A DNA stretch of 40,417 nt from Candidatus Woesearchaeota archaeon. Its GTDB lineage: Archaea > Nanobdellota > Nanobdellia > Pacearchaeales > GW2011-AR1. Shown here one piece after another: positions 1 through 40,417 of the stretch. The translations under genes and the position numbers were made by a program. Where the stretch lies: assembly GCA_964608525.1 (NCBI GenBank), contig CAZSNJ010000001.1, positions 31,639 through 72,055 on the forward strand. Direction: 5' to 3'. The notes under the pieces were generated by a model that searched no databases, had not been told where the DNA came from, and worked only from the letters and a program-made list of their open reading frames with translations. Position 1 is the stretch's first letter. Each line of letters opens with the position of its first letter.

Positions 1-102
1 AACAATTGAATGTGATGGTAAAGAAATTAAAAATGAGATTGATTTCGAAGCTTGATTCTATACTTTATATTATAGGATATAAAATCTTAAATAGTATTTT
101 TT

Positions 103-525
103 ATGAAGATTATTATGAGTATAAAAGAAGGACTTTCCTATCTCCTTGTTGGGTCACTAGCTCTCTTTGGAGGACTTGCAATAGCTAATTATTACTCTCA
201 AAAAATTACAGAACTAAATCTCTCTAGAGTAAATCACTTAAAAAAAGAATTACATCTATTAAATAAAGATAAATTATTATTTGAAGAACCTTCTTCAACA
301 AAAGCACAAGAAAATTTAACCAAATTAAGAAGATTATATAATGAGTATGATTTACTAATAAATGACCCTGAAATAATCTCTAAAATGAAAAAAAAGGAAT
401 TTTATTCTCTTGGAGAGTCCGCAGGAATGGTTCTTCCAGCCTCGTTTGCTCATTTCTTCTATTATGGATTTAGAGAATTAAGAAATAAACGTAGGGAAAA
501 AACATTAGTGGATGTTGAAGCATAA
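103..525 (+). CDS. hypothetical protein with an N-terminal TM helix and a coiled-coil-like centre
   Basis: 140-aa ORF. Hydrophobic LSYLLVGSLALFGGLAIA segment near the N-terminus and a K/E/L-rich middle. No family recognised. Confidence 0.5.
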   Translation: MKIIMSIKEGLSYLLVGSLALFGGLAIANYYSQKITELNLSRVNHLKKELHLLNKDKLLFEEPSSTKAQENLTKLRRLYNEYDLLINDPEIISKMKKKEFYSLGESAGMVLPASFAHFFYYGFRELRNKRREKTLVDVEA

Positions 526-595
526 TATCAATAAAAATTTCTTAAATTCAAAATCGAAGGACTTTTAAACCCTCTTTTTCTTCATAATTTATTCC

Positions 596-609
596 AGGGA
601 TTTAAAATG
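596..609 (+). promoter_or_regulatory. BRE/TATA-like box upstream of the ribosomal protein cluster
   Basis: agggatttaaaatg matches the recurring 14-nt box. Its 3' end is 23 nt from the uL3 ATG at 632, and there is no SD in between. Confidence 0.4.
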
Positions 610-631
610 TTATCCGCAAAATTACTAATAA

Positions 632-1570
632 ATGCCTACAAGAAAATCACCCAGAAAGGGAAGTTTGCAGTTTTGGCCAAGAAAAAGGGTCAATAAACTT
701 TTACCTAGAGTGAACTGGGATTCTATTAATTCTGGGAAAAATCTCAAAGGATTTATTTGTTATAAGGCAGGAATGATGTCTGCTTATGTAAAAGATAATA
801 CTCCTGATTCTATGACTAAAGGTAAAAAAATAATTGTGCCTATTACAGTTCTTGAATGTCCCTCTTTAAAAATATTTTCTGTTAGATTTTATAAAAATGG
901 AGAAGTTATAAAAGAAATACTCGCAGAAAATCTTGATAAGGAATTAAAAAGAAAGGTTAAAATTCCAAAGAAAAATATTAAAAAAATAGATGATATAAAA
1001 GATGAATATGATAATGTAAGAGTAATTGTTTATTCCCAAGTTAAAAAAACAGGAATAAAAAAGACTCCTGATTTAATTGAAATAGGACTTATTGGAAATC
1101 TTGAAGAAAAAATTAAATTTATAAAAGAGAACTTAAATAAAGAAATTTCTGTTTTAGATATTTTTGAAAAAGGAGAATTAGTTGATTTAAGAGGATTAAC
1201 AAAAGGAAAAGGATTACAAGGTCCTGTAAAAAGATTTGGAATTACACTTAAATCTCATAAATCCGAAAAGGGTAGAAGAAGGCCTGGAAGTTTAGGTCCA
1301 TGGCATCCTGCAAGAGTTACTTTTCGTGTTCCGCAAGCAGGGCAATTAGGAACGTTTACAAGAATTGTTTATAATAATAAAATAGTAGATATGGGAAAAT
1401 CAGATGATAAATTAAAAAACATAAAAAATTTTGGAAATATTAAAACAGATTATATTCTTGTTAGAGGTTCAGTTCAAGGACCTTCAAAAAGACAATTATT
1501 AATTACTGCTCCTTTAAGGAAATCAAAAAAACAATTAAAGAAAGATTTTGAATTAATTGAATTAAGATGA
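632..1570 (+). CDS. rpl3: 50S ribosomal protein uL3
   Basis: N-terminus MPTRKSPRKGSLQFWPRKR and the block GFICYKAGM...KGKGLQGPVKRFG are typical of archaeal L3. It is the first gene of the canonical cluster. Confidence 0.95.
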   Translation: MPTRKSPRKGSLQFWPRKRVNKLLPRVNWDSINSGKNLKGFICYKAGMMSAYVKDNTPDSMTKGKKIIVPITVLECPSLKIFSVRFYKNGEVIKEILAENLDKELKRKVKIPKKNIKKIDDIKDEYDNVRVIVYSQVKKTGIKKTPDLIEIGLIGNLEEKIKFIKENLNKEISVLDIFEKGELVDLRGLTKGKGLQGPVKRFGITLKSHKSEKGRRRPGSLGPWHPARVTFRVPQAGQLGTFTRIVYNNKIVDMGKSDDKLKNIKNFGNIKTDYILVRGSVQGPSKRQLLITAPLRKSKKQLKKDFELIELR

Positions 1571-2361
1571 AAGCAAATATATTAGATATAACTGGAAAAG
1601 AAAAAGGAAAAATTGATTTACCTAAATGTTTTTCTCAAAAAGTTAGAGAAGATATTCTTTCTAAGGTTTTAGAAGCTAAAAAAACAAAACAACCTTATTC
1701 TCCATCTCCTGTTGCAGGAAAACAACATTCTGCTAAAGGGAAAGTAATTCATAGACGTCATGTTTGGAGAAGTGGTTATGGAAGAGGCGCATCAAGAGTT
1801 CCAAGAAAAATAATGTCAAGCAAGGGTTCTCAATTTAATTGGGAAGCTGCAGAAATTCCTTTTGCAAAAGGAGGAATGAGAGCACATCCCCCAAAAGTTC
1901 TTTCAATGATTAATACTAAAAAAATAAATAAAAAAGAATTAAAAATTGCATTATTCTCAGCAATAAGTGCAACAGCAAATGAAAAAAAATTAATAAGAAA
2001 ATATGAAAGGCTTAATGAAAAAATTGACAATCTTCCATTAATTGTTGAGTCATCAATAACTTCTTTAAAAGCAAAAGAATTAATTTCTAGCTTAAAAAAA
2101 ATTCTTGGAAAACAATTATTTGATTTAGCATTACAAAAAAAGAAAGTTAGAGCAGGGATTGGAAAAATGAGAGGTAGAAAATACAAAAAAAATGCAGGAT
2201 TATTATTAGTTATTGGAAATAAGGAAAAATTACAAACAAATGCCTTTGACATTGTAAATACAGGTAAATTAAGTGTAACAAATTTAGCTAAAGGTGGCTC
2301 AGGAAGACTTACTCTCTATACCGAACAATCAATTAAAGAATTAGGAGAAAGATTCAAATGA
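1567..2361 (+). CDS. rpl4: 50S ribosomal protein uL4
   Basis: Follows uL3 with a 4-nt ATGA overlap. Motifs HRRHVWRSGYGRGASRVPR and RAGIGKMRGRKYK are typical of L4/L1e. Confidence 0.93.
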   Translation: MKANILDITGKEKGKIDLPKCFSQKVREDILSKVLEAKKTKQPYSPSPVAGKQHSAKGKVIHRRHVWRSGYGRGASRVPRKIMSSKGSQFNWEAAEIPFAKGGMRAHPPKVLSMINTKKINKKELKIALFSAISATANEKKLIRKYERLNEKIDNLPLIVESSITSLKAKELISSLKKILGKQLFDLALQKKKVRAGIGKMRGRKYKKNAGLLLVIGNKEKLQTNAFDIVNTGKLSVTNLAKGGSGRLTLYTEQSIKELGERFK

Positions 2362-2594
2362 AACTTTTAGCAACTGAAAAAGCAGTAATGATGATTGAAT
2401 CACAAAATGTCTTAACATTCAGAACAGATATGAATAAAACAAAAAAAGATATAAAAAAGGAAATTGAAGGTTTATTTGATGTTAAAATTGAAAAAATTAG
2501 AACATTAATTAAAGGAAACAAAAAATATGCTTATGTTAAATTAAAAAAAGAATTTCCTGCAATTGATTTAGCAACGAAATTAGGATTAATGTAA
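2358..2594 (+). CDS. rpl23: 50S ribosomal protein uL23
   Basis: 78 aa in the canonical position, with a 4-nt overlap. TEKAVMMIESQNVLTFRTD...KKYAYVKL is L23-like. Confidence 0.92.
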   Translation: MKLLATEKAVMMIESQNVLTFRTDMNKTKKDIKKEIEGLFDVKIEKIRTLIKGNKKYAYVKLKKEFPAIDLATKLGLM

Positions 2595-2595
2595 A

Positions 2596-3294
2596 ATGGG
2601 AAAAAGAATAATTACACAAGCTAGAGGAAAAGGAAGCCATACTTATAGAGTTAAGAAAAAAGCATTTAGATACAAACTTCAATATCCATCAAAACTTAAA
2701 GGACATGGTATTGTTATTAAATTATTTAATTCAGCAGCTCATAGTTCCCCTTTAGCGAAAATAAAATATGAAAAAGGAATTTTTTATATTCCTGCATTTA
2801 AAGAAATGGTTGAAGGACAAGAAATAAATTTTGAAGGAAAGGATATTAAACAAGGAAATATAACTGAATTAAAAAATATCCCTGTAAAAACAAAAATTTA
2901 TAATATTGAGTCAAGACCTCGAGATGGAGGGGTTTTTATAAAAAGTGCAGGAAATTCAGCAGTAATTAGTAGAATAATTGAAAAAGATATATATGTATTA
3001 ATGCCTTCAAAAAAAGAAAAGAAATTTAATCCAAATTGCAGAGCAATAATTGGAGTAATTGCAGGAGCTGGAAGATTAGATAAACCAGTTGTTAAAGCTG
3101 GTAAAAAATTTCATATTAAAAAATCAAAAAGTAAATTATGGCCTAGAACTTCAGCTGTTAAAATGAATGCGATAGATCATCCATTTGGTTCAGGAAGAGC
3201 AAAAAATCCAAAAAGCAAGATTGCTAAAAGAAATGCTCCTCCAGGAAGAAAAGTAGGATTATTAAGGCCGAAAAGAACTGGTAAAAGAAAATAA
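2596..3294 (+). CDS. rpl2: 50S ribosomal protein uL2
   Basis: MGKRIITQARGKGS start, IYNIESRPRDGGVFIKSAGNSAVI block and a basic C-terminal tail. Canonical position. Confidence 0.95.
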   Translation: MGKRIITQARGKGSHTYRVKKKAFRYKLQYPSKLKGHGIVIKLFNSAAHSSPLAKIKYEKGIFYIPAFKEMVEGQEINFEGKDIKQGNITELKNIPVKTKIYNIESRPRDGGVFIKSAGNSAVISRIIEKDIYVLMPSKKEKKFNPNCRAIIGVIAGAGRLDKPVVKAGKKFHIKKSKSKLWPRTSAVKMNAIDHPFGSGRAKNPKSKIAKRNAPPGRKVGLLRPKRTGKRK

Positions 3295-3295
3295 A

Positions 3296-3691
3296 ATGGA
3301 AATACAAAAAAAACAATTTACATTTAAAGGAAAAACACTAGAAGAATTAAAAACTCTAGATGTTAGAGAATTTGCAAAATTATTAAAATCAAGGCAAAGA
3401 AGAACTGTTCTTAGAAATTTTCAGGAAATTGAAGAATTTATTAGCAGATCTAAGAAAAAAATAGGAAACAACAAACCAATAAAAACTCATAAAAGAGATT
3501 TAGTAATTGTCCCAGACATGATTGGTATGAAAATTCAAATCTATAATGGACGAAATTTTATTCAGGTAGAAGTAATAAAAGAAATGTTAGGACATAAATT
3601 TGGAGAATTTGCTCTAACTCGTGGAAGAGTAAAACATGGAAAGGTCGGTGTAGGCGCAACTAAAGGATCAAAAGCAAAAGCTAAAAAATAA
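3296..3691 (+). CDS. rps19: 30S ribosomal protein uS19
   Basis: Block MIGMKIQIYNGRNFIQVEVIKEMLGHKFGEFALTR is typical of S19. Canonical position. Confidence 0.95.
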   Translation: MEIQKKQFTFKGKTLEELKTLDVREFAKLLKSRQRRTVLRNFQEIEEFISRSKKKIGNNKPIKTHKRDLVIVPDMIGMKIQIYNGRNFIQVEVIKEMLGHKFGEFALTRGRVKHGKVGVGATKGSKAKAKK

Positions 3692-3693
3692 AA

Positions 3694-4263
3694 ATGACAG
3701 AAAAAGATTATAATCCAGAAAAAAAACAAATGAAAGCGATGAAAAAACAAGAACTAGCAAGTGCTCCAAAAAAAATAGTTGATGTGCCTCAAGTTAAATC
3801 AGAAAAAGATGAAAAAGTCATTGAAAAGAAGGAAGTTAAATCATCTAAAAAAGAAACTCCTAAAATCAAAAAAACAATTGCAGTTGTTAATGGAAGAAGT
3901 TTACCCATTTCAACAAAACATTCAGTTGCAATCTGCAATTTTATTAAAGGGAAAAAAATAGAAAATGCAATATCTGATTTAGAACAAGTACTTAGTTATA
4001 AAAAAGCAGTTCCAATGAAAGGAGAAATCCCACATAGAAAAGGAAAAATAATGTCTGGCAGATATCCAAAAAAAGCAGTAGAACATTTTATAAAATTATT
4101 AAAAAGCCTTCTCTCAAATTCAAGTGAATTAAATAATCCAATAATTACTGATGCTATTGCAAATCTTGGCTCAAGACCTTATAGTAAATTTGGGGCAGTA
4201 AGAAAAAAAAGAAGTCATGTTAAAATTATTGCGAGGGAGAAAAAATGGAAGAAAAAAAAGTAA
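3694..4263 (+). CDS. rpl22: 50S ribosomal protein uL22 with a Lys-rich N-terminal extension
   Basis: The core from about aa 62 (IAVVNGRSLPISTKHSVAICNFIKGKKIENAISDLEQV) is L22-like. The first ~60 aa are K/E-rich low complexity. Confidence 0.9.
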   Translation: MTEKDYNPEKKQMKAMKKQELASAPKKIVDVPQVKSEKDEKVIEKKEVKSSKKETPKIKKTIAVVNGRSLPISTKHSVAICNFIKGKKIENAISDLEQVLSYKKAVPMKGEIPHRKGKIMSGRYPKKAVEHFIKLLKSLLSNSSELNNPIITDAIANLGSRPYSKFGAVRKKRSHVKIIAREKKWKKKK

Positions 4264-4916
4264 TTAAACTCAAAAAAGAAGAATTTGCAATTAGAGAATC
4301 TATAAAAAAATCACTTGGAAAGGGAAAAATAAGTAAAGTTAGAATAGAATATACACCAATTGGAGAAAAAATAATTATTTCAACAAACAAACCTGGATTA
4401 GTTATTGGACGTGGTGGAGAAAAAATAGGAGAATTAACAAGAATCTTAAAAACTAAATTTAAACTTGAAAATCCTCATATTGAAATAGATGAGATACTAG
4501 AATTTGAATTTGATGCACAAATAATGGCAGATGAAATTGCTCTTGGATTAGAACGATTTGGACCTTTAAAATTCAAAGTTATTTCATATAGAACTCTAGA
4601 AAAAATAATGAAAGCAGGAGCACTTGGAGTTGAAATAAGATTAAGTGGAAAACTTCCTGGTGCAAGAGCAAAATCATGGAGATTTGCTCAAGGATATTTA
4701 AAAAAAGCAGGAGATAGTGCAAAAGTAGTTGATCGGGCACAATCAAGAGCTCAAACAAAACCTGGTGTCGTTGGAGTAAAAGTAAGTATTCTCTCGCCTC
4801 ATGCAAAACTTGTAGATAAAGTAAATATTGATGACAAACTTATTGAAAAATTAAAAATCAATTCAGAAAAACCTGAAGAGAAAATAAAAATTAAAAAGAA
4901 AACAAAGAAAAAATGA
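4245..4916 (+). CDS. rps3: 30S ribosomal protein uS3
   Basis: KH-domain block PGLVIGRGGEKIGELTRILK and the C-terminal S3 domain (RLSGKLPGARAKSWRFAQGYL). Canonical position. Confidence 0.93.
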   Translation: MEEKKVIKLKKEEFAIRESIKKSLGKGKISKVRIEYTPIGEKIIISTNKPGLVIGRGGEKIGELTRILKTKFKLENPHIEIDEILEFEFDAQIMADEIALGLERFGPLKFKVISYRTLEKIMKAGALGVEIRLSGKLPGARAKSWRFAQGYLKKAGDSAKVVDRAQSRAQTKPGVVGVKVSILSPHAKLVDKVNIDDKLIEKLKINSEKPEEKIKIKKKTKKK

Positions 4917-5089
4917 GTGCTTTAAAATTCAAAGATATTAAAAAAATGGAAAAAACTGAAAGAGACAAAAAGCTAAAAGAACTAAAAATGGAATTAGTTA
5001 AATCAAAAGTAAATGCTTCCAAATCAGGAAGTTCAAAAATCAAAGAAATTAAAAAAATTATTGCAAGAATATTAACACTCAATAAATAA
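4913..5089 (+). CDS. rpl29: 50S ribosomal protein uL29
   Basis: Hand-translated 58-aa ORF, below the ORF-track cutoff: MSALKFKDIKKMEKTERDKKLKELKMELVKSKVNASKSGSSKIKEIKKIIARILTLNK. Its ATG overlaps the uS3 stop (ATGA). Position and helical K/E pattern fit L29. Confidence 0.8.
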   Translation: MSALKFKDIKKMEKTERDKKLKELKMELVKSKVNASKSGSSKIKEIKKIIARILTLNK

Positions 5090-5090
5090 C

Positions 5091-5387
5091 ATGGAAATAT
5101 GTCCAAAATGTGGCTTGCCTAAGCAAGCATGTGTATGTGAACAAATCGTAAAGAGTTCACAGAAGATAAAAGTAACAACTGACAAGAAGCGATATGGAAA
5201 GATTGTCACAATTGTTACTGGATTTGAGCATGGAATTGATGTAAAAAAAATCGCAAAAGCTCTAAAAAATGAGCTTGCTTGTGGTGGGACTTACAAAGAT
5301 AACATGATAGAGCTTCAAGGATTCCATAAAAACAAGATAAAAGAAATCTTGGTTAAACTTGGATTTGAAGAAGAATCAATTGATTAA
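5091..5387 (+). CDS. translation initiation factor SUI1/aIF1 family
   Basis: N-terminal CPKCGLPKQACVC zinc knuckle followed by KRYGKIVTIVTGFE...LACGGTYKDNMIELQG, which is typical of SUI1. Confidence 0.9.
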   Translation: MEICPKCGLPKQACVCEQIVKSSQKIKVTTDKKRYGKIVTIVTGFEHGIDVKKIAKALKNELACGGTYKDNMIELQGFHKNKIKEILVKLGFEEESID

Positions 5388-5405
5388 AAACATACACTAA
5401 ACAAA

Positions 5406-5762
5406 ATGAAAATGAAGAAAAAAACAGAAACAAAAATAGAAGAAGTAAAAATAGTTGGAACTAGATGCGATGATAAAAATTGTCATATTCATGGAAGTCT
5501 AAAAGTTAGGGGAAGAACTTTTGAAGGGAAGGTAATTAAAAAATTCCACAAAAGAATTACAATTGAATTTACTAGAATGATTTATATAAGAAAATATGAA
5601 AGATATGCTAAATCGAGAACAAAAATTCATGCAAGACTTCCTGTTTGTATGGAAGATAAAATTAATATTGGAGATTTAATAAAAATACAAGAATGCAGAC
5701 CATTAAGTAAAATTATACATTTCGCAGTCATTGGAAAAGTAAATAAGGAGAAGAAAAAATGA
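5406..5762 (+). CDS. rps17: 30S ribosomal protein uS17
   Basis: Blocks RGRTFEGKVIKKFHKRITIEF and GDLIKIQECRPLSK are S17-like. Canonical position. Confidence 0.9.
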   Translation: MKMKKKTETKIEEVKIVGTRCDDKNCHIHGSLKVRGRTFEGKVIKKFHKRITIEFTRMIYIRKYERYAKSRTKIHARLPVCMEDKINIGDLIKIQECRPLSKIIHFAVIGKVNKEKKK

Positions 5763-6160
5763 AAGCAATATCAGCAAAAGTTACACCTGGATTGAATTTA
5801 GGAGCATATATGGTATCATCCGATAATAGTGGAGCAAAGATAGTTAAATTAGTATCTGTCAAAAGAGCAAAAGCAAAAAAAGGTAAACAAGTTTGTGCAA
5901 AAATTGCTGATTGGGTAAAAGTTAGTATAAGAAAAGGAATTCCTGATATGAAAGGAAAAGTTTTTGATGCTGTTGTTATAAGGCAGAAAAAATCATATAG
6001 AAGACTTAATGGAGAAAGAATAGCATTTGAAGATAATGCTGTTGCAATATTAAAAGATGAAAAAGGAAACCCGAAAGGAACTCAAATTAAAGGACCAATT
6101 GCAAGGGAGGTAATGGAGCGATTTCCAAGCGTTGGAAAAATTGCTTCAATTGTATATTAA
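5759..6160 (+). CDS. rpl14: 50S ribosomal protein uL14
   Basis: Blocks VSSDNSGAKIVKLVSV and AVVIRQKKSYRRLNGERIAFEDNA are typical of L14. 4-nt overlap with uS17. Confidence 0.95.
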   Translation: MKAISAKVTPGLNLGAYMVSSDNSGAKIVKLVSVKRAKAKKGKQVCAKIADWVKVSIRKGIPDMKGKVFDAVVIRQKKSYRRLNGERIAFEDNAVAILKDEKGNPKGTQIKGPIAREVMERFPSVGKIASIVY

Positions 6161-6410
6161 AGTGGAAAACAAAAAGGGATATTTAAGCGGAGGACATGCA
6201 ATTAATGAAATGATAAATATATTGGGAGATATATGGAGACAGGAAGCATTAATGCCATTTTATAATAATAGTCTTGAATTGATAAATAAAAATTATTCTA
6301 AAGCGAGAGATTCTGCAATAGCTTTTGGAAAAGATGTATCTAAATATCCGAAAAGAATAAGATGGCAAACTGCTGGATTAGAAATAGTTGAGGGGGTAAG
6401 AAGTTTATAA
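6132..6410 (+). CDS. hypothetical protein inserted between uL14 and uL24
   Basis: The ORF-track start is a TTG inside uL14. An in-frame GTG at 6162 lies 1 nt after the uL14 stop. The ORF ends 1 nt before the uL24 ATG. Composition is not r-protein-like and no family is recognised. Confidence 0.45.
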   Translation: MEKLLQLYIKVENKKGYLSGGHAINEMINILGDIWRQEALMPFYNNSLELINKNYSKARDSAIAFGKDVSKYPKRIRWQTAGLEIVEGVRSL

Positions 6411-6411
6411 A

Positions 6412-6855
6412 ATGAAAAAAGAATTTAGCAAACACTGGAAAGCAAGTAAACAACCAAGAAAACAAAGAAAATACTTAGCTAATGCTCCATTACATATTAG
6501 AAAAAAGTTTATCAGTGTTAATTTATCAAAAGAATTAAGAAAAAAATACAAGAAAAGAAATGTTCCTCTAAAAAAAGGAGATATTGTAAAAGTTATGAGA
6601 GGAAAATTTAAGAAGAAACAAGGAAAAGTAATAGAAGTAAAATTAAAATTATCTAAGATAATAATTGAAGGAATTCAAGTAAAGAAACAAGATGGCTCAA
6701 AAGTAAATGTGAAATTGCAACCTTCAAATTTACAAATTACTGAATTAAATTTAGACGATAGAAAACGTGGAAGAGTTTTAGGAAAAGATATTATTGAAGA
6801 ATCAAAACAAATAAAAGAAAAACCAAAAGAAGAACTTAAGGAGGGAAAAAAGTAA
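6412..6855 (+). CDS. rpl24: 50S ribosomal protein uL24
   Basis: KOW block PLKKGDIVKVMRGKFKKKQGKVIEV. Canonical position. Confidence 0.92.
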   Translation: MKKEFSKHWKASKQPRKQRKYLANAPLHIRKKFISVNLSKELRKKYKKRNVPLKKGDIVKVMRGKFKKKQGKVIEVKLKLSKIIIEGIQVKKQDGSKVNVKLQPSNLQITELNLDDRKRGRVLGKDIIEESKQIKEKPKEELKEGKK

Positions 6856-6856
6856 A

Positions 6857-7279
6857 ATGAATTGCCTTTTAGATCAAGAATTATTTTCACTATTAGATGT
6901 TATTAGTCCTACTAGAATAGGTTTTTTTGAAAGTGAAGAAGACCCTATGAGTTATCAAGGAACCTCTTTTTGGGGACCAAGAGAATATTACCCTCTTCCA
7001 AGTTTTGAGATAAATATCGCTTTTAATGAAGAATCTCAAACTTTTATATTATTGCATGAAATATTACATTATCGTAAAGAATATCTTGATCCAAAAAAGT
7101 ATGCTATGTGTGATGACAAACTTGAGAACAAAATAGATAATGAAGCAATAATAATATTTGAAAAAGATTCTCAAATAAAAGATTATCTCACAAGACAATT
7201 AAAATCCGCAAAAAATTTAATTAAGTTGCATGAATCAGATAATAAACTAAAATTAGAAGGAAATTTACAATGCACTTAA
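6857..7279 (+). CDS. hypothetical HExxH-motif protein inserted between uL24 and eS4
   Basis: 140-aa ORF starting 1 nt after the uL24 stop, with a ggaggg SD-like run upstream. It overlaps the eS4 start by 10 nt. Contains FILLHEILHY (HExxH). Acidic and not r-protein-like. Confidence 0.5.
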   Translation: MNCLLDQELFSLLDVISPTRIGFFESEEDPMSYQGTSFWGPREYYPLPSFEINIAFNEESQTFILLHEILHYRKEYLDPKKYAMCDDKLENKIDNEAIIIFEKDSQIKDYLTRQLKSAKNLIKLHESDNKLKLEGNLQCT

Positions 7280-7908
7280 AAAGACAAAAAACACCCAAAA
7301 ATTGGCCAATACCTAGAAAGGGAACTGCTTATGTAGTTAGACCTAACAATAATCTAAAAAATAGTATCCCTATATTGATTGTTTTAAGAGATATACTGAA
7401 ACTTGCTCAAAATAGAAAAGAAGTAAAAAAAGCAATACACTCAAAACATATTTTACTTAATAACAGAATAGTAAAAGATGAAAAAAATCCAATGTTACTA
7501 TTTGACCTTTTATCCATTGTTCCTTCAAAAAAACATTATAGAATGGAACTATCAAATAAGGGGAAATTTCAAATAAAAGAAACAGAAACAAATAAGAAAA
7601 TATCTAAAATCATAAATAAGAAAATATTAAAAGGGAAGAAGATACAATTAAATTTAAGTGATGGGAAAAACTTCTTATCAGACATTAAATGTCATGTAAA
7701 TGATTCTGTTTTAATTAATCTTAAGGATAAAAAAATAGAAAAGTGTATTCCCTTAAAAGAAAAAGCAAAGATAATTATTATTGGAGGAAAACATACAGGG
7801 GAAACAGGAATAATAAACAAGATAAATTCAGAAAGAAAAATTACAGAATCAGTTATTAACAAGAAAAATGTTAATGTTTTAATTAAACAATTAATGGTAA
7901 TAGAATAA
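7270..7908 (+). CDS. rps4e: 30S ribosomal protein eS4
   Basis: N-terminus MHLKRQKTPKNWPIPRKGTAYVVRP is diagnostic of S4e. Canonical position. Confidence 0.93.
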   Translation: MHLKRQKTPKNWPIPRKGTAYVVRPNNNLKNSIPILIVLRDILKLAQNRKEVKKAIHSKHILLNNRIVKDEKNPMLLFDLLSIVPSKKHYRMELSNKGKFQIKETETNKKISKIINKKILKGKKIQLNLSDGKNFLSDIKCHVNDSVLINLKDKKIEKCIPLKEKAKIIIIGGKHTGETGIINKINSERKITESVINKKNVNVLIKQLMVIE

Positions 7909-8408
7909 TGAAAGATAATATTATGAGAAATATAAAAATAGAAAAAGTTGTTTTAAGTGTAGGTGGAACTAAGGAAGAATTAGAAAAAGGAGTAAAACTT
8001 TTAAGTCTGCTTACAAATAAAAAACCTGCAAAAATGAAATCAAAAAAAAGAATACCTTCATTAGAAGTAAGGCCTGGTTTAGAAGTAGGAGCAGTTGTAA
8101 CTATAAGAAAAAATGCTAAAGAACTTTTAAAAAAAATGTTAATTACAATAGATAATAAATTAAAGAAAAAACAAATAAGTGAGAATAACTTTTCCTTTGG
8201 AATAAAGGAATATATTGAAATTCCTGGAGTAGAATATCAAAGAGAAATTGGAATTATGGGATTTGACATAACTGTAGTATTTATTAGATCTGGAAGAAGA
8301 GTAAAATTAAAAAAAATAAAGAGAGGAAAAATACCTAAAAGACAAATAATCTCTCCAGATGAAATAATTAAATTTATGGAAGAAAATTTCCAGACAGAAT
8401 TTATTTAA
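7908..8408 (+). CDS. rpl5: 50S ribosomal protein uL5
   Basis: Blocks IEKVVLSVGG and NFSFGIKEYIEIPGVEYQREIGIMGFDITV are L5-like. Confidence 0.93.
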   Translation: MKDNIMRNIKIEKVVLSVGGTKEELEKGVKLLSLLTNKKPAKMKSKKRIPSLEVRPGLEVGAVVTIRKNAKELLKKMLITIDNKLKKKQISENNFSFGIKEYIEIPGVEYQREIGIMGFDITVVFIRSGRRVKLKKIKRGKIPKRQIISPDEIIKFMEENFQTEFI

Positions 8409-8409
8409 A

Positions 8410-8640
8410 ATGACAGCAAGTGATTGGAGAAAAATATTGAAACAATTGAGAAGTAAGCCAGTTGTAATGGCAAAATTCTTAAAACATAATAAACCAAAAG
8501 TGAAGAAAATAGGAATATCTGTAAAAAAATGTGAAAGATGTGGGAGATTTGGAGCCCATATTAAATCATATGAATTAAATTTATGTCGACACTGTTTTAG
8601 AGAAATAGCAGAAGAAATCGGTTTTAAGAAGTTTAGTTAA
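8410..8640 (+). CDS. rps14: 30S ribosomal protein uS14, zinc-binding type
   Basis: CERCGR...LCRHCFREIAEEIGFKKFS. An alternative in-frame ATG at 8467 would give the usual ~56-aa archaeal length. Confidence 0.9.
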   Translation: MTASDWRKILKQLRSKPVVMAKFLKHNKPKVKKIGISVKKCERCGRFGAHIKSYELNLCRHCFREIAEEIGFKKFS

Positions 8641-8641
8641 A

Positions 8642-9022
8642 ATGTCACAAGATATTGTTGCAGATGCTTTGAATATGATCAAAAATGCTAAAAGAGCAAA
8701 AAAAGAAACTGTAAAGATAAATAGGATTTCAAATTTACTAATTGAAATATTAAAGATAATGAAACAAAAAAATATTATAAAAAAATATAAAATTGATAGT
8801 AAAGGAAAAATTATTGAAGTAACAATAGGGGAATTATCTGAATGCAAAGCAATAAAACCAAGATTTAGTGTTGATAAAACTCAAATTGAAAAATATAGAA
8901 GAAGATATCTGCCATCAAGAAATTTCGGAACAATGGTCGTATCAACAAATAAGGGATTAATAACTCACGAAGAAGCACAAGAAAAGAAAATAGGAGGAAG
9001 CTTAATTGCATATTTTTACTAA
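8642..9022 (+). CDS. rps8: 30S ribosomal protein uS8
   Basis: Blocks DIVADALNMIKNAKRAKKETV and GGSLIAYFY are typical of S8. Confidence 0.93.
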   Translation: MSQDIVADALNMIKNAKRAKKETVKINRISNLLIEILKIMKQKNIIKKYKIDSKGKIIEVTIGELSECKAIKPRFSVDKTQIEKYRRRYLPSRNFGTMVVSTNKGLITHEEAQEKKIGGSLIAYFY

Positions 9023-9558
9023 TGAAAAAAGAAATATTTCAAAAGATTGTTATTCCCGAAGGAATAAAAGCAGAGATAGACGGAAATACTTTAATTATAA
9101 AAGGTCCTGAAGGAGAAAATAAAAAAACATTTAATATAAATAAATTAGTTTTTGAAAAAGAAGATAAAACAATCGTTATTGGAAGTAAAAAAGCAACAAA
9201 AACAGAAAAAAGAATGATAAACACAATTTCTGCACATATTAATAATATGATTAGAGGGGTTCAGAAAAAATTTGAATATAAATTAAAAATATGTTTTAGT
9301 CATTTTCCATTTAGTGTTGAAATTAAGGGGAATGAAGCAACAATAAAAAACTTTTTAGGAGAAAAAATACCTAGAAAATTAAAAATTTCTGGAGAAGTTG
9401 ATATTAACAAAGATATTATCACAATAAAATCAGTAGATAAGGAATTAGCAGGACAAATAGCTGCAAATTTTGAGCAAGCGACTAAAATTAGAGCAAAAGA
9501 TAAACGAGTATTTCAAGATGGTTGTCATATTATCAGCAAGGATGGTGTAGAAATATGA
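9022..9558 (+). CDS. rpl6: 50S ribosomal protein uL6
   Basis: Two-domain L6 pattern (IPEGIKAEIDGNTLIIKGPEGE ... FEYKLKICFSHFPFSVEIKGNE). Canonical position. Confidence 0.93.
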   Translation: MKKEIFQKIVIPEGIKAEIDGNTLIIKGPEGENKKTFNINKLVFEKEDKTIVIGSKKATKTEKRMINTISAHINNMIRGVQKKFEYKLKICFSHFPFSVEIKGNEATIKNFLGEKIPRKLKISGEVDINKDIITIKSVDKELAGQIAANFEQATKIRAKDKRVFQDGCHIISKDGVEI

Positions 9559-9917
9559 GAATAAAATTTTTAAGGAGAAATTGGAATCGGCATAGTAAAC
9601 TCGGAAAAAGAAGAAAGAAAAAACAAGTTTGGAGAAATCCTAAGGGAAGAGATAATAAAATGAGAGAGAAAAGAAAAGGATATCCAAAAGTAATTAGTAT
9701 TGGTTATAAAAAACAAAAAACTGAAAACAAACAGATTCCAATTATTAAAAATATTAAAGATTTTGAAAAAAATAAAAAAATTAAAGAAATAACAATTGGA
9801 AAGATGGGTAAAAAAAAGAAAATAGAAATAGCAAAAATGGCAAAAGATTTGAAAATTAAGATTAGTAATTTAAATATTAAAAAAATTTTAAAACCAAAAA
9901 AGGAGAATAAAAAATGA
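9555..9917 (+). CDS. rpl32e: 50S ribosomal protein eL32
   Basis: An in-frame ATG at 9555 overlaps the uL6 stop (ATGA). FLRRNWNRHSKLGKRRKKKQVWRNPKGRDNKMR is L32e-like. The ORF-track start at 9522 is probably too far upstream. Confidence 0.9.
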   Translation: MRIKFLRRNWNRHSKLGKRRKKKQVWRNPKGRDNKMREKRKGYPKVISIGYKKQKTENKQIPIIKNIKDFEKNKKIKEITIGKMGKKKKIEIAKMAKDLKIKISNLNIKKILKPKKENKK

Positions 9918-10318
9918 ATTTAAAAAAGAAAAAAGAACTTTCAAGAAAAACTCTAAAAGTAGGAAAAGAAAGAATAATCTTCTTAAAATCAAGGTTAAAT
10001 GAAATTAAAGAAGCAATAACAAAACAAGATATTAGAGATTTGAAAAAAGAAGGAGCAATAATTATAAAAGAAAAAAAAGGGCAGAAAAAAAGTAAAAATA
10101 AAAGAAAAAGAAGAAGTACTGGAAATATAAGAAAAAAAGTAAATAAAAGAAAACAAGAATATGTAATAATGACTAGAAAATTGAGAAAATATATTGCTGA
10201 ATTGAAAAAACAGGGAAAATTATCCAATGAAAAGGCAAATGACATTAGGAAAAAAATAAGAAACAGAATTTTCAGAAGCAAATCACATTTAAAAGAATAT
10301 CTTAAGGGATTAAAATGA
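9914..10318 (+). CDS. rpl19e: 50S ribosomal protein eL19
   Basis: LKKKKELSRKTLKVGKERI start and a basic helical tail. Canonical position with a 4-nt overlap. Confidence 0.9.
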   Translation: MNLKKKKELSRKTLKVGKERIIFLKSRLNEIKEAITKQDIRDLKKEGAIIIKEKKGQKKSKNKRKRRSTGNIRKKVNKRKQEYVIMTRKLRKYIAELKKQGKLSNEKANDIRKKIRNRIFRSKSHLKEYLKGLK

Positions 10319-10809
10319 AAACATTAAAAAGAAGAAGAAAGGAAAATAAAACAAATTACTTGAAAAGAATCAAGTTACTTAAAGGTAAATCTCCTAGATT
10401 AGTCTTTAGAAAAACAAATAAATATATTATTACACAATATGTTACAAGTAAACAAGCACAAGATAAAGTTGAAATTTCTATAAATTCAAAACAATTAATG
10501 AAATATGGTTGGCCAAAAGAATTTAATGGAAGTTTAAAATCACTTCCTGCATCATATTTAACAGGATTTTTAATAGGTAAAAAAATAATTTCAAAAAAAT
10601 TGGAAAAACCAATTATTGATTTTGGGATGATTAGGCCATTACATAAAACAAAAATCTATTCTTTTTTAAAAGGATTAATTGATTCTGGAATTGAAATAAA
10701 ATCTAAAGAAGATATCTTTCCAGATGAAAATAGAATAAAAGGGAAACATATGAAAAAAGATTTTTCGCAAATCTTTGAAGAAATTAAATCAAAAATAGGA
10801 AAGGAATGA
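10315..10809 (+). CDS. rpl18: 50S ribosomal protein uL18
   Basis: RRRKENKTNYLKRIKLLKGKSPRLVFRKTNKYIITQ is L18/L5e-like. Canonical position. Confidence 0.9.
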   Translation: MKTLKRRRKENKTNYLKRIKLLKGKSPRLVFRKTNKYIITQYVTSKQAQDKVEISINSKQLMKYGWPKEFNGSLKSLPASYLTGFLIGKKIISKKLEKPIIDFGMIRPLHKTKIYSFLKGLIDSGIEIKSKEDIFPDENRIKGKHMKKDFSQIFEEIKSKIGKE

Positions 10810-11504
10810 TGTATAAAAGAAAACCCCGAGAAAAAAGAGATTTTGAAGCTGAAAAAAAAGAAGCAATAGCTGCTTGGAGCCCGAAAACAAAACTTGGAAA
10901 AGAAGTAAAAGACGGAAAAATAAAAGAAATTGAGGAAGTCTTAGAAAATAATAGAAAAATTCTTGAAACTGAAATTGTTGATTCTTTGATTAATGTTCAA
11001 TCTGATTTACTTGCAATCGGCCAATCAAAAGGAAAATTTGGGGGAGGAAAAAGAAGAGCCTGGCGTCAAACTCAAAGAAAAACAAGGGAAGGAAATGTTC
11101 CAACGTTTTCAACACTTGCTGTTATTGGAGATCATAATGGACATATTGGAGTAGGTTCTGGAAAATCTAAAGAAACATTACCTGCAAGAGATAAAGCAAT
11201 AAAAAAAGCTAAATTAAATATTTTTAAAATAAAAAGAACTTGTGCTGGATTTGATTGTGCATGTTCAGAATTACATACTGTTCCATTCAAGGTAACAGGT
11301 AAATCAGGGAGTGTAAAAGTAACTTTAATTCCAGCATCACAAGGAACAGGACTTGTTGTTGCAAATGAATTAAAAAAGATATTAAAACTTGCAGGAATTA
11401 AAGATGTATATAGTAGAACACAAGGTAGAAAGAGAACAACTTTTAATTTGATAAAAGCTTGTATTGATGCTCTAGAAAAAACAAACTCAATTTATAAAAA
11501 ATGA
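10806..11504 (+). CDS. rps5: 30S ribosomal protein uS5
   Basis: Blocks GDHNGHIGVGSGKSKE and GTGLVVANELKKILKLAGIKDV are S5 domains. Confidence 0.93.
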   Translation: MMYKRKPREKRDFEAEKKEAIAAWSPKTKLGKEVKDGKIKEIEEVLENNRKILETEIVDSLINVQSDLLAIGQSKGKFGGGKRRAWRQTQRKTREGNVPTFSTLAVIGDHNGHIGVGSGKSKETLPARDKAIKKAKLNIFKIKRTCAGFDCACSELHTVPFKVTGKSGSVKVTLIPASQGTGLVVANELKKILKLAGIKDVYSRTQGRKRTTFNLIKACIDALEKTNSIYKK

Positions 11505-11917
11505 TAGCAATAATTAGAATTCGTGGACAAGTAGGACTAAAAAAAGAAATAGTTGAAACTCTAAATAGATTAAGATTAAGAAGAAAATATGTTTGTGTTG
11601 TAATAAATCCCAAAAAAGAACAATTAGGAATGATAAAAAAACTAAAAGATTTTGTTGCATATGGAGAAATAAAAAAAGAAGTTTTTGAAAAATTAATTGA
11701 AAAAAGAGGACAATTAGTTGATAAGAAAAAGAAAGTTGATTTAAAAAAAGCTGCTGAAGAATTAGAAAAAGGGAAAAAATATGAAGAATTAAATTTAAAG
11801 CCATTTTTTAGATTACATCCTCCACGAAAAGGAATAAAAAGTAAATTTCATTTTCCAAAAGGAGTTTTAGGAAATAATAAAGATAAAATAAATGAATTAG
11901 TTGAGAGGATGTTATAA
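11501..11917 (+). CDS. rpl30: 50S ribosomal protein uL30
   Basis: IAIIRIRGQVGLKKEIVETLNRLRLRRK is L30/L7e-like. Canonical position. Confidence 0.9.
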   Translation: MIAIIRIRGQVGLKKEIVETLNRLRLRRKYVCVVINPKKEQLGMIKKLKDFVAYGEIKKEVFEKLIEKRGQLVDKKKKVDLKKAAEELEKGKKYEELNLKPFFRLHPPRKGIKSKFHFPKGVLGNNKDKINELVERML

Positions 11918-11918
11918 G

Positions 11919-12215
11919 ATGGAAGAAATTGACTTAAAGTATGGTATAAAAGGATTTTATGGAACACTCAAGGAAAATTCCAAATACAATGCAATATATG
12001 CTGGATTTAATGAAAAGGGGCATGTCATATTAATTCGAGAAGACGAGGAAATATTAGCTATTAGGAATTCAAGATGTTCATTAAATAAATACTATGGAGA
12101 GGGAGGTTTCCCTTTTATACCAAAATTTGATATGGGACTATTTCCAACTCAAATACATTTAATTGGAGAAGAAAAAATATTAGCAAATAAAATGTTTAAC
12201 ATAAGAAATTTATAA
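11919..12215 (+). CDS. hypothetical protein inserted between uL30 and uL15
   Basis: ATG at 11919 lies 1 nt after the uL30 stop (the ORF-track TTG start is 11901). The ORF ends 1 nt before the uL15 ATG. 98 aa (MEEIDLKYGIKGFYG...). No family recognised. Confidence 0.45.
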   Translation: MEEIDLKYGIKGFYGTLKENSKYNAIYAGFNEKGHVILIREDEEILAIRNSRCSLNKYYGEGGFPFIPKFDMGLFPTQIHLIGEEKILANKMFNIRNL

Positions 12216-12216
12216 A

Positions 12217-12696
12217 ATGAAAACAAAAAAACGTAAAAAATCATCAAGAGCTCATGGAAGAGGTATGGGAACTCATGGTTGGGGAGCTAGAAAAAAACAC
12301 AAAAAAACAGGACATAGAGGTGGAAAAGGAATGTCTGGTAGTGGAAAAAGAGCAGATCATAAAAAAACACTCGTAACTAAAAGATATGGACATAAATATT
12401 TTGGAAAGCAAGGAATAACAAGTCGTGGAACTAAAAGAGATATAAGATTAAGAATTAATTTAAGAGATATTGGATTAAATTTAGGAAAATATGGGAAGAA
12501 AGTAGGAGATACTTTTGAAATTAATTTAAAAAATTATAAAATTTTAGGAACAGGGGTTGTTAAAAATAAATTAATTATAAAAGCAAAAGAAGCATCTAAA
12601 TCAGCATTGAAGAAAGTTAAGGAAAAAGGTGGAGAAATACAAATTCCTGTTCAAAAAGAGATTGTAAAAAAAGATGGACTTAAGAAAAATATTTAA
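12217..12696 (+). CDS. rpl15: 50S ribosomal protein uL15
   Basis: RAHGRGMGTHGWGARKKHKKTGHRGGKGMSG is a typical L15 N-terminus. Confidence 0.93.
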   Translation: MKTKKRKKSSRAHGRGMGTHGWGARKKHKKTGHRGGKGMSGSGKRADHKKTLVTKRYGHKYFGKQGITSRGTKRDIRLRINLRDIGLNLGKYGKKVGDTFEINLKNYKILGTGVVKNKLIIKAKEASKSALKKVKEKGGEIQIPVQKEIVKKDGLKKNI

Positions 12697-14116
12697 TTAT
12701 ATCCCTGAAGTTAAAAAACCAGAAGAAAAAAAAGTAGGTTTTAATGTAAAATTAAAATGGACTATAATTGTCTTAGTTTTATTTTTTGTTCTTGCTAATA
12801 TTTCTCTTTTTGGACTTTCAAATAATGCCCTTGAAAGATTTGAATATCTTGCAATTATTTTAGGAACAGATTTTGGAAGTATCATATCTCTTGGTATTGG
12901 TCCAATTGTAATGGCATCAATTATTTTACAATTGCTTACAGGATCAGGAATATTAAATATTGATACAACAACTGTTGAAGGAAAGAAATTTTTTCAGGGA
13001 ATTCAAAAATTATTAGTTTTCTTTTTTATAATATTTGAAGCAGTTATTTATGTAATGATGCAAGGACTTCAGGCATCTCCAGGATTTGCACATATTGTAA
13101 TTTTGCAATTAATTTTAGGCGGGCTTGCAATTTTTTACATGGATGATTTAACAACTAAATGGGGATTTGGTTCAGGTGTTAGTTTATTTATTGGTGCAGG
13201 AGTATCATGGAGATTATTTACAAGTGCTTTTCAATTTGTAAATCAACAAGGAAGAAATTGTCTGTTAGATTTTAAGGGAACTCCTTGTTCTGGAAAGGTT
13301 TTTGTTTTAGTACAATCAATAATTAATAAATATTCTATAGAGTTTTTATCTGCTTTTGCTGCTATTTTATCAACATTATTAATATTTTTAATAGTTGTTT
13401 GGGTTCAATCATTAAAGGTTGAAATTCCTTTATCTTTTGGAAGAATTAGAGGATATGGTGTGAAATGGCCATTATCATTTTTTTATGCTTCTGTTATTCC
13501 TGTTATTTTAACAGCTGCATTAATGGCTAATGCTCAACTTTTTGGAGGAATTATTGAAAATGCTGCAGCGCCTTGTTTGATAGAAGGTGGAGAATGTGGA
13601 GGAATTGCAAAAATTTCTCTTTACGCCAGTGATTTCTTTGGACATTTTGTTCAGGGACAAGCTGTTTCAGGACTTGCATTCTGGATGGGATCAACTAATA
13701 TTTTAGAATTATTTATTAGGGGAGGATTTTTATGGAGACATTTATTTCAGGGAATAACTCATATTTTGTTTTTTGTGTTTTTCTCAACATTATTTTCAAT
13801 ATTTTGGGTAAAAACATCTGGAATGGATGCAAAATCGCAAGCAAATAAAATTGCATCATCTGGTTTACAAGTAGCAGGATTTAGACAAGATATAAGAATT
13901 TTGGAAAGTATTTTAGATAGGTATATTATGCCCTTAACTGTTATGGGTGGAGCAGCAATAGGATTACTTGCAGCAACAACAGATTTACTTGGAGCACTAG
14001 TTTCAGGAACAGCAATATTGCTGGTTATTATGATTATGTTTCAGTTTTATCAAAGTATTGCCCAACAACATCAAACAGATATGAATCCTGCAATGAGAAA
14101 GTTCATGAGTGGTTAA
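12674..14116 (+). CDS. secY: preprotein translocase subunit SecY
   Basis: 480 aa and multi-TM. Canonical position after uL15. Blocks SLGIGPIVMASIILQLL and YIMPLTVMGGAAIG are SecY-like. Confidence 0.95.
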   Translation: MDLRKIFNYIPEVKKPEEKKVGFNVKLKWTIIVLVLFFVLANISLFGLSNNALERFEYLAIILGTDFGSIISLGIGPIVMASIILQLLTGSGILNIDTTTVEGKKFFQGIQKLLVFFFIIFEAVIYVMMQGLQASPGFAHIVILQLILGGLAIFYMDDLTTKWGFGSGVSLFIGAGVSWRLFTSAFQFVNQQGRNCLLDFKGTPCSGKVFVLVQSIINKYSIEFLSAFAAILSTLLIFLIVVWVQSLKVEIPLSFGRIRGYGVKWPLSFFYASVIPVILTAALMANAQLFGGIIENAAAPCLIEGGECGGIAKISLYASDFFGHFVQGQAVSGLAFWMGSTNILELFIRGGFLWRHLFQGITHILFFVFFSTLFSIFWVKTSGMDAKSQANKIASSGLQVAGFRQDIRILESILDRYIMPLTVMGGAAIGLLAATTDLLGALVSGTAILLVIMIMFQFYQSIAQQHQTDMNPAMRKFMSG

Positions 14117-14127
14117 GATTTAAAAAC
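14114..14127 (+). promoter_or_regulatory. BRE/TATA-like box, leaderless geometry
   Basis: taagatttaaaaac. Its 3' end is exactly 21 nt from the A of the ATG at 14148. Confidence 0.45.
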
Positions 14128-14147
14128 TAATTTAACTTATTTTAAAA

Positions 14148-14543
14148 ATGATAAAAGAGTGGTTGATATTAAATCCTAAACTAAGTATAGTAATTATATC
14201 TTTTTTAATTACTCTTGCAATGACTTTAGTTACAAAATATTATACTAATCAAAGCAGAATGCAAGAATTAAAAGATATACAAAAAGCATGTAATATTAAA
14301 TTAAAAAGTGCTGAAGGAAATCCTGAAAAAATGAAAGAAGTTCAAAAAGAAATAATGGAATGCTCTTTAGAATTAATGAAACACTCAATGAAACCAATGT
14401 TATATACCTTTCTCCCCTTAATTCTCTTAATCTGGTGGATTAAAGATGTTTATGCAGATGTACTCACTAGCTGGATATGGTGGTATATTGGAGCAGGAAT
14501 TATTTCTAGTATTATTTTAAGGAAAGCTTTAAAAGTAGTATAA
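14148..14543 (+). CDS. DUF106/EMC3-type (archaeal YidC/Oxa1-like) membrane protein
   Basis: 131 aa: a TM helix, a K/E/M-rich amphipathic coiled region (QELKDIQKA...KMKEVQKEIMECSLELMKHSMKPM), then two more TM helices. It sits in the position downstream of secY that this family usually occupies in archaea. Confidence 0.7.
   Translation: MIKEWLILNPKLSIVIISFLITLAMTLVTKYYTNQSRMQELKDIQKACNIKLKSAEGNPEKMKEVQKEIMECSLELMKHSMKPMLYTFLPLILLIWWIKDVYADVLTSWIWWYIGAGIISSIILRKALKVV
14523..14536 (+). promoter_or_regulatory. BRE/TATA-like box inside the 3' end of the preceding CDS
   Basis: aaagctttaaaagt. Its 3' end is 20 nt from the ATG at 14556. Confidence 0.35.
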
Positions 14544-14555
14544 AGATATTTTATT

Positions 14556-14957
14556 ATGGAAAATAATCAGCAAGAACTTATTTTTAAATTAAGTATGTTT
14601 GAACAACAAATTCAGCAATTACAACAACAATTACAGGCAGTAGATCAAAGCATAATGGATATGAGTTCACTAAATTTAAGTCTTGATGAACTTAAGGGAG
14701 CTAAAGGAAAAGAAATTTTCTCTCCAATTGGACGTGGAATTTTTGCAAGAACAAAATTTCTATCTGAAGAATTAACAGTTGATGTTGGAGCAAGAAATTT
14801 TGTAAAAAAAACTATTCCAGAAACAAAAGAAATTATCAATGAACAAATTGAAAAATTAAAGGATGTTAAAGATAATTTAAATGAAAACATAGAAAAAATT
14901 AGTGGAGAATTACAAAAGACATTAATTGTTGCTCAAGAACAAAAAGATAAAAAATAA
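14556..14957 (+). CDS. pfdA: prefoldin alpha subunit
   Basis: Coiled coils flank a central beta-hairpin block: GKEIFSPIGRGIFARTKF...LTVDVGARNFVKKTIPE. This is the alpha-type pattern. Confidence 0.8.
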   Translation: MENNQQELIFKLSMFEQQIQQLQQQLQAVDQSIMDMSSLNLSLDELKGAKGKEIFSPIGRGIFARTKFLSEELTVDVGARNFVKKTIPETKEIINEQIEKLKDVKDNLNENIEKISGELQKTLIVAQEQKDKK

Positions 14958-14958
14958 T

Positions 14959-15213
14959 TTATTGTTTCTTTTTATGATATAATTCTAAAAAAATAACCTT
15001 GTTTTCTTTTTTTATATAAGTATAAGAAAGTCTAAAAGGAGAAATATAAACTTCACGAGTTCCTTTTCTAACATTTCTCATTGGCTTTCCAATCTCAGGA
15101 TTTTGAATAATTTTAATAATTTGTTTTTTTACTTTGACTTTGATTAAGTTGTCTTTTATTTTTTCAGTAGCCTTTGTAAAATTATCAGTTTCTTCAAAAC
15201 TAATTTCTACCAT
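14959..15213 (-). CDS. RelE/ParE-family type II toxin
   Basis: 84 aa. GKPMRNVRKGTREVYISPFRLSYTY...VIFLELYHKK is RelE/ParE-like. It overlaps the upstream antitoxin gene by 7 nt. Confidence 0.75.
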   Translation of the reverse strand: MVEISFEETDNFTKATEKIKDNLIKVKVKKQIIKIIQNPEIGKPMRNVRKGTREVYISPFRLSYTYIKKENKVIFLELYHKKKQ

Positions 15214-15476
15214 TTTTCAAGTTTCTTTAAGAATTCTTCTTTAGAATAAGAAGTAAACTTACCCTCATCAATTTCCTTCCAAGCTTCTTCTGTTCTTCTA
15301 GCAAATTCTAAATCTTCTTTCATTTTCTCACTTAATTTCTCTGCCTTTTTAAGGATAAATCTTTCATCATCTTTCACAATAATAAGGTCTTCACCTTCTT
15401 TCAAATCTTTTCTCATACTAGAAGGAATAACTATCTGTCCTTTTGAACTCATTCTTATTATATCTATGGTTACCAT
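15207..15476 (-). CDS. AbrB/SpoVT-fold antitoxin
   Basis: N-terminal RMSSKGQIVIPSSMRKDLKEGEDLIIV swapped-hairpin signature followed by an acidic helical tail. Lies upstream of the toxin and overlaps it. Confidence 0.75.
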   Translation of the reverse strand: MVTIDIIRMSSKGQIVIPSSMRKDLKEGEDLIIVKDDERFILKKAEKLSEKMKEDLEFARRTEEAWKEIDEGKFTSYSKEEFLKKLEKW

Positions 15477-15496
15477 AGTAAGATATATCTTACATA

Positions 15497-16312
15497 CTAT
15501 TTAAACTTTTCTACTTTTCTCAGAAATCTACCATATTTTAAATTTCCTAATTCACTAATTATTCCATAAATTAATTTTTTTGGAATAAATTCAAATGCTG
15601 GATTTTTAATTTTAATATTTTTTGGTGCTTTATTCCAAATTTCATCTAATTCTCTTTGTTCAATTTTAAGTTTTTTGTTTGTATATTTCCATGAATCAGC
15701 AATTATATACACTGGAATTTTATTGTCATATGCAATTTTTGAAAACATTCCTCCTCCAACTTTATTAATTACTCCTTTTTTTAATAAAGCATCTGCGCCA
15801 AAAAAAACTTTATTTACTTTCTTTGTTCCTTGTTTTTTAGTTATTGCAATCATTGCTGCTGAATCAATAAATTGGGTAACTTTTATTTTTGCTTTTTTTA
15901 ATTCTCGCGTTGTTTTTCTTCCTTGATATAATGGACGAGTTTCTGTATTATAAACTTCAAATTTTTTTCCTTTCTTCTTTGCATAAATTAAAGCATTAAT
16001 AACATTTGTGGAATGGCAGTGTGTGAAAATAACATCATTATTTTTTATTAATTTCAAAACACGATTATTGATTTTATCTTGAGCAATATCAAAATGTTTT
16101 AGAATTTCTTTATATGACTGTTTTTCCATCCTATCTAAGACATTAACAAGCATTGGTTCTGTAGGTCTTAAAGATAAAAGTTTTTTATATGATTTTTTTG
16201 TTGGAATTAAAGAATATGCATAAAGTGCTTTTCTTGCAATATTTCTTGCACCTTGTATTTTAATTTCTTTAATATCTCTTGAAATCTGATTGAATCTCTT
16301 TTGTTTATTCAT
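15497..16312 (-). CDS. eIF-2B alpha/beta/delta family protein (aIF-2B-like or sugar-phosphate isomerase)
   Basis: Blocks IQGARNIARKAL, THCHSTNV, VYNTETRPLYQGRKT, GADALLKKGVINKVGG and IPVYIIADSWK match the IF-2B family. Confidence 0.8.
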   Translation of the reverse strand: MNKQKRFNQISRDIKEIKIQGARNIARKALYAYSLIPTKKSYKKLLSLRPTEPMLVNVLDRMEKQSYKEILKHFDIAQDKINNRVLKLIKNNDVIFTHCHSTNVINALIYAKKKGKKFEVYNTETRPLYQGRKTTRELKKAKIKVTQFIDSAAMIAITKKQGTKKVNKVFFGADALLKKGVINKVGGGMFSKIAYDNKIPVYIIADSWKYTNKKLKIEQRELDEIWNKAPKNIKIKNPAFEFIPKKLIYGIISELGNLKYGRFLRKVEKFK

Positions 16313-16351
16313 AAAAGTAATAAGAAGTATTATTATAAAAATGCTTTTATT

Positions 16352-16645
16352 TTATTCATAAGTTTTCTTCAATGTCCATTTTTCCCCTAGTTCTTCATAC
16401 TTTTCAGCTAGATTATGAGCTTTCCCGAAATATTTTTTAGTATGAACTTCAATAACATTTTTATTCATATTGATAAAAATCCTCAAAGAAGAGGGAGCTA
16501 TGATAGGATTATCCTTAATACTTGTAATCTTTTCTCCAATAACGTCTAATGCAATACTACATAATTCTCTCCTTCTTCCCTTAATATAATTAATTTTTTC
16601 TTCTTGAGATATTTCTTCTTTTGTTTCTCCAATAACTTTTACCAT
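16352..16645 (-). CDS. hypothetical protein
   Basis: 97-aa ORF with a TATA-like stretch about 20 nt upstream of its ATG. No family recognised. Confidence 0.5.
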   Translation of the reverse strand: MVKVIGETKEEISQEEKINYIKGRRRELCSIALDVIGEKITSIKDNPIIAPSSLRIFINMNKNVIEVHTKKYFGKAHNLAEKYEELGEKWTLKKTYE

Positions 16646-16709
16646 ATTTCTTTGATTAAAATTTCCTTTTTAAATATTTATATCTTTAAATATATCACTA
16701 AAATAAACA

Positions 16710-16723
16710 AACAATTTAAAACT
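16710..16723 (+). promoter_or_regulatory. BRE/TATA-like box, leaderless geometry
   Basis: aacaatttaaaact. Its 3' end is exactly 21 nt from the ATG at 16744. Confidence 0.4.
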
Positions 16724-16743
16724 TCTTTTTTCCTTGGGATAAC

Positions 16744-17607
16744 ATGTTAGAGATGATTATTAATCCAAAGAATACTGATGGCGGAGAATGGAAAATGTTT
16801 TTTGTTGGACTTATTTATGCATCATTATCTCTTTTACTTGTTAAATGGTTTTTTGCAGGCGATGCTGTTTTATCAAAATTTTCAGGAATGATTGTAGTTA
16901 CATTTTGTGTTATGTTTTCCTTACCTTACATATACTATATAATAAAAAGAGAGGAAGTAGAAGATGAGGAAGTAGAAGGATTTTTTAGTGTATGGAGAAC
17001 CCACAAGGATGCAATTTATGCTTTTATGTGGTTATTTTTTGGATTTATTGTTGCATTTTCTATGTTAAATGTTTTTTTGCAAGATCCAAATTTATTCAAT
17101 GCACAAATAGAAACATATTGTATGATAAATAATCCTGGAAATATTGAAAATTGTGTTAACTTAAATAGCATTACTGGAAATGTAATAGAAATTACAGGAG
17201 ATTCTACAAATGCAGGACGATTTTTATCAATTCTTGAAAATAATGTTTATGTTATGATTTTTACTTTAATATTTTCTTTAATTTTTGGTGCAGGAGCAAT
17301 ATTTGTTCTTGCATGGAATGCTAGTGTTATTGCTGCAGCTATTGGAATTTTTACAAAATATCAAGTAAGTGGTATCCCTCTTGGACTTACAAGATATATG
17401 ATTCATGGTTTTCCTGAAATTGCAGCTTATTTTATAACAGCTCTTGCAGGAGGAATTTTTGGTGTTGGAGTAATTAGAAATGGTATAAAAGATAAAAAAT
17501 TCTTAAGATTAGTTGAGAATGTAGTTATTTTACTTTTTATTGCCTTAATTATTCTTGTAATTGCAGCAGTAATTGAAGTTTATTTTACTCCTACTTTGTT
17601 TAGATAA
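16744..17607 (+). CDS. SpoIIM/DUF95-like integral membrane protein
   Basis: Multi-TM. The C-terminal half (NASVIAAAIGIF ... YMIHGFPEIAAYFITALAGGIFG) resembles the stage II sporulation protein M family. Confidence 0.65.
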   Translation: MLEMIINPKNTDGGEWKMFFVGLIYASLSLLLVKWFFAGDAVLSKFSGMIVVTFCVMFSLPYIYYIIKREEVEDEEVEGFFSVWRTHKDAIYAFMWLFFGFIVAFSMLNVFLQDPNLFNAQIETYCMINNPGNIENCVNLNSITGNVIEITGDSTNAGRFLSILENNVYVMIFTLIFSLIFGAGAIFVLAWNASVIAAAIGIFTKYQVSGIPLGLTRYMIHGFPEIAAYFITALAGGIFGVGVIRNGIKDKKFLRLVENVVILLFIALIILVIAAVIEVYFTPTLFR

Positions 17608-17609
17608 AG

Positions 17610-17623
17610 AAATCTTTAAATAC
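17610..17623 (+). promoter_or_regulatory. BRE/TATA-like box, leaderless geometry
   Basis: aaatctttaaatac. Its 3' end is exactly 21 nt from the ATG at 17644. Confidence 0.45.
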
Positions 17624-17643
17624 AACTCTTTTTTCCATAAAGT

Positions 17644-17775
17644 ATGGCAGGATTTGTATGCAAAAATTGTAATTATCGATTTAAATCAGAAAAAATAAAT
17701 GAAATTTGTCCGTATTGTGGAAAAAAAGAATTAATAAAAGAGCCAAGTGCTGAAGATTTATTAAAAGAGGAGTAA
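17644..17775 (+). CDS. small zinc-ribbon protein
   Basis: Hand-translated 43 aa: MAGFVCKNCNYRFKSEKINEICPYCGKKELIKEPSAEDLLKEE. It has CxxC-x14-CxxC, its own promoter box, and ends 15 nt before aglB, which has no box of its own. Confidence 0.6.
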   Translation: MAGFVCKNCNYRFKSEKINEICPYCGKKELIKEPSAEDLLKEE

Positions 17776-17790
17776 TTTTCTCATAAAACA

Positions 17791-20559
17791 ATGGAAAAAG
17801 AAAATATGTCAAAAGATGAAATAGAGAAAAGAAAAGAGAAAGTATTTAATTTTTTAAAGCAAAAAAAAGATTGGATATATTATTTAATTTTATCATTTAT
17901 TGTATATATTGGTTTTTATATTAGAACAAGAAATATTCCAAGATTAAAAGATATAACCACTGGAACATGGACTTTGGGACCTGATTTAGATCCTTTTTTA
18001 TTTTTAAGATGGGCAGAGCATATTGTTGAAAATGGAAGTTTAATGATCTGGGATAATATAAGATATATCCCTTTAGGATATAATACTGCTGGAGAAATGA
18101 AACTTTTAGCATATATGATTGCATGGTTTCATAATTTTCTATCAATTTTTTCAAAAGAAATTACAGTTACCTATTCTGCAATTATATTTCCTGCAGTAAT
18201 GTTTGCACTCACAACAATTGCTTTTTTTCTTTTTGCAAGAATTATATTTTACAAAGAAAATAAAGAAACAAGAAATATAATTGCCTTAATTGCAACTAGC
18301 TTTTTTGTACTTATTCCCTCATTATTGCCAAGAACAATTGCTGGAATTCCTGAAAAAGAATCAGCTGCTTTCTTTTTTATGTTTATTGCATTTTATTTTT
18401 TCATGAAGGCATTTAATTCAGATAAATTAAAAAAAGGTATAATTTTTGGAATTCTTGCAGGAATTTCTACTGCTTCAATGGCTTTAATTTGGGGAGGGGT
18501 TCTTTTTATATTCTTTACAATTTCAACTTCTGTTTTACTAGCATTTATCTTAGGAAAAGTTAAAAAAAATGAATTAATTATTTATGCTACCTGGATGATT
18601 ACTTCTTTTATTGTAATGATGCCCTTTTCTACAAGATATGTTTTACAAAATTTAGTTATGTCAATATCCACTGGATCTGTTATTGGTGTTTTTGTAATTA
18701 TGAGTTTAAGTTTATTAATTATGAAAACAAATAAACTAGATGAAATAAAAAAGAAAACAAAACTTCCAGATGAGCTATTTTCTGTGATTATTTCTATATT
18801 AGTTTTAATTATAATTGTTTTTATTAGTCTTGGTCCGAGTTTTATTTTTGAACAAGTGCATAATGTAAAAAGTTCATTAATTCAGCCAGTGGAAAATAGA
18901 TTTAGTTTAACAGTTGCGGAAAATAAACAACCTTATTTCTTAAATGATTGGAAAAGTAATTTTGGACCAATTGTATTTAACATTCCACTATTCTTCTGGT
19001 TATTTTTTATTGGTTCTATATATTTATTTAATAATATGATAAAGAAATTAAAGAAAAGGGAAAAAATAACCTTGACATTTAGTTATTTTATCTTCTTAAC
19101 TTGCTTAATATTTAGCAGATATGTATCTGGAGGAACTTTAGATGGGACAAACAGATTAAGCTTACTAGTTTATTTTGGAGGATGGTTATTCTTTCTAGGA
19201 ACATTTGGATATTTTTATTATAAAATATATAATGAAGGAGATTTTTCTTTATTTAAGGAATTTAATTTCAATTATATCCTATATTCACTAATTTTAACAC
19301 TCGGAATTATTGGAGCAAGAGGAGGAATAAGATTAATTATGGTTCTTGGAGCAGTAAGTCCAGTTGTTATTGGTTTTTTAATTGTTAAAATATCTAAAAA
19401 ATATTTTGAAGAAAAAGATGATGCAAGGAAACTTTTTATTGGAATCGCTGCAGTGTTAATTTTAATTGCTACAATATTAACTTTAATTGGAAATCCATTT
19501 TTAATGCTTAAGGGAGATAGTTTTTGGGGTTGGGGAGGATATTATCAACAAGATAAAATTACTGCAGAAAACTTTGCTCCAGGTCCATACCAATGGCAAT
19601 GGCAAAAAGCAATGAGTTGGGTAAGAAATAATACATCTGAAGATGCTGTTTTTGCTCACTGGTGGGACTATGGTTATTGGCTACAATCAATTGGAAAAAG
19701 ATCAACTATTCTTGATGGAGGAAATGCAATAGCATATTGGAATCACTTAATGGGAAGGCATGTTTTAACAGGAGATGATGAAACTAAGGCACTAGAGTTT
19801 TTATATACTCACAATGGAACTCACCTTTTAATTGATTCTACTGAAATTGGAAAATATACAGCATATTCAAGTATTGGTTCAGATGAAAACTATGATAGAA
19901 TTTCATGGATTACTATTTTTTTAATGGATGAAAAACAAACACAGGAAACCAAAAATGAAACACTTTATATTTATACTGGTGGAACTGTTGTCGATGAAGA
20001 TATAATATGGGAACAGGATGGAAAAGAAATATTTTTACCTAAAAGAAGAGCAGGAATTGGAGCAATTATTTTAAGACAAGATCAGGATGGAGTAATTTTA
20101 CAACCAGAAGCAATATATGTAGATAATGGACGACAATATAGAATTCCTTTAAGATTTGCATATTTTAATAATGAATTACATGATTTTAATAGTGGATTAG
20201 ATGCAGGTATTTTCTTATTTCCAAAATTAGATCAATTACCTGATGGGAGAAGTAATCTTAATGATATAGGTTCAGCAATGTACTTAAGCAGAAGAACTAT
20301 TCATTCTCACTTAGCTAATTTATATTTATTTGATAAAAAAACAAATTATTTTAATCTTATTCACACTGAAAATAATTTAGTTATTGAAAATTTATTGCAA
20401 CAGGGAGTTGATATAGGAGACTTTGTATATTTTCAAGGATTTCAAGGACCAATTAAGGTTTGGGAAATTAAATACCCTGCAAATATCAAATCAAATCCAG
20501 CTTATTTGGAAACAGATTATCCAGAAGAATTACAGGAAGTAAAACAAGGAGAATATTAA
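17791..20559 (+). CDS. aglB: archaeal oligosaccharyltransferase AglB (STT3 family)
   Basis: 922 aa with a multi-TM N-terminal half and a soluble C-terminal domain carrying the diagnostic WWDYG motif (FAHWWDYGYWLQS). Confidence 0.92.
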   Translation: MEKENMSKDEIEKRKEKVFNFLKQKKDWIYYLILSFIVYIGFYIRTRNIPRLKDITTGTWTLGPDLDPFLFLRWAEHIVENGSLMIWDNIRYIPLGYNTAGEMKLLAYMIAWFHNFLSIFSKEITVTYSAIIFPAVMFALTTIAFFLFARIIFYKENKETRNIIALIATSFFVLIPSLLPRTIAGIPEKESAAFFFMFIAFYFFMKAFNSDKLKKGIIFGILAGISTASMALIWGGVLFIFFTISTSVLLAFILGKVKKNELIIYATWMITSFIVMMPFSTRYVLQNLVMSISTGSVIGVFVIMSLSLLIMKTNKLDEIKKKTKLPDELFSVIISILVLIIIVFISLGPSFIFEQVHNVKSSLIQPVENRFSLTVAENKQPYFLNDWKSNFGPIVFNIPLFFWLFFIGSIYLFNNMIKKLKKREKITLTFSYFIFLTCLIFSRYVSGGTLDGTNRLSLLVYFGGWLFFLGTFGYFYYKIYNEGDFSLFKEFNFNYILYSLILTLGIIGARGGIRLIMVLGAVSPVVIGFLIVKISKKYFEEKDDARKLFIGIAAVLILIATILTLIGNPFLMLKGDSFWGWGGYYQQDKITAENFAPGPYQWQWQKAMSWVRNNTSEDAVFAHWWDYGYWLQSIGKRSTILDGGNAIAYWNHLMGRHVLTGDDETKALEFLYTHNGTHLLIDSTEIGKYTAYSSIGSDENYDRISWITIFLMDEKQTQETKNETLYIYTGGTVVDEDIIWEQDGKEIFLPKRRAGIGAIILRQDQDGVILQPEAIYVDNGRQYRIPLRFAYFNNELHDFNSGLDAGIFLFPKLDQLPDGRSNLNDIGSAMYLSRRTIHSHLANLYLFDKKTNYFNLIHTENNLVIENLLQQGVDIGDFVYFQGFQGPIKVWEIKYPANIKSNPAYLETDYPEELQEVKQGEY

Positions 20560-20560
20560 A

Positions 20561-21556
20561 ATGGAACCATTATTAATTATCCCATTAATTTTAAGTTTTT
20601 TAATTACTTTATTTTTCATACCCGCATGGATTAAAAAAGCAAGACAAATCAAACTTGTCTGGGAGGATATGAATAAAAAAAACAAAACTAAGAAAATTGC
20701 AGGATCTGGGGGAATTGTTGTTGTTTTTGGATTTATTTTAGGTGTTCTAATTTATGTTGCATTAAAAACATTTTATTTTAATTCAACAGAAAATCTAATT
20801 GAAGTATTTGCTATTTTAACATCAATTTTAATAATCTCTGTTGTAGGTTTAATTGATGATCTTTTTGGGTGGCAAAAAGGAGGCTTATCTAAAAGATCAA
20901 GAATAATTTTATTTTTATTTGCAGCAATTCCATTAATTGTTATAAATGCTGGAGAATCCAGCATGATTGGAATTGAATTTGGATTATTATATCCTTTATT
21001 TCTAGTGCCACTTGGAATTATTGGAGCATCAGCAACATATAATTTTCTTGCAGGATATAATGGACTTGAAGCAAGTCAAGGAATTATAATTTTATCTTCA
21101 TTATCTTTAGTTACTCTTCTTATGGGCAATGGTTGGTTAAGTTTAATCTCTCTAATAATGGTTATTTGTTTAATTGCATTTTATATGTTTAATAAATATC
21201 CCTCAAAAATATTTCCTGGAGATGTTTTAACTTACTCAATTGGAACCTTAATTGCAATAATTGCTATTTTAGGGAATATAGAAAAAATTGCAGTATTTAT
21301 TTTCATTCCATATATTCTTGAAACAATATTAAAAGTAAGAGGAAAACTAAAAAAATACAGTTTTGCTAAAATAAATAAGGATGGAAGTTTAGATGTTCCT
21401 TATAAAAAATTCTATGGAGTAGAACATATATCTATTTATTTATTAAAAAAATTCAAAGATAAAGTTCATGAAAAAGATGTGGTTTATTTAATAAATTCAT
21501 TCCAGATAGTCATAATTATTATAGCATTTATTTTATTCGGGGGAGAAATATTTTAA
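20561..21556 (+). CDS. GT4-family polyprenyl-phosphate GlcNAc-1-phosphate transferase (Alg7/AglH/WecA-like)
   Basis: Multi-TM. Blocks VGLIDDLFG and NFLAGYNGLEASQG are typical of the MraY/WecA/GPT superfamily. 1-nt gap after aglB. Confidence 0.85.
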   Translation: MEPLLIIPLILSFLITLFFIPAWIKKARQIKLVWEDMNKKNKTKKIAGSGGIVVVFGFILGVLIYVALKTFYFNSTENLIEVFAILTSILIISVVGLIDDLFGWQKGGLSKRSRIILFLFAAIPLIVINAGESSMIGIEFGLLYPLFLVPLGIIGASATYNFLAGYNGLEASQGIIILSSLSLVTLLMGNGWLSLISLIMVICLIAFYMFNKYPSKIFPGDVLTYSIGTLIAIIAILGNIEKIAVFIFIPYILETILKVRGKLKKYSFAKINKDGSLDVPYKKFYGVEHISIYLLKKFKDKVHEKDVVYLINSFQIVIIIIAFILFGGEIF

Positions 21557-22488
21557 TGAAAATAAAAAAATACCTTCCAATAATAGGAATTATTATTTTT
21601 CTATATATATTATTTAAATTAGATTTATCAAATATTTTAAAAGAAATTAGTAATTCAAATATAAATTTTTTATTAATTGCAATATTTCTTATATTTATCT
21701 CATTTATTACTCAAACATTAAAGTGGTTTACAATTGCCAAAATTCAATTAACAAATATTTCATTTATTGAAGCATTTAAAATTAATATAATGAGCATGTT
21801 TTATGGTTTTATTACTCCTTCAAGAATAGGGGGAATTATAAGAGCAGAATACTTAAGGAAATATAATAACAATAATCTTGGAAAAGGTGTTAGCAATTAT
21901 GTTTTAGATAAGGTCTTAGATTTATGTTCTTTAGCTTTTATTGCAGGATTATTTTCATTTATGTTTAAAGATTTGGTCGCAATTAATTACTTTGATTATT
22001 CTTTATTAGTATTTATATTAATTGTAATTTTTCTAATAATATTTAGAGATAAAAAAAGAAGCATGAAATTTTTAAGAATCATCTATATCAAATTAGTTCC
22101 AAAAAAGATGAAAGAAAAAGTAAAAAATGGCTTTAATTCATTTTACCAAGATATGCCTAAAAAAAGATATTTTATTTTATTTTTCTTATTAAATATCTTG
22201 AATTGGATTGTTTTATATGCATCTACCTTCTTTATAGGAATTTCACTTGGAATAAATATTTCTTTTTATTATTTCCTTGCAATTCTTCCAATTGCTGCAC
22301 TTATCGGTCAAATACCAATAACTATAAGTGGATTTGGAACAAGAGAAGCTGTAATGATTAGTCTATTTGGGTTAATTGGAATAAGTGCGACAAAAGTGTT
22401 TTCAATGTCATTAATTAGTATATTCTTTGCAGGAGTGATTCCTACCCTAATAGGAAGCTTTTTAATTTTCAAAAATAAAGAAAAATAG
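21556..22488 (+). CDS. flippase-like / LPG-synthase-TM (UPF0104) family membrane protein
   Basis: 310 aa, about 8 TM helices. FYGFITPSRIGGIIRAEYL and a PxxxSGFGTREA-like block (IPITISGFGTREAV). 1-nt overlap with the previous gene. Confidence 0.6.
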   Translation: MKIKKYLPIIGIIIFLYILFKLDLSNILKEISNSNINFLLIAIFLIFISFITQTLKWFTIAKIQLTNISFIEAFKINIMSMFYGFITPSRIGGIIRAEYLRKYNNNNLGKGVSNYVLDKVLDLCSLAFIAGLFSFMFKDLVAINYFDYSLLVFILIVIFLIIFRDKKRSMKFLRIIYIKLVPKKMKEKVKNGFNSFYQDMPKKRYFILFFLLNILNWIVLYASTFFIGISLGINISFYYFLAILPIAALIGQIPITISGFGTREAVMISLFGLIGISATKVFSMSLISIFFAGVIPTLIGSFLIFKNKEK

Positions 22489-23247
22489 ATGGAAAAAGTA
22501 AGCATAATAATCCCTGCACATAATGAAGAAAAAAGAATTGGGAGAACTCTAAAAGAATATATCTCTTATTTTAAAAGAAAAAAACTTAATTTTCAGATAA
22601 TTGTTGTTTTAAATGCATGTTCAGATAACACTCTTAAAATTGTTAAAAAATACAAAGAATTAGAAATTTTAAATTTCAAACAAGGTGGAAAAGGATTTGC
22701 AATTATTGAAGGATTTAAAAAAGCTTTGAAGAAAAAGAGTAATTTAATTGGATTTGTTGATGCAGACATGGCAACTCCGCCAGTTGCATTTTATGATTTA
22801 ATTAAGAATATTGAAAATAATGATGGAGTTATAGCAAATAGATGGGACAAAAAGAGTTATGTTAAAACACCTCAGACAATTCTTAGGAGAATTATTGGAC
22901 GTGGATTTAATTTAATTGTTAAAATATTGTTTCTTTTACCTCATCAAGATACTCAATGTGGGGCAAAGTTGTTTAGAAGAGAATTACTCGAAAAGATTAT
23001 TCCAAAATTAGGATCAAGTGAATGGAGTTTTGATGTTGATTTATTATTCTATGCAAGAAGAGAAAAAGCTAAAATAAGATCAATTCCAACTATTTGGAAT
23101 GATCAAAAGGGATCAAAAATAAATCTTAAAAAAAATATCCTAACAATGTTTTTATCTATTGTTAGATTAAGACTTGTTCACTCTCACTTGAATTTTATTG
23201 TAAGATTTTATAGAAAATTACCTAATTGGATGAGAGTTCATAATTAA
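22489..23247 (+). CDS. GT2 dolichyl-phosphate hexosyltransferase (Alg5/Dpm1-like)
   Basis: Blocks VSIIIPAHNEE, FVDADMATPP (DxD) and DTQCGAKLFRR are typical of Dol-P-Glc/Man synthases. It abuts the previous gene with no gap. Confidence 0.8.
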   Translation: MEKVSIIIPAHNEEKRIGRTLKEYISYFKRKKLNFQIIVVLNACSDNTLKIVKKYKELEILNFKQGGKGFAIIEGFKKALKKKSNLIGFVDADMATPPVAFYDLIKNIENNDGVIANRWDKKSYVKTPQTILRRIIGRGFNLIVKILFLLPHQDTQCGAKLFRRELLEKIIPKLGSSEWSFDVDLLFYARREKAKIRSIPTIWNDQKGSKINLKKNILTMFLSIVRLRLVHSHLNFIVRFYRKLPNWMRVHN

Positions 23248-23283
23248 TAAAATATATTTAAATGATTAATTCTTTTATATTTA

Positions 23284-23826
23284 ATGCCAAATCCAATAAC
23301 TCATATTTTAATTACAATAATTTTAATAGAACTTTTTAGAGAGTATTTTATAAAAGATAATAGAAAATTTCCAAGATACTATATCTTAATTGCTGCCTTT
23401 GCAGGAATAATCCCTGATCTAGATTTATTAGCATATTATGTTCTTTACTTTTTTGGATTTGGTGTCGAGCAAATTCATAGGACATTTCTTCATTCTTTAT
23501 TTATTCCTTTAATCTTATTTTTAATTGGAATAATGATCTTAAAATTTGGTGTTAAAATAAAATTTTTAAGAAAACATCATATAAAATTATCTGTCGTGTT
23601 TTTTATTTTTACTGCTGGAAACCTTGTCCATTTAATATTAGATTCAATTATTACAGGAAAAATTATTCCCTTTTATCCCTTGCTAGATTATTCAATTGGA
23701 TTAAACATTATTTCAAATTTTCCTGAAGGGCTTCAGTGGATGATTAGTCATACAATAGATGTTCTTCTTTTATTCTTTTGGATATTTTGGATGGAATTTA
23801 AGTTGAAGATTAGAGATTATTTTTAA
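23284..23826 (+). CDS. membrane-bound metal-dependent hydrolase-like protein (DUF457/YdjM-like)
   Basis: The N-terminal PITHIL, IPDLDLL and HRTFLHS blocks in a polytopic membrane protein match that family pattern. Confidence 0.6.
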   Translation: MPNPITHILITIILIELFREYFIKDNRKFPRYYILIAAFAGIIPDLDLLAYYVLYFFGFGVEQIHRTFLHSLFIPLILFLIGIMILKFGVKIKFLRKHHIKLSVVFFIFTAGNLVHLILDSIITGKIIPFYPLLDYSIGLNIISNFPEGLQWMISHTIDVLLLFFWIFWMEFKLKIRDYF

Positions 23827-23830
23827 TTCC

Positions 23831-23862
23831 ATAATAGTAACAATATAGAAAGATTTAAAAAG
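23831..23862 (+). promoter_or_regulatory. shared upstream motif ATAATAGTAACAAT plus BRE/TATA-like box
   Basis: ataatagtaacaat at 23831-23844 is identical to 37759-37772. The box aaagatttaaaaag at 23849-23862 ends exactly 21 nt from the ATG at 23883. Confidence 0.5.
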
Positions 23863-23882
23863 ATAAAATAAATGATAAGAAG

Positions 23883-24281
23883 ATGGATAAAAAAATAAAT
23901 CCTTCAATAAGACAAATTAATAATCTTGTTAGCAAATCATTTGGACCTTTTTGCAGAGGAAACTGGAAAATGTATTCAGGAGGAAATTATGGTAGTCCAA
24001 CAACAGAAAAAATAAAGAAACCTAATTTAATAGGTAGGATATGGACGCTTTTACCTTTTCCTCCCTTATGTATTCCTCTTCCATCAGTATACATTCCTTT
24101 AATCTCAAATTTATTTGGTCCTATTGCAACAAAAGGAAAATTTACTTCTGAAGATGGTTCTTCATTAGTTGTAAAACCTAAATACGAAAAAAGTGCAGAG
24201 AGATATTCTGAATTATATAAAGAGATATTTGGAAAGCCTGTTGAGATCAGAGTCTCTGAGAATATTCCTTATTATGGTTAG
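23883..24281 (+). CDS. hypothetical protein, paralog 1 of a tandem pair
   Basis: 132 aa. Shares the SFG..G(N/D)W, Pro-rich hydrophobic and FT(S/D)EDGSSL(V/I)VK.KY blocks with the next ORF. Confidence 0.6.
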   Translation: MDKKINPSIRQINNLVSKSFGPFCRGNWKMYSGGNYGSPTTEKIKKPNLIGRIWTLLPFPPLCIPLPSVYIPLISNLFGPIATKGKFTSEDGSSLVVKPKYEKSAERYSELYKEIFGKPVEIRVSENIPYYG

Positions 24282-24336
24282 TAAAACCTTCTAAAACGAA
24301 CAAAAACATATAAATAATTAATAACAAACAAAATTT

Positions 24337-24708
24337 ATGAAACCAATAACTAAAGAGGAAGTAAATTCTTTAATTAAAAACTCTTTTGGAATGCTTTATA
24401 ATGGAGATTGGACAACAAATCATGAAATGCGTTCTGGAATGCCTGATTTTAGAACAAAAAAATTAGAACGTATTGCAAAATTATCTCTTCTGTCTATATT
24501 TCCCCCATTTCCTATTTCTCACGATGTCGGGATTTTTACTGATGAAGATGGTTCTTCTTTAATTGTTAAGGAAAAATACTTAAAAGAAGCTAGAGAATAT
24601 GCAAGATTATATAAGAAGGAAACAGGAATAAAAGTATCTATTACAAGTTGCCAAAATAAAGCTGAATTAAAAGATTTTGGATATCTTCCACTTGAAAAAT
24701 GTTATTAA
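24337..24708 (+). CDS. hypothetical protein, paralog 2 of a tandem pair
   Basis: 123 aa with the same conserved blocks as 23883..24281. Its 3' end overlaps the PHP gene start by 10 nt. Confidence 0.6.
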   Translation: MKPITKEEVNSLIKNSFGMLYNGDWTTNHEMRSGMPDFRTKKLERIAKLSLLSIFPPFPISHDVGIFTDEDGSSLIVKEKYLKEAREYARLYKKETGIKVSITSCQNKAELKDFGYLPLEKCY

Positions 24709-25577
24709 AAAATATTAAAGCAGATTTGCATATGCATGGACCAATAGGACTTCAAAAATATTGGCTAAAAAGTCAAGGATACGGGATAACAAATCCATTA
24801 GAAGAAATATCTAAACATTGTTTTGATAAAAATATTGAAATTTGTGCAATTACAAGTGATGAAAATGAAATTCCTAGAAATTCTGTTCATGATAGATTTA
24901 ATTGGCTTAAAAATAATTGTATAAAAAATTTACCTGAAAATTATAAAACTGGAGATATTGGGAAAAACATCTTAGTCGTTAATCATAAAAATAAACAATT
25001 CTACCTTATCAATGGACAAACTGTTAGAGCAAAAGATAATGGAAGACAAGTTGATCATTTAGTTATAGGGAGTAATAATATCTCAATTGGACAAAGTTTG
25101 GATTATACTCTTAAACATATCCAAGACAAAAACTTAATTTCAATTGCAGAACACCCTTTATGTATATCTCACGGGGGAATTGGTAAGAAAAATCTAGAAA
25201 AAATATTACCCTATATTACTGCAATTGAAGGGCATAATTCTCAACTTATCTTTGGAAATTCTTTAGATAAACTGCCTATATTTAAGAATTATAGTAAGAA
25301 AATTAATGAACAAACAAAAAGATTTGCAAAAGATCATAAAAAACCATGGATTGCAACATCAGATGCTCATAGAATTGAAGATTTAGGAATCTCTTATATT
25401 GAGTTTAGTTCAGAATTACTTGATATAAGGAATGAAGAAGCATTTTTAGAAAGTCTAAAAAATATAATTAGATCTAATAATTTCACTAAACATTGTGCAT
25501 ATGAAAATACAATAAATTGGATAAATTGGGTTTCAAAATTTATTATTGGGACTAAATTAGGGAAAGATAAAGAATAA
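24699..25577 (+). CDS. PHP-domain metal-dependent phosphoesterase
   Basis: Blocks KADLHMHG, IAEHP, IEGHNS and ATSDAH occur in the order expected for PHP-family metal ligands. Confidence 0.7.
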   Translation: MLLKNIKADLHMHGPIGLQKYWLKSQGYGITNPLEEISKHCFDKNIEICAITSDENEIPRNSVHDRFNWLKNNCIKNLPENYKTGDIGKNILVVNHKNKQFYLINGQTVRAKDNGRQVDHLVIGSNNISIGQSLDYTLKHIQDKNLISIAEHPLCISHGGIGKKNLEKILPYITAIEGHNSQLIFGNSLDKLPIFKNYSKKINEQTKRFAKDHKKPWIATSDAHRIEDLGISYIEFSSELLDIRNEEAFLESLKNIIRSNNFTKHCAYENTINWINWVSKFIIGTKLGKDKE

Positions 25578-25582
25578 TGCAT

Positions 25583-25596
25583 AAATCTTTATAATA
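25583..25596 (+). promoter_or_regulatory. BRE/TATA-like box, leaderless geometry
   Basis: aaatctttataata. Its 3' end is exactly 21 nt from the ATG at 25617. Confidence 0.4.
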
Positions 25597-25616
25597 CCTT
25601 TAATTTACCTTAAATC

Positions 25617-26576
25617 ATGAAATTTTCACTGATAATCCCTTTAGCTCCTGAAAGAGGTGCTGAAATAATAGATTCTATTAAAAAATTAAATTACCCTAAA
25701 TCAGATTTCCATATAATTATTGTTAAAGGTAAAAATCCATCTGACAACAGAAACAAAGGAGCAATGAATGCAAAAGGAGAGATAATTGGATTCTTGGATG
25801 ATGATGCAGTAGTTGATGTAGATTTACTAAAAAATGTTGAAGAATTTTTTAAAGAACATCAAAATATAGATATTGTTGGTGGACCTCAATTAACACCCCA
25901 TGACGAAACAGGTTTTGCAAAAATTTCAGGTTATGCTTTAAGTTCTAAGTTTGGAGCGTGGAATTTATCTCAAAGATATTCAAGAAAAAAATTAAATCTA
26001 AATGCCGATGAAGGATCTATTACTTCTGCTAATCTCTTTGTTAAAAAGAATGTTATTGATAAAATAAAATTTGATTCAAATTTATTTCCTGGAGAAGACC
26101 CAAAATTTATTGATGACGCAAAAAAATATGGATTTAATGTTGCATATTCTCCTGACTTAATTATGTATCATAGAAGAAGGCCCAATATTAAAAGTCTTAT
26201 AAAACAAATATTTAATTATGGAAAGGTTAGACCTGCAAAAGAATCTTTTATTAGTACTCTTAAAAAACCATCTTTTCTTATCCCAAGCGTCTTCTTTATT
26301 TATTTATCAATATTAGCAATTTCTATCTTAGTAAATCCGACAATTACTGGAGGAGCTATTGGAATTGGAAAGAATACTAATTACTTATCTCTAAACTTCT
26401 TATTATTTGTTCCCTTGTTTTTTTATATTCTTTTAAGTTTAGGATTCTCAATATATGATTCAATAAAGAATAAGGCTTATAAAGCAACTTTATTTTTGCC
26501 TTTTATCTATCCTATGATTCATATTAGTTATGGAGCTGGAATGATTTATGGATATCTTAAGAAATTGAAAAAATAA
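25617..26576 (+). CDS. GT2 glycosyltransferase with C-terminal TM helices
   Basis: Blocks FSLIIPLAPERG, NKGAMNAKGEIIGFLDDDAVVD and PGEDPKF, followed by a hydrophobic C-terminal third. Confidence 0.8.
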   Translation: MKFSLIIPLAPERGAEIIDSIKKLNYPKSDFHIIIVKGKNPSDNRNKGAMNAKGEIIGFLDDDAVVDVDLLKNVEEFFKEHQNIDIVGGPQLTPHDETGFAKISGYALSSKFGAWNLSQRYSRKKLNLNADEGSITSANLFVKKNVIDKIKFDSNLFPGEDPKFIDDAKKYGFNVAYSPDLIMYHRRRPNIKSLIKQIFNYGKVRPAKESFISTLKKPSFLIPSVFFIYLSILAISILVNPTITGGAIGIGKNTNYLSLNFLLFVPLFFYILLSLGFSIYDSIKNKAYKATLFLPFIYPMIHISYGAGMIYGYLKKLKK

Positions 26577-26581
26577 AGATA

Positions 26582-27754
26582 CTATTTTTTAAATAAAATT
26601 CTTCCATCTATTTTAAATTGATGCTTTAATTGCATTAATTGCAAGAGTGTTGGAAATAGATCCTCCATTTTTGCTTGTTTTGTAAATTTTTTATTCATTG
26701 TAAAAAAAGCTATTTCATTTTTATCAGAAAGATCATATCCATGCATCCCTTTAACAGGAGAATTATTAAAAAAATTTGGATATAGAAGAGTTCCTGAATT
26801 TAATAGAAAAATTTCATCCCCATAGAGATTATTATTAAAATCAATTTTTAAATTCTTTTTATCTTGTTTTGATAATATCTTTCCATAATCCTCGTGTTCT
26901 TCTAAAATAGATAAAACTTGTTTTTTTATGTCTTTATTAAAAAACCAAAATCTAGCCATTGTAGATTCTAAAAAATATACATAATCTTTTCCAAATTCTG
27001 GAAGTTTTGATTGTAAATCTAATATTTTGTTTACTGAAACCATTCCATGATCGGACCATATTAAAATATTATCTTTTTCTAAATCAAAATTAAACAAAAT
27101 CTCCTTAACTAAATTATCTGTTTTTTGTAAAGTTCTTCTTATCTCATCAGATTTTGGTCCAAATTTATGCCCTATTGGATCAAGATCAGTTAAGTGAATA
27201 TAATTAAAAGAATTTTTATTAATAAGTTTTAAGAATTTTTTTACCCTAGTTTCATCATTATTTTTAAATGTATAATGAAGTCTTGATTTCCCATTTTCAA
27301 TAATAAAAGGAAAATCATAAAAAAGATATTTAATTTTATTTTTTTTAAAAATACTAAATAATGTCTCGTTAGAATCTTGTTGGAAAAAATGTTTTTTCTG
27401 TTTTAGTTTAAAATATTTAAGATAATCCATATTTATTGCAGGATAAGACATATCATTACCAATTAAATGATTAAAAAAATTTATTATATGAAATTTTAAT
27501 TTTCTTGGAAATGGGAATAATAATATGGAATACGGAAATTTTCTTACTTTTCCATCATAAATATAATTAGTAAACAAACCTAATTTTCTTGGATGCATTC
27601 CTGTATAAAAACCAACTGTATTTTTAAATCCAAAATGTTGAAATAACTGTCCAACCCCATATCTCTTAGTTAAATTATATAAAAAAGGGGTATCAGAAGA
27701 TGTAATATAATCTCTTCTAAAAGCATCGAGCATTAAAACAATAGTTCTTGTCAT
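26582..27754 (-). CDS. alkaline-phosphatase superfamily protein, NPP / type I phosphodiesterase-like
   Basis: Blocks IVLMLDAFRRDYI (DGFR.DY-like), HLTDLDPIGHKFGP and WSDHGM are metal-site blocks of the nucleotide pyrophosphatase/phosphodiesterase family. Confidence 0.8.
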   Translation of the reverse strand: MTRTIVLMLDAFRRDYITSSDTPFLYNLTKRYGVGQLFQHFGFKNTVGFYTGMHPRKLGLFTNYIYDGKVRKFPYSILLFPFPRKLKFHIINFFNHLIGNDMSYPAINMDYLKYFKLKQKKHFFQQDSNETLFSIFKKNKIKYLFYDFPFIIENGKSRLHYTFKNNDETRVKKFLKLINKNSFNYIHLTDLDPIGHKFGPKSDEIRRTLQKTDNLVKEILFNFDLEKDNILIWSDHGMVSVNKILDLQSKLPEFGKDYVYFLESTMARFWFFNKDIKKQVLSILEEHEDYGKILSKQDKKNLKIDFNNNLYGDEIFLLNSGTLLYPNFFNNSPVKGMHGYDLSDKNEIAFFTMNKKFTKQAKMEDLFPTLLQLMQLKHQFKIDGRILFKK

Positions 27755-27786
27755 TATTTCTTAAGAAAATTTGGTTTTAAAAAATT

Positions 27787-29181
27787 ATGTTTTTAGAGAT
27801 AATAAACATTATAAAGGCAATTAATTTTTCTAGAATTACATTGAAAATAGAATATACAAAAAATAAAAGCAAATTAGTAGAAAAATATCTAAAAGAAAAA
27901 ATTGAGATAATTGTTGATACAATTCGTAAAAGAATCCCGGATACAATAAGTATTATTATGGGAGGAGGTTTTGGCAAAGGGGAAGGAAGCGTGGTTGTAA
28001 AAAACAAAGAAGTTATACTAATAAATGATTTCGATATGTATGTTGTTGCAAAAAAAGAATATAATGAAGACATAATAAATGATATTGCACAAGAAGCATC
28101 AAGAAAGATAGGGAAAAAGGGAATTAGCTCTTTTATAAAATTCAATAAAAACAGGCCTCTTTTAAAAGATTTTTTTTATATTGATTTAAAAGTTATTCCA
28201 TATGACTATTTAAAGAAATTACCCCCAATGGTAAAATATTATGATTTAAGAAATTCAAGTAAAATAGTTTATGGAAAAAATACTCTAAATGAAATACCTG
28301 ATTTTAAACCAAATAATCTTCCAGTAGCCGAAGGTGCAAGACTCTTATTAAATAGGATGAGTCATTTAGTCCAACATTTTTATTCTTCATTTTTTACAAA
28401 AAATGTAAGAGAATGTGATCATCAAATATTTTTATTACACACAATCAAAACCTATACAGATGCTTGTGGTGCTTTACTGATATTGTCTAAAAAATATGAA
28501 CCAACTTATAGTAAAAGGGTTGATGTTTTCAAAAAAACATATTTAAAAGATTTTCCTGAATTAAAAAAACTTATTCCAGAGTATGTTGAAAAAATAAAAG
28601 AATTTACAGAACTTAAAATTAATTTTAATTTAGGTGCTTATAAGAAAAAAGATCTAGAATTATGGAAACAATCAAGAAATTATATTGGTATTTCTACTAA
28701 ATATTTTTTTGAGAAATTTTTAGGTAAAAAAATAAATAATTACTATGATTTATCAAAAGCAATAGAAAAATCAGCAATAAAATATTATAATCCTTATATT
28801 AAATATATTTTAAAAAGAAAGTTTAAATTAAATATTAATAACAAATATATTCTTGGTCTTGGTTCAATTGTAGCACATATTTACATGAATTTTCTATATT
28901 TTAATCGTATGAAAGAAGGACATAATAAACTCTATATTAGAGGTCTATTTCGAATAAAACCTCCTGAATTAACATTTTTCTCAGCATTACCTTTGATATT
29001 GTTTAGTTTAAAGCATAATGGAAAAGTTAATTTAAAGATGTTAGAAGATGGAAAAAGAATATTACAAAAAGTATATCCTGTAAATGTAAAAAATGAAGGA
29101 GATGATTTAAAATATTGGGAAGATATTGCGAGTGTTTATTCTAATGCTTATGTTTTATTTGCATTTTTAAAGTTGAAATAG
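27787..29181 (+). CDS. hypothetical protein with a Pol-beta-superfamily nucleotidyltransferase-like N-terminal motif
   Basis: 464 aa. MGGGFGKGEGS-x12-DFDMYVV fits hG[GS]-x9-13-Dh[DE]h, with a candidate third carboxylate in FYIDLKV. The C-terminal ~300 aa are helical and unrecognised. The start codon is uncertain. Confidence 0.5.
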   Translation: MFLEIINIIKAINFSRITLKIEYTKNKSKLVEKYLKEKIEIIVDTIRKRIPDTISIIMGGGFGKGEGSVVVKNKEVILINDFDMYVVAKKEYNEDIINDIAQEASRKIGKKGISSFIKFNKNRPLLKDFFYIDLKVIPYDYLKKLPPMVKYYDLRNSSKIVYGKNTLNEIPDFKPNNLPVAEGARLLLNRMSHLVQHFYSSFFTKNVRECDHQIFLLHTIKTYTDACGALLILSKKYEPTYSKRVDVFKKTYLKDFPELKKLIPEYVEKIKEFTELKINFNLGAYKKKDLELWKQSRNYIGISTKYFFEKFLGKKINNYYDLSKAIEKSAIKYYNPYIKYILKRKFKLNINNKYILGLGSIVAHIYMNFLYFNRMKEGHNKLYIRGLFRIKPPELTFFSALPLILFSLKHNGKVNLKMLEDGKRILQKVYPVNVKNEGDDLKYWEDIASVYSNAYVLFAFLKLK

Positions 29182-29182
29182 G

Positions 29183-30655
29183 TTAATCTATCAACTTCTT
29201 ATAAAAAGAAAGAAATTTATGTTCTATCATTAAATTAAAAAAATTAAATTTAAATCTTGCTCTTGCAATTGGTTCATAAAGTTTACTTAAAATTTTAATG
29301 GTTTTTTTCACATCTAATAAATTCGATCCTTTTTGATTAAGAAAATAAGATGCAAACTGGATATTAGATAATCTCTTTTTCTCTTTAGAATCTACCCAAG
29401 GAGTTTTTATTTTATCACCACTATATTCTATCCATCCTTCTATTGATTTTGGAGGTATAAATCCAAATTTTCCTAAATTATTATACAAGGGAGTGCCTGG
29501 ATAAGGAGTATAACAATAAACACCATTTATTTCTGCATTAGGATTTTCTTTTAGTAATTTTAAAGCACTATTCAATGTTAATTTTACATCTTCCTTAGTT
29601 TCTGTTGGAAATCCAACTACAAAATTATATCCAGGAGTAATGTTAAATTTTGATATTTTTTTATTTAATTCGAAAACATCTTCAATTTTTTGAGGTTTGT
29701 TTACAAGTTTTAGAATTCTGTTTGATCCACTTTCTACTCCTATTTCTAATCTTTCGAGTCCTGCTTTACTCATTTTTCTAAAATACTTTTCATTCATTCT
29801 TTTTGAAGAAGGTATTTCTAAAGTTCCTTTCCAAATAATATCCATTTTATTAATAATTATATTATCTGCAATTTTTTCCATTCTATCAAGATTAACAAAT
29901 AGATTATCGTCCAGAAAATCAAAATATCTTATATTATGTTTATGATATAATACAGATATTACTTTAAATGCATTTTCAGCGCTTAATGTTCTCCAACGAC
30001 TTTTATTAAAAATAGAATTATAGCAATAAGTACAAGAAAAAGGACAACCGCGAGATAACTGGACATGTAAACTTCTTCTTCCTTTATATTTCCCAGTATA
30101 TTTTTCTAAATCAATTAAATTATAAGGAATTTCAGGTAATGTATTCAAATCAATAAAACCTCTTTCAGGATTATTAATTATTTTGCCATTATCTTTAAAT
30201 GAAATTCCCTTTACAGATTTTAAACTTTTATTTTTCTCTAAATTATTAATTAATTCTTTAAAAGTTTCTTCGCCTTCTCCTCTAACAACAATATCTACAT
30301 TTTTATTTTTTAGAACATTATGAGAATCTAGAGTTGGATGAATTCCTCCCCAAACAACAGGGTAATTTCCTTTGCTTTTAATTCTTTTACTAATATCTAG
30401 TGCATAATAAAGTTGTTCTCCTGTCATTGAAGTTAAACCAATACATATAGGATTTTTTTCAAGTAATTTATCAATTTCCTTTTCCCAATCAGTATGAATT
30501 CTCTGATCAAAGATTATCACTTCATAATCCTTATTAATCATTGATGCAACATATAATAAAGCTAAAGGAATTGCATAATTAGTTTTAACACTATCTAAAT
30601 AACCTACTTTAGGCTGTATTAATATTACTATATTCTTCCTTGTTTTTTTAACCAT
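29183..30655 (-). CDS. B12-binding-domain radical SAM enzyme (class B-like)
   Basis: N-terminal Rossmann-like cobalamin-domain pattern (IVILIQPK...ICIGLTSMTGEQ...VVWGGIHPT...VVRGEGEE), followed by RGCPFSCTYC (CxxxCxxC). Confidence 0.85.
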   Translation of the reverse strand: MVKKTRKNIVILIQPKVGYLDSVKTNYAIPLALLYVASMINKDYEVIIFDQRIHTDWEKEIDKLLEKNPICIGLTSMTGEQLYYALDISKRIKSKGNYPVVWGGIHPTLDSHNVLKNKNVDIVVRGEGEETFKELINNLEKNKSLKSVKGISFKDNGKIINNPERGFIDLNTLPEIPYNLIDLEKYTGKYKGRRSLHVQLSRGCPFSCTYCYNSIFNKSRWRTLSAENAFKVISVLYHKHNIRYFDFLDDNLFVNLDRMEKIADNIIINKMDIIWKGTLEIPSSKRMNEKYFRKMSKAGLERLEIGVESGSNRILKLVNKPQKIEDVFELNKKISKFNITPGYNFVVGFPTETKEDVKLTLNSALKLLKENPNAEINGVYCYTPYPGTPLYNNLGKFGFIPPKSIEGWIEYSGDKIKTPWVDSKEKKRLSNIQFASYFLNQKGSNLLDVKKTIKILSKLYEPIARARFKFNFFNLMIEHKFLSFYKKLID

Positions 30656-31638
30656 TTTATTTCCTCATAAATACTTAATTTTACAGATTTTGGAGAAAAC
30701 CCGAGTTCTTTTTTTGCGCGAAGTATTGAATAGTTTCTATCTTGAGACATTGAATGAACTCTTTTTCTTGAAATAAAAGGCTGTGTTTTAAAAATTTTTG
30801 CAAGATATTCAAATACATCTCCCATAACTAACATTAAGGGTTTAGGTATTGATAGGATAATTGGCCTTCTTGAAATAATATTATTTTTAATTAAAGAATT
30901 GGTTATCATACTTACTAATTCTCTTTGTTTATAGGGCCTTTCATCAGAAATAATATAGGTTCCAAATACTTTAATATTTTTATTTAAACAACAAATTATT
31001 GCGTCACTCACACTATCAACTGATACTAATATTGTATGAAATTTTCCTCCACTTAATAATGGAACAAATCCTCTTTTAATCATATTTACAAGTTTTACAA
31101 TATCATTTTTTCTATCCCCTTTTCCTATTACCCAAGTAGGTCTTAAAATAAAAATTTTAAGTTTAGATTTATTTGAAATTTCATGAAGAGCTAATTCAGA
31201 TTCCCATTTACTTTTTTCATAAGGGATTATTGGATTAGGTTTATCATTTTCATCCATTATCCCCTCGCAGAATGAACCCATTGCAGCAATACTGCTTAAA
31301 TATATAAATTTTTTAACTTTTGATTCTATACTTGCTTGTGCAATTGTTTTTGTTCCTTCTACATTTACTTTTTGATATAATTTATATGCTTCATCTGAAT
31401 TTTCAGAAACATTACCAACTCCAACTAAATGTATAACCACATCTATTTTTTTTAGATTTTTAACTAATTTATTATAGTCTGTTAGTTCTCCAACAACAAC
31501 TTTACATCCTTTTTTTTCTAATTTTAATTTATCCTTAGAATTTCGAATATAACATTTTAATTTATGCTTCTTTTTTAATAATTTATCTAATAAGTTTAAT
31601 CCAATAAATCCCGTAATACCTGTTATGAAAATTTTCAT
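30628..31638 (-). CDS. NAD-dependent epimerase/dehydratase (extended SDR)
   Basis: MKIFITGITGFIGLNL (GxxGxxG) and PYEKSK (YxxxK). 4-nt ATGA overlap with the upstream gene and a 28-nt overlap with the downstream gene. Confidence 0.85.
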   Translation of the reverse strand: MKIFITGITGFIGLNLLDKLLKKKHKLKCYIRNSKDKLKLEKKGCKVVVGELTDYNKLVKNLKKIDVVIHLVGVGNVSENSDEAYKLYQKVNVEGTKTIAQASIESKVKKFIYLSSIAAMGSFCEGIMDENDKPNPIIPYEKSKWESELALHEISNKSKLKIFILRPTWVIGKGDRKNDIVKLVNMIKRGFVPLLSGGKFHTILVSVDSVSDAIICCLNKNIKVFGTYIISDERPYKQRELVSMITNSLIKNNIISRRPIILSIPKPLMLVMGDVFEYLAKIFKTQPFISRKRVHSMSQDRNYSILRAKKELGFSPKSVKLSIYEEIKWLKKQGRI

Positions 31639-32738
31639 TTAACTAATCCCCCCAGCCCATATAACAATGTTAGATGTAAGTTCTGGGGAATACTTGTATT
31701 TGCTGCAACAGCAAGATAACATCCCTTGCAAGTTGGTAGTGATTTATTTTTCACCTTTTTTCTTATTTCATCTGCTTTTTTAGAAAACCATACTTTTTTA
31801 AAATCAAAATCAACATCATGTAAATTTCCTAATGGAGATTTATCAGCCATCATACAACAAGCCCATACATTTCCATTCGTTGTTATTTGAGTATGATTAA
31901 ATGTTGCATAACAAGGTAATCCATTGCCTTTAATATATTTTTCAATATATATCTTTCTTACAAGATTTGTTAATTTTGTTACATTTTTATTAGTACTATA
32001 AACTCTAAAGACTTTAGCAAGATCTTCTTTTTTTGGTAATATATCTGTATTAATTGTGCCTAATTCATATCTTAATTCAGAAGGCTCCATTATGTAAACA
32101 TCTGGTTTTAATTTATTTACAACATAATCATAAATTTTAGGAACATCATGAACATTCCATTTGCTTACAACAGTATGATAGCATAAATTAGGATGTCCGT
32201 ATTTTTTTTGCAGTCTTCTTATAGCTTTAGTTGTTTCAAGTAATTTTTTCCAATTGCCAGGAATTCCTCTTATCTCATCATGTTTTTCTTCAATATGATC
32301 TAAGGAAATATTTACAGTAAGATTTATATCTTTATTCATTTGTTTGATAAATTTATCTAGAACTTTTTCCACTCTTTCTGGAAAAGTTGCATTTGTACAG
32401 ATTGTTAATATTTTTGGTTTTTTATATTTTTGAATTCCTAAAAGTAATTCATAAGCATCTTTTCTTAAAAACGGCTCTCCTCCAGTAAATACACAAAAAG
32501 TAGAGGGTCCCATTGTTTTCCATGTTTTAAGCCATTGTTCTGTTGTCATTTCTTTTTGTGCCATTTTGGGGTCTTTTCTATATTTTTCCCATATATGACA
32601 GGTTTTGCATCTACTATTACATGCATTGGTTACTGAGAAAACAGAATTTGAAGGCATCATCTTAGGAAAGCCAAATGCTCTAAATCCCTTATAGCCCATA
32701 ATCTGAAAAGCATATTTTAAATAATCTATTGGTTTCAT
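31635..32738 (-). CDS. radical SAM enzyme with a Cys-rich SPASM/twitch-like C-terminus
   Basis: VTNACNSRCKTCHIW (CxxxCxxC) and FTGGEPFL. C-terminal cysteines lie in PCYATF...VWACCMM...PTCKGCYLA. Confidence 0.8.
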   Translation of the reverse strand: MKPIDYLKYAFQIMGYKGFRAFGFPKMMPSNSVFSVTNACNSRCKTCHIWEKYRKDPKMAQKEMTTEQWLKTWKTMGPSTFCVFTGGEPFLRKDAYELLLGIQKYKKPKILTICTNATFPERVEKVLDKFIKQMNKDINLTVNISLDHIEEKHDEIRGIPGNWKKLLETTKAIRRLQKKYGHPNLCYHTVVSKWNVHDVPKIYDYVVNKLKPDVYIMEPSELRYELGTINTDILPKKEDLAKVFRVYSTNKNVTKLTNLVRKIYIEKYIKGNGLPCYATFNHTQITTNGNVWACCMMADKSPLGNLHDVDFDFKKVWFSKKADEIRKKVKNKSLPTCKGCYLAVAANTSIPQNLHLTLLYGLGGLVK

Positions 32739-32785
32739 TTTAATATTTAATTTATATTCTCTTTAATAAACTTTTGTTAGGAATG

Positions 32786-34420
32786 TTATAGTCTTATATT
32801 AGATTCATAAATAATTAAAACTGGTTGATTATCTTTTTCATAAGCTTTAATTGGGACCCACATATCTTGATTTTCCTGCGGATAAGTATATGCCCATTGA
32901 GGATAGGGCTCAAATATAGAGATCATTAAAAATCTTGGCTTTAATTCTTGTATTTGTACTTCAAAATCAGATAAATTCCTAGATAAAGTATATGTATCTC
33001 TTTCTGAATAATATTGTACCTGAGGTTGAGAATCACTTAAGATTACATCTTGTGGATTTGAATTTTCTTTTAACCAAATTCCTGCTTGTTGGACTTCTAA
33101 ATAAGATGTTTTTTTCAAATCAATTAAACTATTTCCAAATTTAATATTTGGAATTAATAACAAACTCAAAATTATCAATATTATTAAAATTATACTAAAT
33201 TCCTTTAATTTAAATTTTTTAATTAAAAAAGATTCTAGAATTACAAAAGGAGAAAATGCAATTAAAAATAAAAAGGGTAATGTCTGCATCATATATCTTT
33301 GTTCTAAATGAGGTGCAATATATCCTAAAAACATAAGTGCAAAAGCAACCCATAAGAAAATAAAAAATTTCTTTTGTACAATTTCATCCTTAAAAATTTT
33401 ATCAAATCCTAAGAATAAGTCAATAAAAAAATAGAAAAAACCAATTATAAATAAAAAATAAATTGGACTTAAAGCAAATAATGAACTATAACCTGCTCCA
33501 TTTCCATCAAGTATATAAGGAAGATTTTTAATATAAACAAAGACAGTTTTAAATCCTCCAACACCTGCAACTTCCCCTGTTTTAGATACATCTGATAACT
33601 GGTCAATTCCAAGATGATAAGTTACAAGATCTACTAATGGATTTCCATAATGTTGAGAATGAAGAATCATCTGGGGAGTTATAATCAAAGCAAATATTCC
33701 AAGAGTTATCCATAATTGCTTATTTCTTATAAATCTAAATTTTTCCTTTACAAAAAAGAATATTAAGAAAACAGGTACAAACATTAAATATTGCATTCTT
33801 GTTAGAATTGCAAGTGCAAAAAATGCTCCAAAAAGATAAAGAAATTTATTTCCTTTTTTAAGAACATAACCTTTCCAGAAAAAAAGTAATGAAGTTAAAA
33901 GAAAAAAAGTTGCAGGAATTGAAGTTAATGGTCTTGCACTAAAAAATAAAAAGATCCATGAGAAACTTAAACCTAAACTTGTTAAAAGAGCTAATTTTTT
34001 ATTAAACATATCTTTTATTAAAAAATAAGAGGCAGCTACAATTCCTGTTGAAAATAAAACCTCTGACAATCTTAAACCTACTTCTCCGAGTCCTAATTTG
34101 AAAAATATTGCACTAAAAAACGGCCAAAAAAATCCTCTTCTATAATACCATGTATCTCTTATATCAAGTCCTAAACCAAATCTTTTTGCAGTTGACAAAT
34201 AATCTCCTGCATCCCACCAGATGGGTTGATTCATTGTTTTAAAAAATATCCAAAGCCTTATTAAAAAAGCTGCTGTTAAAATTATTAAAAAAGTTTTATC
34301 ATAATTATCTGTTATCCAGTTAAATAAAACTCCTTTTCTTTTTTCTATATCTTCCATAAATAAATTAAGATTATATTGGTTTTTATTTGTTATTATTTTG
34401 TACTTTCCACTCTTTTCCAT
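32786..34420 (-). CDS. GT-C fold glycosyltransferase (PMT_2/ArnT-like, GT39/GT83-type)
   Basis: 544 aa with about 12 TM helices. The first extracytoplasmic loop carries an acidic motif (IWWDAGDYLSTAKR). Soluble C-terminal domain. Confidence 0.75.
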   Translation of the reverse strand: MEKSGKYKIITNKNQYNLNLFMEDIEKRKGVLFNWITDNYDKTFLIILTAAFLIRLWIFFKTMNQPIWWDAGDYLSTAKRFGLGLDIRDTWYYRRGFFWPFFSAIFFKLGLGEVGLRLSEVLFSTGIVAASYFLIKDMFNKKLALLTSLGLSFSWIFLFFSARPLTSIPATFFLLTSLLFFWKGYVLKKGNKFLYLFGAFFALAILTRMQYLMFVPVFLIFFFVKEKFRFIRNKQLWITLGIFALIITPQMILHSQHYGNPLVDLVTYHLGIDQLSDVSKTGEVAGVGGFKTVFVYIKNLPYILDGNGAGYSSLFALSPIYFLFIIGFFYFFIDLFLGFDKIFKDEIVQKKFFIFLWVAFALMFLGYIAPHLEQRYMMQTLPFLFLIAFSPFVILESFLIKKFKLKEFSIILIILIILSLLLIPNIKFGNSLIDLKKTSYLEVQQAGIWLKENSNPQDVILSDSQPQVQYYSERDTYTLSRNLSDFEVQIQELKPRFLMISIFEPYPQWAYTYPQENQDMWVPIKAYEKDNQPVLIIYESNIRL

Positions 34421-35271
34421 GCATCTGAATATTTTCTATTTTTTAATTTACTATTATAAAATAAATTTAACCATATATACAGTCTAACTGGAAAAAGGAA
34501 TAATGTCCAAAGGAATTCTTTTAAATTTTGAGGATAATAAAATAACTTAAAACTATCAAAAACTTCATTTGCAAAAGTTTTCATTCTAGGAATTTTTGTA
34601 GGACTTATATATTTACCAAGTGTATCATGTGATGCTGCAGCTCTTATTTTTTGCTTAATAAAATCATTAAATTTACTTGGATATTTAACATAAACTTCTG
34701 AATTGTGAGCATATTTTATTTGATAGTTTTTTAAATAAAACATCACAGGAACAATAGTATCTTCTGCAATATCTATTGGAAATTTTTTAATTACCTTATT
34801 TCTAAACGCCCATAGATATCCTGAACATTCTAAAAATTTATTTTTTTTAGCTCTTTTTTTTCTTAATTCATGTGCTCCTGCATCAACTAAAATATGTGAC
34901 CAATAACCTAGAATAGTATTTCTTGGTTCAGTTGAAATAGGTCTTCCACTAACACAACCAACTGTTTTATCTTTGAAATATTTTAAAATTTCATTTACAG
35001 AATTTTGAGATACAAATACATCACCATCAGTTAAAACTATTATTTCTCCTTTTATATTTTTTAAAAGAGAATTAAGTGCATATGACTTTCCCTTGCCTTT
35101 ATCCTTAAAAAGTTTAACTTTTTTATATTTTTTAACAACATTTTGAGTTTCTTTATCTGGACTTGACACTATTAATTCATATTTTTCTTTAATATTCTGC
35201 TGTAAAAATGATTCTATTGCTTTTCCAATTGTATATGACTCATTAAATGAAGTAATTATTATTGATATCAT
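34393..35271 (-). CDS. GT2 glycosyltransferase
   Basis: ISIIITSFNESYTIGKAIESF and IVLTDGDVFV (DxD). First gene of the minus-strand operon, with a 28-nt overlap with the GT-C gene. Confidence 0.8.
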   Translation of the reverse strand: MISIIITSFNESYTIGKAIESFLQQNIKEKYELIVSSPDKETQNVVKKYKKVKLFKDKGKGKSYALNSLLKNIKGEIIVLTDGDVFVSQNSVNEILKYFKDKTVGCVSGRPISTEPRNTILGYWSHILVDAGAHELRKKRAKKNKFLECSGYLWAFRNKVIKKFPIDIAEDTIVPVMFYLKNYQIKYAHNSEVYVKYPSKFNDFIKQKIRAAASHDTLGKYISPTKIPRMKTFANEVFDSFKLFYYPQNLKEFLWTLFLFPVRLYIWLNLFYNSKLKNRKYSDAWKRVESTK

Positions 35272-35291
35272 TAAAATTTTAAAATTTTTGG

Positions 35292-35305
35292 GTTTTTAAA
35301 ATTTT
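35292..35305 (-). promoter_or_regulatory. BRE/TATA-like box, leaderless geometry
   Basis: The minus strand reads aaaattttaaaaac. Its 3' end (35292) is exactly 21 nt from the A of the ATG at 35271. Confidence 0.4.
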
Positions 35306-35356
35306 AGAAAGAAACCTAAAGAGATGATTTGTAATTATAGAATGATAACATAACCG

Positions 35357-35396
35357 AAAGGTTTAAATAATTTAATATCTACTGAATAGTAACAAA
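35357..35396 (+). promoter_or_regulatory. BRE/TATA-like box followed by the AATAGTAACAA motif at the predicted TSS
   Basis: The box aaaggtttaaataa lies at 35357-35370. The 21-nt ruler puts the TSS near 35391, inside gaatagtaacaaa (35384-35396). Confidence 0.45.
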
Positions 35397-35468
35397 AATA
35401 CTCAAATTTCAGACTCAAAACAAACTTTCTGTTTGTTTAAAAAAGTTATGAAAGGAGGTAAAAATAAG

Positions 35469-36062
35469 ATGAAAAAAGATAATAAAAAGAATTCAACAAT
35501 AAACCCCCTTAATAGAAGAAGCTTTATAAAAAGGGTGTCAGGGATTATAGGATTATTAGCTATAAATCCATCAGAAGTTTTTGGCAATACTCTCCCTCAA
35601 TCAGATACTTTAAAAAGAAAAGTTAGAGAAGTACAAAAACTTGTTTATCGTAATAAAGATAATGTAAGAAGAGGTATTAGTTCTACAGTTTATGAAAAAA
35701 CAGTGCCTTTTGATAATACCGAAGTAAAAATATTTTATTCTGAAAATGACCCGGATTGGAATATAATGGGAGTAAGTGGTATTTATATAAGAAAGATGCC
35801 AACGAAAGATCATGATGGATTTGATATTAAGGATGGTGGTGCTGATGGATTAGGAATAAAATTCAGAGATTTGGTAAAAAATACAAAATTTAATGGAAGT
35901 TTAAAACCAATGATTGTAAAAGAGTATGACATTAAAAAACTTGCATATAAGGATATCTTTGAATTAAATAAACAATACGAATCCTTTTTGGATAAAATGT
36001 TGATATCTGGTGGATTGAAAAAAGTAAATTCAACATCAACAATTGATAAAATAATTCAATAA
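35469..36062 (+). CDS. secreted hypothetical protein with a twin-arginine-like signal peptide
   Basis: The ATG at 35469 lies 9 nt after a ggaggt SD (the ORF-track TTG start is 35433). N-terminus MKKDNKKNSTINPLNRRSFIKRVSGIIGLLAINPSEVFG has an RR-x-F-x-K motif, a hydrophobic core and a cleavage-like end. Confidence 0.6.
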   Translation: MKKDNKKNSTINPLNRRSFIKRVSGIIGLLAINPSEVFGNTLPQSDTLKRKVREVQKLVYRNKDNVRRGISSTVYEKTVPFDNTEVKIFYSENDPDWNIMGVSGIYIRKMPTKDHDGFDIKDGGADGLGIKFRDLVKNTKFNGSLKPMIVKEYDIKKLAYKDIFELNKQYESFLDKMLISGGLKKVNSTSTIDKIIQ

Positions 36063-36088
36063 TACTTTATTTTTTATTCTCTAAAAAT

Positions 36089-36124
36089 AGAGAAACCCTA
36101 AAAAGTTTCTCTTTTTACTTTTTT
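36089..36124. terminator. hairpin plus T-run between convergent genes
   Basis: agagaaac (36089-36096) pairs with gtttctct (36105-36112), giving an 8-bp stem and an 8-nt loop. It is followed by ttttactttttt. Confidence 0.45.
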
Positions 36125-36153
36125 CAAGAATTTTCAACAAACTAAAAAATTTT

Positions 36154-37689
36154 TTAAGCTTTATACCTAACTTTATCATACCAAACCTTAAAACTAGATG
36201 GGAAAGAATGATAAATAGGCTTTAGTACTCTTTCTCTAAAAGAATCATAGATTTCTACAAAATATAATATAAAATAAGTAAATCCAACATATCTAAGATT
36301 TTTTCTAATTCTTGTATGACTTAATAACCAATTAATTAAAAAATTAGGCATAGGCCCAAATCTAGTCTTTGTAACAGACCCCCTCATTAAATTAAGAATT
36401 AAAATTGGATAAGCATTTTTACCCTTAAGCTTAATATGCTTTGCTCTATCCCAATAATTAAGCTGATATGCTGCATCTGATTCTTTTTTTATTAATCCAT
36501 CTATTTTTGCTCTAGTATAAAGTTTGGTTCCTGGAAAAAATACTAGATTATTGACTGATAAAAAATACGGTTTTTTTAATTTTTGCAAGAGTCTTATTAA
36601 ATTAATAACATCTTCAGTAGATTCATAGGGATTGCATGTTATAGTATCATACATCACTGCAAGTTTATCTTTATATTTATTAATAATTTTACTTGCTCTG
36701 ATTATTGCCTCGTCTGATTGTGCACGGTGATAAATTTCCTTGTTTGTTCTTTCTGTTCCTTGTATTCCTATAATTATGTCTGTACATCCTGCATCTACAA
36801 GTAATTTAATTTTTTCATCCGTTATTGTTTTTGGATCTGCAAGACACTTAAATCTCATATTTATTTTTTCTTTATATAATTTACAGAATTTCTTTATGTC
36901 ATCTAAACTTCTTAATGAAAAAGTATCATCTCTTATATCAAAATAGCCAAGTGTTGGAAATTTCTTTTTAAGTTCAAGTATTCCATCTATTATGTATTCT
37001 GGAGAATGCCATCTTAAAACTTTTTTTCTCTTTCCCTTATAAAGTTCATTAAAAAGACTATTACTACAATAATCACATCCATAAGGGCAACCACGTCCTG
37101 TTAAGAAAAAAATTTGCCCATCTAAATCATTTTCTTTAAATTTTCTAATTCTAGAATTATCCAAAATATAATGGTCTTTAATATCATAATCAGGAAGAGG
37201 CAATATATCTAGATTATCAATTAAATTCCTTACTGGATTTTTAATTATTTTATTTTCTTTTTTTATCCAAAGATTTTGTATATTATCTATTTTCTTTTTT
37301 TTATCTATCGCATTTGCTAAATCTAAAATTGCGTCTTCTGCTTCTCCAACACAAATAATATCAGAATGTTTTATACAATCTTGTGGAGAAATTGTTGAAT
37401 GAACTCCACCATAAATTATTGGAATATTTAGTCGTCTTTTTAAGAAATTTATTATTCTTGTTGCTCTATTAGCCGTTGATGCAAAAGAATTTATTCCAAT
37501 TAAATCGCTTCCACTACAGATTCTTTCTAATTGCAATAATTCTGATTTTATATAATTTCTTGAATAATCTTCACTTAATTTCATAAAAACTATTTTTACT
37601 TTGTGTCCTTCTCTTTTTAAAACAGCTGAAATTGTTCTTATCCCTTGATCAGACGGGTAGGTTGTAGGAGAGATTAATGTTATCTTCAT
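36154..37689 (-). CDS. B12-binding-domain radical SAM enzyme (class B-like), second copy
   Basis: N-terminal cobalamin-domain-like region (KITLISP...LIGINSFAST...IIYGGVHSTISP...ICVGEAED), followed by GRGCPYGCDYC (CxxxCxxC). Confidence 0.85.
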   Translation of the reverse strand: MKITLISPTTYPSDQGIRTISAVLKREGHKVKIVFMKLSEDYSRNYIKSELLQLERICSGSDLIGINSFASTANRATRIINFLKRRLNIPIIYGGVHSTISPQDCIKHSDIICVGEAEDAILDLANAIDKKKKIDNIQNLWIKKENKIIKNPVRNLIDNLDILPLPDYDIKDHYILDNSRIRKFKENDLDGQIFFLTGRGCPYGCDYCSNSLFNELYKGKRKKVLRWHSPEYIIDGILELKKKFPTLGYFDIRDDTFSLRSLDDIKKFCKLYKEKINMRFKCLADPKTITDEKIKLLVDAGCTDIIIGIQGTERTNKEIYHRAQSDEAIIRASKIINKYKDKLAVMYDTITCNPYESTEDVINLIRLLQKLKKPYFLSVNNLVFFPGTKLYTRAKIDGLIKKESDAAYQLNYWDRAKHIKLKGKNAYPILILNLMRGSVTKTRFGPMPNFLINWLLSHTRIRKNLRYVGFTYFILYFVEIYDSFRERVLKPIYHSFPSSFKVWYDKVRYKA

Positions 37690-37758
37690 ATTTAAACAAG
37701 AATAAATGGGTTTTATAAGGATTACTTAGATATCCTTAAACAAGATGTGTTAATTAAA

Positions 37759-37787
37759 TAATAGTAACAATGGAAAGATTTATAAAT
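37759..37787 (+). promoter_or_regulatory. shared upstream motif ATAATAGTAACAAT plus BRE/TATA-like box
   Basis: ataatagtaacaat (37759-37772) is followed by aaagatttataaat (37774-37787). The ruler predicts a TSS near 37808, 28 nt before the ATG at 37836. Confidence 0.5.
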
Positions 37788-37835
37788 ATAGTTATTGAAG
37801 TAATGTCTGTAAAAACTAATTAAATAACAAAAAAA

Positions 37836-38216
37836 ATGAAAAAGATAAAAATAACTAAGGATGAGAAAGAACTAGAAGGGGAAATAAAAAAGGGAAATGT
37901 GACCTTATTTGGAAATTCGGCACATATTCCTTTTAGTAAGAAACATCTAGCAAAAAAAGTTTCAGTAATAATTCCTAGTAATCCTAGATATATTTGGTTA
38001 TTAACAGAATCTGAAAAAAGAAAATTAATTAATATAGCGTCTAAAGTAGTTAAAAAAGAAAATGGAAAACTAGAACATTATAGGCAAGGATTAATTAAGG
38101 ATCTTTCAGATGAAAGTTTTAATTTAGATTCTTTAATAAAGATTATTTCTCTTTTAGAATTAAAAGAAAAAGAAATAAAATTAGTAAAAAGAATTAAAAA
38201 ACTATATAATATATAA
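37836..38216 (+). CDS. hypothetical protein with an AbrB/SpoVT-like (DUF2080-type) N-terminal signature
   Basis: NVTLFGNSAHIPFSKKHLAKKVSVIIP resembles the swapped-hairpin GNS.H.P...GK.V.V pattern of small archaeal proteins. This is from memory and not verified. The C-terminal half is helical. Confidence 0.5.
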   Translation: MKKIKITKDEKELEGEIKKGNVTLFGNSAHIPFSKKHLAKKVSVIIPSNPRYIWLLTESEKRKLINIASKVVKKENGKLEHYRQGLIKDLSDESFNLDSLIKIISLLELKEKEIKLVKRIKKLYNI

Positions 38217-38300
38217 GATGGTGTGGACTGATTTTATAACAAATCATACAACAGGAATTGCATGGACTTTAATAATTGCAGTTCTATTTTATAGGTTTAT

Positions 38301-38573
38301 TTATTTACCTTTAGCTAATGAAGGAAAGTCTTTAGACTCTGAGATAGATAAACAATAATAAAATCTTGTTCTTCTCCAGGGAGAATCCCATCCTAGTAAT
38401 TGTGCTACTTGATGTCTATCTAACTCTATACATTTAATCTCATCAAACTTTAATAATGTATTTAATATTCTAGATATTAAAACTTCATTGACCTTCAATA
38501 TCTTTGCTATTTGTGATCTACTTAAAGGTTTATTACTCTTCTGTAAAACATCAATCACCTCCTGCTGACCCAC
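38301..38573 (-). CDS. winged helix-turn-helix DNA-binding protein
   Basis: 90 aa with a GTG start. QEVIDVLQKSNKPLSRSQIAKILKVNEVLISRILNTLLKFDEIKCIE is a typical wHTH (MarR/ArsR-like) layout. Confidence 0.6.
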   Translation of the reverse strand: MGQQEVIDVLQKSNKPLSRSQIAKILKVNEVLISRILNTLLKFDEIKCIELDRHQVAQLLGWDSPWRRTRFYYCLSISESKDFPSLAKGK

Positions 38574-38590
38574 TTATAAATTACCTCCCA

Positions 38591-38827
38591 TTATATATTA
38601 ACATCTATTGTTTGTCTATTTAGTTTACCTAAGTTAATATTAACATATTGAGAATTAGAATCTAAACAATTACATTGACTAAAACCATGTCTCTCCATTC
38701 CATAGATTATTGCATCTTGTTTTATAAGATTAATGTTATTTATAAGAATTACAATTAGTAAAACTAATAAACAGATTAATATAAATACTACTAACAAAAT
38801 TAAATATTCTCTTTTATCTTTATCCAT
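38591..38827 (-). CDS. small membrane-anchored protein
   Basis: 78 aa with an N-terminal TM helix (YLILLVVFILICLLVLLIVILI) and a C-terminal region with QCNCLD. Confidence 0.45.
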   Translation of the reverse strand: MDKDKREYLILLVVFILICLLVLLIVILINNINLIKQDAIIYGMERHGFSQCNCLDSNSQYVNINLGKLNRQTIDVNI

Positions 38828-38828
38828 A

Positions 38829-38972
38829 TTATCTAGTTAAAAACCTCCATATTATTTTTAATACTATGTAAATTCCCATTATCCAAACAAACCACATATA
38901 GTCTTTAGATCCTATCCAAAAGAATCCTGCAACTAAAGTAACTATGATAAAATCTTTACTTAGTCCCAGCAT
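38829..38972 (-). CDS. very small two-TM ORF
   Basis: Hand-translated 47 aa: MLGLSKDFIIVTLVAGFFWIGSKDYMWFVWIMGIYIVLKIIWRFLTR. Its stop lies 1 nt before the next ATG. Confidence 0.3.
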   Translation of the reverse strand: MLGLSKDFIIVTLVAGFFWIGSKDYMWFVWIMGIYIVLKIIWRFLTR

Positions 38973-39126
38973 CTTTTTTGTCCTCTGGTTTTTTTGTTAA
39001 TGCTTCAATCATTCCTCTTCCAAAAGAATCATCTATTTGAGCATAATTAATTCCAATTGAAGCATTACACATTTCTATGAAATCTCTTTCTGAATGTCTG
39101 CCCTCATTAAATCTTGTCATTTCCAT
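38956..39126 (-). CDS. very small ORF
   Basis: Hand-translated 56 aa: MEMTRFNEGRHSERDFIEMCNASIGINYAQIDDSFGRGMIEALTKKPEDKKDAGTK. It overlaps the start of the downstream 47-aa ORF. Confidence 0.3.
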   Translation of the reverse strand: MEMTRFNEGRHSERDFIEMCNASIGINYAQIDDSFGRGMIEALTKKPEDKKDAGTK

Positions 39127-39181
39127 AAAAATATGTCCCTTAAGAACCTTATAATGTTTTTGGTATGATGCAATTATAGAA

Positions 39182-39595
39182 TTACGACAGCTTTTGTTGT
39201 TTAACAGAACATAAAATTTCAGGGGCTTTGCAGTAGCTCATGGGGGGCTTGAAACCTGCAATGTTCTCTGTAGAAATTTCAGGGATATATTTCTTCGGAT
39301 TAGAAACTTGAAAAGCAATCGGATAATCTCCTGACTCAAGATATGGAACAACTTCATTTTTTTTGTAACAAATATCCTTTTTTGTTTTATTCCAAATATC
39401 ATTTGCTGTCCCAATTAATACCTTACCAACAATAAACTCCCCTATTAATTTCTTGTTTGGAGCTGTCGCATAAAGAATAATTTTATCACCTACATTTATT
39501 TTGCTTTTTCTTCTCCTATATTCCCACATTGATTTTCCATTTAGAAGATTTAAACCATACTCTTCTTTAATGCTCATTACATAAATATTCATCAT
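39182..39595 (-). CDS. ASCH (PUA-like) domain protein
   Basis: SIKEEYGLNLLNGKSMWEYRRRKSKINVGDKIILYATAPNKKLIGEFIVGKV matches the ASCH pattern (SI.P.Y...I..G.K..E.R....GD....Y.....I.G). Confidence 0.65.
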   Translation of the reverse strand: MMNIYVMSIKEEYGLNLLNGKSMWEYRRRKSKINVGDKIILYATAPNKKLIGEFIVGKVLIGTANDIWNKTKKDICYKKNEVVPYLESGDYPIAFQVSNPKKYIPEISTENIAGFKPPMSYCKAPEILCSVKQQKLS

Positions 39596-39649
39596 AATAA
39601 CTTAAAATTTAGATTATATAAAAAACTTCTTCTTTTAAAAAAAGAAGCA

Positions 39650-39885
39650 AAAGCGAGTCTGCCACCCCCAAAAGATTATTTCTATTTTCTTTTTTGCACC
39701 GAAGGTGTACCTCTTCGAGGCAGAAAAAAAGAAACAAAAAGGCGACGACAAACCCCTAATAAAAATAATAAAATAGTCCCGACGACTTTGAGTTTTCCCT
39801 TCGGCATCGTTGCACTAAAACTCAATCCCTAACGAAGAGTTTAACAGCGATTAAAAGATTACGAAGCCTTGCAGGCCCTCACTTT
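39650..39885. ncRNA. candidate structured RNA, block A (class and strand unresolved)
   Basis: No ORF and locally GC-enriched. Stems: tctgcc 39658-63 with ggcaga 39719-24; cacc-gaa-ggtg 39697-707; cctc-ttc-gagg 39710-20; 9-bp ttgagtttt 39788-96 with aaaactcaa 39817-25; gcct-tgc-aggc 39866-76. T-runs lie at both ends. Confidence 0.4.
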
Positions 39886-40013
39886 TTCTTAGAAGACTTT
39901 TTCTTCTTAGCTAATTTTTTAAGTTTTTCAACTTTACTTTGTTTATTCCTTTTTCTAGAAGATCTACATTGTTTTTTAACAACTTTCTTTTTTATTTGTT
40001 TTTTCTTTACCAT
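39879..40013 (-). CDS. 44-aa polybasic ORF (possibly spurious)
   Basis: Hand-translated: MVKKKQIKKKVVKKQCRSSRKRNKQSKVEKLKKLAKKKKSSKKK. It lies in the AT-rich spacer between the two structured blocks. A/T-run composition alone could generate it. Confidence 0.25.
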   Translation of the reverse strand: MVKKKQIKKKVVKKQCRSSRKRNKQSKVEKLKKLAKKKKSSKKK

Positions 40014-40024
40014 TTTTTTAAATT

Positions 40025-40245
40025 AAAGGGCTCGGTGAGGAAGTGCCACAAACAATGACTGAATTAATCCTAATCTACCAGTTTGTTTTAATGGTTATCT
40101 CCCTCGCACTGTAAGAAGCTTAAAGAGTACAGATTTCATATGGCGAGTTATAGCCCTTCCACCACATTAATAGCCAAATACTCAACAGAGGCTGAACAGT
40201 TGCATCCTTTTCAAGGACAACCGATAGTTAATTCAGTCAACAATA
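40025..40245. ncRNA. candidate structured RNA, block B (class unresolved, minus strand slightly favoured)
   Basis: No ORF and GC-enriched. Stems: ctcgc 40103-07 with gcgag 40143-47, enclosing ctgta 40109-13 with tacag 40128-32; gttg 40198-201 with caac 40219-22, enclosing tcctt-ttc-aagga 40205-17; acca 40077-80 with tggt 40092-95. Confidence 0.4.
40056..40239. repeat. perfect 12-bp inverted repeat bounding a 160-bp core, flanked by ACAA direct repeats
   Basis: tgactgaattaa at 40056-40067 is the exact reverse complement of ttaattcagtca at 40228-40239. acaa occurs immediately outside both arms, at 40052-55 and 40240-43. Confidence 0.6.
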
Positions 40246-40259
40246 GTATTTAAAGATTT
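40246..40259 (-). promoter_or_regulatory. BRE/TATA-like box on the minus strand pointing into block B
   Basis: The minus strand reads aaatctttaaatac, identical to the 14-mer at 17610-17623. The 21-nt ruler predicts a TSS near 40225 with no ATG there. Confidence 0.35.
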
Positions 40260-40417
40260 GCATTAACTAAGAGATTATAGCCTCCAATTACAATAAAAGA
40301 TAGTATAAGATCCTATTTTTAACAATTATTTCCTCATATTACAGGCCCTTTTAAAATCATTATAAATAACTTCAAAGACATAAATCTTTCTCCTCCGACG
40401 ATAAATTTAAGTTACCT

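Follow-up and report, generated by a model that had tools for sequence, protein, structure and literature searches.

The Pfam family PMT_2 includes the glycosyltransferase ArnT. An archaeal precedent for an Arn-like route exists in AglD/AglR/AglS (PMC3871713). Radical SAM enzymes that use vitamin B12 catalyze methylation and also ring contraction and ring formation (PMC12931638), and radical SAM ring contraction has a precedent on lipid-linked sugars (PMC13459092). The locus described here lies in a 40,417-nt stretch of DNA (called the window) and combines enzymes of these kinds. Five consecutive minus-strand genes encode, in order, a GT2 (GT2_292), a PMT_2-type GT-C, a SPASM/twitch radical SAM enzyme, an extended SDR and a B12-domain radical SAM enzyme (B12a). 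In the reading favored here, given a probability of about 0.5, the five genes would be part of a larger cell-surface glycan island (~17.8–37.7 kb) in a marine Pacearchaeota-like DPANN archaeon, whose products would tailor a lipid-anchored sugar by radical chemistry and then export it to the cell surface.

Organization of the five-gene string

The open reading frames of the string run from 35271 to 34393, 34420 to 32786, 32738 to 31635, 31638 to 30628 and 30655 to 29183, exactly where the initial annotation had placed them, and the junctions computed from these coordinates (5′ to 3′: the first two genes overlap by 28 nt, a 47-nt gap follows, and the last two junctions are overlaps of 4 and 28 nt) reproduced all four of its values. 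Each motif that it had quoted (CNSRCKTC, CPFSCTYC, GITGFIG, YEKSK, TDGD and WWDAGDY) was located in the translations. Profile HMM searches bore out its five domain assignments, the Cys-rich twitch-like tail included, with Pfam matches above the gathering scores. The same string was recovered on 17 independently assembled contigs, among them those of the NCBI MAG GCA_002688755.1 and of Tara Oceans samples.

A TATA-like box on the minus strand (35292..35305; AAAATTTTAAAAAC on the coding strand) ends 21 nt short of the start codon of the GT2 gene and is a putative promoter of a leaderless transcript. Elsewhere in the window, TTTAAAA(A)CC-like boxes are located 27–30 nt 5′ of the ATG of genes that come first in their operons (27754, 37689, 9914 and 14148), and internal genes are preceded by GGAG-like motifs instead; this recurrence makes a leaderless archaeal promoter at 35292–35305 plausible. 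A sigma-70 scan (59 sites found versus 69 expected) was uninformative in such AT-rich DNA. The 47-nt gap 5′ of the radical SAM gene lacks an SD-like motif and contains the TATA-like TTTATTAAAG; the string may therefore constitute two transcription units.

Predicted enzymes

GT2_292 (292 residues) is a membrane-associated GT2 with a DGD motif (read as TDGD), a QxxRW-like QKIRA motif and a hydrophobic C-terminus. It matched Pfam Glycos_transf_2 (69.9 bits, cut-off 23.3), Glyco_tranf_2_3 (64.1 bits) and Glyco_transf_21 (27.5 bits). The initial annotation had cast it as the counterpart of ArnC; however, the NCBIfam search returned no match to the ArnC model and PgaC (62 bits) was the best match. 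When the family profile was compared with the PDB, the cellulose-synthase-like PcManGT (6yv7) scored highest at 86 bits, against 45 for DPMS, 43 for GtrB and 25–30 for ArnC. By profile comparison GT2_292 is of the cellulose-synthase-like or PgaC-like type, not the ArnC/DPM1 type.

The 544-residue GT-C (Pfam PMT_2 49.2 bits, cut-off 26.1) has at least eight predicted TM helices and a soluble C-terminal domain of ~125 residues in the TM scan. The alignment revealed an invariant WWDxxDY motif after TM1 (W68, W69, D70 and Y74), which reads WWDAGDY in the window copy. Many of its homologues (1541 representatives, best 56% identity) start at window residue 22, and translation may begin at M22 (34357) instead of 34420; this start would replace the 28-nt overlap by a 35-nt gap. 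The long MEKS N-terminus is also present in the nearest relative.

The product of the third gene is a 367-residue radical SAM enzyme whose C-terminal domain is of a truncated SPASM (twitch-like) type (Pfam Radical_SAM 71.2 bits; SPASM 40.2 bits, cut-off 21.5). CNSRCKTC spans residues 40–47, and the invariant cysteines in the alignment comprise C40, C44 and C47 (CX3CX2C) plus C276, C294, C295, C337 and C340 in the tail; these five would be enough for one auxiliary cluster. Its orthologues form a tight group at 55–94% identity, with the next homologue at 41%. The best NCBIfam match was "twitch domain rSAM" (97 bits, cut-off 170). With the AF2 model (pLDDT 79.7), Foldseek placed BlsE first among top matches that included SkfB, anSME, MoaA, DesII, BtrN and SpeY; BlsE, DesII, BtrN and SpeY are sugar- or cyclitol-acting twitch enzymes, but the matches are generic (TM 0.5–0.6) and extend to the peptide maturases SkfB, anSME and SuiB and to MoaA.

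The initial annotation had assigned the 336-residue SDR (GITGFIG, YEKSK; Pfam Epimerase 107.8 bits, 3Beta_HSD 86.3 bits) to an Arn-like nucleotide-sugar role. Its best full-length alignments are instead to the lipid-associated SDRs HpnA (131.5 bits, cut-off 367.65), OleD (88.9 bits) and SdmB (80.9 bits), within an HpnA/OleD/SdmB/3-beta-HSD-like clade and not the ArnA or NDP-sugar dehydratase type. GalE (71 bits) and GDP-mannose-dehydratase-type profiles matched the N-terminal half only, and the ArnA-type model scored 26 bits (cut-off 294). Orthologues in related loci (L174, L173, L089 and L006) gave the same HpnA/OleD/SdmB pattern. Such matches fit a lipid-bound substrate and would fit a non-sugar lipid equally well.

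B12a (490 residues; CPFSCTYC at 204–211) is assigned to class B by domain content (Pfam B12-binding 64.8 bits, cut-off 32.1; Radical_SAM 82.5 bits). Its NCBIfam matches to BchE (162 bits), ApyD (139), the MJ_1487 family (139) and HpnJ (126) all fall far under the cut-offs, and its PDB matches were OxsB (61 bits) and QCMT/MgmA (9ccb, 59 bits), then CysS, TokK and AprD4. Methylation, the reaction that the initial annotation cited for this class, is among the B12 radical SAM chemistries introduced above but is not the sole one. B12a orthologues share 68–73% identity, and family members at 36–48% occur in many archaea and bacteria. The commonest neighbors of 80 B12a-family genes, in 80 genomes of both domains, were GT2 (27 loci), GT4 (19), SPASM-like radical SAM (19), sugar SDR (16), methyltransferase (16), DegT aminotransferase (11), sugar NTP-transferase (7) and AsnB (6); the wider family sits in nucleotide-sugar and glycan neighborhoods in archaea and bacteria. 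Neither radical SAM enzyme of the string fell into a characterized non-sugar family, with all NCBIfam scores far under cut-offs, and none of the proteins reached the cut-off of the curated ArnC, ArnA, Hpn, BchE or Tes families.

Conservation and genomic context

Eight independent loci carrying the specific radical SAM family were inspected. The five with a close orthologue (L005 and L089–L092, Pacearchaeota type) all carry orthologues of the SDR, a nucleotidyltransferase (NTase)-fold protein, a phosphodiesterase, a PF03706 protein and a second membrane GT2 (GT2_319), and four of them a B12 radical SAM gene. In L092, seven module genes lie on a single strand with successive 4-nt overlaps. The window itself carries every gene of this set, next to AglB, and the twitch radical SAM is regarded as the signature gene of the module. 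No recognizable GT-C orthologue was found in any related locus retrieved, and by this comparison the GT-C is a variable, fast-evolving, lineage-specific add-on. As the closest module-bearing relatives have orthologues neither of the GT-C nor of GT2_292, the GT-C step may have no connection with the radical SAM chemistry. The initial annotation had presented the five genes as one Arn-like operon; the missing GT-C orthologue and the position of four conserved-set genes outside the string contradict a self-contained evolutionary unit.

One of these four encodes the NTase-fold protein (27787..29181, plus strand), which has a large helical C-terminal domain and an invariant GGFG[RK]GEG...NDFD signature. 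It is convergent with B12a, the ORF ends (stop codons included) being 1 nt apart. Searches returned no Pfam or NCBIfam family match and only 13 clusters of homologues, and Foldseek with its AF2 model (pLDDT 89.8) gave the aminoglycoside O-adenylyltransferases ANT(9) and AadA, plus MntA, as top matches; the protein is considered novel, outside the database families searched. The NPP-type phosphodiesterase of the alkaline-phosphatase superfamily (26582..27754, minus strand; Pfam Phosphodiest 73.5 bits) is predicted to be cytoplasmic, has no TM segment in the TM scan and is closest among solved structures to ENPP4 and other ENPPs; its orthologues in the five loci scored 99–302 bits. GT2_319 (25617..26576, plus strand; Pfam Glycos_transf_2 and Glyco_tranf_2_3; C-terminal TM helices) is of the type that adjoins the radical SAM gene in the Pacearchaeota-type relatives (orthologues 94–104 bits). 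The PF03706/TIGR00374 flippase-like protein (21556..22488, plus strand; orthologues 166–234 bits) is encoded 7 kb from the string on the opposite strand. It has eight predicted TM helices and matched Pfam LPG_synthase_TM (147 bits) and TIGR00374 (131.9 bits, above the cut-off of 43.2), with only 37 bits to HpnL. The TM scan separates the membrane proteins (the two GT2s, the flippase-like protein and the GT-C) from the tailoring enzymes, all of which lack TM segments.

A glycan setting, which agrees with the initial annotation, is evident 7–17 kb away in the window, on the plus strand. Along with the flippase-like gene there are genes for an AglB/STT3 oligosaccharyltransferase (17791–20559; Pfam STT3 63.9 bits), an AglH-like GT4-family polyprenyl-phosphate sugar-1-phosphate transferase (20561–21556; Pfam Glycos_transf_4 99 bits) and a short Dol-P-sugar-synthase-like GT2 of DPM1/AglJ/ArnC-like type (22489..23247). 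This GT2 matched AglJ (39 bits, full length), ArnC PRK10714 (35 bits) and the Dol-P hexose transferase and PpgS models, all its NCBIfam scores being under the cut-offs, and makes a stronger candidate than GT2_292 for the synthase of a polyprenyl-phosphate sugar on which the GT-C would draw.

At 38–41% radical SAM identity, a GT2_292-type gene (81–89 bits) still overlaps the radical SAM gene in the remaining three loci (L173, Micrarchaeota; L174, metagenome; L175, Acidobacteriota). HpnA-like SDR genes are found in L173 and L174; L174 and L175 also contain both B12 radical SAM and PMT_2 genes. The order in L174 is GT2, radical SAM, SDR, B12 radical SAM; the bacterial L175 has two PMT_2 genes, then GT2 and radical SAM, plus a B12 radical SAM gene. 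L006 and L007 carry GT2, PMT_2, radical SAM and SDR genes in that order beside a B12a orthologue of 47–48% identity. Co-occurrence of the five genes, which the initial annotation had suggested as a check, holds at the level of gene families (L174, L006, L007 and L175) but not for the GT-C as an orthologue. Across the eight independent loci, GT2 adjoins the radical SAM gene in all (with 4–20 nt of overlap in L092, L173, L174 and L175) and the SDR is linked to it in seven. The series of a membrane-bound, cellulose-synthase-like GT2, twitch radical SAM and HpnA/OleD-like SDR, usually with one or more B12 radical SAM enzymes, is interpreted as an old arrangement present in both domains. The overlap of the GT2 and radical SAM genes in three distant lineages suggests that the radical SAM enzyme acts after the GT2 step rather than before it.

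A proposed pathway and its alternatives

The comparisons show which genes are present, their domains and motifs, how they are linked and how far they are conserved; in the pathway proposed from them, the chemical steps, lipid anchor and acceptor are all postulated. Working at the cytoplasmic side of the membrane, the GT2 would add a sugar to an acceptor anchored there, most likely a polyprenyl or dolichyl (pyro)phosphate-linked sugar or glycan. The twitch enzyme would take a hydrogen from the sugar to give a keto or ene intermediate by BtrN-, DesII- or BlsE-type chemistry, and the SDR, as an HpnA/OleD-like NAD(P) reductase, would reduce it, with net epimerization or deoxygenation; the pair would be an oxygen-independent analogue of AprD4/AprD3 or DprE1/DprE2. 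The B12 radical SAM enzyme would add a C-methyl group or rearrange the ring; L173 contains no B12 radical SAM gene within 10 kb, so this step would not be obligatory. In this lineage, the NTase-fold protein and the phosphodiesterase would introduce or further process a phospho- or nucleotidyl group. The PF03706 protein would carry the product outward, and the GT-C would move it onto a surface acceptor. If correct, the island would build an unusual surface sugar by chemistry not yet characterized.

Scavenging of host lipids is presumed for DPANN archaea, and remodeling of membrane glycolipid head groups would therefore make biological sense. In this reading, modeled on proposals for the hopanoid enzymes HpnI/HpnK/HpnJ and the Sulfolobus calditol synthase, the GT2 would directly glycosylate a membrane lipid (archaeol or a different lipid alcohol), radical SAM chemistry would turn the hexose into a cyclitol or other modified head group, and the PF03706 protein would flip a product that stays in the membrane and is not passed on to a protein or glycan. 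Consistent with this are the QxxRW-like motif of GT2_292 and its match to Glyco_transf_21 (ceramide glucosyltransferase type; cut-off 21.7 bits), HpnA as top match of the SDR and its orthologues, the B12a–HpnJ score, weak matches of the PF03706 protein to HpnL, MprF and GlcN-PG flippase models, the ring-contraction precedent on lipid-linked sugars, and the lipid head-group phosphodiesterases of the NPP family (ENPP6/7 matches). The Hpn scores are nevertheless far under their cut-offs (HpnA 131/368, HpnJ 126/578, HpnI 19/310, HpnH 58/225 and HpnL 37/196), and GT1/GT4 and nucleotide-sugar genes abound in the neighborhoods. The GT2–radical SAM pair also occurs in a bacterium and several archaeal phyla with differing membrane lipids, beside PMT_2 GT-Cs and a Wzx-type Polysacc_synt flippase, which points to polyprenyl-linked glycans, and head-group remodeling is considered unlikely. 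Somewhat less likely again is the strict Arn-like pathway of the initial annotation, in which a nucleotide sugar would be modified in soluble form by the SDR and radical SAM enzymes, then loaded onto polyprenyl phosphate by GT2_292 in the manner of ArnC and transferred outside by the GT-C in the manner of ArnT. The overlapping GT2 and GT-C genes, similar GT2/PMT_2 pairs in L006, L007 and L089, the family shared by the GT-C and ArnT, the AglD/AglR/AglS precedent and the nucleotide-sugar neighborhoods of the B12a family would agree with it. It is opposed by the profile matches of GT2_292 and the SDR, by the presence of a DPM1/ArnC-like GT2 elsewhere in the window, and by the gene overlap that suggests radical SAM action after the GT2 step; moreover, the scanned parts of the window yielded no gene for an aminotransferase, formyltransferase or deformylase.

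The string could also join two unrelated units: an ordinary lipid-carrier glycosylation pair (GT2 and GT-C), and a trio of radical SAM, SDR and B12 enzymes that acts with the NTase-fold protein and phosphodiesterase on a peptide (RiPP), cofactor or small metabolite. The 47-nt gap with its TATA-like element and the absence of a GT-C orthologue near the trio in close relatives would accommodate such a division, and RiPP maturation is a typical role of SPASM and B12 radical SAM enzymes, in line with the B12a–ApyD match and the fold matches to SkfB, SuiB and anSME. The adjacency of GT2 and radical SAM genes in every independent locus argues against it, as do an ApyD score far under the cut-off of 750, the predominance of glycosyltransferases, flippases and sugar enzymes in the neighborhoods, and the lack of a conserved small precursor-peptide ORF beside the trio in any of the eight loci. 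This division is judged improbable and is the least favored of the readings considered.

A third radical SAM gene of the region, absent from the initial annotation, lies directly upstream of the string (B12b; 36154..37689, minus strand) and has its own TATA-like box. Its product contains B12-binding (47.4 bits) and Radical_SAM (59.5 bits) Pfam domains, and its best NCBIfam match was "lipid biosynthesis B12 rSAM" (ladderane type; 91 bits, cut-off 360). B12b is possibly part of the same system as the string. Related loci contain two to five B12 radical SAM paralogues each.

Gene order and expression signals

Five minus-strand genes had been proposed in the initial annotation to form an Arn-like operon, and their coordinates were matched to the base by the ORF list: the GT2 gene (GT2_292; 35271-34393, 292 aa), a GT-C gene (34420-32786, 544 aa), a radical SAM (rSAM) gene with a Cys-rich tail (32738-31635, 367 aa), an extended SDR gene (31638-30628, 336 aa), and a gene encoding a B12-domain radical SAM protein (B12a; 30655-29183, 490 aa). 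The junctions agreed as well, being in operon order an overlap of 28 nt, a gap of 47 nt, and overlaps of 4 and 28 nt. All motifs quoted at that stage were found in the ORF translations, and the domain calls for all five genes scored above the Pfam gathering score; none of the five proteins reached a curated NCBIfam cut-off. Seventeen contigs from independent assemblies, including the NCBI MAG GCA_002688755.1 and Tara Oceans assemblies, contain this same run of genes, and close relatives are annotated as Candidatus Pacearchaeota. The window is archaeal; it also carries genes for ribosomal protein S4e, SecY with a Sec61-type plug, aIF-2B, prefoldin, and AglB. Directly 3′ of secY, where the ribosomal protein cluster ends, lies a gene for an EMC3/TMCO1-like (Oxa1-superfamily) membrane insertase (14148-14543, plus strand).

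The promoter box assigned to the operon fits a wider pattern, in which putative TTTAAAA(A)CC-like boxes are located 27-30 nt 5′ of the ATG at several operon-first genes, and internal genes of the window have GGAG-like motifs instead of a TATA-like box. This is the appearance expected of archaeal leaderless first genes and SD-led internal genes. The analysis of TATA-box positions was used in place of a sigma-70 promoter and terminator scan, which found promoter-like sites in the region to be rarer than in shuffles and is uninformative for AT-rich archaeal DNA. Rfam and tRNA scans of the window gave no matches. Many homologs of the GT-C begin at window residue M22, and its nearest relative has the same long N-terminus; translation may start at M22, in which case the first overlap would become a 35-nt gap. 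The 47-nt gap before the rSAM gene contains a TATA-like element and no SD-like motif, so the rSAM-SDR-B12 trio may have a promoter of its own.

The initial annotation was silent on a second B12-type gene, B12b (36154-37689, minus strand), which is the third radical SAM gene and is preceded, 29 nt away, by a separate TATA-like box. Among the models it matched best the "lipid biosynthesis B12 rSAM" (ladderane-type) one, with a score of 91 bits that lies under the cut-off. Between the operon and B12b, a plus-strand ORF of 209 aa (35433-36062; TTG start, 204 aa according to gene callers) contains a twin-arginine-type signal (NRRSFIKRVSGIIGLLAINPSEVFG). Neither Pfam nor NCBIfam gave a match for this ORF, and no related locus has a homolog; it may encode a Tat-exported surface protein of a DPANN archaeon. 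A perfect palindromic hairpin at 36089-36112 (AGAGAAAC...GTTTCTCT), located between two convergent genes, has T-runs after it on either strand and thus resembles a terminator that works in both directions. Past B12b, the flank at 37836-40417 varies among otherwise identical contigs, leading to ribosomal S12/S7 in one (L001) and to small ORFs in another (L002) and in the window; one small ORF has a weak match to DUF2080 ("transposon-encoded"). This border region is strain-variable and possibly mobile.

The twitch radical SAM enzyme and its conserved neighbors

The rSAM protein (31635-32738) has the cluster motif CX3CX2C, with C40, C44, and C47 invariant in the family alignment, and an auxiliary-cluster domain recognized by Pfam SPASM at 40.2 bits (cut-off 21.5). 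Only five cysteines are invariant in the tail (C276-X12-G-X4-C294, C295, and C337-X2-C340), and the full seven-cysteine SPASM motif for two auxiliary clusters is absent from the alignment; five are enough for one auxiliary cluster, making the tail twitch-like and not a full SPASM domain. An NCBIfam twitch subfamily scored the protein at 97 bits, under its cut-off of 170. When the AlphaFold model (pLDDT 79.7) was used in a Foldseek search, the best match was BlsE, followed by SkfB, anSME, SuiB, MoaA, EpeE, DesII, BtrN, and SpeY, with TM scores of 0.4-0.6 and 11-20% sequence identity to the BlsE, DesII, BtrN, and SpeY-type structures. Judged from this predicted model, the matches are generic, yet a good share of them are twitch enzymes that act on sugars or cyclitols. 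The conserved helices at the N- and C-termini were checked for amphipathicity as a sign of membrane binding; their hydrophobic moments were unremarkable and lent it no support.

Radical SAM proteins with a Zn_ribbon_HMPTM domain occur in two related loci (L006 and L007), and a lipid-core modification of the Tes or Grs type was therefore weighed. Homologs of the window rSAM scored only 41-48 bits against a cut-off of 450 for NF045702, Tes was not among the best 25 NCBIfam families of the window protein, and GDGT-MAS (7tom) was aligned by Foldseek to its model over only 192 columns. Pfam detected no Zn_ribbon_HMPTM domain in it, and this type of modification was rejected for the window protein. 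A defense system was also rejected, as the matches to PADLOC models were confined to weak, generic ones of the viperin-like and PDC kinds.

Members of the very large B12 enzyme family are found in both domains, and BLASTP across 80 genomic loci revealed no consistent linkage of the B12a family to the other four operon genes. Its commonest neighbors there were nonetheless genes of glycan metabolism, namely those for GT2, GT4, sugar SDR, DegT aminotransferase, sugar nucleotidyltransferase, methyltransferase, and AsnB. This family is too broad to define a system, and the SPASM/twitch rSAM serves as the diagnostic gene. Eight independent loci were examined for the specific rSAM family. Its orthologs form a tight group at 55-94% identity, below which identity falls to 41%. 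Close orthologs are found in five related loci (L005 and L089-L092), all of which also contain orthologs of the SDR, of a 464-aa ORF (27787-29181, plus strand), of a phosphodiesterase (26582-27754, minus strand), of a PF03706 gene (21556-22488, plus strand), and of a further GT2 (25617-26576, plus strand); B12 radical SAMs are present in four of the five. In L092, seven module genes lie on one strand with a 4-nt overlap at each junction, and the 4-nt overlap that would couple translation of rSAM and SDR is kept in L005, L092, and L174.

Three further loci have an rSAM of 38-41% identity preceded by an overlapping GT2 gene of the GT2_292 type. In L173 (Micrarchaeota), an SDR gene is nearby; L174 has a B12 gene, then GT2, rSAM, and SDR, followed by further B12 genes, and a PMT_2 gene lies at a distance of 8.7 kb; and L175, from an Acidobacteriota bacterium, has two PMT_2 genes followed by GT2 and rSAM, close to genes for a B12 rSAM and a Wzx-type flippase. 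DUF362 genes accompany the GT2-rSAM pair in L174 and L175, one of them with a 4Fe-4S ferredoxin-like part, and their products may be electron donors for the radical SAM enzymes. In L006 and L007, the order GT2, PMT_2, rSAM, SDR occurs beside a B12a ortholog of 47-48% identity, with an rSAM from another subfamily. A metagenome scan with the rSAM alignment was dominated by the generic TGGEPFL pattern and so returned only relatives of ≤35% identity, whose neighborhoods were heterogeneous except for B12 rSAMs in 6 of 14 loci.

No ortholog of the window GT-C was detectable in any fetched locus. All-against-all phmmer comparison found the polytopic and large membrane proteins of the related loci to be mutually unrelated, so orthology of the GT-C step could not be established. 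Recurrence of GT2, rSAM, and SDR (with B12) bears out that portion of the proposed five-gene unit; the GT-C is not a fixed member. Together with this absence, the gene linkage across loci argues that the evolutionary unit is GT2-twitch rSAM-SDR, usually with a B12 rSAM, and that the GT-C-like component is exchangeable.

Families of the remaining module proteins

The SDR contains the GITGFIG (GxxGxxG-type) and YEKSK (YxxxK) motifs and matches Pfam Epimerase at 107.8 bits. Its best full-length NCBIfam matches are HpnA (131.5 bits), then OleD and SdmB, and its matches to NDP-sugar dehydratase models are limited to the N-terminal half. Orthologs from four other loci gave the same pattern: HpnA was the top match for three, and in the fourth (L173) OleD came first and HpnA second.

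B12a has an N-terminal B12-binding domain (64.8 bits, cut-off 32.1), a Radical_SAM domain (82.5 bits), and the CPFSCTYC motif. Both rSAM and B12a fell below every curated NCBIfam cut-off, and neither was placed in a characterized family outside sugar chemistry. For B12a, the scores in bits against the respective cut-offs were 162/481 for BchE, 139/750 for ApyD, 139/251 for TIGR04013 (the MJ_1487 family), 126/578 for HpnJ, 71/650 for HpnR, and 42/500 for AprD4, and curated cut-offs place it outside BchE, HpnJ, HpnR, the MJ_1487 family, ApyD, PhpK, and AprD4. The B12-binding N-terminus and CX3CX2C core resemble those of the class B (cobalamin-dependent) radical SAM enzymes GenK, Fom3, TokK, OxsB, BchE, and QCMT/MgmA; the nearest solved structures are OxsB and QCMT/MgmA (PDB 9CCB; PMC12931638). 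Because the chemistry of B12 radical SAM enzymes comprises methylation, ring contraction, and ring formation (PMC12931638), C-methylation of a sugar by B12a is not secure and represents one possibility among several.

GT2_292 contains DGD and QKIRA motifs. It had been cast as the ArnC of the operon, but no match to PRK10714 (ArnC) was obtained at E ≤ 1e-3, and its family profile scored 86 bits to PcManGT (6yv7), a cellulose-synthase-like archaeal mannosyltransferase, versus 45 to DPMS, 43 to GtrB, and 25-30 to ArnC chains. Another GT2 of the window (22489-23247, plus strand) matches ArnC at 35 bits, with a cut-off of 529. By its Pfam match (49.2 bits, cut-off 26.1), the protein encoded by the next gene is a PMT_2-type GT-C and a candidate ArnT-type (GT83) transferase; it has no NCBIfam match and no PDB sequence match at E ≤ 0.1. 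Its family comprises 1541 representative clusters (best identity 56%), with a WWDxxDY motif that follows the first TM helix and is invariant.

For the 464-aa protein, neither Pfam nor NCBIfam gave a match and just 13 homolog clusters were found; its GGFG[RK]GEG...NDFD signature is invariant. A PDB search with its profile found nothing meaningful; the best matches to its structural model (pLDDT 89.8) are the aminoglycoside O-adenylyltransferases ANT(9) and AadA and the minimal nucleotidyltransferase MntA. It represents a new, unannotated family whose predicted NTase fold is confidently modeled. Its partner is the NPP-type phosphodiesterase, and together the two enzymes may attach and process a substituent of the nucleotidyl or phospho type. 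The start codons of these divergent genes are just 32 nt apart (27754-27787), so their promoters must overlap coding sequence or one another. The NTase-fold gene and B12a are convergent, with ORF ends (stops included) at 29181 and 29183; the 1-nt spacing leaves no room for a terminator.

Comparison with lipid-carrier glycosylation and a proposed pathway

Three GT2 genes, a TIGR00374 flippase-like gene (131.9 bits, cut-off 43.2), and the PMT_2 GT-C lie within 14 kb, and GT2, flippase, and GT-C roles are predicted for them from sequence. AglD/AglR/AglS and the bacterial systems ArnC/ArnE-F/ArnT, GtrA/B/C, and CsbB/YfhO likewise combine a GT2 at the cytoplasmic face with a flippase-type protein and a polytopic GT-C, and the window GT-C has the acidic first external loop of lipid-carrier GT-C systems in a glycan island that adjoins AglB. 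The AglD-AglR-AglS logic of Haloferax volcanii is an archaeal case of lipid-carrier glycosylation outside the membrane (PMC3871713). The window differs from these systems in several respects: GT2_292 is of another type than their DPM1/ArnC/GtrB-type GT2s, the flippase-like protein is PF03706 and not Wzx, GtrA, or ArnE/F, and the conserved part is the GT2-rSAM-SDR core while the GT-C is exchanged between lineages. We know of no radical SAM enzymes in known GT2/flippase/GT-C systems, and none was found in the literature for a described surface-glycosylation system coupling radical SAM to GT2, flippase, and GT-C or for a glycosylation cluster that is linked to AglB or comes from DPANN archaea. 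The module is best read as a new version of lipid-carrier surface glycosylation, one that includes radical SAM enzymes. The interpretation in the initial annotation is supported in part: the general lipid-carrier logic of GT2, flippase, and GT-C fits, but the conserved core and the full membership are not as drawn there.

A strict Arn model shares that three-part logic and would have the SDR act as an ArnA-type enzyme. Besides the result for ArnC, the SDR scored 26 bits to PRK11908 (UDP-4-keto-pentose/UDP-xylose synthase; cut-off 294), and neither a DegT-type aminotransferase (ArnB) nor a deformylase (ArnD) was present among the ORFs scanned, which were all but a few short ones of the window. 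Membership in the Arn pathway fails on ArnC, ArnA, and ArnB. HpnA/HpnI/HpnJ/HpnL and the archaeal calditol synthase Cds draw on the same superfamilies; the Hpn set and the window both combine a GT2 of the Glyco_tranf_2_3 type with a radical SAM (B12 or other), an SDR like HpnA, and a PF03706 protein. In the hopanoid side-chain pathway, which leads from BHT glucosamine to the cyclitol ether, a radical SAM enzyme acts on a lipid-linked sugar, and the module could likewise remodel a membrane glycolipid head group, much as HpnI/J/K or calditol synthase do (PMC13459092). Membership in the Hpn set was rejected, with window scores 3-16 times under the curated cut-offs (HpnA 131.5/367.65, HpnH 58/225, HpnI 18.8/310, HpnJ 126/578, and HpnL 37/196). 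Neither an HpnK-type deacetylase nor squalene or hopene genes were found, and, unlike Hpn, the module is hosted by an archaeon and also adjoins PMT_2 GT-Cs and Wzx-type flippases. Two unrelated units placed side by side are a further alternative, to be set against the linkage of GT2, rSAM, and SDR across loci and beside the possible separate promoter of the rSAM-SDR-B12 trio.

The linkage, domain content, and membrane topology of the module are shown by sequence analysis. In the most likely reading, the membrane GT2 would put a sugar on a lipid-anchored acceptor, the twitch rSAM and then the SDR would oxidize or dehydrate and then reduce it, the B12 radical SAM would methylate or rearrange it, the PF03706 protein would flip the product, and the GT-C would hand it to a surface acceptor; every chemical step of this scheme is inferred. 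The coupled rSAM and SDR genes resemble AprD4/AprD3, a pair of radical SAM enzyme and NAD(P)H reductase (AprD4 is also a weak match of B12a), and the single twitch-like auxiliary cluster resembles those of BtrN, DesII, BlsE, and SpeY. AprD4/AprD3 and the twitch sugar and cyclitol enzymes act on soluble antibiotic intermediates; DprE1/DprE2, the analogs for a lipid-linked sugar, epimerize decaprenyl-phosphoryl-ribose, and DprE1 is a flavoenzyme. These likenesses are offered as mechanistic analogies, with no claim of membership. Stated in full, the tentative proposal, to which we assign a probability of roughly 30%, is that GT2, twitch rSAM, and HpnA-like SDR, with or without a B12 rSAM, make up an undescribed oxygen-independent pathway, present in both domains, that rewrites a carrier-attached, lipid-anchored sugar. 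It might do so through radical epimerization or deoxygenation, through C-methylation, or by contracting the ring to give a cyclitol. The Pacearchaeota form of the pathway would also include the NTase-fold enzyme and the phosphodiesterase, giving a unique cobalamin-requiring surface glycan or glycolipid.

Radical SAM enzymes are well known in antibiotic sugar tailoring and in lipid-core modification. The GT2-rSAM-SDR core of DPANN archaea and one Acidobacteriota bacterium offers enzymologists a defined, testable gene set for new sugar chemistry. It is also relevant to DPANN biology; these small, host-dependent archaea come into contact with their hosts at the cell surface. With two to five B12-type radical SAM genes in each locus, they would have to acquire cobalamin from the environment or the host. 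Three Woesearchaeota-like loci (L006-L008) each have four to six radical SAM genes, among them several B12-type paralogs and enzymes of the type bearing Zn_ribbon_HMPTM, the N-terminal domain family of Tes/GDGT-MAS, together with two PMT_2 GT-Cs, a GT2, an SDR, and a DegT aminotransferase; this is a glycan or lipid cluster unusually rich in radical SAM genes.

Follow-up and report, generated by a model that had tools for sequence, protein, structure and literature searches.

Genomic context and composition of block A

The 40,417-nt stretch of DNA analysed here (the window) comes from an archaeon of about 27% G+C, assigned to Candidatus Woesearchaeota, and encodes a SecY with a Sec61-type plug and AglB/STT3. 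Identical genes are present on marine (TARA) metagenome contigs. On the minus strand, block B is followed by a 44-aa polybasic ORF (40013..39879), block A and an ASCH-like gene (39595..39182), and the question raised by this locus is what block A represents. The initial annotation, which placed it at 39650–39885, suggested an RNA gene or a structured UTR. On the best reading of the analysis described below it is neither of these. It is probably a decayed or fossil copy of a composite, integron-like and Xer-linked junction element which separates gene cassettes in DPANN archaea.

The sequence features behind the initial suggestion were reproduced. The region 39596–40417 is without an ORF of 60 aa or more, containing only ORFs of 37–47 aa, and the G+C content rises to 0.39–0.42 over 39650–39899 against 0.19–0.30 in the flanks, the whole window having a value of 0.265. 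The 6-bp helix between tctgcc (39658–63) and ggcaga (39719–24) was found, as were two 4-bp triloop mini-hairpins inside 39695–39723 (cacc-gaa-ggtg and cctc-ttc-gagg), a 9-bp helix of ttgagtttt (39788–96) with aaaactcaa (39817–25) closing a loop of 20 nt, a gcct-tgc-aggc hairpin (39866–76) and the direct repeat cgacgac (39743–49 and 39780–86). Folding of the single sequence barely exceeded that of shuffles, with z values of −2.3 for the plus and −1.9 for the minus strand. As this is only marginal, the case for more than chance structure rests on homology.

Searches against Rfam at gathering and permissive thresholds, using the window, contig L001 (which covers 1.1 kb past the window end), the strain variants and the intact relatives described below, gave no gathering-level match. 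The top score was that of PyrR with 23.8 bits, the gathering score being 54. ARAGORN predicted 0 tRNA or tmRNA genes. These results agree with the earlier failure to match block A by eye to SRP RNA, RNase P RNA, 5S rRNA or tRNA. Likenesses seen by eye to the SRP Alu domain (CUGUAGU..CUACUCGGGAGGCUGAG) and to RNase P J11/12 (AGUGCAAC) were dropped, along with a CRISPR repeat or tracrRNA, an H/ACA or C/D sRNA, a TnpB omega RNA and a riboswitch leader, because of the multiple arrayed copies, the lack of an adjacent TnpB or Cas gene, the random orientation of neighbouring genes and the empty Rfam result. A coding remnant was also rejected, with loop indels of 1–2 nt and variation in the form of stem covariation rather than a codon-like pattern.

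A junction module family in DPANN archaea

A pattern taken from the loop of hairpin P2 of block A (minus strand) was used as a seed for searches in species-representative genomes and in metagenome contigs. This pattern was matched at no fewer than 120 loci in each of these two sets. Among the matches listed, nearly all were labelled as DPANN, namely Woese-, Pace-, Nano-, Aenigm-, Micr- and Parvarchaeota and Altiarchaeia. Several MAGs had two contigs with the module, with copies often lying at contig ends. The module family was defined in this analysis with a covariance model (R1) of 94 positions and is not in Rfam. It should also be noted that the module occurs on contigs labelled as bacterial MAGs (L040, L046, L053, L061, L068, L079 and L082), the labels being Deltaproteobacteria, Peribacteria, Patescibacteria, Thioploca, Spirochaetota, Peregrinibacteria and Acidobacteriota. 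Misbinning is likely for these, since most are short and have a G+C content of 28–35%; L082 lies on a contig of 110 kb.

The sense strand of the module corresponds to the minus strand of the window. On this strand an intact copy starts with a cassette-end repeat and ATTGAnnTAAC, followed by A-(TCG)-(10-nt 5′ arm)-AAGU. The middle of the element contains variable hairpins, AUUUGGGUGGAG, a CCUGCAAGG hairpin, the complementary 3′ arm and CTGTTA, and leads into a core made up of hairpin P1, hairpin P2 with its near-invariant loop, and AGU. The element ends with a class-specific segment, for which about eight classes were distinguished, A/U hairpin 1, a ..UUUUGGGGUGG..GACUCGC motif and A/U hairpin 2.

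Block A is a truncated member of this family of cassette-junction modules. It carries the core signature of CTGTTA box, P1, P2 loop (UUUUAGUGCAAC..CCGNAGG.AAAA) and AGU, and was matched by R1 at 39780..39866 (minus strand) over model positions 1–94 of 94, with 78.9 bits and an E-value of 2.4e-16. The corresponding nhmmer score was 67.6 bits. The second-best match of the covariance model in the window had an E-value of 0.25, leaving block A as the sole copy in the 40.4 kb, and a window-wide repeat search likewise found no second copy of the module.

The individual parts of block A were assigned by alignment with the relatives, all on the minus strand. The GCCUGCAAGGC hairpin at 39866..39876, which is the gcct/aggc hairpin of the initial annotation, corresponds to the CCUGCAAGG hairpin found throughout the family in the variable terminal part. 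It is followed by the 3′ arm (UCUUUUAAUCG) of the long helix at 39848..39858, whose 5′ partner is missing from the window, and by the CTGTTAAAC box at 39839..39847. This box contains the CTGTTA which is nearly invariant in the family and includes GTTAAAC, a match to GTTRRRY, the consensus of integron core sites. Hairpin P1 is present in a short form (CUCUUC-GUUA-GGGA) at 39826..39839, this helix having changes on both sides at 3/3 pairs in the family. Hairpin P2 (39788..39825), which is the 9-bp helix noted initially, has a near-invariant loop AGUGCAACGAUGCCGAAGGG with an inner C(GAA)G mini-hairpin; it was found in more than 240 loci, with 5/8 pairs covarying.

Downstream of P2, AGU and the class-specific segment (CGUCGGGAC...GGGGUUUGUCGUCGCC) occupy 39741..39787 and contain the cgacgac direct repeat, the same class being found in around 30 loci. 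A/U hairpin 1 (UUUCUUUUUUU...AAAAAAGAAA) at 39679..39740 is conserved in the alignments of the relatives. Its loop holds a private insert of 29 nt (39695–39723) containing both mini-hairpins, so that the 6-bp helix with two triloop hairpins described initially is in fact a strain-specific addition. The relatives are without this insert, the contigs of other strains join 39723 to an uninterrupted hairpin 1, and no match to it was found elsewhere. The UAAUCUUUUGGGGGUGGCAGACUCGC motif at 39653..39678, which lies 3′ of hairpin 1 in the relatives, has 80–88% identity in at least 13 loci. A/U hairpin 2 (UUUUGCUUCUUUUUUUAAAAGAAGAAG) with its U7 tract is the last conserved piece (39626..39652), with breakpoints of DNA contigs at 39627, and both family conservation and strain identity stop at this hairpin. 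The whole of 39626–39787 aligns with the downstream leader of the family (class segment, hairpins and UUUUGGGGUGG motif) at this same 80–88% in at least 13 loci.

Strain variation and the ASCH promoter

Block A differs by replacements and indels among contigs which encode an identical ASCH protein. L010 and L003 have another segment after the 9-bp helix, of a different class (CGTGAGCC...), and the mini-hairpin insert is missing from them. Strain variants of the 9-bp helix show a change from G-C to U-A. The breakpoints of DNA contigs from other strains, at 39627, 39723 and 39775, coincide with borders of the module. The depth of DNA runs over 39779–39840 was roughly 10 times that of the strain-specific flanks, and a contig from a cold spring carried 49 nt of this same core with zero changes.

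A TATA-like box, UUUUUUAUAUAA, was read from the sequence at 39614..39625 (minus strand), some 25 nt ahead of the start codon of ASCH (39595). Archaeal promoter geometry predicts it to be a leaderless-type promoter of the ASCH gene. With a TATA box at this distance from the ATG, block A is not the leader of ASCH. A 5′ UTR of ASCH was accordingly rejected, as the gene has its own TATA box and strain L009 encodes the same protein behind a different upstream region. In L009 (1–430), the 430 nt upstream of the identical ASCH protein are wholly different, GC-richer and hairpin-rich, and gave an empty result in Rfam.

Compensatory changes and strand-specific folding

The homologous loci do show the compensatory changes by which the structure of block A was to be judged. 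In an alignment of 75 sequences of the 3′ module, changes on both sides were found at 10/14 pairs. Pairing cells amounted to 96.3% compared with 81.7% in shuffles, and cells changed on both sides to 147 compared with 41, a number reached by 0/500 shuffles and by none of the slid controls (31 at most). In the long arm, 71 full-length copies together had 670 Watson-Crick pairs, 36 G·T pairs and 1 A·C pair. C(GNA)G mini-hairpins were counted 143 times on the sense strand and 3 times on the antisense strand over 132 kb of junction flanks.

The ratio of 36 G·T to 1 A·C and the 143 to 3 mini-hairpins indicate single-stranded folding of one strand of the module, the sense strand. In the P1 and P2 stems, G·U was not in excess over A·C (about 19 compared with 15). 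C-G-closed GNA triloops form hyperstable DNA mini-hairpins of the d(GCGAAGC) type and are a hallmark of DNA rather than of RNA. The C(GNA)G loops of the module therefore lean towards folding as DNA over folding as RNA.

Truncation of the block A copy

The point of fusion was located at 39874..39881 (minus strand) by alignment with L220 and L212, two relatives which share the B RNA and the polybasic ORF with the window at 82–96% identity. In these relatives, about 190–240 nt lie between the ORF and the GUCUGCAAGAC hairpin. This interval contains ATTGAAACTAAC after a cassette-end repeat, and then the 5′ arm, an AAGU hairpin and AUUUGGGUG(A/G)AG. The window is without all of it (cassette-end repeat, ATTGAnnTAAC, 5′ arm, AAGU hairpin and AUUUGGGUGGAG), the last codon and TGA stop (39879–39881) of the 44-aa ORF running directly into GGGCCUGCAAGG.

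With the ORF stop joined to mid-module in this way, the 5′ half is absent from block A. In consequence, the 3′ arm at 39848–58 is left without a partner and the long helix cannot form, and the site should be dead for recombination. Neither a partner arm, the other end of the cassette nor a second module was found in the 40.4-kb window. Matches resembling ATTGAnnTAAC were at chance level there (14 against 13 expected), and no tyrosine recombinase (xer) was found among the window ORFs tested.

Two further elements were observed in the surroundings. At 37748–37759 (minus strand), in the gap beyond the small-gene island, ATTTAATTAACA precedes an AAGGAT...ATCCTT palindrome. This site resembles the array-end sites upstream of xer described below, the box pattern being at chance frequency. 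Past the window end, L001 holds at 190–400 a partial junction-like element (TAACATCGGGTTAAAGAAAGT...ATTTGGG...CCTGCAAGG) without a P2 core, which lies on the opposite strand and is oriented opposite to block A.

Cassette arrays and the XerA-type recombinase

A profile search of all fetched loci found 44 loci with 2–3 copies of the module, always on one strand, with a spacing of 0.5–7 kb. When all ORFs of at least 90 aa were clustered, the most recurrent neighbour was a tyrosine recombinase of about 270 aa (260–290) with Phage_integrase and SAM-like domains, present in 27 loci. It lies on the strand of the module in 26/27 loci and downstream of it in 25/27. The XerA cut-off (NF040815) was passed by five of the six recombinases tested. 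None reached the integron-integrase cut-off of 265 (TIGR02249), the scores being 183–231 bits with the match split around the IntI-specific insert. In about 18 loci the array-end boundary, ATTGAnnTAAC|A followed by a short palindrome, directly precedes a co-oriented xer gene.

Single cassettes in the relatives could be outlined as well. In L212 (1–1870) and L220 (2250–3300), junction modules enclose B together with the polybasic ORF as one unit. This unit is present twice in tandem in L212, immediately upstream of an XerA-type gene, and its last copy ends in ATTGAAACTAAC followed by ACGCCGG. Within the 40.4-kb window, block A is a single copy which is neither in an array nor upstream of an XerA-type gene. 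Inverted repeats bracketing the cassettes exceeded the 95th percentile of the control in only 15/47 cassettes, and the recombination products looked for (excised circle, empty site and read-level joint) were not seen for any copy.

Downstream neighbour ORFs had the same orientation as the module in 97 cases and the opposite orientation in 123, and upstream neighbours in 85 and 106 cases, respectively. As neighbouring genes face both ways, the module is not an mRNA leader or trailer. The initial view of block A stands in so far as it is conserved, structured and non-coding, with compensatory changes in its relatives; an RNA gene or UTR is not supported by the RNA depth, the TATA box of ASCH, the orientation of neighbours or the co-oriented arrays at an XerA-type gene.

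Transcription of block A and of block B

The depths given here were obtained from Logan contigs, which show presence and not absence. On this basis block A had zero depth in the marine RNA runs X1, X2, X3, X4 and X25, so that the transcript looked for after the initial annotation did not appear in these five contig sets. In the DNA runs of the same two samples the block A core had depths of 300–320 and 29–35. On these data, block A is without a stable transcript. Block B reached a depth of up to 5×10^5 in marine RNA runs.

Metatranscriptomes from lake, salt-lake and groundwater samples contained words of the module when an intact junction was used as the query. In two lake RNA runs, the depth on L212 was 1.8×10^5 for B, 28–51 for the ORF and 4–28 for the junction after the first B/ORF unit, dropping to 0 past the AAUAUUUUUUUGGG (U7) tract and remaining 0 over the xer gene. 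This profile resembles read-through that stops within the junction, and not a stable RNA. In a groundwater RNA run, an insert of 40 nt consisting of the P2 loop and 3′ strand was observed at L212 283–322, with the adaptor directly after it and a depth of about 24. Either a stable product of degradation or a fragment released by processing could account for it.

Block B (40030–40215, minus strand) is a discrete and very abundant small RNA of about 187 nt. Its insert in the lake runs has adaptor letters at both ends, a TTTAAATA box precedes the RNA by about 25 nt, and the 3′ end of the RNA comes before UUUAAUUU. The fold of four homologues had 62 pairs, of which 3 were compensatory, and many changes from A-U to G-U which fit the minus strand only; no match was found in Rfam. 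Permuted RNA contigs were also seen inside B (40026–40223), with X4 joining 40171 to 40026 and X1 joining 40223 to about 40100. These could be circles, multimers or assembly artefacts. The predicted 44-aa polybasic ORF (39879–40013, minus strand) begins about 13 nt past the 3′ end of the B RNA, and differs from the L220 copy by 9 synonymous and 11 non-synonymous codons, with 4/10/11 changes at the three codon positions.

GC screening has reportedly been used by Klein, Misulovin and Eddy (2002) to find non-coding RNA genes of high G+C in archaea with AT-rich genomes. As a GC-rich, ORF-free and hairpin-rich island in a genome of 27% G+C, block A is similar to such genes, but it differs from them in being without a stable transcript. 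The logic of this screening does hold for block B.

The alternative which survives best is a family of structured non-coding RNAs, such as cassette-boundary processing, insulating or ribozyme-like RNAs or protein-binding small RNAs, with block A as a 5′-truncated gene or pseudogene. Such an RNA would be in keeping with the strong covariation and near-invariant loops, and with a strand-specific fold having 36 G·U against 1 A·C, but the C-G-closed GNA triloops are of the DNA type. Words of the module do occur in lake, salt-lake and groundwater metatranscriptome contigs, yet the junction depth of 4–28 stands against 10^4–10^5 on the B RNA and falls along the element as read-through would, and depth was zero in the five marine RNA runs despite the presence of the DNA. 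Oligo-U tracts follow the hairpins, while a conserved promoter before the module was not found and neighbouring genes lie in both orientations. An RNA would also leave unexplained why the co-oriented arrays are tied to a recombinase gene. It is kept as an unlikely but appreciable alternative, because contigs cannot prove absence and because the 40-nt P2 fragment ends exactly at the adaptor.

Relationship to integrons and other Xer-related systems

The cassette-junction reading places the module close to integrons. attC clusters, mostly without IntI, have been reported in 75/6718 archaeal genomes, a few of them from Pace- and Woesearchaeales (Ghaly et al., 2022; PMC9668308). As in integron attC arrays, whether with IntI or as archaeal CALINs, short co-oriented cassettes are split by imperfect palindromes which fold on one strand, TAAC and GTTA-type boxes somewhat like those of attC lie at the base of the hairpin, the variable terminal part is mid-element and a tyrosine recombinase gene is present at one end of the array. 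The genes of the module cassettes differ from those of integrons in that they face both ways and carry their own promoters, and the window copy is without the 5′ arm.

These similarities raise the question of whether the module is a true attC site served by an IntI encoded elsewhere, the arrays being CALINs of the kind reported for archaea in 2022. The TAAC...GTTA(A/G) boxes do resemble R″ and R′ (RYYYAAC and GTTRRRY), with GTTAAAC as the box in block A. In the family, the boxes fit the attC consensus only partly (TAAC...CTGTTA(R), with GTTCAAC, GTTATAT and GTTAGTT common), and the GTTAAAC of the window is without an R″. The long imperfect hairpin and its strand-specific fold would suit an attC site, but the apparent boundary lies at the TAAC box and not between the G and TT of R′, and the R′-like box is followed by an extra conserved 75-nt module with two hairpins and by two A/U hairpins. 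To our knowledge, such a conserved 75-nt module and two A/U hairpins after the R′ box have not been described for attC. The recombinases score as XerA, are without the IntI insert that splits the TIGR02249 match (183–231 bits against 265), and are downstream and co-oriented rather than upstream and divergent. Although attC clusters without IntI are listed for Pacearchaeales, Woesearchaeales and Aenigmatarchaeota, the element is far more widespread than the 75/6718 genomes of that study (Ghaly et al., 2022; PMC9668308), and a true attC site is considered very improbable.

A selfish miniature repeat of MITE-like or REP-like type, multiplied by transposition and with block A as a dead copy having no role in site-specific recombination, is equally improbable: although there are several copies per genome, often at contig ends, with inverted repeats flanking units, a presence and class that vary by strain and a truncated copy in the window, the core is conserved over DPANN lineages with compensatory changes and not only by near-identity within a genome, each locus has one shared orientation, target-site duplications were not seen, and the recurrent neighbour is not a transposase but an XerA-type recombinase of fixed position and orientation.

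Two Xer-related systems are also relevant to the cassette-junction reading. In CTX phage, an Xer-exploiting IMEX, folded single-stranded DNA forms a dif-like site which is recombined by XerCD. The module is similar in that an Xer-type enzyme would act on a site formed only by the folding of one strand. It differs in that CTX is a bacterial phage with a single genome integrated at dif and without cassette arrays, and in that single-stranded DNA intermediates and Xer activity are putative for the module. Archaeal XerA/dif resolves chromosome dimers, with dif being a single double-stranded site per chromosome. The resemblance lies in the neighbour enzymes, which score as XerA equivalogs, and in a spacer-containing short palindrome immediately before their gene, but the module, unlike dif, is a family of long folded sites heading many cassettes.

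Proposed mechanism and implications

The proposed mechanism builds on the covariation, the co-oriented arrays, the XerA-type neighbour in its fixed position and the boundary between TAAC and A. It is suspected that the sense strand of an intact module folds as single-stranded DNA, and that the two arms with the TAACA and TGTTA boxes rebuild a core site for the recombinase in the folded strand. An Xer-type enzyme would then exchange cassettes at this folded site, with a logic like that of integron attC sites or of CTX phage DNA recombined by XerCD. The window copy would be a fixed scar between the unit of B RNA and 44-aa ORF and the island of the ASCH gene. Its oligo-U tracts probably terminate read-through from the very strong promoter of B, and block A may also serve as a spacer or insulator between the B and ASCH promoters.

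A broader suggestion, put forward tentatively, is that the intact relatives are recombination sites of an archaeal gene-capture system which has not been described as such in print. In this system, an XerA-type enzyme without the IntI domain would swap cassettes only at the folded strand, with RNA genes as well as protein genes as possible cargo, the B RNA being the example here. A literature search for an Xer-linked version found nothing, and the attC clusters of Ghaly et al. (2022) were the only related report found.

For the window itself, this reading removes a false RNA-gene candidate and accounts for the GC content and hairpins of the spacer as well as for its variability among strains sharing an identical neighbouring protein. 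The truncated copy would illustrate how such cassettes become fixed in the chromosome. For the family, the module marks cassette borders across hundreds of DPANN genomes and is tied to an XerA-type recombinase and not to an integron integrase. Should the mechanism hold, the genome-reduced and host-dependent DPANN archaea would possess a cassette-exchange platform of their own, and with it a route for horizontal gene flow.
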